A stretch of 60,733 nucleotides of DNA, counting the filler. It is 5 parts of 5 records of this genome, joined end to end, with 100 filler letters (N's around TTAATTAATTAA, not from the genome) between each part and the next. Parts side by side here need not be neighbours in the genome. Positions count along the whole stretch, not along the records: positions 1 to 8,445 come from SRR2962707_2086; 4 more parts are not named here. The stretch is one strand, 5' to 3'. A program made the translations under genes and the position numbers. The stretch's first letter is position 1; each line of letters opens with the position of its first letter. Shown piece after piece: positions 1-60,733 of this stretch. Under the pieces are notes generated by a model. The model saw only the letters and a program-made list of their open reading frames with translations, made no database searches and was not told the DNA's origin.

Positions 1-657
1 GGTGCCATAGACCATGGCCGCATTGGCGCCATTGGTGCCCTGCGCGGCAGCCGCGATGGTGGCCGCAGTGTCACCACCCGAAAGAGTGATCAACTGGTCG
101 GGCGAGAGGGTGAAGCCATACACTTCCTGGAATTTGGGCAAAGCGGCCGGCGAGTTCACGAACTCGGCAGAAGCTGCCAGCACCACTTCGCCACCACCGG
201 CAACATATTCGCCGAACTGGGTGAAGGTATCCAGGCCATTGGCCTCGGCCATGTCCTGACGGATGGCCACGGCCCAGGTGTTGTTGGCGGGCGACGGCGT
301 CAGCCAGACGATCTGGTTGGCGTCGTAGTCGAGCTTTTTGGCTTCTTCATAGGCCGACTGGGCATTGTTCCAGAGCGGATCATCGGCCCGTTCAAAGAAG
401 AAGGCCGCATTGCCGGTATATTCGGGATAGATGTCGATCTCGCCCGCGGTGATGGCTTCGCGCACAATCGGCGTGCCACCGAGCTGGATCCGGTCTTCGA
501 CCGGAATGTCGTTGGCTTCGAGCACCTGCTTGATGATGTTGCCAAGAACACCGCCCTCAGTGTCGATCTTGGACGAGACGACCACCTGTGCCTGCGCGGC
601 GGTCATGGTCAATGCGAGTGCGGTGGCCGCACCCAATAGCGTTTTCGTTAGGCGCAT
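1..657 (-). CDS. osmF: OsmF/YehZ-family (glycine betaine/quaternary amine) ABC transporter substrate-binding protein, 3'-truncated by window edge
   Basis: Not in the ORF track. Manual translation from ATG at 657 (AAGGAGAG RBS upstream) gives signal peptide MRLTKTLLGAATALALTMTAAQA followed by VVVSSKIDTEGGVLGNII...GEIDIYPEYTGNAAFF, typical of YehZ/OsmF. Confidence 0.88.
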   Translation of the reverse strand, partial: MRLTKTLLGAATALALTMTAAQAQVVVSSKIDTEGGVLGNIIKQVLEANDIPVEDRIQLGGTPIVREAITAGEIDIYPEYTGNAAFFFERADDPLWNNAQSAYEEAKKLDYDANQIVWLTPSPANNTWAVAIRQDMAEANGLDTFTQFGEYVAGGGEVVLAASAEFVNSPAALPKFQEVYGFTLSPDQLITLSGGDTAATIAAAAQGTNGANAAMVYGT

Positions 658-712
658 GACTCTCTCCTTTGTGAGCCGGAAGTTTCCGGCTGTCCCTACC
701 CTGTAACCACTG

Positions 713-2296
713 TCAGTTCATGACAGTGGTTGGTTCAGTCCCCGTCTGTGGGCCGAGTGCAAAATACTCGTCCAACTCCATAATGGCGGAATGTAAAATC
801 AGTTCGCCAACAAAGTCATCGGACGCCAGAGCCGCTTCCACCGCCTCGACTTCTGCCGAGAGCGGACGGTCCTCGCGATAGAAGGCGGCGTGCCGGCGCA
901 CCAGCTCATAGACCATGCCCGGTACATTGCCCGGCGTGTCCCCCGAAATGTCCATGGCCTGGGCGGCGAGCAACCCCTCAAGGGCCGCCAGGCGTCGCAG
1001 GGCGCCCGCCTGACGTTCGAAACGCTCGACGACCAGCGGGAGAAAGGCCGCCTCATCCTCAAGACCATTGGCGACCACGAGAGACTGCGCGGAGATCGCA
1101 TTCGAAAGCGACAGGCAGCGCACGTACAACTCACCCGCCAGCTTGATGATTGGTCCAAACCCGGTTGCGATCGCCCCCGGCGCCACCAGGTTGACCGGCA
1201 GGTCCCGTCGGCCACCATTGCCCAGAAGCACGCAGCGATTGAAGGAATTGCGGGCCACATGGGCCAGCGCTAATTGGGCGGTCTGCAGAAACACCGTGAC
1301 ATCGAGCGGCAGCGAGCCGCCTGAGGTGAGCACCTGGCCGCCGGCGACCACCGGATTGTCGTCGGTGCGGCCCGTCGCAGCCAGAACTGTGCGGCCAGCA
1401 ACGGTCAGGCTTTCAAAGGCGGTGGCAAACACCTGGCTCATCATGCGGATCGAGAGCGGGTCCTGGACATGGGTGCCCGTGGGCCAGTCCCAGCCCATGG
1501 CGTTGAAATAGAGCCAGGCACCGACACCGGCCTCGCGCTCGGTGCCGACATGGGCCACCGCTTTCCAGGGATCGCGCGAGGCGCCCAGCGCCCCGGCCGT
1601 GGTCAGGCCGGTTGCCAGCAGCACGCGCACCGTGGTGGCGGCCTGGCGAATGGCCCGCATGGCGGCCGCATAGCCGACCGCATTGGTCGAGACCGAAGCG
1701 AGGCTGTCGCGCGGCGCCAGCTTGAAAGGCTTGAGGCCGGCGCGCGCCATGGCCTCGGCGGCCGGCAGACGCTCGCCGGAGTGGTAGGCTTCCCCAACCC
1801 CGGTCAAGACAGCGCCGATTTGCCCCATCAATCCGATATCGGCGCAGCCAATCGAACCCGTACGGCGCACGACCGGGATGACGTCCGCATCAAGCAGCCT
1901 TTGGAAGGCCGAGACCAGCTCAGGTGTGCAGCCGACGCGCCCGGTCAGGGCCATGTTGATCCGGATCGCCAGGGCGTTGCGGACCACCTCAAGCGGAAAG
2001 GCGCTGCCCGTGCCGAAGTGGTGGGCGCGCACCAGGCCCGTACTGAAGGCGTCAAGCTCTTCCTCGGACCAGGAAATATCCTTCATCGCCCCCACACCAG
2101 TGGTGGCCCCATAAACTGGCTGCCCGGAACTGATGGCGTCTTCCATGACTTCGCGGGCCTTGTGCACGCGCTCAAGCGCGGCGGGCTCGGGAACAATCAA
2201 CGCGCGGCGGGAGCCGATCCGGACATAATCAGCAAAGCTGAGTGGCTTGCCGTCAAGCCGGATCGTGTCGGTCGGTATGGTGATTTGCGCGTTCAC
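713..2296 (-). CDS. Aromatic amino acid lyase (HAL/PAL) family protein lacking the MIO motif; ergothionase-like ammonia/trimethylamine lyase
   Basis: Motifs PVYGATTGVG, QDPLSIR and TDDNP fit the HAL fold. GSIGCADI replaces GSxGASGD. Start set at GTG 2296 downstream of AAGGAG; the ORF track extends it to 2359. Confidence 0.8.
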   Translation of the reverse strand: MNAQITIPTDTIRLDGKPLSFADYVRIGSRRALIVPEPAALERVHKAREVMEDAISSGQPVYGATTGVGAMKDISWSEEELDAFSTGLVRAHHFGTGSAFPLEVVRNALAIRINMALTGRVGCTPELVSAFQRLLDADVIPVVRRTGSIGCADIGLMGQIGAVLTGVGEAYHSGERLPAAEAMARAGLKPFKLAPRDSLASVSTNAVGYAAAMRAIRQAATTVRVLLATGLTTAGALGASRDPWKAVAHVGTEREAGVGAWLYFNAMGWDWPTGTHVQDPLSIRMMSQVFATAFESLTVAGRTVLAATGRTDDNPVVAGGQVLTSGGSLPLDVTVFLQTAQLALAHVARNSFNRCVLLGNGGRRDLPVNLVAPGAIATGFGPIIKLAGELYVRCLSLSNAISAQSLVVANGLEDEAAFLPLVVERFERQAGALRRLAALEGLLAAQAMDISGDTPGNVPGMVYELVRRHAAFYREDRPLSAEVEAVEAALASDDFVGELILHSAIMELDEYFALGPQTGTEPTTVMN

Positions 2297-2346
2297 GTCG
2301 TCCGGGTCTCCTTGCAAGGGCGACGCTATTGGAAAATTTTGGACCA

Positions 2347-2358
2347 TGGGATATCCCA
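2347..2358. promoter_or_regulatory. Perfect palindrome TGGGATATCCCA in the divergent lyase/LysR intergenic region; candidate regulator site
   Basis: 12-bp perfect inverted repeat between two divergent starts (2296 and 2425). Confidence 0.35.
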
Positions 2359-2424
2359 AAAGCTGAACAGGCTATGTTCTATCTGTGGGCACGCCGGTTG
2401 AGTGCTCAACAAAGAGGCATCGAG

Positions 2425-3585
2425 ATGGACACTTCGACCTTGCTCCTGGTCGATATTGTTTTGCACCAGCGTAGTCTGCGCGGCGCAGCGCGGCATTCCG
2501 GCCGCCCTGCATCGAGCATCGCCGCGGCCCTGGCGCGCTGCGAAAGCGCGTTGTCGACCAGTCTTTGCCAGCGGGCCGGCTCGGGACTTGCCTTCACCCT
2601 CGAAGCCAATCGTCTCGCTCCATCGATCGCCGAGGCAGCCCAATTGGCGCGCTGCCTCTACGCCGCCGGGACCGATCCTTTCGCATCCACCGTCAGACTG
2701 CAAGCGCTGGGACGATTTGTTGAAGTGGCCGAACGCGGTTCCATCCGGCAGGCGGCGCGCGCGTTGATGCTGGGACAGCCCCAATTGTCCAGGCAGTTGG
2801 CCCATCTCGAAACCGCCCTCGGGCACAAGCTGCTCGAGCGGGGCACCGGGGGGACGGTGCTGACGGCAACGGGCGTGCGGCTCCGGGACGATTGCAGCCG
2901 ATTGCTGCAGCTCTGGGGGCAGATCTCGAGAACTTCCGAGGACCGGTTTCGCCGCGCCCAGTCCACCGTCAGGCTGGGCTCGATCATGCCGCTTGGCTAT
3001 GAAAGCGAGATCGCCCGGCAATTGGCCAAGCTGACGGCGAGTTGGGCCATGACCCGCCCCAAGCAACCGCTGTTCATCAGTTCCACCACGGCCGAGGAGC
3101 TGTTGCGGGGGCTCAAAAGCGGCGCTTTCGACGTGGTGCTGCTCGATACCGAGAGATTGCCCGAAGATCTTGAGGGCGCGCCCATAGCCGCGTCGGGCCT
3201 TGCCATTGTCGGCGCCAAAGGCACGGACATTGCCGCAGCGCTGCGAGACCGGCCGATTGCTTTGCCCAGTCACCGCAGCGGGTTGCGGCTGCGCATCGAC
3301 ACGCTTTTAGACATGACCTTCAGCGACGCCGAAAGAGACCAGCTGACCCTGCTCGAGATCGATTCCATTCCGGTCATACTCAACCTGGTGCTGCATTACG
3401 GCTTTGTCTCCGTCCTGCCGCTGGCTTCGGTCGCTTCGATCCGCCCGGACTTGCACTCTATCCCTCTGCCTTCGGCATTTGACATGCAATACTGGCTTTG
3501 CTGGCTCAAATCAGCGGGGCGCTCGGCGGCCGGAATGGCGGTGCTTGAAGCGATCGAGCGTGCAACCATGCCCGCGCGCCATTGA
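2425..3585 (+). CDS. LysR-family transcriptional regulator with two tandem N-terminal HTH domains
   Basis: HTH1 RSLRGAARHSGRPASSIAAALARCESAL and HTH2 FVEVAERGSIRQAARALMLGQPQLSRQLAHLETALG, then a substrate-binding domain. GAGG RBS before ATG 2425. Confidence 0.85.
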   Translation: MDTSTLLLVDIVLHQRSLRGAARHSGRPASSIAAALARCESALSTSLCQRAGSGLAFTLEANRLAPSIAEAAQLARCLYAAGTDPFASTVRLQALGRFVEVAERGSIRQAARALMLGQPQLSRQLAHLETALGHKLLERGTGGTVLTATGVRLRDDCSRLLQLWGQISRTSEDRFRRAQSTVRLGSIMPLGYESEIARQLAKLTASWAMTRPKQPLFISSTTAEELLRGLKSGAFDVVLLDTERLPEDLEGAPIAASGLAIVGAKGTDIAAALRDRPIALPSHRSGLRLRIDTLLDMTFSDAERDQLTLLEIDSIPVILNLVLHYGFVSVLPLASVASIRPDLHSIPLPSAFDMQYWLCWLKSAGRSAAGMAVLEAIERATMPARH

Positions 3586-3625
3586 TTGTGCCTGCTAGGA
3601 GCGCCGGACAAGGAGAACATGTGCC

Positions 3626-5017
3626 ATGACGAAGACCTTTGATGCGATCATCATCGGAGCGGGTCAAGCTGGTCCGCCCTTGGCAGCGCGCTTGACGGCG
3701 GCGGGCCGAACCGTCGCGCTGATAGAACGCGAACAGGTCGGCGGGACTTGCGTCAACACGGGCTGCACCCCGACCAAGGCATTGGTGGCCAGCGCAAAGA
3801 TCGCCCATTCGGTTGCCCATGCCAAAGAATACGGGATCAGTATCGGGGCGCCCCCGGAGGTTGATTTCAACGCCGTGCTGCGCCGTGCCATGGCAATCAG
3901 TGCCAAGTCCCGCAGTAGTGTCGAGGCCTGGCTGGACGGCATGAGCGGGCTGTCGCTGGTGCGCGGCCATGCGCGCTTTACCGGGCCCAAGCGCATCAGC
4001 GTGGGCGGCGACAGCTATGAGGCGGATCAGATTTTTCTCAATGTCGGCGCGCGTGCCGCCATTCCCGATATGCCAGGTCTGGATCAGGTCGATGTGCTGT
4101 CCAATTCGGACCTGTTCTGGCTCAAGGAGCGCCCCGAGCATCTCGTGGTTGTCGGCGGCAGCTATATCGGGCTCGAGTTTGCGCAGATGTTCCGGCGCTT
4201 CGGGTCTGGTGTCACCATTGTCGAGCGCGGGCCGCATCTGGCCGGCAAGGAAGATGCAGAGATTTCCGAGGCGATCCGCGCCGTGCTGGAAGCCGAAGGC
4301 ATTGCGGTGCGGACCAATGCCGAGTGTATCCACTTTTCGCGCTCGGAGACCGGGCCCGTGGTGGGGGTGGACTGCACATCCGGTGAACCCGAAATTGCCG
4401 GCTCCCATATCCTGCTTGCGGTCGGCCGCCAGCCCAATACCGACGATCTGGGTCTCGAACAAACGGGGGTGGAACGCGACAAGCGCGGCTTTGTCCGGGT
4501 CAATGATCGTCTGGAAACCAACATCCCCGGCATCTGGGCCCTGGGAGACTGTAACGGGAAAGGCGCCTTCACCCATACCTCGTATAATGACTTTGAGATT
4601 GTTGCGTCCAACTTGCTCGATGGCGGCGCCCGCAAGGTCTCGGACCGTGTCATGAGCTACGGTCTTTACATTGACCCGCCGCTGGGCCGCACCGGGCTGT
4701 CGGAGGCCGAGGCCCTCGCGAAGGGCCACAAGGTCCTGACCGGCAAACGCCCGATGACCCGGGTGGGCCGCGCCGTCGAAAAGGGTGAAACGCAAGGTCT
4801 GATGAAGATTGTCGTCGACGCCGATACCCGCGCAATCCTGGGCGGCGCGATATTCGGACCGGGGGGCGATGAAGCGATCCATTCCATCCTGGACATGATC
4901 CAGATGGGAGCAAGGGTCGATGCGCTCACCAACACCATGCACATCCACCCCACGGTCGCTGAATTGGTCCCCACCATTGCGGGCGAACTGGCCCCTGCTA
5001 TAGACGCAAGGCAGTAG
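3626..5017 (+). CDS. FAD-dependent pyridine nucleotide-disulfide oxidoreductase (class I; MerA/Lpd-like)
   Basis: GAGQAG FAD motif, GGTCVNTGCTP redox disulfide, GGSYIGLE NAD(P) motif and C-terminal HPTVAE. Confidence 0.9.
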   Translation: MTKTFDAIIIGAGQAGPPLAARLTAAGRTVALIEREQVGGTCVNTGCTPTKALVASAKIAHSVAHAKEYGISIGAPPEVDFNAVLRRAMAISAKSRSSVEAWLDGMSGLSLVRGHARFTGPKRISVGGDSYEADQIFLNVGARAAIPDMPGLDQVDVLSNSDLFWLKERPEHLVVVGGSYIGLEFAQMFRRFGSGVTIVERGPHLAGKEDAEISEAIRAVLEAEGIAVRTNAECIHFSRSETGPVVGVDCTSGEPEIAGSHILLAVGRQPNTDDLGLEQTGVERDKRGFVRVNDRLETNIPGIWALGDCNGKGAFTHTSYNDFEIVASNLLDGGARKVSDRVMSYGLYIDPPLGRTGLSEAEALAKGHKVLTGKRPMTRVGRAVEKGETQGLMKIVVDADTRAILGGAIFGPGGDEAIHSILDMIQMGARVDALTNTMHIHPTVAELVPTIAGELAPAIDARQ

Positions 5018-5081
5018 GGGCCGCCTTTACAGCCGTTCCGGGCCCAGCCTCAAGCTCTGCGAATCGGGATAGGTTCGGCGC

Positions 5082-5693
5082 ATGGTGGATCATCTTTGTC
5101 ACGCAGGGGCCGGTCGGGACGCGCAGGAGCGGGTGCTGGTCGAGATTCTGCGCGGACAGCCGCATCTGATGGCAATTCTGGAAGGCATGCAGGCGCTGGA
5201 CCTGCCTGATCCGCTGCTGGGATCGGGTGCGATCTACAACACTGTCTGGAATGTGCTGACCGGGCGGCCGGTGCTGACGGGCATCAATGATGCCGATGTG
5301 GTCTATTTCGACGATAACGATCTCAGCTATGAGGCTGAGGATCGGGTGATCCGGCGCGTGGAGCATCACTTCCGCGACCTGCCGATACCTGTGCAGGTGC
5401 GTAATCAGGCACGGGTGCATCTGTGGTTTCCAGAGCGGTTCGGCATGGCCTATCCGCAATTGCACTCGAGCGCCGAGATGATGCTGTTTTTCGCGACCAG
5501 GACGCATGCTGTGGCGGCGCGGCTCGAGCCGGATGAGACGATATCGATCCACGCGCCCTTTGGGCTCGATGACATGTTTTCATTCCGGGTGACGCCCAAT
5601 CCGGCCTTGCCGAACCGGGAGACGCATGAGCACAAGGCGGCGCGCGCCAAGGCGATCTGGCCCGAATTGAGCGTAGTGCCATGGCCGGACTAG
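5082..5693 (+). CDS. DUF925 nucleotidyltransferase-family protein
   Basis: GAIYNTVWNVLTG, DADVVYFD, VRNQARVHLW and APFGLDD motifs. Confidence 0.8.
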   Translation: MVDHLCHAGAGRDAQERVLVEILRGQPHLMAILEGMQALDLPDPLLGSGAIYNTVWNVLTGRPVLTGINDADVVYFDDNDLSYEAEDRVIRRVEHHFRDLPIPVQVRNQARVHLWFPERFGMAYPQLHSSAEMMLFFATRTHAVAARLEPDETISIHAPFGLDDMFSFRVTPNPALPNRETHEHKAARAKAIWPELSVVPWPD

Positions 5694-5874
5694 AGGCAGT
5701 TTCGTCTGCTTTGCTCGCTATGAGGCCTGCGGCGGCCGCACACCCAGCCTGCTCGATTCAACGGACTTAGCTCTCGCTCAGTCCTATCTCGCTTCCCTGC
5801 CCACAAGTGGAGGAGAGGCAGGAGCCGATGTCTTAGGCACAGGGTTTTGACCAGACACGGTTCGGCTTGGCGCC

Positions 5875-6288
5875 TCAGGGCGTCGGTTCGATGACCACCG
5901 AAGGGGCGGAGCGGGTGCTGGGGCCGTGGAAGACGGCTTCGATATTGTTGCCATCGGGATCGAGCACGAAGCAGGCGTAATAGCCAGGATGATAGTAGCG
6001 CTCGCCGGGCGCGCCATAGTCCGTGCCGCCGGCGGCGAGGGCCGCCTTGTGGAAGGCGTCGACGGTTTCGCGGTCCTTGGCCTGGAAAGCCAGATGAATA
6101 TGGCTGGGGGTCGCGCGGGCATCGAGCCCGTCGACAAACAATTCATCGACCTGGAACCAGCCCTCGCCGCGCGCGGTGATGGCAATGCCGAGAACCGCCA
6201 GGGTGTTTTCGTAAAAATGGCGGGCAGCGGCGACATTGCGGGCGCGCAGATGCACGTGATCGATGAGCCGGCCGGTGTGAAATTGCAT
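5875..6288 (-). CDS. VOC/glyoxalase family protein
   Basis: GRLIDHVHL, HLAFQA, FHKAALAAGGTDYGAPG and YYACFVLDPDGNNIEAV. Confidence 0.9.
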   Translation of the reverse strand: MQFHTGRLIDHVHLRARNVAAARHFYENTLAVLGIAITARGEGWFQVDELFVDGLDARATPSHIHLAFQAKDRETVDAFHKAALAAGGTDYGAPGERYYHPGYYACFVLDPDGNNIEAVFHGPSTRSAPSVVIEPTP

Positions 6289-6373
6289 CAGGAACTCCAG
6301 GTGAATTGGGCAAAACAAAACCGCCCGGACAATGCCCGAGCGGCTGGACGGGATCCGTCAGCAATATTCTGGT

Positions 6374-6859
6374 TTATTCGGCTTCGTCGGCCGGGGCCGA
6401 ATTGAGCTGGCCGTATTTTTCCGCGCCGATCTTGTCGAGCAGTTCGAGCTGGGTTTCCAGGAAGTCGATATGACCTTCCTCGTCGGCCAGCAGCTCCTCG
6501 AACAGGTTCTTGGAGACATAATCGCCCAGCTCTTCGCAGAGCTCACGGCTGGCCTTGTAGGCCGCGCGGGCGTCATATTCGCCGGCGAGGTCCGCCTCAA
6601 GCACTTCCTTGATGGTCTGGCCGATGCGCAGGGGGGCGACCCGCTGCAGATTGGGGTGGCCTTCAAGGAAGATGATGCGCTCGATGAGCTTGTCGGCGTG
6701 GTGCATTTCTTCAATGGATTCGGCGCGTTCCTTGGACGCGAGGCGCTTATAGCCCCAATCGTCCAGCAGGCGGTAATGCACCCAATATTGGTTGACTGCG
6801 CCGAGCTCGAGGAAAAGGGCCTCGTTAAGCCGCTCGATGACTTGTGCTTCGCCTTTCAC
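6374..6859 (-). CDS. bfr: Bacterioferritin
   Basis: GTG start at 6859 (GGAG RBS), 161 aa. Motifs [18 protein letters not shown] and [10 protein letters not shown] are ferroxidase/heme ligands. Confidence 0.95.
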
Positions 6860-7136
6860 GACGTACTCCGTTCCGTTGCTTTTTGAGCTTTTCCAGCCCC
6901 GACTGGAGTTCGACCAGTTCGGCAGGCTGATGGGCTTGCTGTGCGTGATAATTTTCGGTGACGCGGACGATAATGTCCACCACATTCGGCACACAGCCGG
7001 AGCATTTCGCACGTCGATTGAGTTCTGCATAGACCTTTGCAGGCACAACAAGCTGCCACGGATCGGCCTTGAGGAGGTCGAGCACGATATCCTCGATCTC
7101 TCTCGAGGTGATCATATTGCACTGGCAGACAAGCAT
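6825..7136 (-). CDS. bfd: Bacterioferritin-associated ferredoxin (BFD-like [2Fe-2S])
   Basis: MLVCQCN...KCSGC cysteine pattern; directly upstream of and overlapping bfr. Confidence 0.88.
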
Positions 7137-7168
7137 GGCGGGGCTATATCAGGTTCTCAACGGGCGGG

Positions 7169-7202
7169 AATAAACGCCGCTCATTCCTGAATGTCAACGT
7201 CA
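7169..7202 (-). promoter_or_regulatory. Sigma70 promoter of bfd-bfr overlapped by a TGA-N9-TCA (IRO/RirA-like) box
   Basis: Minus strand TTGACA (7197-7192), 17-nt spacer, TTTATT (7174-7169). TGA-atgtcaacg-TCA lies at 7188-7202. Confidence 0.55.
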
Positions 7203-7312
7203 TAAATTGCCACGCTGTTCAACTTTGGCGGCGCGTTGGCCGGCTTGGATGCGGCGCGAAACTCATTGCGGGCTGCTGCGTAATTAAGGGACACAGTCCC
7301 GGGAGCAGACCG

Positions 7313-8176
7313 ATCCAATTCGCAGATATCATCAGTGCACTGGTCCCCAAGGACAGAACATCGCGACGCGTTGCCGGCGGATTGTCCTATGGTGCGGGAC
7401 CTCGCCGGAAACTCGACCTGTACGGGCCACGCCAACGCGGTGAGGCACCCCTGCCGGTTGTGGTGTTCTTCTATGGCGGCGCGTGGAACTCGGGCAGTCG
7501 CACCCATTATGGCTTTGCCGCGCGGGCGCTGGCGGCAATGGGCTATCTGGTCGTGGTGCCGGACTATCGGCTGGTACCGGAAATCGAATATCCCGCATTT
7601 GTGAAGGATTGCGCGGCGGCCATGGCCTGGGTCAGCGATCATATCGCCGCCTATGGCGGCGACCCGGCGCGCCTGGTTCTGGCCGGACATTCGGCCGGCG
7701 CCTATAATGCCGCCTGCCTGGCGCTCGATCCGCGCTGGCTGGGGCCTGAACTGCGCAACGCGATAGTGGGCCTGATCGGCCTTTCCGGTCCCTATGATTT
7801 CTATCCTTTTGACGGGCCGATATCGCAACGCGTTTTCGGCAAGGCCGATAATCCGCGCCAGACCCAGCCGATCAACCATGTCGGGCCCGATGCGGTGCCG
7901 ACGCTACTGGTCAGCGGTGGGCGGGATCGATTGGTGCTGCCGCGCAACAGCGTCAATCTGAGCGCGGCATTGCAGGCGTTCGGCGTGCCGGCAACGCTGC
8001 GGCTCTATCCTCGCCTCGGCCACGCCGGCATCTTGTTCTGCCTCAGCCTGCCACTGCGCTGGATGGCGCCGGTGCTGAAGGATTGCCGCGCCTTTCTGGC
8101 TGAAGTCACAAATCCCGGGATGGGGCCGGGCGATCCGACCGCGCCGGAGCATCGCGCCGCAGCCGCGCGGCAATGA
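7313..8176 (+). CDS. Alpha/beta hydrolase (HSL/BD-FAE-like esterase); start uncertain
   Basis: FFYGGAW oxyanion loop, GHSAG nucleophile elbow, D..V and GH. The first standard start is TTG 7382, but the frame stays open and homolog-like back to ATC 7313. Confidence 0.82.
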   Translation: MQFADIISALVPKDRTSRRVAGGLSYGAGPRRKLDLYGPRQRGEAPLPVVVFFYGGAWNSGSRTHYGFAARALAAMGYLVVVPDYRLVPEIEYPAFVKDCAAAMAWVSDHIAAYGGDPARLVLAGHSAGAYNAACLALDPRWLGPELRNAIVGLIGLSGPYDFYPFDGPISQRVFGKADNPRQTQPINHVGPDAVPTLLVSGGRDRLVLPRNSVNLSAALQAFGVPATLRLYPRLGHAGILFCLSLPLRWMAPVLKDCRAFLAEVTNPGMGPGDPTAPEHRAAAARQ

Positions 8177-8445
8177 CGGCCGCCGAGGCGGCGGTGCGAT
8201 GGGCCGAGGAAAAGAATTCGCGATGCGCCAGGATCAGCACGGTAACCAGGCACGCCGCAATCGCCAGCCATTCGGACACGAACCAGGCAACGGTAGCGAC
8301 GGAAAAATAATAGGCCCGGATGCCGGAATTGAAATTGCGGGCACCCAGCCCGTTCATCTGGGCGATGGCGTCAATTTCTTCTTCAGTGGCGTCCCGATCA
8401 TGTTCGAGGGCGCCGAGCATGATGCAGAAATGGTTGAACTGGCGC
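8106..8445 (-). CDS. DUF599 family membrane protein, C-terminal fragment
   Basis: RQFNHFCIMLG...NFNSGIRAYYFS..WF..ILAHREFFS; 5' part lost at the contig end. Confidence 0.75.
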
Positions 8446-8545
8446 NNNNNNNNNNNNNNNNNNNNNNNNNNNNNNNNNNNNNNNNNNNNTTAATTAATTA
8501 ANNNNNNNNNNNNNNNNNNNNNNNNNNNNNNNNNNNNNNNNNNNN
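8446..8545. other. Artificial contig spacer
   Basis: N44-TTAATTAATTAA-N44 with stops in all six frames. Confidence 0.98.
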
Positions 8546-9166
8546 CACATTCTCGAAATTGTAGAGCGGCTCGCCCATGCCCATCAGTACGATGTTGGTG
8601 ATGAGGCGGTCTTCGGAGTTCCGCCCGCCATCCGGCCATTCGCCGAGCGCGTCGCGTGCAATCAATATCTGGCCGACGATTTCGCCCGCGGTAAGATTTC
8701 GCACGAGCTTCTGCGTGCCCGTGTGACAGAAGGTGCAGGTGAGCGTGCAGCCGACTTGGCTTGAAACGCAGAGCGTGCCGCGCCCCTCTTCGGGAATATA
8801 GACCGTCTCGACTTCCGGCCCGGGAACGCCCGGCACGCTGGAGGGGAGCCGCAGCAGCCATTTCCGCGTGCCGTCCACCGACTTCTGCTCGGTCACAATT
8901 TCCAGCCGCGAAATATCGAACGCGGCCTCAAGCCCCTGACGCAGTTCCTTCGACAGCGTGGTCATGCCCTCGAAGCTCATCAGCCCGCGATTGTAGATGC
9001 CGTTCCAGACCTGGCCCGCGCGCATGCGAAGCTGCTTCTCCGGCAGGCCGAAATCCGCCAGCGCTTCCATGAGCAGCGGCCGCGTCAAGCCGACAAGGCT
9101 CGGCTTCGCGCGCGGCGCGGTCTGCGCGGCGTCTTTCTGTTCATGGGCAATGTCGAGCGTCGTCAT
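8546..9166 (-). CDS. rlmN: 23S rRNA (A2503)/tRNA methyltransferase RlmN, 3'-truncated
   Basis: [30 protein letters not shown] (radical SAM CxxxCxxC) and [10 protein letters not shown]. Confidence 0.95.
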
Positions 9167-9303
9167 GAGCGTCCGGCGAACCGTCTGGTTTTACGAAATG
9201 CAGTCGGCCGCGCTTGCCCCAAGGGCAGCGCGGTTCAACATGCGTCTCATATCACAAAGGGGGCAACCGGCGCCAATTCGGCCGGTTTCCAGGGTTCCAG
9301 GCC

Positions 9304-9867
9304 CTACTTGCAGGCGTCGCCGATCTTGGTCAGCGCTGCGGACGAGCCTTTCAGTGAATAGGTGTCGGTGGTCAGCGTGTCGCGCTCGGAAGTCCCCTTG
9401 ATTTCCATGGAGCTTCCGGCTTTCAGCGCCTGCACCATCTTGCCTTCTTCGGAGGGGTTCTCGAGCCAGGCCCAGAACTTGTGTTCGCCGCCTTCCTTCA
9501 CGCCGGAAAACATCTGGAACTTGTCGGTGTCGATGGTGGCGAAGGGGCGGCTCGTCGACTTGAAGGGATAGCCGACCCGCATACTCACTTCATTCTTGGT
9601 GTTGCGCGCCGGGCGGTGCGTCACCATGAAGTAGACGTCGCCGCGGCTCGCGCCCGACGGGGCCATCTTCGTCGGCGTCGTCATCGCATAGCACATGCGG
9701 TCATTGCCGGACCCGTAGGTATAGGCCGACCAGTCGTCGTATTTGCCAAGGAGCTTCGGCGCGTTCTGCGCGCTTGCCGCTCCGGCCATGGCCGCCACAC
9801 CGAAGGTGAGGGCGATGGCTGCGATTGCAAAAGTCAAAGTCGAGGAAAGAAACGAACGTCTCGGCAT
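9304..9867 (-). CDS. Invasion-associated locus B (IalB)-like exported protein
   Basis: Signal peptide, LGKYDDWSAY..CYA and GTSERDTLTTDTYSLKG; position upstream of rlmN is typical of Alphaproteobacteria. Confidence 0.75.
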   Translation of the reverse strand: MPRRSFLSSTLTFAIAAIALTFGVAAMAGAASAQNAPKLLGKYDDWSAYTYGSGNDRMCYAMTTPTKMAPSGASRGDVYFMVTHRPARNTKNEVSMRVGYPFKSTSRPFATIDTDKFQMFSGVKEGGEHKFWAWLENPSEEGKMVQALKAGSSMEIKGTSERDTLTTDTYSLKGSSAALTKIGDACK

Positions 9868-10170
9868 GATCTCCAACTCTTCTTCGAACGGGCAGTCCGA
9901 ACGATCCGGCCCCGGGATTCGCGCCTGACCTTAACGGCACAAGCTCCCGATTTCCAGACGCGGCCCCGAAAAGTCCCCCTCATCCGGCTGAGGGCACAGC
10001 CGGAAAAAGGGCAAGCTCCCCGATTCATGTGGCGGAACCATGGCAGGCCCGGCCCCCGGCCGGTCCTTCGCTCCGCCAATCTGGCGAATATCGGCCTCAT
10101 CGTGCTAAGGGAGATGCAGCGATATTTCAGAACCGCGGGCTACCCGCGCGAAGCAACAGGGGAGACGACC

Positions 10171-11175
10171 ATGAAAGCCGTTCTTTGCAAGGAGTATGGG
10201 CCGCCGGACAGCCTCGTCATCGAAGATGTGCCGAGCCCCGAACCCAAAAAGGGCGAAGTGCTGCTTGAGGTTCATGCGGCCGCCGTCAATTTCCCGGACG
10301 TCCTCATCATCGAGAATAAATACCAGTTCAAGCCGCCGCTGCCCTTCTCGCCGGGCGGCGAGGTGGCCGGCATCATCAGGAAGGTCGGCGAAGGCGTCAC
10401 CAAGGTGAAGGTCGGTGACCGGGTCATCGGCTCTTGCGGCTGGGGCGGCTTTGCGGAAGAAATCGCGCTGGACGAGGCGCGCGTGACACCGATCCCGGAC
10501 GAGATGGACTATGTGACGGCGTCGGCCTTCCTCATGACCTACGGCACCTCGCATCATGCGCTGAAGGACCGGGCGGCGATCAAGCCGGGCGAGAGCCTGC
10601 TGGTGCTCGGCGCTGCGGGCGGCGTCGGCCTCGCCGCCGTCGAGCTCGGCAAGGCGATGGGCGCGCGCGTCATTGCCGCTGCCTCGTCGGAAGACAAGCT
10701 CGCCGTCTGCAAGGAGCATGGCGCGGACGAAACGCTTCTCTATCCCACGGGCGCGCTCGACCGGGACCAGCAGAAGGCGCTGTCGGAACAGATCAAGGAA
10801 CTGACGGGCGGGCAGGGCGCCGATGTCGTCTATGACCCCGTCGGCGGCGATTATTCGGAAGCGGCGCTGCGCGCAACCAACTGGGAAGGGCGTTTCCTTG
10901 TGGTCGGCTTCGCGGCCGGTCCGATCCCGAAAATCCCGCTCAATCTCGCGCTCCTCAAGGGCTGCCAGATCGTCGGCGTGTTCTGGGGCGCCTTCACGGG
11001 CCGGGAGCCGAAGCGTCATCAGGAAAACCTGAAAGAACTGCTGGCCTGGTTCAAGGTGGGCAAGCTCAAGCCCCATGTCTCCAAGACCTACAAGTTCGAG
11101 GAAGCGGCGCAGGCGCTGAAAGACATGGCTGCCCGCAAGGTCAAGGGCAAGATCGTCATCGTTCCCTCGCGTTGA
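10171..11175 (+). CDS. NADPH:quinone oxidoreductase (MDR/zeta-crystallin family)
   Basis: MKAVLCKEYGPP, NFPDVLIIENKYQ, PFSPGGEVAG, GAAGGVG and GKIV. GGAG RBS before ATG 10171. Confidence 0.92.
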   Translation: MKAVLCKEYGPPDSLVIEDVPSPEPKKGEVLLEVHAAAVNFPDVLIIENKYQFKPPLPFSPGGEVAGIIRKVGEGVTKVKVGDRVIGSCGWGGFAEEIALDEARVTPIPDEMDYVTASAFLMTYGTSHHALKDRAAIKPGESLLVLGAAGGVGLAAVELGKAMGARVIAAASSEDKLAVCKEHGADETLLYPTGALDRDQQKALSEQIKELTGGQGADVVYDPVGGDYSEAALRATNWEGRFLVVGFAAGPIPKIPLNLALLKGCQIVGVFWGAFTGREPKRHQENLKELLAWFKVGKLKPHVSKTYKFEEAAQALKDMAARKVKGKIVIVPSR

Positions 11176-11214
11176 GTGGAGCGGGGCGGCACGATGAAAA
11201 GCGGGGGCGCATAA

Positions 11215-11937
11215 ATGAGACGGGGACTGGTGGCGCTCGGCGCACTGTTCGGCGCCGCCGTTCTCGCGCTCTTCGCCTTTCTCATCTATGTGCTGCTCGC
11301 GTCCGGCGACCCTAAATACTGGGAAGGCGAAATTGCCGCCTTCGAGCGGCGCGACGTGTCGAACCCGCCGCCCGACGATGCAGTTCTCTTCGTCGGCGGG
11401 CGCGACGTCCGGCTCTGGGAGACGCTGGCGGAGGACATGGCGCCCGTCGCCATCGTCCAGCGCGGCTTCGGTGGCGCGCAGATCCCCCACATCAATCATT
11501 ACCGCGCGCGCATCATCCTGCCCTACGATCCGCGCGCTATCGTCGTCATGGCGGGCGAGGCGGACCTTTCCGACGTACACGGAAGAAGGCCGGAAGACCT
11601 GCTCGACGATTTCCGTACGCTCGTTCTCTCGCTTCGCGCGGAGGGCGAGGACGCGCCGGTTTATTTCGTATCGATCCGCCCCTCGCCCGCGCGCGAGGAG
11701 CGCTGGTACGGCGCGCAGCGCGCCAATGCGCTGATCGCGGATTATGTAAGCCACGAGAAGGCGATGTATTTCCTCGATGTCACGCCCGTCATGCTCGACA
11801 AGGAGGGCGCGATCCGCGGCGACCTTTATCGCTGGGACGGGCTCACACTGAACGAAAAGGGCTATGCGGCGCTCGCCGAAGCGATCAAGCCCGTGCTCAT
11901 CAAAGCAGGATATGGCGGGCTCCGGTCCAGCCGCTGA
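11215..11937 (+). CDS. SGNH/GDSL-fold membrane-anchored protein with degenerate catalytic residues
   Basis: N-terminal TM, then WEGEIAAFE, LFVGGRDVRLW, RGFGG, AGEADL and DGLTLNEKGY, matching GDSL blocks. Confidence 0.75.
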   Translation: MRRGLVALGALFGAAVLALFAFLIYVLLASGDPKYWEGEIAAFERRDVSNPPPDDAVLFVGGRDVRLWETLAEDMAPVAIVQRGFGGAQIPHINHYRARIILPYDPRAIVVMAGEADLSDVHGRRPEDLLDDFRTLVLSLRAEGEDAPVYFVSIRPSPAREERWYGAQRANALIADYVSHEKAMYFLDVTPVMLDKEGAIRGDLYRWDGLTLNEKGYAALAEAIKPVLIKAGYGGLRSSR

Positions 11938-11989
11938 AGAATTGAAACGATAAAAACAGAACACGAAAAAATACGGGGAGAGAGACGGG

Positions 11990-13213
11990 ATGGAAAACTT
12001 TTCCAGAGAGACGAAGGCGGGGAAGCTCGAGGGCACATTCGATCCGAAGTTCAAGCCGGTGGTCGATGCCATTGTCGAGAATTTCGAAAAGCATGATGAA
12101 GTCGGCGCCAACACCACGATCACGCTCGAAGGCAAGACCGTTCTCGATATCTGGGGCGGGAAGAAAGCGCGCGGCGGCGACCCGTGGGAGAAGGACACCG
12201 TCTCCATTGTCTTTTCCTGCACCAAGGGCGCGACGTCGCTCTGCGCCCACATGCTCGCCGATCGCGGCAAGCTCGATCTCGATGCCAAGGTCGCCGACTA
12301 CTGGCCGGAATACGCGAAGAACGGCAAGGAAGACACGCTCGTCTCCATGATGCTCGATCACTCGGCCGGCCTGCCGCATATCCGCGCGAAGGTGAAGGAT
12401 AACGGCTATTGCGACTACGACTACATGGTGAAGCTCCTCGAAGAGGAAGAGCCGTTCTGGAAGCCGGGTGCGCGCAACGGCTATCACGGGGTGACGCTCG
12501 CATGGACGGTCGGCGAACTGGTGCATCGCGCGTCCGGCAAGCGCATGGGCAAGTTCTTTGCCGATGAAGTCGCAAAGCCCCTCGGTCTCGATTTCTGGGT
12601 CGGTACGCCGGAAGAGGTCGAGCCGCGTATCGCGGATATGATATTCGCAGAGCCCGATCCCGCTGCCGCCAATTCGAAATTCACGCAGGCGCTCATCAAC
12701 GATCCGGCAAGCCCGGCGCATCTCTTTCTGCTGAACAACGGGGGCACGAATTTCAACGCGCGCGGTACGCATGCCGCCGAGATCGGTTCGGCAAACGGCA
12801 TCACCAACGGGCGCGGCCTTGCGGGCATGTATGCGCCGCTGGCGAATGGCGGCGGGAAGCTCGTCGGCAAGGACACGCTTGCGCGCATGGGCCGCGTCGC
12901 GATGGCGACGCATGAAGACGCGACACTCCTCATCCCCTCGCGCTTCGCACTTGGCTACATGAAGTCGATGGACAATCGCGTGCTGAAGGACGAGCCGAAC
13001 TCAAGCTGCATCATGGGCGATGCCGCCTTTGGCCATGTCGGCATGGGCGGTTCGCTCGGTTTCGCCGATCCCGAGGCCCGCATGAGCTTCGGCTACAACA
13101 TGAACCGCATGGGCGCCGGCATCCTGCTCAACAATCGCGGGCAGGCACTGGTCGACGCCGCCTACACCTCGCTCGGCTACCGCTCCAATGCGAGCGGTGT
13201 GTGGGCGATGTAA
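11990..13213 (+). CDS. Serine hydrolase (beta-lactamase-like family VIII esterase)
   Basis: FSCTK (SxxK), LDHSAGL, GYHG and FGHVGMGGSLGFADP. Confidence 0.9.
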   Translation: MENFSRETKAGKLEGTFDPKFKPVVDAIVENFEKHDEVGANTTITLEGKTVLDIWGGKKARGGDPWEKDTVSIVFSCTKGATSLCAHMLADRGKLDLDAKVADYWPEYAKNGKEDTLVSMMLDHSAGLPHIRAKVKDNGYCDYDYMVKLLEEEEPFWKPGARNGYHGVTLAWTVGELVHRASGKRMGKFFADEVAKPLGLDFWVGTPEEVEPRIADMIFAEPDPAAANSKFTQALINDPASPAHLFLLNNGGTNFNARGTHAAEIGSANGITNGRGLAGMYAPLANGGGKLVGKDTLARMGRVAMATHEDATLLIPSRFALGYMKSMDNRVLKDEPNSSCIMGDAAFGHVGMGGSLGFADPEARMSFGYNMNRMGAGILLNNRGQALVDAAYTSLGYRSNASGVWAM

Positions 13214-13630
13214 CTATTTCTTGTCTTCTTCGGGCGGAAGGCCGAGCGCCTTCCGCGCCGCCTTGCGGTGACGCGGCTTCATGTAGCTCGACACGAGGCC
13301 GATGGCGGCCATCAGCACGGTCGCGTCGTCGGTGAAGCCGAAGGCCGCCACGATGTCGGGGATGAAATCCACCGGCATCACGAAGTAGGCAAGTGCGGCC
13401 AGCAGCGTTGCGCGCACGCGCATCGGCGTTTCGGGGTCGCGCGCGCAATACCAGGCGGCCGCCGCTTCCTCGGCGAAGGGAATCTTCCCCGCGACGCGCA
13501 CCATCTTCTTCCAGAAGCCGTCATCGACGGTCTTCTCGTTCCGCGCCATCACGGCGGGGAGCTGGTGCTTCGGGTCGAGAAGATCGCTTTCCGCGTGCTC
13601 CGCGCCCGGATTTCCCCTTGAAGAGGACAT
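13214..13630 (-). CDS. YkvA/DUF1232 family protein
   Basis: AWYCARDPETP...ALAYFVMPVDFIPD...GFTDD. Confidence 0.85.
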   Translation of the reverse strand: MSSSRGNPGAEHAESDLLDPKHQLPAVMARNEKTVDDGFWKKMVRVAGKIPFAEEAAAAWYCARDPETPMRVRATLLAALAYFVMPVDFIPDIVAAFGFTDDATVLMAAIGLVSSYMKPRHRKAARKALGLPPEEDKK

Positions 13631-13881
13631 GAAATTCGCTCCGTCCAGTGCCGCCCCGGCCCAATGCGGTTTCCCGAGCAAGATGGGGCGGAAGCACCCG
13701 CCTTGCAAGCCAAGTGGACGTTGCGTCAATGACCGCCCTCGGCGAATGCCGTGTTTCAAGGCTATTTTTGGCTCGCTCTTTGGTCCCTGAATTTGTTAAA
13801 TCGGCGCCAATCGGGCGCGGTTCCCACGCCCGCATACAGGGAAACGCGGGGCCTCCCGGCCCGCAGAGAAGGAATGAACCC

Positions 13882-14664
13882 ATGAAACTCGACAGCAGCA
13901 TCAGCGCCATCATCACCGGCGGCGCTTCGGGCCTCGGCGCGGCGACCGCGCGCCGTCTCGCCAGCGAAGGCGTGAAGATCGGCATCTTCGACCTGCAGGA
14001 AGACAAGGGCGAGGCGCTGGCGAAGGAACTCGGCGGCGTGTTCGCGAAAGTGAACGTGACCGACGAGGCGAGCGTCGACGCGGGCTTCGAGAAGGTCCGC
14101 GCCGCCATCGGCCAGGAGCGCATCCTCGTCAATTGCGCGGGCACCGGCAATGCGGTCAAGACGGCCTCGCGCGACAAGGAGACGGGCAAGCCCCAGCACT
14201 TCCCGCTCGACAAGTTCAACCTCATCATCCAGATCAATCTCGTCGGCACGTTCCGCTGCATCGCGAAGTCGGCAGCGGGCATGCTCACCCTCGATCCGCT
14301 CGAGGGCGGCGATCGTGGCGCCATCGTCAACACCGGCTCCGTCGCCGCGCAGGACGGCCAGATCGGCCAGGCGGCCTATTCGGCTTCCAAGGCAGGTGTC
14401 GTCGGTATGACGCTCCCGATCGCGCGCGACCTCAGCCGCGACGGCATCCGCGTCAACACGATCCTGCCGGGTATCTTTGACACGCCGCTGCTCGCGGGCG
14501 CGCCGGAAAAGGTGCGTCAGGCGCTTGGCGCCCAGGTCCCGTTCCCGGCCCGTCTCGGCAACCCGGACGAATACGCCTCGCTCGCGGCCGAGATGATCAA
14601 GAACGGCTACTTCAACGGCGAAACCGTCCGCCTCGACGGTGCCATCCGCATGGCGCCGCGCTAA
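13882..14664 (+). CDS. SDR oxidoreductase (3-hydroxyacyl-CoA dehydrogenase type II-like)
   Basis: TGGASGLG, NCAG, GQIGQAAYSASK and RLDGAIRM. Confidence 0.92.
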   Translation: MKLDSSISAIITGGASGLGAATARRLASEGVKIGIFDLQEDKGEALAKELGGVFAKVNVTDEASVDAGFEKVRAAIGQERILVNCAGTGNAVKTASRDKETGKPQHFPLDKFNLIIQINLVGTFRCIAKSAAGMLTLDPLEGGDRGAIVNTGSVAAQDGQIGQAAYSASKAGVVGMTLPIARDLSRDGIRVNTILPGIFDTPLLAGAPEKVRQALGAQVPFPARLGNPDEYASLAAEMIKNGYFNGETVRLDGAIRMAPR

Positions 14665-14688
14665 GCATTTTCCAATTATTGGAAACCG

Positions 14689-14717
14689 AAAGCCCCGGTG
14701 GAAACACCGGGGCTTTT
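14689..14717 (+). terminator. Rho-independent terminator
   Basis: AAAGCCCCGGTG-GAAA-CACCGGGGCTTT followed by T, directly after the SDR stop. Confidence 0.85.
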
Positions 14718-14817
14718 NNNNNNNNNNNNNNNNNNNNNNNNNNNNNNNNNNNNNNNNNNNNTTAATTAATTAANNNNNNNNNNNNNNNNNNNNNNNNNNN
14801 NNNNNNNNNNNNNNNNN
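14718..14817. other. Artificial contig spacer
   Basis: N44-TTAATTAATTAA-N44. Confidence 0.98.
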
Positions 14818-16570
14818 GCCCGAAATCATGGTCGGCATTTTCCCCGGCGCGGGCGGTACAACCCGTCTGACACGCAAGCTGGGCGCGATGGGGGCCTCGC
14901 CGTTCCTGCTTGAGGGCAAAATGGTTGCCCCTGCTGCCGCGAAATCAGCGGGCCTGATCGACGAGGTAGTCGCCGATCCGGTCGCCGCCGCGAAAGAATG
15001 GGTTTTGAACGCCAAGGACGCGGACATTCTGAAACCTTGGGATGCCAAGGGCTATAAGATGCCCGGCGGCACGCCTTACCACCCTGCCGGTTTCATGACC
15101 TTTGTTGGTGCCAATGCGATGGTCAACGGCAAGACTCAAGGCGCGTTCCCGGCAGCCAAGGCACTGTTGAGTGCGGTCTATGAAGGTGCCTTGGTCCCGT
15201 TTGATACAGCACTAAAAATCGAAGCACGCTGGTTCACCAACATCCTGCTGAACCCGTCGTCGTCGGCCATGATCCAGTCGCTGTTCCTGAACAAGGAAGC
15301 CTTGGAAAAAGGCGCTGTGCGTCCCGAAGGTGTGCCAGACCAGCGCGTCAAAAAGCTGGGCGTTTTGGGTGCAGGCATGATGGGTGCAGGCATCACGCTT
15401 GTGTCCGTTCAGGCCGGTATCGAAGTCGTGCTGATCGACCAGACCCAAGAGGCCGCAGACAAGGGCAAAGCCTATTCCGCGAGCTTCTTTGACAAGGGCA
15501 TTGCACGTCGCAAATCCACCGAAGAGAAAAAGCAGGCCGCACTTGACCTGATCACCGCGACCACCGATCTGGACGCGTTGAAAGGCTGCGATCTGATCAT
15601 CGAAGCGGTGTTCGAAGACCCAGCCGTCAAGGCCGAGATGACCAAAAAGGTCGAAGCCGTGATCCCCGAGGATTGCATTTTCGCCTCCAACACCTCGACC
15701 CTGCCGATCACCGAGCTGGCAAAAGCATCGTCACGCGCGGATCAGTTCATCGGCATCCACTTCTTTTCGCCCGTTGAAAAGATGCTGCTGGTCGAGATCA
15801 TCAAAGGCAAGGAAACCGGTGACCGTGCAGTCGCGAAATCGCTCGATTACGTGCGCCAGATCCGCAAGACGCCTATCGTGGTGAACGACGCGCGGTTCTT
15901 CTATGCCAACCGCTGCATCATCCCTTATGCCAACGAAGGCGCACGGATGATCACCGAAGGCGTTGCACCGCAACTGGTGGATCACGCGGCGCAATTGCTG
16001 GGCTTCCCCGTTGGGCCTGTGCAACTGACCGACGAGACATCCATTGATCTTGGCGCCAAGATTGCCCGCGCGACCAAGGCTGCGATGGGCAATGCCTATC
16101 CTGCGTCCCAAGCCGACGATCTGATTTTCTGGATGGAAGATCTGGGCCGTCTGGGTCGCAAAGCCAACGCAGGCTTTTTTGACTATGATGAAAAAGGCAA
16201 GCGTCAGGGTTATTGGAAGGGCATGCACGACAAGTTCCCGCTGGCCGAAACCCAGCCCGATCTGCGCGATGTGCAGGACCGTCTGATGTTCTCGCAGGTG
16301 CTTGAAGCCGTACGTGCACTGGAAGAAGGCGTGTTGGAAGACATCCGCGAAGGCGATGTTGGCGCGATCCTTGGCTGGGGCTTTGCGCCTTGGTCCGGTG
16401 GCCCGTTCAGCTGGCTTGATATCATCGGCGCACCCTATGCCGCTGAACGCTGTGACCAGTTGCAAGCCAAGTTTGGTGATCGTTTCGAATGCCCTGCCCT
16501 GCTGCGTGAAATGGCAGACAAAGGTCAGACGTTCTATGGCCGTTTCGGGCCGGATGCCAGAGCCGCCTGA
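14818..16570 (+). CDS. fadJ: Fatty-acid oxidation complex alpha subunit (enoyl-CoA hydratase/3-hydroxyacyl-CoA dehydrogenase), 5'-truncated
   Basis: PEIMVGIFPGAGGTTRL, GAGMMGAG, IIEAVFE, ASNTSTLPI and HFFSPV. Confidence 0.88.
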
Positions 16571-16594
16571 TCAGGTGCCACATCTAAAACACAA

Positions 16595-16620
16595 ACGGCC
16601 AGCAGGTGACTGCTGGCCGT
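16595..16620. terminator. Hairpin terminator between convergent genes
   Basis: ACGGCCAGCAG-GTGA-CTGCTGGCCGT perfect stem. Confidence 0.7.
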
Positions 16621-16654
16621 ATTTGTATCTATCGCAATGGTCCGCTGGCTACGG

Positions 16655-17311
16655 CTAATCCGCATCCTCGAAGCGGTAGCCAAACCGCGCAATATCGGCG
16701 GCACAAACCCGCGTCACGATCTGCACAAGCTCATCCGTGTAATAGCTTTGATAGGCGGCATCACGGTCAGAGACGTTTTCATTTGGCAGCGTCAGCGTGA
16801 ACCCCAGATGATCAAACAGGGGCTGGGCGTCTTGCGCGAAATGCTCAAGCCGGACGAACAGATTACCCTGTTCCGCCCCCGCGCCGTCTTGCAGATAGCT
16901 GCCATAGGGTGCCTTTTGCAGGCTGGCTTGTAACGCTGGCGTTTCTAGGAATGCGGCGAAACTGGTTTGTTGCGCAAGCCGGACCATGGGGTGATCAAAG
17001 GACTGCGCCCGCAGCCAGTGATAATAGCTCACGATCCGGTCCCACGGGTTGCGCACCAAGGTGAAACAAAACATCTGGGCAATCTCGTCGCGCGTCACCA
17101 CGCCTTCGATATCGGCCAGCGTCGAATGCTTCCAAAGCCGCCCCGCCGCCTGCACGTCCTTCATACGTTTGCGGCGCTTGAGCGCTTTGGGCGTGTCACC
17201 CAGCATGATGTCATCCTTCATGGCGCGCCCTTCCAGCGCCAGCGCCAGCGACGTTCCCCCGGTCTTGGGGCTATGCACAAAGATGTAATTGCGGCCACGG
17301 CTGATGATCAT
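16655..17311 (-). CDS. Sulfotransferase family 2 domain protein
   Basis: FVHSPKTGGTS (5'-PSB loop) and FTLVRNPWDRIVSYY (3'-PB motif). Confidence 0.85.
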   Translation of the reverse strand: MIISRGRNYIFVHSPKTGGTSLALALEGRAMKDDIMLGDTPKALKRRKRMKDVQAAGRLWKHSTLADIEGVVTRDEIAQMFCFTLVRNPWDRIVSYYHWLRAQSFDHPMVRLAQQTSFAAFLETPALQASLQKAPYGSYLQDGAGAEQGNLFVRLEHFAQDAQPLFDHLGFTLTLPNENVSDRDAAYQSYYTDELVQIVTRVCAADIARFGYRFEDAD

Positions 17312-17446
17312 CGCACGCACCCTTGCGCGCCTGTCGCGGCACGCTGTGCAAAATCATCCTGTGGTTCGCCATGTTTCATACTTTTAACTTCACGCAACTG
17401 GCGCAATACTCAAGCAGAAAAACCGCGCAAGGCCAAAGGATACATC

Positions 17447-19069
17447 ATGGGTTGGATGACAAACGAAGACGGATTGGAAAAGTGCCGCGCCAACTATGTG
17501 CCGCTTAGCCCGCTGTCGCACCTGCAACGCGCGGCCCATGTGTTTCCCGATGTTCTGGCCGTTTCTTATGGCCCGCACCGCACGACCTATGCCCAATATC
17601 ATGCGCGATGCAGCCGCTTGGCATCGGCGCTGGCGGATATGGGCGTGATGCCAGGCGACGTGGTATCAACCATTTTGCCCAATATCCCCGCCCAAGCCGA
17701 GGCACATTTCGGCGTGCCCGCATGTGGTGCCGTGTTGAACACCATTAACACCCGTTTGGACGTCGATACCGTCGCCTATATCCTTGATCATGGCGAAGCC
17801 AAGGTCGCGCTGGTCGATACCCAGTTCGTTGAGCTGGCAGAAGCCGCCTGTGCCACGCTGGACACCCCGCCGACCCTGATCGAAGTTCCCGATGCGCAAG
17901 CTGGGTTCCCGGCAACCGGACGCTACCCGACCTATGATGATCTGCTGGCCAAGGGTGATCCAGCCTATGCGTGGGTTATGCCCCAAGACGAATGGGAAAG
18001 CCTTGCCTTGAACTATACGTCCGGCACCACGGGCCGGCCCAAGGGCGTCGTTTACCATCACCGCGGTGCCTATCTGATGACCATGGGCACCGTTGTCAGC
18101 TGGCGTATGGTGATGCGCCCGGTCTTTATGCAGATCGTGCCGCTGTTTCATTGCAACGGCTGGAACCATGCGTGGATGATGCCCCTGCTGGGCGGCACCT
18201 TGGTCTGCTGCCGCGACATCACTGCCAGCGCCATCTACAATGCCATTGCCGACGAAGGCGTGACCCATTTCGGCGGTGCGCCGATTGTGTTGAACATGAT
18301 GGTCAACGCGCCCGACGCTGAACGCCGCGCCTTTGACCACGTTGTCGAAGTCTTTACCGCAGGCGCGCCGCCCGCCCCCGCGACCCTGTCCAAGATCGAG
18401 GCATTGGGGTTCAACGTCACCCAGGTTTACGGCCTGACCGAAACCTATGGCCATGTCACCGAATGCCTATGGAGCGCTGACTGGGACGCGTTGCAAGGCG
18501 AAGATCGCGCCGCCGTAAAGGCCCGCCAAGGTGTGCCAATGCCGATGATGGAAGACATCACCGTATTGAACCCCGACATGACCCAAGTCACCAAGGACGG
18601 GGCCACCCAAGGCGAGATCATGATCCGCGGGAATTCGGTGATGAAAGGGTATTTCAAAAATCCCGAAGCCACAAAAGAAGCGTTTGAAGGGGGGTATTTC
18701 CATTCGGGCGATTTGGCCGTGCAGCATCCGAACGGCTATATGCAGATTGCCGACCGCGCCAAGGATATCATCATCTCGGGCGGTGAAAACATCTCCTCGG
18801 TCGAGATCGAAGGTGTGCTGATGGGGCACCCGGATGTGAACCTTGCCGCTGTTGTCGCCAAGCCCGATGATAAATGGGGCGAGGTGCCTTGCGCCTTTGT
18901 GGAACTGAAACCCGGTCAGATAGGGGACGAAGTCGCGATGATCGCCTTTGCCCGCGAAACCTTGGCCGGTTTCAAAACCCCCAAAAAGGTCGTGTTCCAA
19001 GAACTGCCAAAGACATCCACCGGCAAAATCCAGAAATTCGAACTGCGCAAGAAAGCTGCCACGCTTTAG
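17447..19069 (+). CDS. Acyl-CoA synthetase (AMP-binding)
   Basis: YTSGTTGRPKG, YGLTETYG, FHSGD, IISGGENI and KTSTGKIQK. AAGGA RBS before ATG 17447. Confidence 0.93.
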   Translation: MGWMTNEDGLEKCRANYVPLSPLSHLQRAAHVFPDVLAVSYGPHRTTYAQYHARCSRLASALADMGVMPGDVVSTILPNIPAQAEAHFGVPACGAVLNTINTRLDVDTVAYILDHGEAKVALVDTQFVELAEAACATLDTPPTLIEVPDAQAGFPATGRYPTYDDLLAKGDPAYAWVMPQDEWESLALNYTSGTTGRPKGVVYHHRGAYLMTMGTVVSWRMVMRPVFMQIVPLFHCNGWNHAWMMPLLGGTLVCCRDITASAIYNAIADEGVTHFGGAPIVLNMMVNAPDAERRAFDHVVEVFTAGAPPAPATLSKIEALGFNVTQVYGLTETYGHVTECLWSADWDALQGEDRAAVKARQGVPMPMMEDITVLNPDMTQVTKDGATQGEIMIRGNSVMKGYFKNPEATKEAFEGGYFHSGDLAVQHPNGYMQIADRAKDIIISGGENISSVEIEGVLMGHPDVNLAAVVAKPDDKWGEVPCAFVELKPGQIGDEVAMIAFARETLAGFKTPKKVVFQELPKTSTGKIQKFELRKKAATL

Positions 19070-19287
19070 CGTCTGATCACCCCACCAAAAATACGCTGCT
19101 CGGCGGGCCACAAGCGCCCACCGTTCCCGTAGGCGTGCGTACCCTCGTATGGCTTTCAGCAAATTCCTTGGAACAAACGTCGACTGCGCTGGTTATCTCC
19201 CCGTGACGAAGGGCGCTAGCGGACGACAGTTCACTGCCTGATAATTCAGTAACAGACACTTTTAACGAGTGACAGAAAGCGAACAAG

Positions 19288-19794
19288 ATGACACGGATTT
19301 CGAAACTTACCCTAAGCACTGCAATGTTGGTTGGCACGATGTTTGGCGGCGCGGCCCTAGCAGCCGATAACGAAACAGTGGATCATACAGAGGTCGGATC
19401 GCTTAGCTGTGATGTAGGCGACGGCAGCGGTTTCATCGTTGGCTCGAGCCGCGAACTGACCTGTATCTTTAACCCCGTCGAAGATGGTCAAGCAGACGAA
19501 AAATATGTCGGCGAGATCAACCGCTGGGGTCTGGATATCGGCGAGACGCAAAACGGCCAGATGTCATGGCTTGTTCTGGCACCAACCGAGTCCGAATATA
19601 GCGAAGGCGGGCTGAACGGATCTTACAAGGGTGTATCTGCCGAAGCGACATTTGGTGTTGGCCTTGGCGCGAACGTCATGACCGGCGGTTCTGAAAACAC
19701 GCTGGCGCTGCAACCCGTAAGCGTGAACACCCAAAACGGCATCAACCTTGCTGTAGGTGTGGGCGAGATCAACCTGACCCGCGTCGACGGCTAA
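19288..19794 (+). CDS. DUF992 domain exported protein
   Basis: Signal peptide, GSLSCDV..G.GFIVGSSRELTC and GLGANVMTGG..ALQPVSV. Confidence 0.85.
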   Translation: MTRISKLTLSTAMLVGTMFGGAALAADNETVDHTEVGSLSCDVGDGSGFIVGSSRELTCIFNPVEDGQADEKYVGEINRWGLDIGETQNGQMSWLVLAPTESEYSEGGLNGSYKGVSAEATFGVGLGANVMTGGSENTLALQPVSVNTQNGINLAVGVGEINLTRVDG

Positions 19795-19818
19795 ACCCAG
19801 CGAACATTTTACGAACAG

Positions 19819-19843
19819 AGGGCGGCGATGTGCCGCCCTTTTT
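19819..19843 (+). terminator. Rho-independent terminator
   Basis: AGGGCGGC-GATGT-GCCGCCCT followed by a T-run. Confidence 0.7.
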
Positions 19844-19856
19844 CGTTCTCGTGCAC

Positions 19857-20321
19857 CTACCCCAGACGCTTTTCATACCGCCACGCATTGATGGTATGTG
19901 GCCCGTCTTCGGTTTCCACCTCGTAGGGAACCGTCGCAGCCAGAACCCAGCCGGATTTTTCATAGAAACGGGCCGCGCGGTCATTGCCAACCAAACAGGC
20001 CAGCCATTTCAACCCGTCACCCAATGCGGCCTCCGCATTGGCCATCAGGTCACGCGCGGTGCCTGATCCTTGGAAATCCGGCGCGACGTAGAACTGATAA
20101 AGCTCGTCACCCTCAAGCATAAAGAACCCGGCCATCTGCCCATCAATCCAAGCGACCTGCGTCTGCTTCAAATGCGCCGTGGTTCGGGTCAGAAACTCGT
20201 CCGCTGTGCGCTGCTTGGTCAGTGATTGCGGTGCGGCCGCACCATGCCCCTGCATCCACCCGTGACGCCACAACGCCGCAATCGCGGGGATATCGTCAGA
20301 TACTGCGGGTTTTACATCCAT
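19857..20321 (-). CDS. GNAT N-acetyltransferase
   Basis: QFYVAPDFQGSG and GNDRAARFYEKSGW. Confidence 0.88.
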   Translation of the reverse strand: MDVKPAVSDDIPAIAALWRHGWMQGHGAAAPQSLTKQRTADEFLTRTTAHLKQTQVAWIDGQMAGFFMLEGDELYQFYVAPDFQGSGTARDLMANAEAALGDGLKWLACLVGNDRAARFYEKSGWVLAATVPYEVETEDGPHTINAWRYEKRLG

Positions 20322-20430
20322 TAATCTGTTCTCCTGCACGTTTGGACCACGCTGGCTGGTGCTGGCCCATTGATCAAGTCTTATCAGGTGCTAAAGTACG
20401 GCAAAATAACTAGGCAGTATATTACAGCTC

Positions 20431-21444
20431 ATGACGGCCCTCACGAAATACGCGCGCATCGAAGCGACGGGCCTTTGGCGTGCCGACCCCAAAGATCAAC
20501 GTCGCGAGGTCATCGTGTCAATCGGGGACGCGACGCTGGTGATTTCGGATATGAAGGACCAAGCGATCGCGCATTGGTCGCTTGCCGCGGTGGCGCGCGC
20601 AAACCCCGGCATACGTCCTGCGATATTTCACCCCGACGGCGACCCCGCCGAAACGCTCGAGATCGCAGACACCCACAGCGAGATGATCGATGCCATCGAA
20701 ACCCTGCGCCGCGCAGTCGAACGCAACCGCCCGCATCCGGGGCGTTTGCGCCTGATCGGTGTGCTGGGGTCCATCTTTACGGTGGTCGCCTTGGCGCTGT
20801 TCTGGCTGCCCGGTGCCATGCAAGATCACACGCTAAAAGTCGTGCCAAAGGTGAAACGCGCCTCGATCGGGATCGCATTGCTGCGCCAGATCGAACGGGT
20901 GTCCGGCGTGGCCTGCACCAACCCGCGCGGCCGCGCCGCCCTGGTCAAGCTTGGCACGCGCCTATCAGCGGGGCCGTTGACGGTGTTGCCCGCCATGACC
21001 CGTGACAGCATCCACCTGCCCGGCGGGTTGATCGTGCTGAACAAAACCATCTTTGAAGACTATGAATCCCCCGACGTTGCCGCCGGTTTCATCCTGTCCG
21101 AAGTCGTCAAACGCGCGCAAAGCGACCCGCTGCGCGACATGTTGGCCGACCTCAGCCTGCGCGAAAACTTCCGCCTGCTCACCACAGGCGAGATTTCCGA
21201 ACCCGCTCTCAAAGACTATGCCGAGACGCTGATGGCGGCGCAGGACACGCCAGCGCCGGTGGGCCAACTCTTGGCACGGTTCAATGACGAACGGCTGCAC
21301 AGTACCCCCTATGCAGAAGCGCTTGATATCACTGGCGAAACGACACTGGCCCTGATTGAAGGCGATCCCATGGCGGGTCAGGATACCGATCCACTGATCA
21401 ACGATTCCGATTGGCTGCGCCTGCAAAACATCTGCGGCGGCTAA
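20431..21444 (+). CDS. Conserved membrane protein with a degenerate peptidase M48-like C-terminal region
   Basis: N-terminal soluble domain, one TM, then LPGGLIVL..PDVAAGFILSE, aligning with the M48 LPGG/AGVLAHE region but with no HExxH. Confidence 0.55.
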   Translation: MTALTKYARIEATGLWRADPKDQRREVIVSIGDATLVISDMKDQAIAHWSLAAVARANPGIRPAIFHPDGDPAETLEIADTHSEMIDAIETLRRAVERNRPHPGRLRLIGVLGSIFTVVALALFWLPGAMQDHTLKVVPKVKRASIGIALLRQIERVSGVACTNPRGRAALVKLGTRLSAGPLTVLPAMTRDSIHLPGGLIVLNKTIFEDYESPDVAAGFILSEVVKRAQSDPLRDMLADLSLRENFRLLTTGEISEPALKDYAETLMAAQDTPAPVGQLLARFNDERLHSTPYAEALDITGETTLALIEGDPMAGQDTDPLINDSDWLRLQNICGG

Positions 21445-21453
21445 GGAAAGCAT

Positions 21454-22176
21454 ATGCTGGATATCGGCCTACGCCTCGCCCTGTCACCTGTGTTGCTGTT
21501 ACAAGGTGCCACCGTGCGCGCACGCGCTCTAAAACTGCCCGAGGCTAGCGGACCCCGAGAAGGCACCATCGGCACCGGCCCCGCGTTGTCGGTGTTAATA
21601 CTTGGCGATTCATCAGCGGCTGGCGTCGGCGTCTCGCATCAAGATCAAGCGCTTGCAGGTCAACTGTCCCAACAGCTGTCGCAGGGTTTCAGCCTCAACT
21701 GGCGTTTGATCGCAAAGACCGGCGCAACGACTGCCAGTACGCTTAAGCACCTTGAAGGGCTTGCCCCATCGCCCGTCGATATTGTTGTGACGGCTCTGGG
21801 TGTGAATGACGTCACCCATGCTGTTCCCTTTGGGGTTTGGCAACGACGGCAACACGCATTGCACGCGCGCATTGAACAGCTTTTTGCGCCACGACTGGTC
21901 TATATGTCGGGCGTGCCGCCGCTGGGTCTTTTCCCGATCCTGCCACACCCGCTGCGCTGGACATTGGGCAGGCAAGCCGCGCGGTTTGATCAGGCATTGG
22001 CCACATCGCTGGGCGCTAGAAAACGTTGGCACCACATGCCATTTGACGTGCCGTTGGACCCCGCGCAAATGGCGGCCGACGGCTTTCATCCCGGTCCCGA
22101 AATCTATGCGCTTTGGGGAAAAGAAATAGCCAGCCGGATCAACGCCGACTGGCCACCTGTTTCAAACCGGCACTAA
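21454..22176 (+). CDS. SGNH/GDSL hydrolase
   Basis: GDSSAAG, GVND and DGFHP: catalytic blocks intact. Confidence 0.9.
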   Translation: MLDIGLRLALSPVLLLQGATVRARALKLPEASGPREGTIGTGPALSVLILGDSSAAGVGVSHQDQALAGQLSQQLSQGFSLNWRLIAKTGATTASTLKHLEGLAPSPVDIVVTALGVNDVTHAVPFGVWQRRQHALHARIEQLFAPRLVYMSGVPPLGLFPILPHPLRWTLGRQAARFDQALATSLGARKRWHHMPFDVPLDPAQMAADGFHPGPEIYALWGKEIASRINADWPPVSNRH

Positions 22177-22179
22177 GCC

Positions 22180-23439
22180 CTAGCGAATATAGGCGTCCTG
22201 ATATCCACCGCCGCGCAACTTGCCCAATGCATGTGGTGCTGACGCCTTGGCAAACGGACCCGCCTGAACAGATAGATAGATCTTGCCACCGCGTGTCGAT
22301 TTGCCGATCCGCGCGCCCATGCCCATGCCCGCAATACGCTTGGCCGCCCGCTGTGCATTGGCTGCGTTTTGAAAGACCCCCACCTGCACATAGGTGCTGC
22401 CACCATTACGGATTTGCGCAGATGCGGTATCAGGCGTGGCCGCGGAACGGCTGGAATAGGTTGGCGTGCGCACGGCAGGTGCCGCACCACGGTTTCGCAC
22501 GATCCGCTTGACCACCTGCCCGCCCCGCGTGGACAGTGTTACCTGACCGATTTCGCGGCTCTGCTGATCAATCGATGTATACGGGTAAATCAACGGCATG
22601 CGCGCCGTCACGTCCTGCCCTGTCGTTTGGTTGATCAAACGACGCGGGACAGTATTGGTCCACATCAAAAGCATCTGCGCCCGACCAGTCAGGTTTTGCT
22701 CGGCCCGTTTCGGGTTCAAGCGATCATCTTCCCAAACCGGCTTGTAGCCTTTCGGGACCTGCACGGTATTGTAGGTGTTGATGCGGTTGACCGCGACATG
22801 CTTGGGAACAATGCGGGTGGTTGGGGTAACGGCGACAGTACCTGCCGGGATTTTGCGGTGCGATGTCGCGCGGCGCGCGACTTGTGCAATCGGCTCGGTC
22901 TGCGGGCCACACCGTTCCGCCAGCCCCGACCGCCCCATATAGCGCTGCGCAAGAGCGGACCGTTCCGGACAGACACTAAGACGCCCTTGCGGGGCAACGG
23001 ACGCGGCTACAACCGGACGTGGGGCTGTTTGGCGCACCACCGCTGGTGCCGTCTGGCGAACAACAGGCGGCGTACGGCGGATTTGGGGAACAGGGCGCGG
23101 TTTCACAGCCGCGGGTGCGGTCTGCGCTGGTGCATCATTTAGCGTAATCTGCACCGGCGCATTCGCTTGCGGTGCGGGGGATGCCAGCGCAGTGCCGACA
23201 TTCGTCGGTTTAAAGCCACAGACGCCAGCACGCTTGCGCGTCACACGCGGCACCCAAGTCACATTTCCATCAATGCCTGCCCGAATGAAAACACAGCCGG
23301 CGCTGTCGACATATTGCTTACCCTTATAGGACGCGGGCGGGAACTCTTTCGGTTGTTCCTCAAACGATTGGGCCTGCACCGCTCCGATGCTGGCAGCCCC
23401 AAAAACGACAGCGATTGCGACAATATTCAAAAACTTCAT
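22180..23439 (-). CDS. SPOR domain-containing exported protein
   Basis: Signal peptide, PPASYKGKQYVDSAGCVFIRAG and C-terminal YVQVGVF..ANA...AGPF SPOR motif. Confidence 0.8.
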   Translation of the reverse strand: MKFLNIVAIAVVFGAASIGAVQAQSFEEQPKEFPPASYKGKQYVDSAGCVFIRAGIDGNVTWVPRVTRKRAGVCGFKPTNVGTALASPAPQANAPVQITLNDAPAQTAPAAVKPRPVPQIRRTPPVVRQTAPAVVRQTAPRPVVAASVAPQGRLSVCPERSALAQRYMGRSGLAERCGPQTEPIAQVARRATSHRKIPAGTVAVTPTTRIVPKHVAVNRINTYNTVQVPKGYKPVWEDDRLNPKRAEQNLTGRAQMLLMWTNTVPRRLINQTTGQDVTARMPLIYPYTSIDQQSREIGQVTLSTRGGQVVKRIVRNRGAAPAVRTPTYSSRSAATPDTASAQIRNGGSTYVQVGVFQNAANAQRAAKRIAGMGMGARIGKSTRGGKIYLSVQAGPFAKASAPHALGKLRGGGYQDAYIR

Positions 23440-23530
23440 CTGCGCCCCCAACACAACATATAGTCCAAATAATGCGTCATCCCCTAGTCAGAGTAAAGCT
23501 TCCTATAACAGGCTCAGCACATTTGCGTCA

Positions 23531-24172
23531 TTATTTCGTGCCGAACATCCGGTCTCCCGCGTCACCCAAACCAGGGACGATATAGCCCAACTCGTTCAGC
23601 TTTTCATCCACCGCAGCCGTCACGATAGGCACATCGGGATGTGCTTCTTGCATGCGCTTGATGCCTTCGGGTGCTGCCAACAAACACAAGAACCGGATAT
23701 TGGTGGCACCAGCCTCTTTCAACATATCGATTGCCGCGACAGATGAATTGCCCGTGGCCAACATCGGGTCCACTGCAATTACCAAACGATCGTCCATGCC
23801 TTCAGGCACCTTGAAATAGTACTTGACCGGCTTCAGCGTCTCTTCATCGCGGTACAGGCCTACAAACCCGACGCGCGCGGACGGGATCAGCTCAAGAACG
23901 CCATCCAACAAACCATTGCCCGCCCGCAGGATCGATATCAACGCCAGCTTCTTGCCATCCAGCGTAGGTGCATCCATCGGCTGCATCGGTGTATCGATCC
24001 GCTTTGTGGTCATCGGCAACCCGCGCGTCACCTCATAAGCCAAAAGCTGACTGATTTCGCGCAGCAATTGCCGAAAAACGGCCGTCGGCGTTTCCTTGTC
24101 ACGCATGATGGTCAGCTTGTGCTGCACCAGCGGATGGTTCACCACGGTGAGATGTTCAGATGTATCGGGCAT
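23531..24172 (-). CDS. upp: Uracil phosphoribosyltransferase
   Basis: [24 protein letters not shown] and [12 protein letters not shown]. Start at MPDTSEH (GGAG RBS). Confidence 0.96.
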
Positions 24173-24250
24173 AGCTGCGCTCTCCATTTTGCTTGGCTCG
24201 ACTCTTGCCTTGAAATGCCATGGCCCGCAACCATAGCGCGCCCCGTCTGG

Positions 24251-24311
24251 GTTCATTTTGCCAAATAAACTCCGGGGGAATCGTGGCTTGCCACGATGGG
24301 GGCCGGCCCCC
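24251..24311. repeat. Intergenic palindromic repeat, copy 1 (REP/MITE-like)
   Basis: GTTCATTTTGCCAAATAAACTCCGGGGGAATCGTGGCTTGCCACGATGGGGGCCGGCCCCC, near-identical to 27288-27347. Confidence 0.8.
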
Positions 24312-24318
24312 GTCACCG

Positions 24319-25512
24319 CTATTTTGGAACAACCACGCCCAAATGCTCAGCGATCAACGTCGCCACATCTTTGAACCCGATCAACCCCAAACTTCCCTGA
24401 CCAAGCCCCTGCACCAAAACCGGCGCGCGCTCTCTGGTGTGATCGGTTCCCACCCAGGTCGGATCATTTCCATGATCTGCCGTCAGCACCAGAATGTCCC
24501 CATCGCGTAGCTTCGAAGTGATTTTTCCGATCTCGGCGTCAAACCATTCCAGCGCGCGTGCATATCCAGACACATCGCGCCGGTGCCCATAAATGCTGTC
24601 AAACTCGACAAAATTGGCAAATGTCAGACTGCCATCCTCAGCGCTCTCAACCAAATCATCCAGATGTCGCATCAAGGCTTCATCCGGCCCTTTGCGCAAT
24701 TCGTCAAAACCTGACATCGAAAAAATGTCACCGATCTTACCAACCGCATAGACACGCCGCCCGGCATCCTGAACCCAATTGCTCAGCACAGGCGCGGGCA
24801 GTTCGATGGCAAAGTCCCGGCGATTTGCAGTGCGCGTAAATCCGGCCTCGGCGTCCCCGACAAAGGGGCGCGCGATCACACGCCCGACTTTCATCTCATG
24901 CGCAATCGGCGCGATCTTGGCGCATAGCTCGATCAGCCGGTCCAACCCGAAATGCACCTCATGTGCTGCAATCTGCAAAACGCTGTCCGCAGATGTATAG
25001 CAGATCGGATAGCCCGTCGCGATATGCTCGGCACCGAATTCCTCGATGATAGCCGTGCCGGGGGCATGACAATTGCCCAGTATCCCGTCTACGCCGGCCA
25101 GCTCTGCCAATTGCGCCAACAGCTCAGGTGGAAACGAATTTTTGACATCCGCAAAGTAATGCCATTCCCAAGGCACAACCAACCCGGCAAGCTCCCAATG
25201 ACCCGACGGCGTATCCTTGCCACGTGACAGCTCTGTCGCGGCACCCCACGTTCCGGTAACTTCGCCCGCCAAACTCGCCACCTCAAGCCCGCTGGACAGT
25301 TTGGTCGCAGCGCCCAAGCCCATCGACACCAGATTGGGCAGGTTCAACGGACCAGAACGCCCCTCTTCCGCGCGCCCTTCGGCACAGGCCTGTGCGATAT
25401 GTCCGACGGTGTTTGAACCGGTATCCGGCACCGAGCCGTTGAAAAATGCATCAGCATCAGGTGCGCCCCCAATGCCGACCGAATCCATGACCACCAAAAA
25501 TGCACGTGCCAT
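24319..25512 (-). CDS. deoB: Phosphopentomutase
   Basis: [38 protein letters not shown] and DHTRE. Confidence 0.96.
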
Positions 25513-26816
25513 CAGCCCACCCGCTCAAGAATAAGATCCGGTGATTTAACAGGTTTCGCCGTCAGTGTAATCGCACTGCGCACGGCTCTTGCGGCTTTTT
25601 CGGCATCCTCTGACCGGACCGCGTGAATGACGGCCAAGGGATCGCCCTTGGCGACCTTTACGCCCAACCGCACGACTTCCGACAACCCTACGGCTGTGTT
25701 TATCTGGTCGGTTTCCAACATGCGCCCACCGCCAAGCGCCACCACAGCCATGCCCAACGCCTCGCCATCAATAGCCGAGACATAACCAGCCTCGGGCGCA
25801 GGGATTTCGCCTATGATTGTGGCCTCAGGCAAAAAGCGGTTCCAATTCTCCACAAATTGCAAAGGCCCGCCCATTTCCGCGATCATCATGCCAAACCGCT
25901 CCGCCGCACGTCCGTCGCGGATGGCGCTGCAAATCGCATCCGCCCCCTGCTGCACATCTGCGGCAAGGCCCGCATTGGCCAACAAAACCCCACCCAGAGC
26001 AGCACAAACCGATACAATCGGACCTTCGGTTTGCCCCGTCAGCACCCGCATCACCTCAGCCACCTCAAGCGCATTGCCAAGGCTGGGTACCAAGGGCTGG
26101 CTCATGTCACTGATGATGGCTGTAGTCTTGCAACCGCTGGCATTGGCGGTTTTGGCCAAGGCACCGGCCAACATCTGCGCCTGCTCAAGATCTTTCATGA
26201 ACGCGCCGCTGCCAACTTTGACATCCAGCACCAGCCCTTGCAAACCTGCGGCCAGCTTTTTCGATAGGATCGATGCCGTGATCAGATCCATGCTATCAAC
26301 AGTCGATGTCACATCGCGCACCGCGTATAGCCGTTTGTCAGCGGGCGCGATATCGCCCGTGGCTCCCACAATCGCACAGCCGATCTTGCCAACGACCCGT
26401 CGCAACTGCCCCTCGTCCATTTGCGTCGATACGCCCGGAATGGCCTCCATCTTGTCCAGCGTGCCGCCCGTATGGCCCAGACCGCGCCCGGAAATCATCG
26501 GAACATAGGCACCACAGGCTGCCAAAGCAGGCGCAAGAATAAGGCTGACGCAATCGCCCACACCGCCGGTCGAATGTTTATCCAGAACCGGCCCGTTCAA
26601 ATTCCATGTCAGAACCTGCCCACTGTCGCGCATCGCAAGGGTTAGCGCCACGCGGCCCGCGTCGCTTAGGCCGACCTGACAGACCCCCATCGCAAAGGCC
26701 CCGGCCTGCGCATCGCTGACGCGCCCATCGGCCAAGGCTTTGGCAAACCAAACCAGCTCGTCACGGTTGGGTGACTGCCGATGCCGCAGCTTGCCTAAAA
26801 TAACACGCGCATCCAT
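25512..26816 (-). CDS. deoA: Thymidine phosphorylase
   Basis: DKHSTGGVGD, SGRGLGHTGGTLDK and ASILSKK. Confidence 0.95.
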   Translation of the reverse strand: MDARVILGKLRHRQSPNRDELVWFAKALADGRVSDAQAGAFAMGVCQVGLSDAGRVALTLAMRDSGQVLTWNLNGPVLDKHSTGGVGDCVSLILAPALAACGAYVPMISGRGLGHTGGTLDKMEAIPGVSTQMDEGQLRRVVGKIGCAIVGATGDIAPADKRLYAVRDVTSTVDSMDLITASILSKKLAAGLQGLVLDVKVGSGAFMKDLEQAQMLAGALAKTANASGCKTTAIISDMSQPLVPSLGNALEVAEVMRVLTGQTEGPIVSVCAALGGVLLANAGLAADVQQGADAICSAIRDGRAAERFGMMIAEMGGPLQFVENWNRFLPEATIIGEIPAPEAGYVSAIDGEALGMAVVALGGGRMLETDQINTAVGLSEVVRLGVKVAKGDPLAVIHAVRSEDAEKAARAVRSAITLTAKPVKSPDLILERVG

Positions 26817-26819
26817 GTG

Positions 26820-27215
26820 CTAAGTTTCCATATGGGCGCGACCAAACGCCCCCGGCAACAACTCGGCCAGTTGCATGACTTCTTCAACACCCGAAAGCGT
26901 GGCCATAGTGACCCGCGCATCGCCTTTGCCAAATTCAGCCAGCTTCTGCCGACAGCCCCCGCAAGGGGTGATTGGCATCGGGCTACCCGCAATAACATAG
27001 GCTTCGGTAAACTCCGTTTCGCCGGCAGCCACCATCGCCGCGATAGCACCAGCCTCGGCACATGTACCCTCGGGATAGGCCACATTCTCAACGTTGCAGC
27101 CCACATAAAGCGCACCAGAAAGCCCCCGCAGCGCCGCCCCCACTTTGAAATTTGAATAGGGCGCATAGGCATTGGCCTGAACCGCGCTGGCTTTGTCTCT
27201 TAAATCTTGTGTCAT
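26820..27215 (-). CDS. cdd: Cytidine deaminase
   Basis: [21 protein letters not shown] and PCGGCRQ. Start ATG 27215 with GGAGG RBS. Confidence 0.95.
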
Positions 27216-27287
27216 TGGGCCTCCGTTCACGAAAGTATAAAAAGCTTTGCTCAAAGTTGCGATGGCAAAAGAATAAAAACCTTTACC

Positions 27288-27347
27288 GTTCATTTTGCCG
27301 AAAAACTCCGGGGGACGAGCGGCTTGCCGCGATGGGGGCTGGCCCCC
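27288..27347. repeat. Intergenic palindromic repeat, copy 2
   Basis: GTTCATTTTGCCGAAAAACTCCGGGGGACGAGCGGCTTGCCGCGATGGGGGCTGGCCCCC. Confidence 0.8.
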
Positions 27348-27442
27348 AACACCGTCGCTTTTCGACGCCACGTCAAATGCCATGTTGGCGCGGGCCAAAA
27401 TATAGTTTAACGCTAAACCATTCGCCAAAAGGACCTAAAATT

Positions 27443-28414
27443 ATGACCGATGCGCCCAACCTGCGCCAAGCTGCGCTTGATTATCACGCCTTTCCAAAAC
27501 CCGGAAAGCTGGAAATCCGCGCGACCAAGCCGTTGGCCAATGGTCGTGATCTGGCCCGTGCCTATTCACCCGGCGTCGCCGAGGCCTGCCTCGAGATCAA
27601 ATCAGACCCGTCAACGGCGGCGCTCTATACCACCCGCGCCAATCTGGTCGGCGTGGTCACCAATGGTACGGCCGTGTTAGGCTTGGGCAACATTGGTGCG
27701 CTGGCCTCCAAACCGGTGATGGAGGGCAAAGCCGTCCTGTTCAAGAAATTCGCCAACATCGATTGCTTTGACATCGAGCTGAACGAAAACGATCCTGAAA
27801 AACTGGCTGAACTGGTCTGCGCGCTGGAGCCCACTTTTGGGGCCATTAACCTCGAAGACATCAAAGCCCCTGATTGCTTTACGGTTGAGAAAATCTGCCG
27901 CGAACGGATGAACATTCCTGTCTTTCACGACGATCAGCACGGCACAGCCATCGTCGTGGGTGCCGCCGTCAAGAACGCGCTTTTTGTGGCCAAAAAGAAA
28001 TTCGAAGACATCAAAATCGTTTCAACCGGTGGCGGGGCGGCGGGTATTGCGTGCCTCAACATGTTGCTGAAATTGGGCGTTAAACGTGAAAACGTCTGGC
28101 TTTGCGACATTCACGGTCTGGTCTATGAAGGCCGCGAAATCGACATGAACCCGATCAAAACCGAATATGCGCAAAAATCCGATCTGCGGCATTTGGCCGA
28201 TGTCATTGACGGGGCTGATCTGTTTCTTGGTCTGTCCGGTCCCGGTGTCCTGACCCCTGAACTGGTTCAGAAAATGGCCCCCCGGCCGATTGTCTTTGCC
28301 CTCGCAAACCCGACCCCTGAAATCATGCCCGACCTTGTCCGTGCCGTGGCACCCGATGCGATTATTGCAACAGGCCGGTCGGATTTCCCCAATCAGGTCA
28401 ATAACGTGCTGTGC
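27443..28414 (+). CDS. maeB: NADP-dependent malic enzyme, 3'-truncated
   Basis: [40 protein letters not shown] and [13 protein letters not shown]. Confidence 0.93.
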
Positions 28415-28514
28415 NNNNNNNNNNNNNNNNNNNNNNNNNNNNNNNNNNNNNNNNNNNNTTAATTAATTAANNNNNNNNNNNNNNNNNNNNNNNNNNNNNN
28501 NNNNNNNNNNNNNN
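28415..28514. other. Artificial contig spacer
   Basis: N44-TTAATTAATTAA-N44. Confidence 0.98.
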
Positions 28515-28515
28515 T

Positions 28516-29880
28516 GGAGACGGTAATGGTAGCCCAAGTTATTCTGCTTACGTGGATTACATTAGTTATGACGTAAGCGGTGCCTACTCACCAGATCAGA
28601 CAAGATTGCCTGCTGAGTTTACAGGTGATGATGAAGGAGCTACACCGACTATCAGTAGTCCGGCTGCACTCTCATCTTTCCTACAACATTTAGGTACGCC
28701 TACTGCTGCGAAATCTTTTGACGTATCAGGTGCTGATCTTACAACTGATATTACCATTACACCTCCAACAGGATATGAGATTTCACTTAGTGAGACAATG
28801 GGTTTTGCTACAGACCCAATAGTGTTGCCTCAAGTAGCTGGCGTAGTAGCAACTACAACAGTTTATGCAAGATTAAATGCTGCTGAAGTGGGAGAGTACA
28901 ACGGAAGTATTGTGATGGTCAGTGGCGATGCTGATAGAGAAGTTTCTGTAGAAGGAATTACGATCGTTCCGGAGATTTCAGTAGCGAGTGCTTTTGAAGC
29001 TTTCACAGAGAGTGTAAGTGGTGCTTCACCGGCCCAAACGTATTCTGTTTCTGCAGTTTACCTGGTAGGTGACTTGACCATCACCGCACCAACCAACTAT
29101 GAACTATCACTGGATGGTTCAACTTGGGCATCTTCGGTTATGATTACTCCGGATGGAGAAGGTACAATCGCCTCTACCTCAGTTTCTGTTCGATTAAATA
29201 GTGCAGAGTTAGGTGAATTTTCCGGTGACATTGTCCATTCATCAACCGATGCGGAGAATGTGACGGTAGCAGTGACCGGTGAAACAATTCCCGATCCGGG
29301 AATCAACGTAACTGGGACCTTTACAGGCTTCTCACAAGCGCTAAGCTCTCCTTCAGAGGCACAAACTTATACAGTAAGTGGATCCAACTTGTCGTCAGGA
29401 ATTGCAATCACATTGCCTACTGGCTATGAGATTTCATTCAGTGGCGAAGTATGGTTCAACTCATTGACTCTGAATCCTCAGGCTGGTAATGTGGCTGAAC
29501 TCACGCTCTTCATTCGACTCAATGCTGATGCAGAAGGAGATTTCAGCGGAAATATTACGCATAGTAGTACCGGAGTAAGTGATCAGGTAGTAGCCGTTAC
29601 AGGCACAGTCGAGGCACTAACTCTTGCTGCACCTGATGAAATGAGGTTGAGCATATACCCGAATCCTGCTTCCGAAAGACTTACGTTTGAGCGGGTTGAT
29701 AATTCGGTTGAAGGCACTATTACACTTTACTCATTAGAGGGCTCCCTTATCAACAGCTACACCCTAAAATCAGGAGCTGCTCGAATGAACATTGACATTC
29801 AAACTCTTCAAAATGGAATCTATGTATTAGAATACATAGGAGGAAATGAATTAGTCAAACAGAGATTCATTAAAAATTAA
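28516..29880 (+). CDS. T9SS type A sorting domain protein with three ~103-aa beta-rich repeats, 5'-truncated
   Basis: Frame is open from the contig edge. Repeats share ITITxPTxYEISL...RLNA..G.F.G.I. C-terminal IYPNPASE...NGIYVL...KQRFIKN. Confidence 0.8.
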   Translation, partial: GDGNGSPSYSAYVDYISYDVSGAYSPDQTRLPAEFTGDDEGATPTISSPAALSSFLQHLGTPTAAKSFDVSGADLTTDITITPPTGYEISLSETMGFATDPIVLPQVAGVVATTTVYARLNAAEVGEYNGSIVMVSGDADREVSVEGITIVPEISVASAFEAFTESVSGASPAQTYSVSAVYLVGDLTITAPTNYELSLDGSTWASSVMITPDGEGTIASTSVSVRLNSAELGEFSGDIVHSSTDAENVTVAVTGETIPDPGINVTGTFTGFSQALSSPSEAQTYTVSGSNLSSGIAITLPTGYEISFSGEVWFNSLTLNPQAGNVAELTLFIRLNADAEGDFSGNITHSSTGVSDQVVAVTGTVEALTLAAPDEMRLSIYPNPASERLTFERVDNSVEGTITLYSLEGSLINSYTLKSGAARMNIDIQTLQNGIYVLEYIGGNELVKQRFIKN

Positions 29881-29885
29881 CATAG

Positions 29886-29920
29886 AAATCTGGCGGATGT
29901 TCTCCGCCAGATTTTTCTTT
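29886..29920 (+). terminator. Rho-independent terminator
   Basis: AAATCTGGCGGA-TGTTC-TCCGCCAGATTT followed by a T-rich tail. Confidence 0.8.
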
Positions 29921-29988
29921 AAAGAATTATTATTCATTCAGACCTGAAAGGACTGGGTGAAACCAAACCAGATGAAGTGGGAAAGACT

Positions 29989-31311
29989 ATGATGATCATA
30001 AGTCATATTAAGCAATGGGTTTTGATGTGTTTGTTGATAGCGCCAGTTATTTTATGTGCGCAGGAGTTAGCATTTCCCGGTGCTGAAGGATATGGGAGTT
30101 TTACTTCAGGAGGAAGAGGTGGAAAAGTATTGATCGTCTCGAACCTCAATGACTCTGGTCCCGGAAGTTTGCGAGAAGCTCTCCGCAAAGATTTTCCAAG
30201 GATTATCGTATTTAGTGTTTCAGGAACTATCGAGCTAAAATCTACTTTGGATATTAATGATGGAAATGTGACCATCGCTGGCCAGAGTGCTCCTGGTGAG
30301 GGGATTACACTAAAAAATTACCCACTAAAGGTCAAAGGCAACAACGTGATTGTTAGGTACATCAGGTCACGTCTGGGTGATGAATATAAAGTGGAGGATG
30401 ACGCATTCAGCGCCACAAGAACACGAAACTTAATCGTAGATCATTGCAGTTTTAGTTGGAGTACAGACGAAAGTGCGTCCGTCTATGACAATGAATTAGC
30501 AACCGTCCAATTCTGCATTATTTCAGAAAGCCTTAATAATTCAGTTCATGCGAAAGGTGCGCATGGCTATGGTGGCATTTGGGGAGGAAAGAAGACAAGT
30601 TTCCATCACAATTTATTTGCACATCATTCCAACAGAAATCCACGTTTTCATGGCTCCAGATACCACAAAAAACCCGCTGAAGAGATAGCTGATTTTCGTA
30701 ACAATGTGATTTACAATTGGAAGAATAACAACAGCTATGGGGGAGAAGAAGGAAATTACAACGTGATCAATAATACCTACAAACCCGGTCCTGCCACCAC
30801 GGGTAAGGAAGATAAAATCCTGGATCCCTACAAACCGTATGGCCGCTTCTATCTGTCAGGAAATGTCTTACTGGGCAATGAAGAAGTTACGAATGACAAT
30901 TACGCAGGTGTTAATGGTGGTCAGGATATTGTCGACATCATCAAACTAGATGGAGAGATAGAGGTTGCACCTGTAACAACACAAACTGCCGCAGAATCCT
31001 ACAAGTTGGTATTGAAAGAAGTTGGAGCCAGCTATCAAAGAGATGTGATAGATGCACGCATCATCAAGGAAGTAGAAGAGGGCACCGCTACCTACGGGAA
31101 AAATGGCATCATTGACACACAAACTGAAGTCGGTGGTTGGCCATCATTAAAAACCGCTAAAGCACCTAAGGACTCAGACAAGGACGGAATGCCTGATAAG
31201 TGGGAAAAAGAAAGGGGACTGAACCCTGATAAAGATGATTCGGCAGGGACTGGTCTGAATGCTCATTACACTAATATTGAAGTTTATCTCAATGAACTGG
31301 TTCAAGATTAG
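29989..31311 (+). CDS. Pectate lyase (PL1, Bacteroidota type)
   Basis: AFPGAEGYG..TSGGRGG, GSLREA, TIAGQSAPG, IVDHCSFSWSTDE, RNPR and DSDKDGMPDKWE. Confidence 0.88.
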   Translation: MMIISHIKQWVLMCLLIAPVILCAQELAFPGAEGYGSFTSGGRGGKVLIVSNLNDSGPGSLREALRKDFPRIIVFSVSGTIELKSTLDINDGNVTIAGQSAPGEGITLKNYPLKVKGNNVIVRYIRSRLGDEYKVEDDAFSATRTRNLIVDHCSFSWSTDESASVYDNELATVQFCIISESLNNSVHAKGAHGYGGIWGGKKTSFHHNLFAHHSNRNPRFHGSRYHKKPAEEIADFRNNVIYNWKNNNSYGGEEGNYNVINNTYKPGPATTGKEDKILDPYKPYGRFYLSGNVLLGNEEVTNDNYAGVNGGQDIVDIIKLDGEIEVAPVTTQTAAESYKLVLKEVGASYQRDVIDARIIKEVEEGTATYGKNGIIDTQTEVGGWPSLKTAKAPKDSDKDGMPDKWEKERGLNPDKDDSAGTGLNAHYTNIEVYLNELVQD

Positions 31312-32170
31312 CGGTATCCTTATGCTGATGTCAAGTACATTACTTGCGCAGGTGCCACGAGATTCGTCCTACACAGTAGAAAGCACAGTAACCAAAGTGA
31401 GCAAATACTATCCCGATTTAACGATTGAAGGAGTGAGGCCAGTTAACCCTGTTTCAGTTAAGTCCGAAAGGCTGGATTCATATAAATCCATCCGCGATAG
31501 AAACCTGGTGGCGAATCTCTTTACACCTGAAAAGAATTCCAATGGGGTGGGAATTTTGCTAATTCATGGTGGCGGATGGCGCACCGGTCATCCGGGATTA
31601 ATGACGCCAATGGCAGAAAAACTATCAGAAGCTGGCTATTTTGTGATGGTGCCAGAATACCGGATGTCATTAGAGGCCGCTTACCCGGCTGCAGTCAATG
31701 ACCTAAGAGATGCGATCGCCTGGATGACTGAAAATAGACAATTGGAATCTGAACAGATTGTGGTCATGGGATGTTCAGCAGGAGGTCAATTGGCCGCTCT
31801 GATCGGAACCACACAAGCTGTAAAAGCCATTGTAGATATCGACGGAGTATTAGCATTCAAGCACCCTGATTCAAGTGAAGGATCTATGGCGGCCCAATGG
31901 CTTGGAGGTACTTACGATGAGGTTCCTGAAACCTGGGAAGAGGCGTCAGCATTATCTCATGTTTCCAATAAAACTCCACCAACATTATTTCTGGCGAGCA
32001 AATACCCACGATTTCTGGCTGGCCATAAAGAGTTCATGGAGAAGTTAACTGCTGCCGGGACGTATACTGAAATTCAATATTTGGAGAATGCACCACATTC
32101 ATTCTGGCTGCTGAGCCCATGGTTTGACCAAACAGTGAACTACATACTCGATTTTTTAAACAAAACCTGA
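31292..32170 (+). CDS. Alpha/beta hydrolase esterase (putative pectin acetyl/feruloyl esterase)
   Basis: Signal peptide, HGGGW, GCSAGG and PHSFWL; embedded in the pectin locus. Confidence 0.75.
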   Translation: MNWFKISGILMLMSSTLLAQVPRDSSYTVESTVTKVSKYYPDLTIEGVRPVNPVSVKSERLDSYKSIRDRNLVANLFTPEKNSNGVGILLIHGGGWRTGHPGLMTPMAEKLSEAGYFVMVPEYRMSLEAAYPAAVNDLRDAIAWMTENRQLESEQIVVMGCSAGGQLAALIGTTQAVKAIVDIDGVLAFKHPDSSEGSMAAQWLGGTYDEVPETWEEASALSHVSNKTPPTLFLASKYPRFLAGHKEFMEKLTAAGTYTEIQYLENAPHSFWLLSPWFDQTVNYILDFLNKT

Positions 32171-32194
32171 ATTAAATAAACTTTAAGAAACTAG

Positions 32195-33949
32195 ATGAAT
32201 CTGATTAAAAATATATTGAAGGGATCACGAATATTGGTTTGTATTGTGATGGGTTCATTTCTCCTGTTTACTTCATGTAATGGAGACACCACGGAAGTCA
32301 ATATTTCTGTAACTTCTATTTCTATTTCCGGAGACTTTATTGATGATGGAGGCACCAGCCAATTGACAGCTAATGTTTTACCGGAAGATGCGACCAATAA
32401 AACCATTGAATGGTCTGTTTCAAATGAATCAGTAGCCACCATTGATCAGAATGGCTTGTTGACAGCTGTCAGTAATGGTATTGTGACAGTAAAAGCCACG
32501 GCCACCGATGGTTCCGGTGTGGTAGGCTCAAAATCCATTGAGGTTTCCGGCATAGCTGGGCCAGTGATATTAGTAGAGTCTATTACGGTGGTCGGTTCGA
32601 ATATTACAAATGGTTTAGATCAGCAATTGAGCGTGAATGTACTACCATCAAACGCTTCCAATAAAGCGGTTACATGGTCCGTTTCTGATGAGGCTATTGC
32701 AGTGATCTCAACCGAGGGTGTTTTGGATCCAGTAGCCAATGGAACTGTAACAGTAACTGCCACAGCAGCTGATGGATCAGGAGTAATGGGGCAAAAGCAA
32801 ATTTCTATTTCAGGAGTAGTTGTGGTTGGAGATGGACAAGTTGTTGCAACAGCAGCTGAAATTCTAACAGCCATTAGCAATGCCAATGCTGGCGACAAAA
32901 TTTATATAAGGGGTGGTACCTATCAGTTCTCAGCTAAAATCAATTTATCTCGTGATGGAGAAGATGGCAACATGATTGAGCTTTTGGCTTACCCTAATGA
33001 TGAGACAAGACCATTGTTTGATTTCTCTGCCATGTCGGAAAATAGCTCTAACAGGGGATTGTCATTGGGGGGAGATTATTGGTATATCAAAGGAATAGAT
33101 GTATATGGAGCAGGGGATAATGGTATGTTTATTTCCGGTCACAACAACCTGATCGAGTTTTGCACCTTCTTCGAGAATGCTGACACTGGTTTGCAACTTG
33201 GGAATGGAGCATCAAACAATACCGTTTTGAACTGTGATTCCTATTACAATGCAGATTCGTCATTGGAAAATGCTGATGGTTTTGCTGCTAAATTGGATGT
33301 TGGGTCTGGAAATAAATTCATTGGATGCCGGGCCTGGCAAAACCTCGATGATGGTTGGGATGGTTATTTAAGAGGAGCAGACAATGTGACAACCTATTAC
33401 GAGAATTGCTGGGCTGTACGAAACGGTATTTTGAAAAATGGTAACGTGGGTGCAGGTGATGGAAATGGATTTAAAACAGGAGGGAGCGACGATAAACTAT
33501 TGAAACATAATGCTGAGTACAGGAATTGCATCGCCGCAGGAAATGTAGTTGACGGATTTGATCATAACAGCAACCGTGGTGAAGTCACTGTATTTAATGG
33601 AGCGGCTCACTCAAACGGACGTAATTTCAGTTTTGGGACAGGAAATATTGCTGCTTCATTGACAATTAAGAATACCATTTCATTCACAAGTGGCAGCACG
33701 GATCAATTAAATGCCACAACCACGGACATAACGAACAATAGCTGGCAAAATGGAATTAATGTTTCAGCTGCTGATTTTACAAGTATTGATATTGACCTGT
33801 TGCTAAGTGAACGTCAGGCTGACGGAAGCCTTCCTGATATCAGTTATCTCCATTTAGTTCAGAGTAGTGATCTGGTGAATGCAGGCGTAAATGTAGGATT
33901 GCCTTTCAATGGAACAGCCCCAGATGTTGGGCCTTTTGAAAGAGATTAA
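32195..33949 (+). CDS. PL9 pectate/rhamnogalacturonan lyase lipoprotein with two Ig-like (Big_2) domains
   Basis: Lipobox FTSC, two V.P..A.NK...WSVS.E..A repeats, and PL9 motifs ENADGFAAK, RAWQNLDDGWD and GDGNGFKTGG. Confidence 0.85.
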   Translation: MNLIKNILKGSRILVCIVMGSFLLFTSCNGDTTEVNISVTSISISGDFIDDGGTSQLTANVLPEDATNKTIEWSVSNESVATIDQNGLLTAVSNGIVTVKATATDGSGVVGSKSIEVSGIAGPVILVESITVVGSNITNGLDQQLSVNVLPSNASNKAVTWSVSDEAIAVISTEGVLDPVANGTVTVTATAADGSGVMGQKQISISGVVVVGDGQVVATAAEILTAISNANAGDKIYIRGGTYQFSAKINLSRDGEDGNMIELLAYPNDETRPLFDFSAMSENSSNRGLSLGGDYWYIKGIDVYGAGDNGMFISGHNNLIEFCTFFENADTGLQLGNGASNNTVLNCDSYYNADSSLENADGFAAKLDVGSGNKFIGCRAWQNLDDGWDGYLRGADNVTTYYENCWAVRNGILKNGNVGAGDGNGFKTGGSDDKLLKHNAEYRNCIAAGNVVDGFDHNSNRGEVTVFNGAAHSNGRNFSFGTGNIAASLTIKNTISFTSGSTDQLNATTTDITNNSWQNGINVSAADFTSIDIDLLLSERQADGSLPDISYLHLVQSSDLVNAGVNVGLPFNGTAPDVGPFERD

Positions 33950-33982
33950 AATGAATGTAGTGCTATTAACGAATAGAAAGAT

Positions 33983-35383
33983 ATGAAAGAGTTCCTCGGT
34001 AAAGATTTTCTTTTGAACAGCAAGACTGCCAGTGCCTTATATCATCAATATGCGGCAGATATGCCTATTATTGATTATCACTGTCACTTGTCGCCGAAAG
34101 ACATTGCTGAAGACAGGAAATTCAAAAACCTGACAGAAGCCTGGCTCGAAGGGGATCATTACAAATGGAGGGCCATGCGAGCGCATGGAGTGGACGAATC
34201 CTATGTAACAGGATCAAAATCTGATGAGGATAAGTTCATAAAATGGGCGGAAACAGTCCCACATACGTTACGAAATCCACTCTATCACTGGACGCACCTT
34301 GAGCTTCAGCGTTATTTTGGAATCCATGACATCCTGAATGCGGATTCAGCCAAAAAGATTTATGCTGAAGCTTCAGAAAAACTAAGTTCTGGGGAGCTTT
34401 CTTGTCGCAACATACTATTGAAGATGAATGTTGTAGCTGTCTGTACAACGGATGATCCGGCTGACGATCTGCAACACCATCTTCAACTACAGTCTGATGG
34501 CTTCAAAGTCAAGATCTTGCCAACATTCAGGCCTGACAAATTATATACGATAAAAGATCCAAAAGCTTACAAGAGCTATTTGGAGAAGCTATCGAAAGTA
34601 TCAGGTATTGAGATTCAGAATTATTCAACATTCTTGCAGGCCATTGCTCAGCGCATCGATTTTTTCCATGAAGTGGGAGGTAGGCTATCGGATCATGGTC
34701 TGGATCAACTCTATGATGTTGAATATTCACTTGCATTGACACAAGAGATATTTGATGAAGTTTCAAGCGGAAAGGTACCTTCAGAGCTTCGTCAGCAGCA
34801 ATTCCAAATGGGGATGTTGGTAGAGTTATGCAAAATGTATCATGCGAAAGGCTGGACACAGCAGCTTCATTTAGGAGCAATCAGAAATAACAATAAACGA
34901 ATGCTACGTGAGCTTGGCCCAGATACAGGTTTTGATTCGATTGGTGATTTTCCACAGATCAAGGCCCTAAGCCGCTTCCTCGATCAGCTCGATGATTCCA
35001 ATCAATTGGCTAAAACCATTCTCTATAACCTCAGCCCTGGGGACAATGAAGCCTTTGCTACCATGGCTGGTAACTTCAACGATGGTACTATCGCAGGTAA
35101 GATGCAATTCGGATCAGCCTGGTGGTTCCTGGATCAAAAGGATGGAATGGAGAAACAAATCAATGCCCTTTCCAATATGGGGCTTTTGAGCCGATTCATT
35201 GGTATGCTCACAGATAGTAGAAGCTTTCTATCGTATCCCAGACATGAGTATTTCAGACGAATCCTCTGCAATCTCATTGGCAAAGATGTAGAGAATGGGG
35301 AAATACCTAATGATATGGATTTGCTGGCCGGATTGGTCAAAGATGTGTGCTACAACAACGCTGAGAAATACCTGGGTCTGTAG
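33983..35383 (+). CDS. uxaC: Uronate (glucuronate/galacturonate) isomerase
   Basis: PIIDYHCH, DHYKWRAMR, NPLYHWTHLEL, GSAWWFLD and GMLTDSRSFLSYPRHEYFRR. Confidence 0.97.
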   Translation: MKEFLGKDFLLNSKTASALYHQYAADMPIIDYHCHLSPKDIAEDRKFKNLTEAWLEGDHYKWRAMRAHGVDESYVTGSKSDEDKFIKWAETVPHTLRNPLYHWTHLELQRYFGIHDILNADSAKKIYAEASEKLSSGELSCRNILLKMNVVAVCTTDDPADDLQHHLQLQSDGFKVKILPTFRPDKLYTIKDPKAYKSYLEKLSKVSGIEIQNYSTFLQAIAQRIDFFHEVGGRLSDHGLDQLYDVEYSLALTQEIFDEVSSGKVPSELRQQQFQMGMLVELCKMYHAKGWTQQLHLGAIRNNNKRMLRELGPDTGFDSIGDFPQIKALSRFLDQLDDSNQLAKTILYNLSPGDNEAFATMAGNFNDGTIAGKMQFGSAWWFLDQKDGMEKQINALSNMGLLSRFIGMLTDSRSFLSYPRHEYFRRILCNLIGKDVENGEIPNDMDLLAGLVKDVCYNNAEKYLGL

Positions 35384-35395
35384 GAGTTCATCTTT

Positions 35396-36343
35396 TTATT
35401 CCTTTGGATTCCAGTCTCCCAGTACATTTTTAAGTGTGTACTTACTGGCTTCTTCTTGGGATAAAACATGCGCCCAGTCTGCTCTAAGATCAGGTTGATA
35501 CCCAGGGCCACTGTTTTGAAACTCAGCGTAGTAAGCCGTTTTCTTCTTTTCTTCAGATCGCCACGGATCCCAACCATCCGGATGAATAACTTCACTTAAT
35601 TCGCAATTCATAAAAATGGTGTGCGCATAAGGTCTCCAAGGTCTGCCTAGAAAAACGGTTCCGGGCTCAGCATTACCGGTAATCTTACAGTTGTTGAAGA
35701 CAAACCCAAAAGGGGAGTCTTGCTCCGTAGAAGCAGCAGTTATGAATCCATATCGTTTGGTATAAATCTCACATCCTTCAAACCAGGCAGTTGACCAACC
35801 GAAGATGAAATCTACAGTACCCTCGATGTAGCAATTCTTGTAATACTGACGACTGTTTTTACCATGTGGGTAAAGGGTATCCTGGTTGCCTAGGAATCTG
35901 CAATTTTCAAACTTGACACGATCGCCATCCACACGAACAGCCACAGCCTGACTTCCTTCTCCGTAGGAATTTTCGAAAGTGAGGTCTTTCGCCTCAAACC
36001 CGTCACCGTAAATGAATATAGAAGAAGAACCGGATGTGCCAATGTTTTCCCCAAATCGATTGGGTTTACTGGCATAGTCATCATAGGTGAGGAGTGTCTT
36101 TTCAGCTCCCTCTCCGATAAAGGAGATGTTGGTTTTGGTTGACGGAATGATCAGTTTCTCTTTGTAGGTACCATCTTTGATGAGAATGTACGTACGATTA
36201 CTTCTGAGATGAGGTACGGCATCAATGGCATCCTGAACCAAACTAAAATCACCTGTCCCGTCTTTGGATACAACAAAATCAAATTCCTGGGAATAAGAGA
36301 TAATTGAAAAACACGTGATAAGGATGGCTAAAATGGATTTCAT
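35396..36343 (-). CDS. Pectin methylesterase (CE8)
   Basis: GTYKE, QAVAV, GNQDTLY, GTVDFIFG and LGRPW. Confidence 0.95.
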   Translation of the reverse strand: MKSILAILITCFSIISYSQEFDFVVSKDGTGDFSLVQDAIDAVPHLRSNRTYILIKDGTYKEKLIIPSTKTNISFIGEGAEKTLLTYDDYASKPNRFGENIGTSGSSSIFIYGDGFEAKDLTFENSYGEGSQAVAVRVDGDRVKFENCRFLGNQDTLYPHGKNSRQYYKNCYIEGTVDFIFGWSTAWFEGCEIYTKRYGFITAASTEQDSPFGFVFNNCKITGNAEPGTVFLGRPWRPYAHTIFMNCELSEVIHPDGWDPWRSEEKKKTAYYAEFQNSGPGYQPDLRADWAHVLSQEEASKYTLKNVLGDWNPKE

Positions 36344-37134
36344 TGCTTTACTGTTTTCAATGCTTCGTAAACCAACCCTGCCACAACTCGGGCACCCTCC
36401 GGTTGAAAGTGGGTGTTATCGTCCAAACCATCCGGGTAAGCTTCGTATTTCCCTGCGGGAAGGTTCATGAAATACTTCTCAGAAACATATTCCTTACCTT
36501 TTTCAGAAAAGGCATCCATACTAAGTTGATTCAGGTCGATGAATAATACATTCATCTCTTCTGCAATGGATAAGGCTGCACCGGAGTATTCTCCGTGCAC
36601 ATTCTCAAGATGACCGTCTTTCCATGGGTAATTCCTGCATACTGGTGTTAGGATGATCGGAATGGCTCCTTTCTCTCTTGTTTGACTAACATACAACCTG
36701 AGGAATTCCTTATAGCCTTCAATGTTTACATAGCGTTCTGTTTTCTTCTCTGCGGCATCATTGTGGCCAAATTGCATAAGCACCAAATCCCCTTTCCGCA
36801 ATGAGGAGTAAACAGACCTCCATCGGCCTTCCTGAAAAAATGTCCTTGTACTGCGGCCACCGCGCGCTCGATCATCAACGTAAACACTATCTGAACTGAT
36901 CAGCCCATTGAATTCTTTTGGATTCACGCTGGTGAAGAATTCCTGAAAGACCTGGCCCCAACCTGTGATAGGGTATCGGGTTTTCATGTAATCCTTGCCG
37001 GGATCATAGTTATTAGAATAGTCGGCCATGGTTGAATCGCCGATCAAATAAATAGTGGTGACCGATTGTTTCTGAGCGAACGAAGTACCCAAAACCAATA
37101 CCACCACGAAGAGTATTCGTTGTGTTAGTTTCAT
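36340..37134 (-). CDS. Rhamnogalacturonan/pectin acetylesterase (CE12)
   Basis: GDST, GWGQ, ARGGRSTRTF, QFGHND and DNTH. Confidence 0.92.
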   Translation of the reverse strand: MKLTQRILFVVVLVLGTSFAQKQSVTTIYLIGDSTMADYSNNYDPGKDYMKTRYPITGWGQVFQEFFTSVNPKEFNGLISSDSVYVDDRARGGRSTRTFFQEGRWRSVYSSLRKGDLVLMQFGHNDAAEKKTERYVNIEGYKEFLRLYVSQTREKGAIPIILTPVCRNYPWKDGHLENVHGEYSGAALSIAEEMNVLFIDLNQLSMDAFSEKGKEYVSEKYFMNLPAGKYEAYPDGLDDNTHFQPEGARVVAGLVYEALKTVKQ

Positions 37135-37874
37135 CTTTTGCCAGTCACTACTTGTTGTACAAGAGGCAGATCCAGTTCCTGAAGTCCATCCAGGACAAGC
37201 TGTGCCATTTTTCTTGCACCTAATTCGTTGAAATGTGTATTGTCTTCTTTTCCATTAGGGTAATTTGGATGCTCTCCGGGCTCCAGATGGTGAAAGAGTA
37301 ATTGCGACCGTTCCACACCCCATTCTTCTAACAATGCCATCGATTTTTTGGTCATGTCTATGAAAGGAACGTTCATTTCATCCGCTACCTCCCTGACCAG
37401 TTGAGCATATTCCTGATGTGAATCCTTCAGTTTTCCGTTTTCAAAAGAACGTCTGGTGACAGGGGTTAACAACAAGGGCTTGGCTCCTTTTTCTCTGGTA
37501 TCACTCACATATATCGACAGGTTGCTTTTAAACTCGTCAGGAGTGGTATAACGACCTACTTTCGAAGGAACTTCATCATTATGTCCAAACTGAATGAACA
37601 CATAATCATCTTTTTTTAGAGTCTTTAGAACATCTTTCCATCGACCCTCTTCCATAAATGATTTGGTGCTTCTGCCGTTTCTTGCCCGGTTGTCAACTTT
37701 GACGGTTTCATTGAAAAAGGTTTTGAAAGGCGTTCCCCAGCCCATTTCGGGAAAGGCATCAGGTGTTTTATCTGCACAGGTAGAATCACCAATAAGGTAG
37801 ATGACCGTTTGATCCTGCGTTCCGTTTAGAGAAACTACAACAAGGAAGAATGAGAGGAGGGAAGACCAGATCAT
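37131..37874 (-). CDS. Rhamnogalacturonan/pectin acetylesterase (CE12)
   Basis: GDST, GWG, ARNGRSTKSF, QFGHND and DNTHF. Confidence 0.92.
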   Translation of the reverse strand: MIWSSLLSFFLVVVSLNGTQDQTVIYLIGDSTCADKTPDAFPEMGWGTPFKTFFNETVKVDNRARNGRSTKSFMEEGRWKDVLKTLKKDDYVFIQFGHNDEVPSKVGRYTTPDEFKSNLSIYVSDTREKGAKPLLLTPVTRRSFENGKLKDSHQEYAQLVREVADEMNVPFIDMTKKSMALLEEWGVERSQLLFHHLEPGEHPNYPNGKEDNTHFNELGARKMAQLVLDGLQELDLPLVQQVVTGKR

Positions 37875-39529
37875 TTGATTTTCACACTTTTCTTGTTCAC
37901 ATTTTTGTCTACAATCACCTGAGTAGTTGCATCCTCAAAATCAGCCTTTTTAAGGTTGACGTTCTTGGTTTTAGCACCCATGACCCTGACAGCACGCTCA
38001 TCCGGCGATGTGGTTTTCAATCCTTCGAGATTGATGTTGCAGACATTGTAAAGGGTTAATGGAAGCCCCTTCTCAATATCGATGGACACGTTTTTAAAGG
38101 AAATGCCATCGGCATCAATCATCGAAATCCCCTTGTTGGCTTGCAGGTAGATGTTTTCCAGATTGATGTTTTGTAGATTCATTTCCGGCAGGCCTTGGAA
38201 ATAACCTGCCGTAGCGCACCCAACAGCACGTATGTCTTTCATCCAGATGTTTCTGAAGGAGGGGGTTTCCTCAGTGACAGGAACAGCTTCTTCATCAACA
38301 ACTGATGCAGTCTGATCTTCTTCAAGTACTGGAGACTGACCTCCATAAAATAAGTTAAACCGTATGGGTTCGGTAGGGATGTTGATCATGTCAATATTCG
38401 AGATATAAATGTTTTCAACAACACCACCTCTACCACGGGTACTTTTAAATCGTAGACCAGTATCCGTCCCGATGAAAGTACAATTGGATACATGTATGTT
38501 CTTCACACCACCAGACATCTCACTACCAACAACAAATCCGCCATGCCCATGATACACGATGTTGTTCTTAATGATGACATTCTCTGTTGCCATGCCTCTT
38601 GCTCGTCCATCTTCGTTTTTGCCTGATTTGATACAAATGGCATCATCGCCCACATCAAAAGTATTGTTGATAATCAGGACATTCTTACACGATTCAAGAT
38701 CCAGGCCATCACCGTTTTGCGAGTACCATGGATTGCGAACATTGATGTTTCGGATGATTACATTCTCGCACATCAGCGGGTGAATATTCCATGCAGGAGA
38801 GTTTTGAAAGGTTGGTCCATCCAGCAACACATTCTTAGAGTTGACAATGCTGATCATGACTGGCCGTAAGTAATCCCTGATTTCAGAAAAGTCCACTTTA
38901 GAAGGATCAGGTACATTGAAAAAACCTGCGGTAGCGTCAGCACCCTTCTTAAAGCCCTCTGAAGGATACCAAGTCTTTTTATCATCACTTAGCAGTCCAC
39001 CTTTGTTCAGCAAGGCCTTCCACTGTGATTCGGACACCTTGCTTTTCTTTACCAAACGCCAGGCATCACCATTGCCATCAATGGTTCCTTTTCCTGTAAT
39101 AGCTACATTTTCTAGATCCTTGCCATAAATAGGTGAGATGCACCTGTAAGTATTAAGCCCTTCGAAGCTTGTAGCAATGACTGGATAATCATCTTTATCA
39201 TCCGTAAACAAAAGAAGGGCACCTTCTTGTAGGTGGAGATTAATGTTACTCTTCAATAGGATTGGACCTGAAACCCATATTCCTCGCGGAACAATAACCT
39301 TTCCTCCACCTTGACCCGATAATTGGTCAATCGCTTTGGAAAAAGCCTCAGTGTTTTTGGTTTGGCCATCTGCAATAGCACCGAAATCCTTGATATTGGC
39401 TTCATTATCCGGGAAAGTAGGTTCAATCACCTTGGGCATGTCAAACTCAATATTTGAATACGGTTGCTCCTGACCGTACATCATGGTAGAGAAGACAATA
39501 AAGAGAAATAGGATGAAGGATGATTTCAT
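37871..39529 (-). CDS. Glycoside hydrolase family 28 (polygalacturonase)
   Basis: NSPAWNIHP, QNGDG, GDDAICIKSG, GHGG..GSEMSGG and RFKS. Confidence 0.93.
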   Translation of the reverse strand: MKSSFILFLFIVFSTMMYGQEQPYSNIEFDMPKVIEPTFPDNEANIKDFGAIADGQTKNTEAFSKAIDQLSGQGGGKVIVPRGIWVSGPILLKSNINLHLQEGALLLFTDDKDDYPVIATSFEGLNTYRCISPIYGKDLENVAITGKGTIDGNGDAWRLVKKSKVSESQWKALLNKGGLLSDDKKTWYPSEGFKKGADATAGFFNVPDPSKVDFSEIRDYLRPVMISIVNSKNVLLDGPTFQNSPAWNIHPLMCENVIIRNINVRNPWYSQNGDGLDLESCKNVLIINNTFDVGDDAICIKSGKNEDGRARGMATENVIIKNNIVYHGHGGFVVGSEMSGGVKNIHVSNCTFIGTDTGLRFKSTRGRGGVVENIYISNIDMINIPTEPIRFNLFYGGQSPVLEEDQTASVVDEEAVPVTEETPSFRNIWMKDIRAVGCATAGYFQGLPEMNLQNINLENIYLQANKGISMIDADGISFKNVSIDIEKGLPLTLYNVCNINLEGLKTTSPDERAVRVMGAKTKNVNLKKADFEDATTQVIVDKNVNKKSVKIK

Positions 39530-39665
39530 ACGTTCTAATTAAGTGAGTAATTGATATTCATAATGTCTGGATAATTGCTATTGCTCGAACCATCAGCTTT
39601 TGTAACTAACAAATTCACAAAAATTACCTTAAAAACAAGCTCAAATTAACGATTTAACAAAAAAA

Positions 39666-39679
39666 GTAATCGATTGCAC
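39666..39679. promoter_or_regulatory. LacI-type operator palindrome (GTAATCGATTGCAC)
   Basis: One of five copies of G[CTA]AATCGATT[GA]C, all outside annotated genes; lies between divergent GH28 and the large CE8. Confidence 0.7.
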
Positions 39680-39893
39680 AAAAATATTAAAATTAATTTA
39701 TAACATTTGTATGAATCGTTAAAATCCTTAATCCGCATGAGATTGAAGTTGGCCTCTAATTGCATCACTTCAGGAATACCTAAGTGGCTTCTAATGATCT
39801 TGATGTTATTTTTTGTAGCTATTTCACTATTTATTCCCCTTCTGTCAAGTAAGGGAAAGGGTAATTGTTAACGATATTTTTTTTAACCCTATG

Positions 39894-39911
39894 TGTGCAA
39901 TCGATTGCTCA
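39894..39911. promoter_or_regulatory. LacI-type operator palindrome (TGTGCAATCGATTGCTCA)
   Basis: Perfect core GCAATCGATTGC at 39897-39908, just upstream of the large CE8 start. Confidence 0.75.
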
Positions 39912-39935
39912 TAATTAACCTAAACGTTCTTAACT

Positions 39936-42900
39936 ATGAATTTAAAACTTTACACAACCTTATTTACGCTTTTGTGTTGCCTCCTGTCTTTTGGACAATA
40001 CACCGGAGAAGTAATTTATGATTTCCGGGATGACGGTGTGATTTTCAACGCTGGTCAAAGTGCAGATGGCAAACTTGTTCTGACACCTGCAGGATCCTCT
40101 ATCCAGCATGGTAATACCTATGGTCTGGACCTCAAAGTTGGATCAGTTATATCCATTGATGTGGATGGTAGTAGCACCATTCGGTTCTTAGGATCTGTCC
40201 ATTCGAGATTGGATGTTGATGGAACCGCTCCTAACGGATGGAATCTTGGAGTACAAATAGGACAGGTGGCAAACGACCTGTCTGATACGTTTGACTTTGT
40301 ATATTCCGGTGAGGCTGCAACGTTGACATTTACTGTAATTGCAGCAACGGGTAATGACTTGTATTTACCACAAATCACTGTGATTCCTTCACAGGCAGGT
40401 AAAGATGTAACCACAGCTGATGCGAATATTCCTTATTATTTTGACCTTAGAGATGAAAGTATTTATCCTTCAGGTGCTGGCAATCATGTAGAAGCAGGGC
40501 TAATTGTAATTGACGCGGGCTGTTGTAATGGGATTAGCCTCAATGGTTCACAACACGGAATAACCTTCAAAGATCAGAATACAATAACCCTTGAGGTAGG
40601 TGGAAATAGTTACATAAGAGTGGCGGGAGACGAATTTTCCGGCGGAACTATCACAGCTACAAGTACAACTGGTACCTTGGATCCGGTTACACAAAATCAT
40701 ATGACGAGCATTACATTCCCACAGGGGGATGATGGAGGGCCTTGGGTAGATTTCCTTTACGCTGGCGATCCAGGTACAGTAGTCCTCACCGCTGGTGGAA
40801 GCACTAACTATATTCCATACATTGAAATTTCACCTGTCCCATTTGATGTGCTTCCATGGGTACAAAAATCTGGGTCTATAACGATTAATGGTACAGACAT
40901 CAATTTCATGGCTGGAGCAGATAAAGATTCTGAACCAACTGTGACCGTTTCAAAAGGTCATGTTACCTCATCTTCCCTTACGGAAACTTCAGTGCGTATC
41001 GATCTGGGTGGAGCAAGCTTATCATCATATACACCATCCGTAGCTGGCGATGTGGAATCAGTAACTATTGATGGCGATGTGGTCACACTTAATCTGGTAG
41101 ATGCTGGTACTTCTGATCCTTCTTCATACATGATTAATGTAGTTGATGGGAGTATTGTCGATGTATGGGATTTTGGGGCTGAACAGATTGCAGATACCGA
41201 AGAAGAAACTTACAAAAACTGGCTAACCGTTGAGTCCATTAACGCTTGGTACGATGGATCAATTGCTGAAGGATCTGATGGAAATGTTATGCCGCAAACA
41301 TTCACCTCTGGAGTTTTTTCTTGGTCAGGTGGAACCAATGACCGCTTAAGAACAACTAATACTAGTTTGACTCGATATGACGGAAATACCAAAGGTGATT
41401 TCGTTGGCCGATTGTATATCAATGCTAATCCCGCTCCTGATCGACGCTTCACCGTAGATCTGAATAAAGATGATGAGCTGACCTTATGGATGTATGCAGA
41501 GAACTCAGACGGTCAGCTTCATTTCCAGAATGCAGAAGATGAAAGCATTCAGGATGACGTTGCAACTGTCCCTATCAGTACCGTTACAGAGGTAAACTTT
41601 GTCGCAAAGGCAACTGGTTCCTATTACATCTATGATGCGGCAGCCAAACCAAGTTACCTTAGAATCTACCGTAGGGATGCTTCTTATGTGGTAGTATCAG
41701 GTACAGTTGATGAGACGAATGCTCCAGGAATTCAGGCAGGTTATTCCCTGGTTTTTACGAATCAGGATGGAAATGCAACCACAGTATTGGTTGAGTCAGG
41801 AACTTACTCCGTTGGACTGCCTGCGGGTTATACCTATGATTTATCGCTTGAAAATGCCAATGGATATGTGATCTCTTCAGGGTCCTCAGTTGAAGTAACG
41901 GAAAGCACAACAACTCATGATGTAACATTGAATCAAGTCGAGCTTTACACTATAACTGGAGCCATTACGGGTTTAGGTGATGATATTGCTGACCTCACCT
42001 TGAAATTCACATCGGATCCTGCTGCCAATAAGATTTTCGTTCCGGAACCAGTAATTGATACGGAAAATTCCACCTATTCAGTCCAATTGGAACCTAGTGT
42101 TGAGTATACCATTTCAGGTGAAGGGGTTAATGATTATGAGATTCCTAGCAATACCCTGACGATTACCGGTGATCAAACTGCAGATATAGCATTTGCAGCA
42201 AAAACAACTTTTGCGATCGCCATTACAACAGATGGGCTAACTTCTGAACAAGAGGGGTTGTTGGTTCTTACCTTCACCAATCTAAATGAGGAAGGCTATT
42301 CCTATGAGTTTGGTATTTCAGAAGTGGAATTAAGAGATGGAACCTATTCGGTTGCCTCATCAGGCTTATCTGAACATCCGGTAGAAATGGCACTGACTTC
42401 CAACTTAACGATAAATGGAGCTGATGCAAGCAAAACCATTTCTTTCGTTCCGGTTACTGAATGGGGATTTGATGATGAAAAGCTTAATGATCTTTCTTCC
42501 TACAAAGGACTTCTCTTTACTGGTCTTATTGGTAGTGAGCCGCAGAAATCTCACTTAACTGCCAAGCCGGATGCGACTATTCAAGTGCCGGTAAATGTTG
42601 GGGATAAACTTGGAATCTACTATTACTATTCCGCTGATTTCAGCATTGATGGGGGAGATCCGATTACGACTAATTCGCAAAGCACTTCTGTACAGGAGTA
42701 TACGGATTATGTATACACTGGCACTGAATCCGGATATGTAACAATCACTTTTGGAGCAACAGCAAGCACTTCTTATATCACAGATATCCTCAAAGGAGAG
42801 GTCATAGATTATGCGGAGGAGATTACTGTGGGAAGTGAGAAGGATTACGAGACCATCAATGATGCACTTGATGCAATCAGGTCCATGGATCGTCCCAACG

Positions 42901-44570
42901 ATGAGCGTGTTACCGTTTCAATTGATGCAGGTAACTACGAAGAGATGTTAGTAATTGATGTAGTGAATGTCACACTAAAAAATGCGGCAACAGATCCGAG
43001 TCTGGATCTATTAAACGAAGGGGTGGATATTGGCGAAGGAGTAGTTCGTGTGACATCATATTATGGTCACGGATACAACTACTACAGTATGGGGACGGAT
43101 CAGAAGTGGCATGCTGATGTGCTTGAAGTGAACAAGGAGAATGGATACACCTCTTATGAAAATACAGGTGCCGGAACCACCAACGGATCCTATTGGAATG
43201 CTACAGTGGTAGTGAGTGCAACAGGTTTCATTGCAGAAGACATCATTTTTGAGAATTCCTTCAACCAATACATTTCGCAGAAAGAAGCAGATGATGTGGT
43301 TGAGGAAAAGTCAGATGGAAAAGGAACTCGACCAACCACAGTCGGCGCAACCGACGTACAGGACAGAAGTTTTGTAGAGCGAGCTGCAGCATTAGCAGTA
43401 ACCAATAATGTAGATAAGGTCATTTTAAATAATTGTCGTGTCGTAGGTCGTCAGGATTCATTCTATGGCGGACAAGGATCTCGTGTGGCCATTTACAGAG
43501 GAGCCTACATGGGTGCTGTGGATTACATATTTGGTGGGATGACAGCTGTTTTCTTCCGATCAGACTTGGTAATGAATGTCTCAGATGTGAGCAGCGATGC
43601 AGCTTACCTCACTGCAGCCCAGCAAACTAGCGGCAGAGGATATCTGATGTATGAATGTACAGTTACTTCTACAGAACCTGGTGTTGAGACGGCTTCTTCT
43701 TTCCGTGCGAAACCGGGATATTTTGGAAGACCTTGGCAGCCAAATACCAGTGAGGTAGTGTTCTTCAATACAACTGTTGAAACCTCTGACTTTACTGGTT
43801 CAGAAGGATTGTCATTGATTTCTCCTGAAGGTTGGACCAATTCACTTGGGGGTGAATCCACTATGATGTACGAGTTTGGAACCAACGAATTGTCCGGAGT
43901 GGACAACTCTGCAAATAGAGCTGCATGGTCTACAGTACTTACCGAAGCAGTCCTTTCAGATGAAACAGACATCACATTGTTCAACTTTACGAAAGGGTCA
44001 GATGAGTGGGATCCGTTTGCAGACTTGATTGATTCTAATAACCTGTTGGAAAGTCTTTCACTTGCAGAAGGAACACTCGATCCGGCCTTTGATCCGGCTG
44101 TGAATTCTTACACTGTAGCAGTGCCGTTTGGAACCACAGAAGTAACGCTTGCTGCTACTGCACAGAGTGATTTTGCCACAGTAGAAATAGGGGTCTTTGA
44201 TGCTTTACCTGGATCGGCGACTGTTACCGTGACTGCTGATGATGGAAGTACCAATGAATATACAGTGACCGTGACAGTGGATCAACCACTTTCTGCTGAG
44301 GATGAACTAGATAGCGAATTGAATCTGAAGATTTATCCTAACCCTACGATGGGTGCAGCTAGTGTCTCTTTCAACTTGGCTGAAGCTCAGAAGGTCTCAA
44401 TTTCACTTTTAGATCTTTCAGGCAGGTATATCAAAAATATAGTGGATGCTGATTTGAGTGCCGGAGAGCACGAGGTAAGTATTGAAACCAGTGATTTGGA
44501 ACCTGGAATATACCTCTGTTCATTTGATTCGAAAGATGGTAAACCGGCCATCAGACTCATTGTACAATAA
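39936..44570 (+). CDS. Large multimodular T9SS-secreted pectin methylesterase (CE8)
   Basis: Signal peptide, a long acidic beta-rich N-terminal region, CE8 motifs GNYEE, GRQDSFYG, GAVDYIFG and YFGRPW, a cadherin-like sandwich (LDPAFDPAVNSYTV), and CTD IYPNP...PGIYL. Confidence 0.88.
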   Translation: MNLKLYTTLFTLLCCLLSFGQYTGEVIYDFRDDGVIFNAGQSADGKLVLTPAGSSIQHGNTYGLDLKVGSVISIDVDGSSTIRFLGSVHSRLDVDGTAPNGWNLGVQIGQVANDLSDTFDFVYSGEAATLTFTVIAATGNDLYLPQITVIPSQAGKDVTTADANIPYYFDLRDESIYPSGAGNHVEAGLIVIDAGCCNGISLNGSQHGITFKDQNTITLEVGGNSYIRVAGDEFSGGTITATSTTGTLDPVTQNHMTSITFPQGDDGGPWVDFLYAGDPGTVVLTAGGSTNYIPYIEISPVPFDVLPWVQKSGSITINGTDINFMAGADKDSEPTVTVSKGHVTSSSLTETSVRIDLGGASLSSYTPSVAGDVESVTIDGDVVTLNLVDAGTSDPSSYMINVVDGSIVDVWDFGAEQIADTEEETYKNWLTVESINAWYDGSIAEGSDGNVMPQTFTSGVFSWSGGTNDRLRTTNTSLTRYDGNTKGDFVGRLYINANPAPDRRFTVDLNKDDELTLWMYAENSDGQLHFQNAEDESIQDDVATVPISTVTEVNFVAKATGSYYIYDAAAKPSYLRIYRRDASYVVVSGTVDETNAPGIQAGYSLVFTNQDGNATTVLVESGTYSVGLPAGYTYDLSLENANGYVISSGSSVEVTESTTTHDVTLNQVELYTITGAITGLGDDIADLTLKFTSDPAANKIFVPEPVIDTENSTYSVQLEPSVEYTISGEGVNDYEIPSNTLTITGDQTADIAFAAKTTFAIAITTDGLTSEQEGLLVLTFTNLNEEGYSYEFGISEVELRDGTYSVASSGLSEHPVEMALTSNLTINGADASKTISFVPVTEWGFDDEKLNDLSSYKGLLFTGLIGSEPQKSHLTAKPDATIQVPVNVGDKLGIYYYYSADFSIDGGDPITTNSQSTSVQEYTDYVYTGTESGYVTITFGATASTSYITDILKGEVIDYAEEITVGSEKDYETINDALDAIRSMDRPNDERVTVSIDAGNYEEMLVIDVVNVTLKNAATDPSLDLLNEGVDIGEGVVRVTSYYGHGYNYYSMGTDQKWHADVLEVNKENGYTSYENTGAGTTNGSYWNATVVVSATGFIAEDIIFENSFNQYISQKEADDVVEEKSDGKGTRPTTVGATDVQDRSFVERAAALAVTNNVDKVILNNCRVVGRQDSFYGGQGSRVAIYRGAYMGAVDYIFGGMTAVFFRSDLVMNVSDVSSDAAYLTAAQQTSGRGYLMYECTVTSTEPGVETASSFRAKPGYFGRPWQPNTSEVVFFNTTVETSDFTGSEGLSLISPEGWTNSLGGESTMMYEFGTNELSGVDNSANRAAWSTVLTEAVLSDETDITLFNFTKGSDEWDPFADLIDSNNLLESLSLAEGTLDPAFDPAVNSYTVAVPFGTTEVTLAATAQSDFATVEIGVFDALPGSATVTVTADDGSTNEYTVTVTVDQPLSAEDELDSELNLKIYPNPTMGAASVSFNLAEAQKVSISLLDLSGRYIKNIVDADLSAGEHEVSIETSDLEPGIYLCSFDSKDGKPAIRLIVQ

Positions 44571-44596
44571 ACTGACTCACTAAAACCAAATAAGAA

Positions 44597-45073
44597 ATGA
44601 AAAATAGTAGAAATACCTTCAAGACACTTTTTATGATGATAGCTGCTGCAATCTTGATCACGACAGTCAGTTGTGGGAGTGACAATGGACCTGGTGTTAC
44701 CAATGGTCAGCAACTGATTGAAGCGCTAACGACGCAAACATGGACGGTGGATGCCAGTGCTTCGAATGTGAGTGCAAGTGGGGATCAGGATGTCTCTACC
44801 TATGGGGTTTCCTTTTCGGAGACTGATGAAGGAGCAAGCTTTACACTTAGTGGTGATATTAGTAATTACATGAGTGGTGGATCCTTTAGTGTTAACGATG
44901 CTGGAGAATTGTCAGATGTGGCACTAAGTGTTGTAGGATCTGATATCGAGATCACAAATCCAACAGTTAGTATCGCTAGTGATTTTAGTTCGTTTACAGT
45001 AACAGCCAATATTTCTCAAGCTGCCCGTGTAGTAGGGGTAGGGACATATACCATTGTATTTAATGGACAATAA
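44597..45073 (+). CDS. Hypothetical lipoprotein
   Basis: Lipobox TVSC; beta-rich 158 aa; directly downstream of the large CE8. Confidence 0.7.
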   Translation: MKNSRNTFKTLFMMIAAAILITTVSCGSDNGPGVTNGQQLIEALTTQTWTVDASASNVSASGDQDVSTYGVSFSETDEGASFTLSGDISNYMSGGSFSVNDAGELSDVALSVVGSDIEITNPTVSIASDFSSFTVTANISQAARVVGVGTYTIVFNGQ

Positions 45074-45094
45074 ATAGCTTTAATATTTGAACAT

Positions 45095-45125
45095 AAAAGA
45101 CCTTCGCCCTAGGTGAGGGTCTTTT
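45095..45125 (+). terminator. Rho-independent terminator of the CE8-lipoprotein operon
   Basis: AAAAGACCTTCGCC-CTA-GGTGAGGGTCTTTT. Confidence 0.75.
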
Positions 45126-45249
45126 AATATGGTAAGAAATAAAATTAGGTGAAGATGATGTGTCTGAAAGACTTAAGGTTGGTTGCAAATATCAAATACT
45201 TAAAATAGGACTTATATACAGCAACTAATTTTATATATTTTGAAAAAAA

Positions 45250-45294
45250 GCAATCGATTGCACAAAAATATTGAATAATTTCATAACATTTGTA
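45250..45294 (+). promoter_or_regulatory. Operator plus promoter-like block duplicated from 39666-39711
   Basis: GCAATCGATTGCACAAAAATATT...ATAACATTTGTA occurs in both places. AACATTTG is near the Bacteroidota -7 consensus TAnnTTTG. Confidence 0.7.
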
Positions 45295-45297
45295 CAT

Positions 45298-45496
45298 TGT
45301 TGACTGATCTATTTATAGAATAGTCAATTAAAGGTTGAAAATGAATGAAATCGATTACACTTCAAATTTCGAGCTAACCTACAGTAAGAGTATAGGTTAA
45401 TGGAATTAGAATATTAGGTTTTACGCACGATAAACTAAGGAAGCAGAACCTAAGGTTTTGCGCGAGCGACTCTCGAGGAGAGTCGTTTCTTTTTTT
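45298..45496 (+). ncRNA. Candidate structured small RNA (~200 nt)
   Basis: Bounded by the duplicated promoter and a plus-strand intrinsic terminator, with several internal hairpins and no long ORF. Confidence 0.45.
45466..45496 (+). terminator. Orphan rho-independent terminator
   Basis: GCGACTCTC-GAG-GAGAGTCGT followed by TTCTTTTTTT; the U-tract is on the plus strand only. Confidence 0.75.
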
Positions 45497-45525
45497 ACAG
45501 TCCTGATAAGATTTATCCAGGCAAT

Positions 45526-46290
45526 TTATCGCCCCATCCATCCACCATCCACAAGTAGGATTGCTCCATTGACATAGTTGGAAGCACCAGAAGCAAGGAA
45601 TACGGTTGGCCCCTTGAAATCGTCAGGCTCACCCCACCTTCCGGCAGGAATTCTATCTAAAATGGATTTGCTCCTGACAGGGTCATTGCGCAAGGCTTCA
45701 GTATTGTCCGTGGCGATGTATCCTGGGGCAATGGCATTAACCTGCACACCTTTGGATGCCCATTCATTCGAAAAAGCCATCGTCATTTGACCAATCGCGC
45801 CTTTGGAAGCTGCATATCCGGGCACGGTTATTCCTCCCTGGAAGGTGAGGAGTGAAGCGGTGAATATTATTTTTCCCGACCCTCTGGCAATCATATCTTT
45901 TCCAAATTCCCTGGTTAGGATAAATTGAGAATTCTGATTGATTTCTATCACCTTATCCCAGTAGTCATCCGGGTGCTCTGCAGCAGGGGCTCGCATAATG
46001 GTGCCGGCATTGTTAACCAAAATATCTACAACAGGATGATTGGATTTTATTTCCTCTATTGCCTGATACACGGATTCTCTATTGGCAAAATCACATGCAT
46101 AACTTTTAAACTGGCGACCAAGTGCTTTCACATTTTGCTCAATTTGTGAGTTTGGCTCAATGGTTCGTGAAACACCAATGATATCTGCACCGGCTTCAGC
46201 CAGGCCTTCAGCCATCGCAAATCCTATTCCTTTGTTGCATCCCGTAACCAATGCTGTCTTTCCTGTCAGGTCAAATGATTTTAAAATCAT
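45526..46290 (-). CDS. kduD: 2-dehydro-3-deoxy-D-gluconate 5-dehydrogenase
   Basis: SDR TGCNKGIG, NNAG, FQGGITVPGYAASK and RIPAGRWG; divergent from kduI. Confidence 0.9.
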   Translation of the reverse strand: MILKSFDLTGKTALVTGCNKGIGFAMAEGLAEAGADIIGVSRTIEPNSQIEQNVKALGRQFKSYACDFANRESVYQAIEEIKSNHPVVDILVNNAGTIMRAPAAEHPDDYWDKVIEINQNSQFILTREFGKDMIARGSGKIIFTASLLTFQGGITVPGYAASKGAIGQMTMAFSNEWASKGVQVNAIAPGYIATDNTEALRNDPVRSKSILDRIPAGRWGEPDDFKGPTVFLASGASNYVNGAILLVDGGWMGR

Positions 46291-46328
46291 AATTTTCTTA
46301 GATATTGAAGTTTACTCCAAAGATATAA

Positions 46329-46352
46329 TATATTTGTGCAATCGATTACACA
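46329..46352 (+). promoter_or_regulatory. kduI -7 element (TATATTTG) overlapped by operator TGTGCAATCGATTACACA
   Basis: TAnnTTTG at 46329-46336 and a near-perfect 18-bp palindrome at 46335-46352. Confidence 0.75.
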
Positions 46353-46375
46353 CAAAACAAATTCAACATTAAACT

Positions 46376-47212
46376 ATGAGTGAAATCAGATTTGGTTCAA
46401 ACCCCAACGATGTAAAAAAGTATACAACAGAAGAACTTAGATCTCAGTTCTTGATTCCGGAAGTGATGAAGCCCGGGGAGATTACATGCGTCTATTCGAT
46501 GCATGACAGAATGATCACCATAGGAATTGTTCCATTGGCTAAGTCAATCGAATTACCTGCCTTTGACGATCTGACCAAATCAGCATACTTCCTGGAAAGA
46601 AGGGAGCTGGGAATTATCAACGTTGGTGGAAGTGGATCTGTAAACGTAGACGGAGAAATCTTTAAGCTTGAAAATAAAGAGTGTCTGTATGTTGGTAGAG
46701 GAAGCAAAACAGTCTCTTTTACCAGCGACTCACAAAACAGTCCGGCTGAGTTTTACCTTAATTCAAGCCCGGCACACAAAGAATATCCAACAGTAAAGGC
46801 GACACTTTCAGATGCCAATCGAGTGGACCTTGGTTCGAAGGAGAACTGTAATGAACGGACCATCTTTCAGTACATTCATGAAGGAGGTATTCAAAGTTGC
46901 CAACTGGTAATGGGTTTTACCACATTAGCAACAGGCAGCATCTGGAACACTTTCCCGCCACACACCCACTATCGTAGAATGGAAGTCTATTTCTACTTTG
47001 ATATGCCAAAGGATCAAGTGGTGATGCATTTCATGGGTGATCCTAGAGAGACCAGGCACCTGGTAATGGCTAATAAACAGGCAGTTATCTCACCGGAATG
47101 GTCGATCCATGCGGGAGCGGGAACTTCAAGCTATTCATTCATCTGGGGAATGGCTGGTGAAAATCAAGCCTTTACCGACATGGATGGAGAACAATTATTG
47201 GATCTTAAATAA
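46376..47212 (+). CDS. kduI: 5-dehydro-4-deoxy-D-glucuronate isomerase
   Basis: FLERRELG, SCQLVMG, WNTFPPHTHYRRMEVYFYF, SPEWSIH and WGMAGEN. Confidence 0.96.
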   Translation: MSEIRFGSNPNDVKKYTTEELRSQFLIPEVMKPGEITCVYSMHDRMITIGIVPLAKSIELPAFDDLTKSAYFLERRELGIINVGGSGSVNVDGEIFKLENKECLYVGRGSKTVSFTSDSQNSPAEFYLNSSPAHKEYPTVKATLSDANRVDLGSKENCNERTIFQYIHEGGIQSCQLVMGFTTLATGSIWNTFPPHTHYRRMEVYFYFDMPKDQVVMHFMGDPRETRHLVMANKQAVISPEWSIHAGAGTSSYSFIWGMAGENQAFTDMDGEQLLDLK

Positions 47213-47243
47213 TTAATTAGAAGAACGATTAAGTATAGATGAT

Positions 47244-48290
47244 ATGAAGAAAGTAGTAACGTTTGGAGAAATCATGCTTCGTTTGGCACCTCAGGGATTC
47301 CTCAGGTTTTCACAAGCTAATTCCTTTGATGTAATCTATGGAGGAGGAGAATCCAATGTGGCCGTTTCTTTGGCCAATTATGGTGTTCCGGTTTCTTTCG
47401 TAACAAGGCTGCCGAAAAATGATATTGGAGAGTGTGCTATGATGGAGATGCGCAAGAGAGGAGTAAATACTGAAAATATTGTTTGGGGAGGAGATCGGTT
47501 AGGCATCTATTTCCTGGAAACAGGTGCTGTATCTCGAGGGAGCAAGGTGGTGTATGATCGTGCGCATTCGGCCATGTCGGAAATTCAACCGGGCATGGTG
47601 GATTGGAAAAAAGTATTTGAGGGTGCAGCCTGGTTTCACTGGACAGGGATCACTCCGGCTATTTCTCAAAGTGCAGCAGATGCTTGTTTGGAGGCAGTAA
47701 AAGTGGCCAGCGAGATGGGCATCACCATTTCTACCGACCTGAATTACCGCGCCAAATTATGGAAGTACTGTGATGCATCTCAACGTGAGAAGATCATGAC
47801 TGAACTTACTTCTTACTGTGACATTGTACTGGGTAATGAAGAAGATGCGGAAATGCATTTTGGAATCAAACCGGAGGGCATTTCGGTACAGACGGAAGGG
47901 CACAATGTGAAAGCAGAAGCCTTCTTGTCTGTGTGTCAACAAATGATGAAGAAATTCCCAAGAGCAAGGAAAGTGATCACCACCCTGCGTGGATCCATAT
48001 CCGCTTCTCACAATACGTGGGCTGGCGTGCTTTACGATGGAAGCAAGATGTTTGAAAGTCGTCAGTACCAGATCACGGATATCGTAGATCGTGTGGGAGG
48101 TGGAGACTCATTCATGGGTGGATTGATCTACGGACTATTGACATACCCGGAAGATGATCAAAATGCACTGGATTTTGCAGTAGCGGCTTCTTGCTTGAAA
48201 CATACAATTAAAGGAGACGCAAACCTGGTAACGGTTGCTGAAGTAGAGAAACTGATGGGAGGTGATGCTTCCGGAAGAGTTGCCAGATAA
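47244..48290 (+). CDS. kdgK: 2-keto-3-deoxygluconate kinase (PfkB), paralog 1
   Basis: TFGEIMLRL, GGGESNVA, WFHWTGITPA, DLNYRAKLW and IVDRVGGGDSF. Confidence 0.9.
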   Translation: MKKVVTFGEIMLRLAPQGFLRFSQANSFDVIYGGGESNVAVSLANYGVPVSFVTRLPKNDIGECAMMEMRKRGVNTENIVWGGDRLGIYFLETGAVSRGSKVVYDRAHSAMSEIQPGMVDWKKVFEGAAWFHWTGITPAISQSAADACLEAVKVASEMGITISTDLNYRAKLWKYCDASQREKIMTELTSYCDIVLGNEEDAEMHFGIKPEGISVQTEGHNVKAEAFLSVCQQMMKKFPRARKVITTLRGSISASHNTWAGVLYDGSKMFESRQYQITDIVDRVGGGDSFMGGLIYGLLTYPEDDQNALDFAVAASCLKHTIKGDANLVTVAEVEKLMGGDASGRVAR

Positions 48291-48404
48291 TTAAGATATT
48301 GGGGTCAGTTCTGGCTTTCAAAAACAGATGTTGATATGAAGTTTTCATAGATTTATTTGAGCTGGCCCCATTTTTTAAAATATAAGAATGAACAACAACC
48401 CCAA

Positions 48405-49409
48405 ATGAGTAAGCGAGTGGTCACATTCGGTGAAGTAATGATGCGACTGTCACCTCCTGGCTATGCCAAGTTTTCCCAGGCTACTACTGTGGAGATGGCT
48501 TATGGTGGAGGAGAAGCGAATGTGGGTGTTTCGTTGGCTTACTTTGGACTTAGTGCTTGTCACGTAACAAGATTTCCGGATAATTTCATCGGCCGTGCAG
48601 CCACACAATATCTTCGTCATCATTGGCTGGATACTTCAAAAATCATTTATGGAGAAGGAAGGATGGGAAAATATTTCCTTGAAAAAGGAGCGGTGCACCG
48701 ATCCAGCGAGGTAGTGTATGAAAGAGATCAATCATCCTTTGCTAAAGTGAAACCCGAAATGTTCAATTGGGAAGAAATTCTTGACGGTGCGGATTGGTTT
48801 CACTGGACGGGTATTACCCCGGCTATTTCACAAGGAACAGCCGATACATGTCAGGATGCAATAGAAACAGCAAACAAACTCGGCGTTACAGTATCTGCTG
48901 ATGTGTTTTCCAGAAAGAACCTGTGGCAATATGGAAAGACTAAACAGGAAATACTCCCTCAGTTAGTTTCTGGATGCGATATCGTTATTGCTGGCACATA
49001 TGACATTGCAGAGAACTTTGGGATATGCAAAGAAGATGATAGCTTCTCTCTGAGCGCCAAGTTGTTGAAAGAAAAGTACCCACGCATTCAAAAAGTGGTT
49101 GACAAAAACCGTGAAACACTCAGCGCTTCTCATAACAGAATTCAGGGTAAGATGTGGAGCGGGGAATCAGAAAAATTCACCTCTTCATTCGATGTGACTC
49201 ACATCGTAGACAGGGTAGGAACTGGGGATGCATTTGCAGCAGGATTGATCTATGGATTGCTGCATTACGATGACGATGAAATGGCGCTGAAGTTTGCTAC
49301 AGCAGCCTGTGCACTAAAGCATACCGTCGAGGGAGATGCCAATATGGTGTCGGTAGAAAATGTTCAAAAATTGGTGGAGGGAAACCTTTCCGGAAGTATT
49401 ATAAGATAA
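48405..49409 (+). CDS. kdgK: 2-keto-3-deoxygluconate kinase (PfkB), paralog 2
   Basis: TFGEVMMRL, GGGEANV, WFHWTGITPA and IVDRVGTGDAF; start at MSKRVV. Confidence 0.8.
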   Translation: MSKRVVTFGEVMMRLSPPGYAKFSQATTVEMAYGGGEANVGVSLAYFGLSACHVTRFPDNFIGRAATQYLRHHWLDTSKIIYGEGRMGKYFLEKGAVHRSSEVVYERDQSSFAKVKPEMFNWEEILDGADWFHWTGITPAISQGTADTCQDAIETANKLGVTVSADVFSRKNLWQYGKTKQEILPQLVSGCDIVIAGTYDIAENFGICKEDDSFSLSAKLLKEKYPRIQKVVDKNRETLSASHNRIQGKMWSGESEKFTSSFDVTHIVDRVGTGDAFAAGLIYGLLHYDDDEMALKFATAACALKHTVEGDANMVSVENVQKLVEGNLSGSIIR

Positions 49410-49413
49410 GTAT

Positions 49414-50088
49414 ATGGCTAGATTTTCAAGAATAGAAGTGGTAGTGAAAATGAAAGAAACCGGGATGGTTCCGGTCTTCTACCACAAAGATTTAGAGCTC
49501 TGCAAAGAGGTACTAAAAGCATGTTATGAAGGAGGGGTGAGGGTTTTCGAATTCACCAACCGTGGGGATTTCGCTCACGAGGTGTTTGGCGATCTGGTTA
49601 AATACGCCGAAAAAACATGCCCGGAAATGATGCTCGGCGTGGGATCAGTAATAGACGGCCCAACTGCCGCATTATACCTCCAACTGGGCGCCAACTTCAT
49701 TGTGTCACCCATTTTGGATGAAGAGACTGCAAGGATTTGCAACAAAAGAAAAGTAGCCTGGAGCCCAGGGTGTGGCTCGGTGACTGAGATTGTGAAAGCA
49801 CATGAATTGGGATCAGAGGTAGTCAAAATATTCCCTGGATCGCAAGTTGGTGGACCTGCATTCGTAAAAGCCGTAAAAGGACCATTCCCATATGCCAGTA
49901 TCATGCCGACAGGCGGTGTGTCTCCGGACGAAGAAAATCTCAAAGGTTGGATCGAGGCAGGCGTACATTGCGTAGGCATGGGATCGCAACTTTTCCCAAA
50001 AGAAGTTTTGGCAGGCAAAGACTTCAAAGCGATTACAGATAAGTGTGCCGAAGCTTTGGCCATCATTAAAAGACTAAGATCAGCGTAA
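49414..50088 (+). CDS. eda: KDPG/KHG aldolase
   Basis: FEFTNRG, GVGSV, FIVSP, VKIFPG and MPTGGV. Confidence 0.92.
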   Translation: MARFSRIEVVVKMKETGMVPVFYHKDLELCKEVLKACYEGGVRVFEFTNRGDFAHEVFGDLVKYAEKTCPEMMLGVGSVIDGPTAALYLQLGANFIVSPILDEETARICNKRKVAWSPGCGSVTEIVKAHELGSEVVKIFPGSQVGGPAFVKAVKGPFPYASIMPTGGVSPDEENLKGWIEAGVHCVGMGSQLFPKEVLAGKDFKAITDKCAEALAIIKRLRSA

Positions 50089-50089
50089 A

Positions 50090-51082
50090 ATGAGGTCATT
50101 CAATGTCTTAATCGGATTAACAATTGTTTTTTGCCTTGCAGGGTGCAGTCAGGGAGAAAGAGAGCGGGTAATAAGGTTAGGGCATGGATTGGATGTTAGC
50201 CACCCCGTACATCGGGCCATGGAATTCATGGCGGAGCGTGTAGCGGAGAAGTCAGGCAACACACTTAAAATCAGAATTTATCCTAGTGAACAACTAGGGA
50301 CCGAACGTCAATGTGTGGAACTGTTACAGATCGGCAGTCTTGGAATGACCAAAGTATCCTCAGGAGTGTTAGAAAATTTCGCACCAGGGATGAGCGTCTT
50401 TGGAGTTCCTTTCTTATTCGACAATATCGAGCATGGTCACAAGGTGCTAGATGGCGAGATCGGAAAAGAGCTGCTTGCTGAAAGCGAGCAATATTGGTTG
50501 AAAGGAATTGCCTTTTATGATGCCGGTTCACGAAGTTTTTACACCAAAGAAAAGCCCGTAAACACTCCGGATGATCTGTCCGGACTTAAGATAAGGGTGA
50601 TGGAAAGCGCCACTGCCATGAATATGGTACGATCTCTGGGAGGCTCGCCCACTCCGATATCCTGGGGTGAATTATACACGGCACTTCAGCAAGGTATTGT
50701 AGATGGAGCAGAAAATAACCCGCCAAGCTTTTACCTCTCACATCATTATGAAGTGTGTAAATACTACATCATCGATGAGCACACCATGTTGCCGGATGTG
50801 TTGATCATGTCAACAATCGTTTGGAAATCTTTATCAGAACAGGAACAAAATTGGCTAATGGAAGCTGTTGAGGAATCTGTTGACTATCAACGCAAGCTGT
50901 GGAAAGAGGCAGAAACCCACGCATTGGAAGAAGTTCAAAAAGCGGGTGTGGTGGTCATTTACCCCAATAAAGAGCCATTCAGGGATGAGGTGAAGGAATT
51001 GACTTCCAGATACATGGAAGATGAAAATATCAGAGGCTACATTCAGAAAATCAGAAACGTAAGCGATGAAGGAACGAATTGA
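50090..51082 (+). CDS. dctP: TRAP transporter substrate-binding protein (lipoprotein)
   Basis: LAGC lipobox, YDAGSRSFY, GLKIRV and ELYTALQQGIVDGAENN. Confidence 0.92.
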   Translation: MRSFNVLIGLTIVFCLAGCSQGERERVIRLGHGLDVSHPVHRAMEFMAERVAEKSGNTLKIRIYPSEQLGTERQCVELLQIGSLGMTKVSSGVLENFAPGMSVFGVPFLFDNIEHGHKVLDGEIGKELLAESEQYWLKGIAFYDAGSRSFYTKEKPVNTPDDLSGLKIRVMESATAMNMVRSLGGSPTPISWGELYTALQQGIVDGAENNPPSFYLSHHYEVCKYYIIDEHTMLPDVLIMSTIVWKSLSEQEQNWLMEAVEESVDYQRKLWKEAETHALEEVQKAGVVVIYPNKEPFRDEVKELTSRYMEDENIRGYIQKIRNVSDEGTN

Positions 51083-51533
51083 TAAAATACTACAGCCTGT
51101 CCTTATTACGCTGCTGGCAATAATGCTGCTGGCTGTGTTATGGCAGGTATTCTCACGCTACTTATTAAAAGAGCCGAGTTCTTTCACCGAAGAACTGGCC
51201 CGATACATGCTGATATGGATCGGGACGCTGGGCGCGGCTTATGCTGCCGGATCCAAGTTGCACCTGGCGATCACTTTGCTTCCAAGCAAACTGGATAGCA
51301 AGAATCTTAAAAAGCTACAGGTAGTCCTCAATTCATTGGTTATTGTATTTGCTCTCACAGTATTTTGTATTGGTGGCTCAAGGTTGGTTTACATTACCAA
51401 TATATTAGGACAGAAAAGCCCGGCACTGGGAGTCCCTTTGTTCTACGTTTATTCGATTATCCCGCTCAGTGGATTGTTGATCATCATGTACAAGCTGGAT
51501 GAGGTTATTCACATTTTAAGCAGTAAGAAATGA
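51066..51533 (+). CDS. dctQ: TRAP transporter small permease
   Basis: QVFSRY..PSSFTEELARY; four TM segments. Confidence 0.9.
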   Translation: MKERIDKILQPVLITLLAIMLLAVLWQVFSRYLLKEPSSFTEELARYMLIWIGTLGAAYAAGSKLHLAITLLPSKLDSKNLKKLQVVLNSLVIVFALTVFCIGGSRLVYITNILGQKSPALGVPLFYVYSIIPLSGLLIIMYKLDEVIHILSSKK

Positions 51534-52819
51534 CGACAGATATCCTTCTTTTGGTCTTCACCTTCATTCTGTTTCTAGCCATTGGTTTACCTGTTGGTTG
51601 GAGTATCGGATTGTCTAGTTTGATCACGATGCTCGCCTCCATTAATACGTTGGCTGCTTTTACAACGGTCGCCCAGCGAATGGCTACCGGATTAGACAGT
51701 TTTGCCCTTCTGGCGATTCCCTTCTTTATATTAGCTGGTCAGGTTATGAATCAGGGAGGGATTGCCAAACGGCTCATTGCCTTCGCCAAAGCGCTGGTTG
51801 GTGCATTACCAGGTGGACTGGCATATGTCAACATCATAGCAGCCATGCTCTTCGGGGCTATTTCAGGTTCTGCGGCAGCTGCCGCTTCTGCTATGGGTAG
51901 CATCATAGGTCCTAAAATGGAGGAGGAAGGGTATTCCAAAGAATTTGGAGCAGCGGTCAATATTACTTCATCCACTACAGGTTTGATCATTCCACCTTCC
52001 AATGTATTGATTGTGTTTTCATTGGCAAGTGGTGGGGTTTCAATTGCAGCACTCTTTCTGGCAGGGTACATCCCCGGCATCATCATGGGGCTGGCGCTCA
52101 TGATTGTAGCAGCTGTATGGGCCAAAAAGAAGAACTATCCAACAGGAGAGCGGTCTTCAATTAAAACCATGCTCATCACATTTGTAGACTCACTACCAAG
52201 CTTATTACTTCTTGTGGTTGTCATAGGCGGTATTGTAATGGGTGTATTTACAGCTACGGAAGCTTCAGGTATTGCAGTTCTTTACACACTGATTCTTGCA
52301 GCTATTTATAAAGAGCTTTCGATTTCCAAGCTGAGTTCTATATTCATCGAATCCTGCAAGACCACTGCGGTCATTATGCTTTTGATTGGTACATCCATGA
52401 GTATGTCCTGGGTGATGTCTTATGCAGATATTCCGCAAAGTGTAAGCGCCAGCCTGTTGGCGCTGAGTGATAATCCTATTGTCATACTTCTAATTATCAA
52501 CCTGATCCTGCTCTTTGTTGGGATATTCATGGATATGACTCCTGCGGTGCTAATTTTCACGCCCATTTTTCTGCCGGTCATTACCAAGATAGGAATGGAT
52601 CCGATACACTTCGGGATTGTAATGGTCCTCAACCTTTGTATCGGGCTATGTACGCCACCTGTTGGAACTGTACTCTTTATAGGTGTTGGAGTAGCTAAAA
52701 CCACTATCGAGAAAGTCCTGAAGCCACTTGTTCCGCTTTTCATTGTAATGATCGCCGTGTTGATGCTAATCACTTATGTACCGGAACTGAGTCTGTGGCT
52801 CCCAAGGTTATTTAAATGA
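51530..52819 (+). CDS. dctM: TRAP transporter large permease
   Basis: LAIPFFILAG, SGSAAA, IIPPS, FTATEA, DPIHFG and TPPVG. Confidence 0.93.
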   Translation: MTTDILLLVFTFILFLAIGLPVGWSIGLSSLITMLASINTLAAFTTVAQRMATGLDSFALLAIPFFILAGQVMNQGGIAKRLIAFAKALVGALPGGLAYVNIIAAMLFGAISGSAAAAASAMGSIIGPKMEEEGYSKEFGAAVNITSSTTGLIIPPSNVLIVFSLASGGVSIAALFLAGYIPGIIMGLALMIVAAVWAKKKNYPTGERSSIKTMLITFVDSLPSLLLLVVVIGGIVMGVFTATEASGIAVLYTLILAAIYKELSISKLSSIFIESCKTTAVIMLLIGTSMSMSWVMSYADIPQSVSASLLALSDNPIVILLIINLILLFVGIFMDMTPAVLIFTPIFLPVITKIGMDPIHFGIVMVLNLCIGLCTPPVGTVLFIGVGVAKTTIEKVLKPLVPLFIVMIAVLMLITYVPELSLWLPRLFK

Positions 52820-52841
52820 TAGGCCTTAAATTGGTTGTCCT

Positions 52842-53198
52842 ATGCAGATAGCAATAATCGCTCATGATGGTAAAAAAGCGGACATGGTTCAGTTTCTCCT
52901 GGACTTCAAATCGGTGCTCAAAGAAGTTTCATTAATCGCTACAGGCACAACAGGTGCACATGTGGAAAAGGCAGGTTTGAATGTCACCAAGCTGCTTTCC
53001 GGACCATTGGGAGGAGATGCGCAAATTGCAGCCATGGCAGCTGAGAAAAAGATTGATGCAGTGATTTTCTTCCGAGATCCTCTGGACAAACATCCCCATG
53101 AACCCGATGTGCAAATGCTGATGAGAATCTGCGATGTGCACAATATTCCGTTGGCAACCAATCCTGCGACAGCCAAATTACTGATGGGATGCTTGTAG
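52842..53198 (+). CDS. mgsA: Methylglyoxal synthase
   Basis: IAHDGKK, ATGTTG, SGPLGGDAQI, FFRDPL..PHEPD and ATNPATA. Confidence 0.95.
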   Translation: MQIAIIAHDGKKADMVQFLLDFKSVLKEVSLIATGTTGAHVEKAGLNVTKLLSGPLGGDAQIAAMAAEKKIDAVIFFRDPLDKHPHEPDVQMLMRICDVHNIPLATNPATAKLLMGCL

Positions 53199-53247
53199 GA
53201 TACAAGCGGTAGACTAAATTCAAAAAGATGTTGGGAGATTTTAATAG

Positions 53248-53302
53248 TAGCGAGGAGGGGAGTTGAACCCCTGACCTCCGGGTTATGAATCCGACGCTCT
53301 AA
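53248..53302 (-). tRNA. tRNA-Met (CAT), 5'-truncated by contig end
   Basis: Reverse complement TTAGAGCGTCGGATTCATAACCCGGAGGTCAGGGGTTCAACTCCCCTCCTCGCTA contains anticodon loop TTCATAA and T-arm GGTTCAA. Confidence 0.88.
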
Positions 53303-53402
53303 NNNNNNNNNNNNNNNNNNNNNNNNNNNNNNNNNNNNNNNNNNNNTTAATTAATTAANNNNNNNNNNNNNNNNNNNNNNNNNNNNNNNNNNNNNNNNNN
53401 NN
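53303..53402. other. Artificial contig spacer
   Basis: N44-TTAATTAATTAA-N44. Confidence 0.98.
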
Positions 53403-53429
53403 CTCTCTCTCTCTCTCTCTCTCTCTCTC
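53403..53429. repeat. (CT)n microsatellite
   Basis: Pure CT dinucleotide run at the contig start. Confidence 0.9.
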
Positions 53430-53764
53430 AGCGTACACGCGCACACAGGGAGCAAGCGTTGTTGCGTGAGATCACCCTCACTGCCCTGAACCAGCCGATC
53501 GCCCCAGTGTTTGGTGTTTCTTTTTCCTTGTTTTTCTTTGTTCGCTTCGATTCCCTGCACTGATTTTGCGGCATTTCTTTGTTGGGGTCGTTCGTTCTTG
53601 GTTGCGGCTCAACGCGTAGATCGTGAGATGGCGGCGCCGGCGATCGCAAGCGGGGCCTGACGTTTTTCGAATTGAAACTTCGAATCTTCCGTCTCCGTGA
53701 TCGATCGGTGCTTTGCTTGTTACAGCCCGGGCTTTGGTGCGTGCGCAGCGGTTGGTGCGAAAAA

Positions 53765-55080
53765 ATGCCGGATTCCTCAGAAAACCTCGTCCGCGGCAAC
53801 GCTTCCACTCGCTACGCTTACCGCGCGACAAGTTCCGCATCGTTATCCGAGTCGAGCGTTGGTGTGCGCCATCAACAACGATTGAAGCGTACCATCATCA
53901 TCACGGGCTTCACGGTCATGTTACTGATTGCTGCTGCGGTCATCCTCAGCATCTACTTCATCACACCTGCGCCTGAGCTGGTAGCCCCCACGGAGTATTG
54001 CACAGGTACGGGCAGTGGCTTGGACTTCGCGTTCATGCCCATATGATCCTCTTGCAGGTGGTCTTTCAATTTGAACGTGAAAAAAAAATCTCGCTTTTAC
54101 AGCTCCACGTTTATTTATTTCTGTATTGCAGGGCCCACCTGCCTGAACTTCAATCACTCGCTGTGGACGAGGACTCTGCAGAAATTCATGGTGGAAAACG
54201 TTGAGCAAAATGGTATTGTTTTCAACGCAGTGGACTACCCAGGTTTAATGGCTGACCCAGACGATCTGAAAGCATATATTTCGTCACTAGCGAAAGTCGA
54301 TGTGAATCTTTTGACGGAGGTAATGCCACCTGCACCTTCTTTCTGTGTTGTTCAGTCGTATCTGCATTGTTTCTTCTTCATCGCCACCCTTGCACCTGTC
54401 GCTTCTTTTTCCTCATGATATGTCTGCGCAACGCCTGGCATCCATTATTTTTCACATGCAAATATTGTTTTGTCCAGGACAACTACAAGGCATTACTGGT
54501 CAACGCGTACAATGCCTTTGCCATCGACATGGTAGTAGCTCATCCTTGCGCAGGTGGTGTGCCGTGCTCGAGTGTCAAGGATGTGACTGTTCCGTTTGGT
54601 GTCTCGAGCGTATGGACGTGGCGAATCTTTAACATTGGAGGTGCAGAATGTGCCCTTGATGATATTGAACAGAGTGTGGTAAGACCTGTTTTTAAAGATC
54701 CTCGCATGCACGCAGCCCTGAATTGTGCATCGATCAGCTGCCCAGATCTCATGCCAGCTGCGTTTGAGGCGAGCACGCTCTCGTCACAGCTGAATGATCA
54801 TGTGCAGCGCTGGCTTTCCAATCCGGCAAAAGGTCTCAACGTTACAACAGTTGGGGGATCAAGTCCCAGTGCAATCGAGCTTTCGTTGATATTTTCATGG
54901 TACTCTGAAGATTTCAAAAATTATTACAATGGTGGCCTAGCGGCTTTCCTAACAAACTTTGGCCCGCCCGAGGTTGCCGACTTCGTCAGTGTTTTCGGAA
55001 CTGATGTTGATGCATGGGGCAATTCGTTGAGCTTCTTCGAATATGACTGGAATCTTGCCACCATTCCACGTTCAATGTAA
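53765..55080 (+). CDS. Spliced eukaryotic DUF547-domain protein with N-terminal TM anchor (exons 53765-54005, 54132-54319, 54478-55080; 343 aa)
   Basis: GT..AG introns at 54006-54131 (phase 1) and 54320-54477 (phase 0) join the frames cleanly. Motifs KALLVNAYN, LDDIEQ, DPRMHAALNCASISCP, LSLIFSWYSEDF and YDWNL. Confidence 0.8.
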
Positions 55081-55162
55081 CGCATCTTTCTCTGCGAAAT
55101 AGCAAGGTCCTACCAGAAGCTTAGAGGTGAGCAATCCGCTCGCGTGTCTTAAATAAATTATT

Positions 55163-58100
55163 TTAGAATGACTGAAACATGAATCCGTCAAGGCTATCAA
55201 CAACGCGCTGTACGACTATGAACAACTCGGGGGACAGTGCATGGGTGGGCGGCAATTCTGACTGAGAGTCAGCCTGAACGTTCTGACTTTCCTGCACAAG
55301 CTCTTTCAAAGCATCGCTCAGCATGTGCAAAACTTCACGAGGTCTAATGCGTTGATAAGCATACCCGTGGTGCACAGAGCCTTCGCGTGCATGATGAGGT
55401 GGACCGTCGGGGTCCTTGCACAAATACACAATACACCCACGAGCGTCAGTCGCCGAGATCCACTTCCGAACCGAGTCTTGTTTATCTGTGGCAAGCGCCA
55501 AAACTATTGCCAAGACGGGAAATCCAAGATTAAACAGGCACTGCAATGCTTGCTCAAGTCCCAGACTTGCATTCGCCAACTCATCGTTCGTTTGCCGTGA
55601 TTTGTTCCGTTCCTCCTCCGTTGAGAACCGGATGACCAACTGGCAGGCAGCCTCGAATATTGCAACCAACGCGCCAGGTCTCACCGATCTATGAATTTCA
55701 ATTTTTGCTGCAGCCTGAGCACTTTCACTTGGGATATGCTTGCCAGGATCACTTGGTGGTGGCCTACCAGCTAAGCGTGCAGTACTTTCAAATAATTTTT
55801 CTGAGCCACTTAGTCCACCAGCCGCCGTGCTCAACTGTCGTAGCAACGTAGAAAGTGACGCATCGATGTTGGTGTGATAATGCGTGCACGTACTCGCCAA
55901 CGAAGTAGCCCGTTTCAATCGTTGCAGCGCCGTTCCAATGTTTATCAAATGTCGCAGGCACTCATTCACATGCGCGCTCGTCGAAACACACAGTGCACAA
56001 AGTGCTTCTGTGCTTGCAGCACTCGCAGACGGAGTCCCAGCAACCTCCCCAAACAAGTTCGAAGCAGCAAGGTGGCGTGCTGCGTACGGCAAACACACCA
56101 ACAAAGACGAAGACTGTGAAGCGCAACCAAATGATGCAGGCACACCCCTTGAATTGCCGGCAGCTCTGCTGCCTTTGGCTCGACCGAACGGAAAGCCCCT
56201 TTCAAGGCAAGTTCTGTAAAGCAACAGAAGATCGGCATAGTAGTTCTGCATGGAATAAGCAAAATTGTGCCCAAATGGAGGCACAGCCGGTCGTTTCTTG
56301 CGTCGTTGGTCGTTGAACGCTTTGTTTGAAGCGGTTTTGCCACTTGTACTGAGACGTGTGGGCTTGAGAACCCCCCCGTTCTCATCATCGGGGGTCTGAG
56401 ACAAGGTCAGAAACGTGGGATTGCACACACAGTGCAGCAGCAGGTTGGCACAGAGAACAGCTTGCTCAAAATGGCCTCGGCGGAGACACCAATGAAAAAT
56501 ATGCATTGGTGTCGGGTTTTCGAAGCAGGGTTTAAACAAAATTGGCCAATGAACAGCCGGGTCGATCTTCCGCGCGCAGGTCACAAGGGTGTGAATAAAC
56601 AAATAAGAAAGGTTGTCTGCATGCGGTTCGTGATTGGCAGAATCACAAGTTTTGTTCTCCATCGTCAAATGAGCGCTTCGAATGACACGAAGAGCTGCCC
56701 GAAGGAACTTATCGGAGTTGGTTGCGTCATCGGCTGTGGTGGGCGGGCTACCGTGATTGCCATCAGCAGTATGCGAAACATGATTACGTGTAGAACGCAA
56801 CCGGACATCTACAGCATGATAGAGCAGCATTTCCAGTGCGTAGCCTAGGGCAGGAGCGCCGGTTCGAAACGCCCGTTGAACCATTGCTTGTGCAACTTGC
56901 ACATGGCCGCCCGCAATAAGGGCTGCAAGCAACGCATGGAAGCAAGGTTGAAGTGTTGCGCGAAGTTTCCAACGTGGCAGAGGTCGTAGTCGAGCCGCAG
57001 GGTCAGGTGTTTGGCTTTCGTGGGGAAAACGAGCTTGGAATCCCCTTGGTCGTTCATCGGGCCTGTGCTGGCGCACAGCCCGCACTCCTACAAGAGCAAC
57101 GACCCCAGCAAGAAACCCAACAGAGTGCCAGTTTGAGCTCCATGCAATACTTGAAGCTTCTTGAATCGCAGCTTGACTTGGACTTGACTCTTGCAAGTGC
57201 ACAGATGGCACAGAGAGCAATTGCGGCCAATGAAAATGTACGCGTTGCTGTGCACGTTGAGAAACTCCTGGCACAGCAATGCCAGGTTTGTTTCCAGTGG
57301 ACTGGTGACCGTTGACACTGCTTTTGAGCAATGCAAGACATCCGCTTATTCGGCCAAGTGGACTTGATTGTGGTAACGTCCAAACCTCTTCGTTGAACCA
57401 AGATGCGACACCACATTTCAACAGCTTGACTTGAACCCAAGGTGCCAGTCCATCATCATCTCGATGCCGCCACCAGAGATATTGCTGGGCAGCTGCTCCA
57501 AAACTTCGGAAGAAAAGAAATTTTGCTCCTGGACTCACTCGACAGATTACAGGCGCTAGGAAAAGTTTCAAGGTTTCTGGGAGCAGGTTACACAACGGTG
57601 CAATTGGAATGTGCGTGGCATGATTCGCGTCAGCCGGAACACGTCCACGCTGGCACTCCACCATCAGAGCTTCAGGCCGACCCATTCGAACAAGTCTGAG
57701 ACTGGCAAACTCATCGTCATCACCACTGTTCAAGTTTGGAGCGAACAGTTTGACTTTGAACATTTCAAACCCCAGAGTCGAAAACGACACAACGACGGTT
57801 CCATCCTCCACACACAGCGAAACAGGCTCACCAGTGCTTGCAAGATCAATAGTCGCGCGATCAAGGTGCAAATTCGTGTTGGCACGCCTGTTTAAATGCC
57901 CCCGATCGCTCGGAAATGTCGCACCAGCAAAAACTACGTCATCGGGGTGCACTTGGTCATTGGACGACTCCTCGTCGATAGTAGCCACCAACCCATCACC
58001 TTGCTGCACTGCAAAAACCGACAGCCAAAAACTTGGTCGCCCTGCTTTGGACCTGCGGCAGTGGAGTACTGTGAGCACCAACGCACAGGTCTTTGCCGAA

Positions 58101-60388
58101 GATAATGCCATTTGCTGTTGCGGCGATTCAACCGGCAGCACAGTCCACGCAACGTGCGTTGCATGAAGCTTCCTTCCATGCGCACTGTTCCACGCACGCA
58201 CTACTGCCGGTGTCCACTTGAATGCAGAACCAACATTCCTTGGGTGACCAACGCTTGCGTTGCGCCTGCCAATTCCCCATTGTCCATGGTTCCGTGAACT
58301 ACAGCTATTCGCGCTGGTCCCGAGGGTATGTCCGTCAGAACCTTTCACTAGCGGCAAAATGACTTGAACGTGTCCACTCCGCAACACTAATGCCAACACG
58401 GCACCAGTAGCTGTGGCTGCAACGCTACGCAGAACAAAGGGCATTCGCGAACATCCTGGACGAATGTTTTGAACACGACTGCGGTTCCCACATTCAGCAG
58501 AGGTGCACGGAGCATCGACAGCGCCGTGCACTATTGACTTGTCAAAAAAGCTCTGGAGAATGCTTGTGCTGAGACACTCCACGCGTTGCCACTCAAACTC
58601 AGTGGGTTGATCAACAGTAGGTGACAAGATACGAATGTGAGCTTGGCCGAGCAACACTGGCAGTGCACCACGGCGATAACCTTTTTGTTGTACCACAGAA
58701 CTTTCACATCGTAAAAAAGATACCCGCGCAAGGCGAGGGCGCCGCTTGCGCGTTGTCGGCAGCAACTTTGTGTCATCGCTGGCGCCAGCTGGACAATACT
58801 CATCGTACGGTTGCGACCACACGAGCAACGAGCCGCCACTCGGGCCCCAGCAAAGAGATTCACGCAGAATATCAAACATCCTTGGCCGAGAGGTAGCAGG
58901 GGATAGCATGTTGACAACCACGGCCCCAAGAATGTGCCAAACCACAAAGCCACCCCCACTAAAACGCACAGCCAATGCAGTGCCATCACTACTCCATTGC
59001 ATTGCCACAGCGCTTTGCGCCGCAAATTGGCCGGAACTGCCCTGAGAAACGGCACCGAGTGATGCCGAATCTTCAACACTTCCTTCCCCGCATGGAAAGA
59101 GCGGAATGGGGTCCAACTCGGCATAGCGGAGAGCTGGACTTTGAGCTTGCGTTTTAGAGTCGTTTCTCGGTCCGTCGTCATCTCGGCGGAATTGACCAAT
59201 CTCACACTCAGTCGCCCAAGGCTTCAAGGTTGCACGCACAAGGGCATCAAAGTGAAATAAGGCAACTTTGGCATGGGACTTCAAAGGAGCTTCCAATTCC
59301 GCTTTGTTTTGAACAGCCAAGTCACGGGAACTGAAGGACACCGCCAGCACACCACGATCGAAGTTCAGCGAAAATACCGTTCCTGGGCTAACGTGCACAT
59401 CTAACAGGGCAGTTTTTAGCGGTATCCACGGTGGAGCCGAGGCCGTCGTTCCTTCGTTGTCAGACCCGGCCAGGGGAAACTCACCTTCACACAATCTAAG
59501 TTGCTGAAAGCACGGGATCCACGACACAAGAGCCACAATTTTCAAGCCAACTGGCTTTCCCGATGCTGTGTCTCGACGAAAAGTGCAAAGGCACTCACAG
59601 TGCCAAAGTTTCTGTTGCGTGTTTTCGTTCTTCATATCCCCAGGATGCTGTTCCGCTTGCTCAACCACTGCAGGAAGATTTACAAGACGAAATTTGCCAA
59701 TCGCCTTTCCACCGGTGTCAAGCGCAAGAAGATAACCTCGAGACGTCCATACAACTGCACATCGATGCTGCTGCGCCAATTTTGCAGCCCAATACGTGTG
59801 CACAGCACGAGGACGTTCAAGAACCGAAGCAAATCCAAGTGGCCTTCCCCACACACCCACGCGAACGGTCACCAGCGCTGAGAGCACGAGGCGAAATAAA
59901 TACCCTCGACTGCAGCAGTTGAAACTCCCGCTGACACTACTAGTCTTTCGCCTGGTCTGCTTGCTGCTCTCCGATCGTTGGCGTCTCTGCTGCAGCCTGC
60001 GATAATGATCGGGGTCAGTGGGTCGGCCTTCGTACAGAGACGACTTTGGCGCTGACTGTGCGTGAGCAATTGTGTCGAGACTATACACAGAAACGCGGCA
60101 GCTGCCTTGGTGCAGCACGAAAAGAAACAGCTTCTGGTTGTCCGCGAGCAGCCACTGCAAATCCGCCGCAGGACCCAGCTCCTGGCCATCAGCCCCGAAC
60201 GGAGCAGCCGCCGCGACGCACTTGCCGGGAGCGAGCGCGTCTACAACGAACAGTCGGTTTTCGCACAGGCACGCTACGAGCCCTTCGCAAGGAGAGAGAC
60301 ACATCTTCACGCACCTTCCTGCTTGCTGCGGCTTCTCTGTCCATGGAGCGGAGAACTCTTCTACTTGACCGCACGGAAGCAATGGCAT
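55163..60388 (-). CDS. RIC1: RIC1-like protein (Rab6/Ypt6 GEF subunit), divergent
   Basis: Uninterrupted 1741-aa ORF with WD-like segments (AMQWSSDGTALAV, LCWGPSG) and RIC1-domain-like FHALLAALI..ALEMLLYHAVD and TLVTCARKID...WPILF. Confidence 0.6.
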   Translation of the reverse strand: MPLLPCGQVEEFSAPWTEKPQQAGRCVKMCLSPCEGLVACLCENRLFVVDALAPGKCVAAAAPFGADGQELGPAADLQWLLADNQKLFLFVLHQGSCRVSVYSLDTIAHAQSAPKSSLYEGRPTDPDHYRRLQQRRQRSESSKQTRRKTSSVSGSFNCCSRGYLFRLVLSALVTVRVGVWGRPLGFASVLERPRAVHTYWAAKLAQQHRCAVVWTSRGYLLALDTGGKAIGKFRLVNLPAVVEQAEQHPGDMKNENTQQKLWHCECLCTFRRDTASGKPVGLKIVALVSWIPCFQQLRLCEGEFPLAGSDNEGTTASAPPWIPLKTALLDVHVSPGTVFSLNFDRGVLAVSFSSRDLAVQNKAELEAPLKSHAKVALFHFDALVRATLKPWATECEIGQFRRDDDGPRNDSKTQAQSPALRYAELDPIPLFPCGEGSVEDSASLGAVSQGSSGQFAAQSAVAMQWSSDGTALAVRFSGGGFVVWHILGAVVVNMLSPATSRPRMFDILRESLCWGPSGGSLLVWSQPYDEYCPAGASDDTKLLPTTRKRRPRLARVSFLRCESSVVQQKGYRRGALPVLLGQAHIRILSPTVDQPTEFEWQRVECLSTSILQSFFDKSIVHGAVDAPCTSAECGNRSRVQNIRPGCSRMPFVLRSVAATATGAVLALVLRSGHVQVILPLVKGSDGHTLGTSANSCSSRNHGQWGIGRRNASVGHPRNVGSAFKWTPAVVRAWNSAHGRKLHATHVAWTVLPVESPQQQMALSSAKTCALVLTVLHCRRSKAGRPSFWLSVFAVQQGDGLVATIDEESSNDQVHPDDVVFAGATFPSDRGHLNRRANTNLHLDRATIDLASTGEPVSLCVEDGTVVVSFSTLGFEMFKVKLFAPNLNSGDDDEFASLRLVRMGRPEALMVECQRGRVPADANHATHIPIAPLCNLLPETLKLFLAPVICRVSPGAKFLFFRSFGAAAQQYLWWRHRDDDGLAPWVQVKLLKCGVASWFNEEVWTLPQSSPLGRISGCLALLKSSVNGHQSTGNKPGIAVPGVSQRAQQRVHFHWPQLLSVPSVHLQESSPSQAAIQEASSIAWSSNWHSVGFLAGVVALVGVRAVRQHRPDERPRGFQARFPHESQTPDPAARLRPLPRWKLRATLQPCFHALLAALIAGGHVQVAQAMVQRAFRTGAPALGYALEMLLYHAVDVRLRSTRNHVSHTADGNHGSPPTTADDATNSDKFLRAALRVIRSAHLTMENKTCDSANHEPHADNLSYLFIHTLVTCARKIDPAVHWPILFKPCFENPTPMHIFHWCLRRGHFEQAVLCANLLLHCVCNPTFLTLSQTPDDENGGVLKPTRLSTSGKTASNKAFNDQRRKKRPAVPPFGHNFAYSMQNYYADLLLLYRTCLERGFPFGRAKGSRAAGNSRGVPASFGCASQSSSLLVCLPYAARHLAASNLFGEVAGTPSASAASTEALCALCVSTSAHVNECLRHLINIGTALQRLKRATSLASTCTHYHTNIDASLSTLLRQLSTAAGGLSGSEKLFESTARLAGRPPPSDPGKHIPSESAQAAAKIEIHRSVRPGALVAIFEAACQLVIRFSTEEERNKSRQTNDELANASLGLEQALQCLFNLGFPVLAIVLALATDKQDSVRKWISATDARGCIVYLCKDPDGPPHHAREGSVHHGYAYQRIRPREVLHMLSDALKELVQESQNVQADSQSELPPTHALSPELFIVVQRVVDSLDGFMFQSF

Positions 60389-60640
60389 GATTCTGGCTCA
60401 CTTGCCTCTTTTAGTTCGTCACTCACTCACTCACTCGCTCGCGGCAGCTGCTCCACGACTGAGGCCATTGTTGCAGGCTTCACACGCGCACCAGGTGAAA
60501 ACACCAAGTACAAGCAAACGAGACTGTGAGTGAACTTTTGCGAGTGGCAGCAACAACCAGCGACATAAGCCGCCGGTGCCTCTTGAGCGGTGGAGAAAAG
60601 ATACCTGTGGAAGAGTCCACGCGTGTTCAACTCAGCTCGG

Positions 60641-60733
60641 CCTCCCTCCCTCCCTCCCTCCTCCTTCCTCCCCTCCCTCCCTCTGCCAGAAAAAAAAACA
60701 AGCAAAAAAAAAAAGCAAAAAAAGAAAGAAAGA
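60641..60733. repeat. Low-complexity (CCCT)n and A-rich tract
   Basis: Seen directly at the contig end. Confidence 0.8.

Follow-up and report, generated by a model that had tools for sequence, protein, structure and literature searches.

What does a gene of the histidine ammonia-lyase (HAL) family encode when it lacks the residues needed for the MIO cofactor, lies beside a gene for an OsmF/YehZ-type binding protein and faces a LysR-type regulator? The question is raised by the first 3,585 positions of a stretch of 60,733 nucleotides (the window), assembled from five parts of one genome joined end to end. A preliminary description of these positions had proposed an inducible pathway that imports ergothioneine or another betaine and eliminates trimethylamine from it, and the observations made there were found again at the same coordinates (Table 1). 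Ergothioneine is an antioxidant, and Devosia is a soil and marine bacterium. Positions 1 to 3,585 very likely form the regulatory and proximal end of a Devosia operon for the import of ergothioneine and its subsequent degradation to glutamate. The enzyme and the pathway are already known; the importer and the regulator make the locus a variant of them.

Table 1. Features of the locus, with positions counted along the window.
Feature	Position	Strand	Basis
OsmF/YehZ-type (OpuAC family) periplasmic binding protein, N-terminal 219 of 303 residues	1..657	-	PF04069, E 1.2e-31
Spacer of 55 nt between lyase and binding-protein genes	658..712	-	8-bp perfect inverted repeat at 674-691
MIO-less HAL-fold lyase, predicted ergothionase (ergothioneine trimethylammonia-lyase, ErtA-like)	713..2347	-	profiles, alignment, tree, AlphaFold model
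E430, aligned with E of T. denticola I-E-D-H (about residue 412, own count) and of HAL Q-E-D-H	1058..1060	-	alignment; 63/63
K402, aligned with Lys384 of T. denticola ergothionase	1142..1144	-	alignment; 63/63
G-S-I-G-C-A-D-I, at the place of HAL G-S-V-G-A-S-G-D-L, one residue fewer	1835..1858	-	alignment
K89, aligned with Lys64 of T. denticola ergothionase	2081-2083, within 2081..2113	-	alignment; 63/63
Y79, aligned with catalytic base Tyr54 of T. denticola ergothionase	2111-2113, within 2081..2113	-	alignment; 63/63
12-bp perfect palindrome TGGGATATCCCA, candidate LysR operator	2347..2358		lyase/LysR divergent region
LysR-type regulator, 386 aa, two tandem winged-helix (HTH_1) domains and LysR effector-binding domain	2425..3585	+	profile search, model
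FAD-dependent pyridine-nucleotide disulfide oxidoreductase, CVNTGC redox site	3626..5017	+	NCBIfam NF004992, 742 bits (cut-off 629)

The operon and its importer

The binding-protein gene, whose product has a signal-peptide-like N-terminus, is cut by the left edge of the window. The genes distal to it lie outside and are known from a contig of a related Devosia strain (L001), which is colinear with positions 1 to 8,445 at 97.8% identity and with 0 gaps. Extending the locus leftward, as the preliminary description had advised, brings in two permeases, an ATPase, thiourocanate hydratase and the other three known enzymes of the pathway. On L001 the lyase gene comes first, followed by those for the OsmF/YehZ-type binding protein, a permease, the ATPase, the second permease, ErtD, ErtE, thiohydantoin desulfurase and, last, thiourocanate hydratase. 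This order was found again in most Devosia loci and, although the lyase is just 37% identical, identically in Microvirga. It is rearranged in Ochrobactrum quorumnocens, where the transporter genes lie on the opposite side of LysR. The lyase and binding-protein genes had been described as co-oriented and 55 nt apart, which is borne out by the lyase stop codon at 713-715 and the binding-protein ATG at 657. The spacer holds a purine-rich ribosome-binding site ahead of this ATG; lacking a T-run, it does not resemble a terminator. The linkage is conserved among relatives: in 64 of the 66 loci with enough sequence downstream, the lyase is followed immediately by the binding protein. All four ert genes occur in 44 of the 47 loci that extend far enough to show them.

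Judged by its sequence, the importer is an orthologue of YehZYXW and not of EgtUV. Its gene order is identical to that of E. coli OsmF-YehYXW, and its proteins are 55, 41, 47 and 54% identical to the four E. coli proteins. The NCBIfam OsmF model (NF049931, cut-off 400) gives 353 bits on the binding-protein fragment and 494 on the full-length L001 copy. PDB entries 4nd9, 5TEU and 4wep (E. coli OsmF) score 475, 471 and 352 bits, and the binding protein does not form a clade separate from stand-alone OsmF/YehZ members. The setting is what differs: the operons of E. coli OsmF-YehYXW and of alphaproteobacterial YehZ (4WEP, 4ND9, 5TEU/5UVE) stand alone, whereas the Devosia importer is embedded in a catabolic operon. 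Stand-alone YehZ operons adjoin a disulfide-reductase-type flavoprotein in S. meliloti and lie among stress genes in Ketogulonicigenium.

EgtUV of Helicobacter pylori and Streptococcus pneumoniae shares with the Devosia binding protein the OpuAC/cluster-F superfamily and an aromatic cage for the trimethylammonium group. In EgtUV, however, the binding domain is fused to the permease (residues 233-506 of a longer chain called permease; preprint), whereas the Devosia binding protein is free in the periplasm and accompanied by two separate permeases. The contacts of EgtU with ergothioneine include G244, F293, T296, E375 and R379 (preprint). When the motifs were matched by eye, Devosia K-I-D-T-E corresponded to EgtU K242-I243-G244-x-E246 and E-Y-T-G-N to F293-x-x-T296, which suggests that the binding protein differs from EgtU at three ergothioneine contacts (D, Y and N). 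An EgtUV identity was rejected on the separate binding-protein gene, its score of 101 bits against EgtUC and these by-eye differences in the contact motifs.

The transporter could instead be an ordinary low-affinity importer of glycine betaine or other osmoprotectants that sits inside the operon while ergothioneine is taken up elsewhere. The E. coli and alphaproteobacterial systems are described either as low-affinity importers of glycine betaine or as lacking a known ligand (cited in PMC8371380; E. coli RefSeq). RefSeq names E. coli OsmF-YehYXW a glycine betaine transporter, the OsmF equivalog whose cut-off is exceeded on L001 is a glycine betaine binder according to NCBIfam, and the binding protein is distant from EgtU, a proven ergothioneine binder. 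Some clusters moreover carry the pathway with no adjoining transporter (Devosiaceae loci L007 and L013, Shinella and Rhizobium sp. SL42). Such an importer is nevertheless unlikely, as 54 of 57 loci have the four transporter genes placed between the lyase and ertD, and these genes were joined to the cluster again, in another arrangement, in Ochrobactrum. This context argues for ergothioneine over glycine betaine as the probable ligand of the binding protein. The YehZYXW family is widespread, and on the boldest reading ergothioneine would be the cargo of YehZYXW/OsmF transporters in general.

The lyase and its substrate

The lyase open reading frame spans 713-2359 on the minus strand, with candidate starts at ATG 2347 (544 aa) and GTG 2296 (527 aa). 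The latter may be the true start, being preceded by AAGGAGA at 2313-2307. No Ala-Ser-Gly was found anywhere in the lyase protein, and at the MIO position of P. putida HAL the alignment places G-C-A-D with a one-residue deletion. Without the triad, no MIO cofactor can form. The preliminary description had pointed to this loss and to two further motifs, and all were verified: YGATTGVGAMK (2081-2113, minus strand), with its Tyr and the Lys at +10, and FGPIIK (1142-1159, minus strand), which ends in K402. A match to the lyase was found in 70 loci; seven partial matches were omitted and 63 near-full-length orthologues were used. All 63 conserve G-S-I-G-[C/T]-A-D-I together with the Tyr, the Glu and both Lys, so the loss of MIO is no chance lesion.

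The closest PDB sequence to the lyase is the ergothionase of Treponema denticola (6s7j, 186 bits, E 8.6e-54), with HAL second at 125 bits. Comparison of an AlphaFold model (pLDDT 93.6), a step also advised earlier, gave the same enzyme as the top Foldseek match (TM-score 0.94, rmsd 1.8 Å, against 0.87 and 2.9 Å for HAL 1B8F), although 6S7J, the sole solved ergothionase, is only 28% identical to the lyase. The two proteins are alike in the HAL fold without MIO, the one-residue deletion, the Tyr, the Lys at +10, the Leu in place of HAL Tyr280, the second Lys and the Glu. They differ in their motif, G-C-A-D-I against G-E-G-D-I, and belong to separate MIO-less subclades. The earlier statement that ergothionases carry a GxADI-type motif thus does not hold for the T. 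denticola enzyme, but it does describe the commonest form among MIO-less relatives. In a FastTree phylogeny of 134 rows, all 20 rows with ASG fall into a single clade (support 100), apart from the lyase, as expected of an enzyme that is not an MIO-dependent HAL. The lyase clade (20 rows, support 100) has the motif G-C-[A/G]-D, lacks MIO throughout and has Lys at the Lys384 position in every row; the tips of this tree are all without experimental characterisation, and pairwise the lyase is nearer to 6S7J than to any HAL.

The residues assigned to catalysis in the T. denticola enzyme are present as well. Tyr54 accepts the beta-proton (preprints). Lys384 binds the thiolate and distinguishes ergothionases from histidine-betaine lyases, which have Asn or Gln instead, and the equivalent Glu helps to bind an imidazole nitrogen (two preprints). 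The full list comprises the Tyr, the carboxylate binders Gln/Arg/Asn, the imidazole binders His/Glu and Lys384 (two preprints). The binders correspond in the lyase to Q295, R301, N331, H109 and E430, each found in 63/63 orthologues except Q295 (61/63). From these residues we infer that the lyase is an ergothionase that acts on ergothioneine and releases trimethylamine and thiourocanate. Of the substrates first proposed, ergothioneine can be kept in this predicted role and "another betaine" dropped.

A related ergothionase is ErtA of Burkholderia sp. HME13. The five-step bacterial pathway of ergothioneine catabolism, ErtA-E, was reportedly worked out by Muramatsu and co-workers and by Beliaeva, Leisinger and Seebeck in 2021. 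The Devosia operon has the same enzyme set, and four of the five steps exceed NCBIfam equivalog cut-offs on L001: ErtD (788 bits, cut-off 600), ErtE (589, 520), thiohydantoin desulfurase (598, 440) and thiourocanate hydratase (1048, 930). It departs from the ErtA-E pathway in that four genes for a YehZYXW-type importer separate the gene for step 1 from those for the later steps, and in its divergent two-winged-helix LysR.

Is the substrate ergothioneine itself? The operon might serve an oxidised or alkylated relative, with the lyase acting on ergothioneine sulfonate, S-methyl-ergothioneine or selenoneine. A pathway that breaks down ergothioneine sulfonate by way of an ergothionase-like lyase has reportedly been found in Agrobacterium radiobacter, a relative within the Hyphomicrobiales. 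A Lys could also hold a sulfonate, the distinct S-methyl models of NCBIfam imply that such variants exist, and the lyase clade is set apart from the T. denticola-type clade by its motif. On L001, however, the hydratase and the desulfurase exceed the plain thiourocanate and thiohydantoin cut-offs and stay below those of the S-methyl models (751 against 880 and 282 against 450). A desulfurase that releases sulfide suits a thione, which weakens the case for such a relative to the point of being improbable.

Hercynine (histidine betaine) is a still poorer candidate. A trimethylammonia-lyase acting on it would feed ordinary urocanate catabolism, and the lyase is indeed MIO-less and kin to Swoo_3913-type enzymes. 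Yet the position that is Asn or Gln in betaine lyases is Lys in the lyase and in 63/63 orthologues, and its neighbours are thiourocanate-specific equivalogs and a desulfurase rather than HutU/HutI, so that a hercynine lyase is very improbable. The Shewanella proteins SO_3057 (an ergothionase), SO_3299 and Swoo_3913 (both betaine lyases) are likewise MIO-less HAL homologues, and the Lys is present in SO_3057 and absent from the other two. These Shewanella trimethylammonia-lyases are exported to the periplasm, where they serve anaerobic respiration through their coupling to flavocytochrome reductases. The Devosia lyase differs in having no signal-peptide-like N-terminus on inspection of its sequence and an assimilatory hydrolytic pathway downstream. 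That it is a genuine histidine ammonia-lyase (hutH) or a decayed one, as public sources suggest through the label "histidine ammonia-lyase" or "aromatic amino acid lyase" given to its relatives (a misnaming that had been foreseen) and as its match to the shared Pfam family PF00221 (E 1.2e-81) might imply, is scarcely credible: it has no MIO triad, scores 196 and 217 bits against hutH cut-offs of 539 (TIGR01225) and 524, has Ser and Leu at HAL Asn195 and Tyr280 as in ergothionase, lies outside the ASG-bearing clade and, being conserved across 63 orthologues, is unlikely to be decaying.

The import and degradation of ergothioneine would proceed as follows. The periplasmic OsmF/YehZ-type protein would capture ergothioneine and pass it to the YehY/YehX/YehW-type permease-ATPase-permease encoded past the window edge; import would be required because the lyase lacks a signal-peptide-like N-terminus. 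In the cytoplasm the lyase would eliminate trimethylamine, with Tyr79 taking the beta-proton and Lys402 holding the thiolate ring, to yield thiourocanate. MIO would be dispensable since the leaving group is a good one. Thiourocanate hydratase, thiohydantoin desulfurase, hydantoin-5-propionate amidohydrolase (ErtD) and N-carbamyl-L-glutamate amidohydrolase (ErtE) would complete the five-step route.

Regulator, candidate operator and adjacent flavoprotein

The LysR gene runs divergently from the lyase, as had been described, and starts at ATG 2425. The standard LysR architecture with a single HTH_1 domain does not apply to its product, which has two in tandem and is a LysR relative of atypical architecture. 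The extra domain is encoded at 2425-2694 and the canonical one from about 2695. Scored alone, the extra 90 residues reach 27.4 bits (HTH_1 cut-off 26.6). They are modelled as a second winged helix (pLDDT about 95), and the domain is kept in 19/19 LysR orthologues. Among 63 Devosiaceae loci with upstream room, LysR is present in 16 and absent from 47.

Of the 19 loci with LysR, 17 carry the core GGGATATCCC immediately upstream of the lyase; of the 48 loci without LysR, 0 do. The site occurs 19 times in 1.28 Mb of loci and once in the whole window. The TGGGATATCCCA palindrome is probably where the two-winged-helix LysR binds, and LysR would turn the operon on; both this direction of regulation and the inducer, ergothioneine or thiourocanate, are what we infer.

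Beyond LysR lies the flavoprotein gene, which adjoins the module only in L001-L006 and L062 among the loci scanned. An orthologue of 60% identity lies divergently beside a stand-alone YehZ-type operon on S. meliloti pSymB. The flavoprotein may be linked to the transporter rather than to the pathway.

The lyase and its ergothionase-like active site

The left end of the window had been described as encoding a protein of the histidine ammonia-lyase (HAL) fold without the Ala-Ser-Gly from which the MIO cofactor is made, next to a binding-protein gene and facing a LysR gene. This observation is confirmed. The three lyase motifs quoted in the preliminary description were found at their positions when the coordinates were re-read, Ala-Ser-Gly occurs nowhere in the protein, and the two co-oriented genes, 55 nt apart, and the divergent LysR gene lie as had been claimed. 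The proposed role in the uptake and cleavage of ergothioneine or another betaine is also supported. As far as sequence evidence goes, the predicted substrate is ergothioneine itself, and the "other betaine" part of the claim has been narrowed away.

Features of the predicted ergothioneine module and its surroundings. Positions are those of the window unless residues are indicated or L001, a near-identical Devosia contig, is named; scores for L001 are against NCBIfam equivalog models (score / cut-off).
Feature	Position	Strand	Remarks
OpuAC/OsmF-type periplasmic binding protein, first 219 residues	657 down to 1	minus	cut by window edge
Perfect 8-bp inverted repeat AGCCGGAA/TTCCGGCT	674-691		arms 2 nt apart; between lyase and binding-protein genes
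Aromatic-amino-acid-lyase homologue, 544 residues	2347 down to 713	minus	upstream of binding-protein gene
Perfect 12-bp palindrome TGGGATATCCCA	2347-2358		lyase/LysR divergent region; conserved
LysR-type gene	2425-3585	plus	diverges from lyase
LysR, first winged-helix unit	residues 1-57 + helix 59-77		AlphaFold model
LysR, second winged-helix unit	residues 92-146 + linker helix 148-180		AlphaFold model
Glutathione-reductase-type flavoprotein	3626-5017	plus	CVNTGC site; NF004992 742 bits vs 629
NTP_transf_6 nucleotidyltransferase, glyoxalase-fold protein, bacterioferritin + BFD-like ferredoxin, alpha/beta hydrolase	within 5082-8176		
Thiourocanate hydratase	L001		1048 / 930 bits
Thiohydantoin desulfurase	L001		598 / 440 bits
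Hydantoin-5-propionate amidohydrolase ErtD	L001		788 / 600 bits
N-carbamyl-L-glutamate amidohydrolase ErtE	L001		589 / 520 bits

The lyase scored 196 bits with the histidine ammonia-lyase model TIGR01225, against a cut-off of 539. Its closest solved structure by sequence is the ergothionase of Treponema denticola (6S7J; 186 bits, E 8.6e-54), followed by Pseudomonas putida HAL (125 bits). One residue is deleted at the MIO site, which reads G-S-I-G-C-A-D-I in the lyase, S-S-I-G-E-G-D-I in ergothionase and G-S-V-G-A-S-G-D-L in HAL. Tyr79 aligns on the catalytic Tyr54 of ergothionase, Lys89 and Lys402 align on its Lys64 and Lys384, and Glu430 aligns on the E of both I-E-D-H in ergothionase and Q-E-D-H in HAL. 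Residues Asn195 and Tyr280 of HAL are Ser and Leu in the lyase, as in ergothionase. In bioRxiv preprints, Lys384 was described as essential, forming and binding the thiolate, and the histidine-betaine lyases Swoo_3913 and SO_3299 were described as carrying Asn and Gln at its position. The ergothionase-type residues are all kept in 63/63 near-full-length orthologues, with the exception of Gln295 (61/63); these orthologues come from the 70 loci in which the lyase was matched, seven partial ones being omitted. The AlphaFold model of the lyase (129 aligned sequences; mean pLDDT 93.6, residues 1-25 below 50) was closest to 6S7J among PDB entries compared by Foldseek (TM 0.94, rmsd 1.8 A, 28% identity), ahead of HAL 1B8F (TM 0.87, rmsd 2.9 A).

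The separation from MIO enzymes was also seen in phylogeny. Among 1.84 billion representatives, 5308 relatives of the lyase were found at E <= 0.001, and the stricter limit of E <= 1e-30 left 268 clusters. The best 150 yielded 128 sequences of at least 440 residues, and after the removal of one misaligned row and the addition of seven locus-derived rows a FastTree phylogeny of 134 rows was built, in which support values are local only and the characterised enzymes of T. denticola, Burkholderia, Shewanella and A. radiobacter are not included. True MIO enzymes, with G-A/S-S-G-D-L, Asn and Tyr, account for 20 rows and form a single clade of their own (support 100). The remaining rows are MIO-less, 95 with the Lys and 19 with another residue at its position. 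The window lyase falls in a clade of 20 rows, all MIO-less with the Lys (support 100, stem 0.68). MIO-less lyases are a large family (114/134 classified rows) that still carries the name histidine ammonia-lyase. The first step of ergothioneine catabolism is caught by no NCBIfam model, while the later four steps have models, and the published surveys that called ergothionase rare were based on name searches.

The start of the lyase is likelier to be GTG 2296 than ATG 2347, judging from sequence features. The ATG is without a ribosome-binding site and overlaps the conserved palindrome, whereas the GTG has AAGGAGA upstream at a spacing of 10 nt. Devosia orthologues are mostly 514-526 residues long, and where proteins start later, the stretch between the two starts is still conserved at the DNA level. 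The longer form is the NCBI model for a 97%-identical protein. By inspection, the N-terminus does not resemble a signal peptide. This differs from the trimethylammonia-lyases of Shewanella, described as periplasmic in a bioRxiv preprint, and it follows that import of the substrate would be required.

A predicted catabolic operon with its own putative importer and regulator

Extension of the sequence to the left was possible through L001, a Devosia sp. MAG contig that is colinear with positions 1-8445 of the window at 97.8% identity with zero gaps. In L001 the binding protein is complete (303 residues) and scores 494 bits with the OsmF equivalog, cut-off 400. Downstream come genes for one permease, an ATPase and another permease, as the preliminary description had anticipated, and then those for four pathway enzymes, among them the thiourocanate hydratase. 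Together with the lyase, these four enzymes make up, as judged by their family assignments, the complete known five-step ergothioneine pathway. The S-methyl-specific NCBIfam models were not reached in L001 (751 vs 880; 282 vs 450). Service in the ergothioneine-sulfonate route instead, in which the same operon would act on another substrate, is a minor alternative.

The linkage of lyase and binding protein, which had been expected to persist in relatives, is widely kept. A genome scan gave 67 loci, 66 from Devosia or close relatives and one from Microvirga. Of 66 loci that extend at least 1 kb further, 64 have the binding-protein gene directly downstream of the lyase, and Pelagibacterium montanilacus and Devosia ureilytica have ErtD directly there instead. 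The full four-gene transporter is present in 54/57 loci and the full set of four ert genes, which encode the later enzymes, in 44/47, with three in one locus and none in two. The LysR gene is present in 16 of 63 loci with upstream room. One locus of Devosia epidermidihirudinis (L026) has the lyase and transporter and no ert gene within 9.9 kb downstream; in two others there is no ErtD match (L025) or only fragments (L066). Such gaps could be real losses or could stem from assembly or masking.

The loci of the scan are close kin and are therefore not independent events. More independent evidence came from four other genera. In Microvirga, the gene order is as in Devosia with a lyase that is only 37% identical. 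On a replicon of Ochrobactrum quorumnocens, LysR and the four transporter genes lie on one side; the other side has the lyase with ErtD, ErtE, ErtC and ErtB. No transporter adjoins the LysR, lyase and ert genes of Shinella, nor those of Rhizobium sp. SL42, in which a LysR-like gene stands between lyase and ErtD. On the plasmid of the latter (L068), a globin-family gene and a GntR regulator follow the ert genes at 19426-20722. As Devosia and its relatives show, one lineage at least of soil and marine bacteria commonly has the pathway. Ergothioneine breakdown yields trimethylamine and sulfide and governs the persistence of this antioxidant in soil, sea and gut.

The regulator has an unusual build. 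From ATG 2425, with AGAGG ahead of it, LysR is 386 residues long. Its first 90 residues alone reach 27.4 bits with Pfam HTH_1 (cut-off 26.6), and a canonical HTH_1 and the effector domain follow. The AlphaFold model (pLDDT 90.1) contains two winged-helix units of the same topology. The extension is kept in 19/19 orthologues, including those of Rhizobium, Shinella and Ochrobactrum, at identities down to 39%, and 87 of 89 clusters of relatives at E <= 1e-20 are 367-463 residues long and share the tandem architecture; they belong to Hyphomicrobiales, with Bosea, Aminobacter, Mesorhizobium and Rhizobium as named members. An ORF-calling artefact, with the true start near residue 90, was considered and rejected because the extension is conserved as protein, passes Pfam alone, is present in public (NCBI) gene models and folds confidently.

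Of 19 loci with LysR, 17 have the 10-bp core of the palindrome immediately upstream of the lyase, the exceptions being Shinella (a near-match) and Rhizobium sp. SL42; none of the 48 loci without LysR has it there. Copies of the core number only 19 in 1.28 Mb of loci, and the whole window has one. The sole GGGATATCCC core of the Rhizobium sp. SL42 locus is 9.5 kb away from the lyase, on its downstream side. The co-occurrence of regulator and palindrome provides good comparative evidence that they are a regulator-operator pair. The two-winged-helix LysR is a candidate sensor of ergothioneine or thiourocanate and could serve as a biosensor part. The lyase and the pathway are of known kinds. The operon counts as a variant because it contains a YehZYXW-type importer and because its LysR has two winged-helix domains in tandem and a candidate operator, a combination for which no description was found.

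The importer family

The transporter resembles osmF-yehY-yehX-yehW of E. coli in its identical gene order, with Devosia proteins 55, 41, 47 and 54% identical. The binding protein matches solved YehZ-type proteins (4ND9, 475 bits; 5TEU, 471 bits), and E. coli OsmF (4WEP) scored 352 bits. We take 5TEU/5UVE to be a Brucella abortus protein and 4ND9/4NE4 an Agrobacterium protein. EgtUC, a proven ergothioneine binder, scored only 101 bits.

Many large replicons carry stand-alone orthologues of 58-78% identity, encoded in YehZYXW operons away from ert genes (145 plasmid-collection records). The operon of S. meliloti, on pSymB, is divergent from the gene of a disulfide-reductase-type flavoprotein and has an OsmC gene nearby. 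In Ketogulonicigenium it lies among genes for a stress sigma factor, a histidine kinase, PRC-barrel proteins and a catalase, and in Azospirillum it is downstream of pqq genes. The Paracoccus neighbours, annotated as proline racemase family, dihydrodipicolinate synthase family, FAD-binding oxidoreductase and aldehyde dehydrogenase, are read as hydroxyproline catabolism.

Linked and stand-alone proteins are interleaved in a tree built from 64 binding proteins of the ert-linked kind and 8 of the stand-alone kind, and well-supported branches force at least two label changes; the linked protein of Microvirga groups with E. coli OsmF and Azospirillum (support 97). The tree gives no support for a specialised paralogue clade of ert-linked proteins. 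At 133 of 303 columns the linked proteins (63 compared) show at most one exception, and the stand-alone proteins keep most of these columns: 129 in Shinella, 128 in S. meliloti, 124 in Burkholderia multivorans, 122 in Paracoccus, 121 in Ketogulonicigenium and 110 each in E. coli and Azospirillum. The linked proteins are therefore ordinary YehZ/OsmF members, which makes a wider importer hypothesis worth testing.

It is tentatively proposed, at somewhat less than even confidence, that YehZYXW/OsmF-type ABC transporters could be native ergothioneine importers, including the general-stress-controlled YehZ of alphaproteobacteria and perhaps OsmF-YehYXW of E. coli. In bacteria that do not degrade ergothioneine, YehZYXW would take up this antioxidant under stress; in Devosia, Microvirga and Ochrobactrum, the same importer would have been wired into a catabolic operon. 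The proposal is supported by the linkage having arisen in at least two gene arrangements, by the interleaving and the largely kept columns, and by the flavoprotein, OsmC, catalase and stress-sigma genes that adjoin the operons of S. meliloti and Ketogulonicigenium. It is weakened by the low similarity to EgtU, by differing residues that by-eye motif matching suggests at three EgtU contact positions, and by the ert clusters without an adjacent transporter. A tie of YehZ/OsmF to ergothioneine transport was not found in the openly accessible literature searched, where the co-mentions, in two papers, were incidental. Ergothioneine is a concrete candidate ligand for YehZYXW/OsmF, a stress-controlled system that alpha- and gammaproteobacteria have conserved and that binds its known ligands weakly, if at all.

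Neighbouring genes and other parts of the window

The flavoprotein beyond LysR has a 60%-identical orthologue on S. meliloti pSymB (L070/L071, 9313-10683). One speculative role would be the reduction of the imported thiol from an oxidised form. For the neighbours within 5082-8176, no tie to the ergothioneine module was evident. The inverted repeat between the lyase and binding-protein genes has no T-run after it; it may serve in mRNA processing or stability and so set how much of one product is made relative to the other. No sigma-70-like promoter matches were obtained, two terminator-like matches were below shuffled expectation, and the window had no Rfam or tRNA matches.

The joins between the five pieces of the window consist of paired 44-N runs with 12 bases between (8446-8545, 14718-14817, 28415-28514 and 53303-53402). 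Of these pieces, the first (1-8445) alone was assigned, to Devosia. In the last part, a 1741-residue ORF (55163-60388, minus strand) had no Pfam match at E <= 1e-5. At 28.5 kb, G+C falls from about 58-64% to about 43%. Products of the low-GC part (28515-53302) include proteins that carry the Por_Secre_tail domain for sorting to type IX secretion, a GH28 enzyme, a pectate-lyase-like beta-helix, a pectinesterase-bearing protein of 1544 residues and a permease of the TRAP DctM type. This part resembles a pectin-utilisation locus of Bacteroidota, and would thus come from a different organism than the ergothioneine operon.
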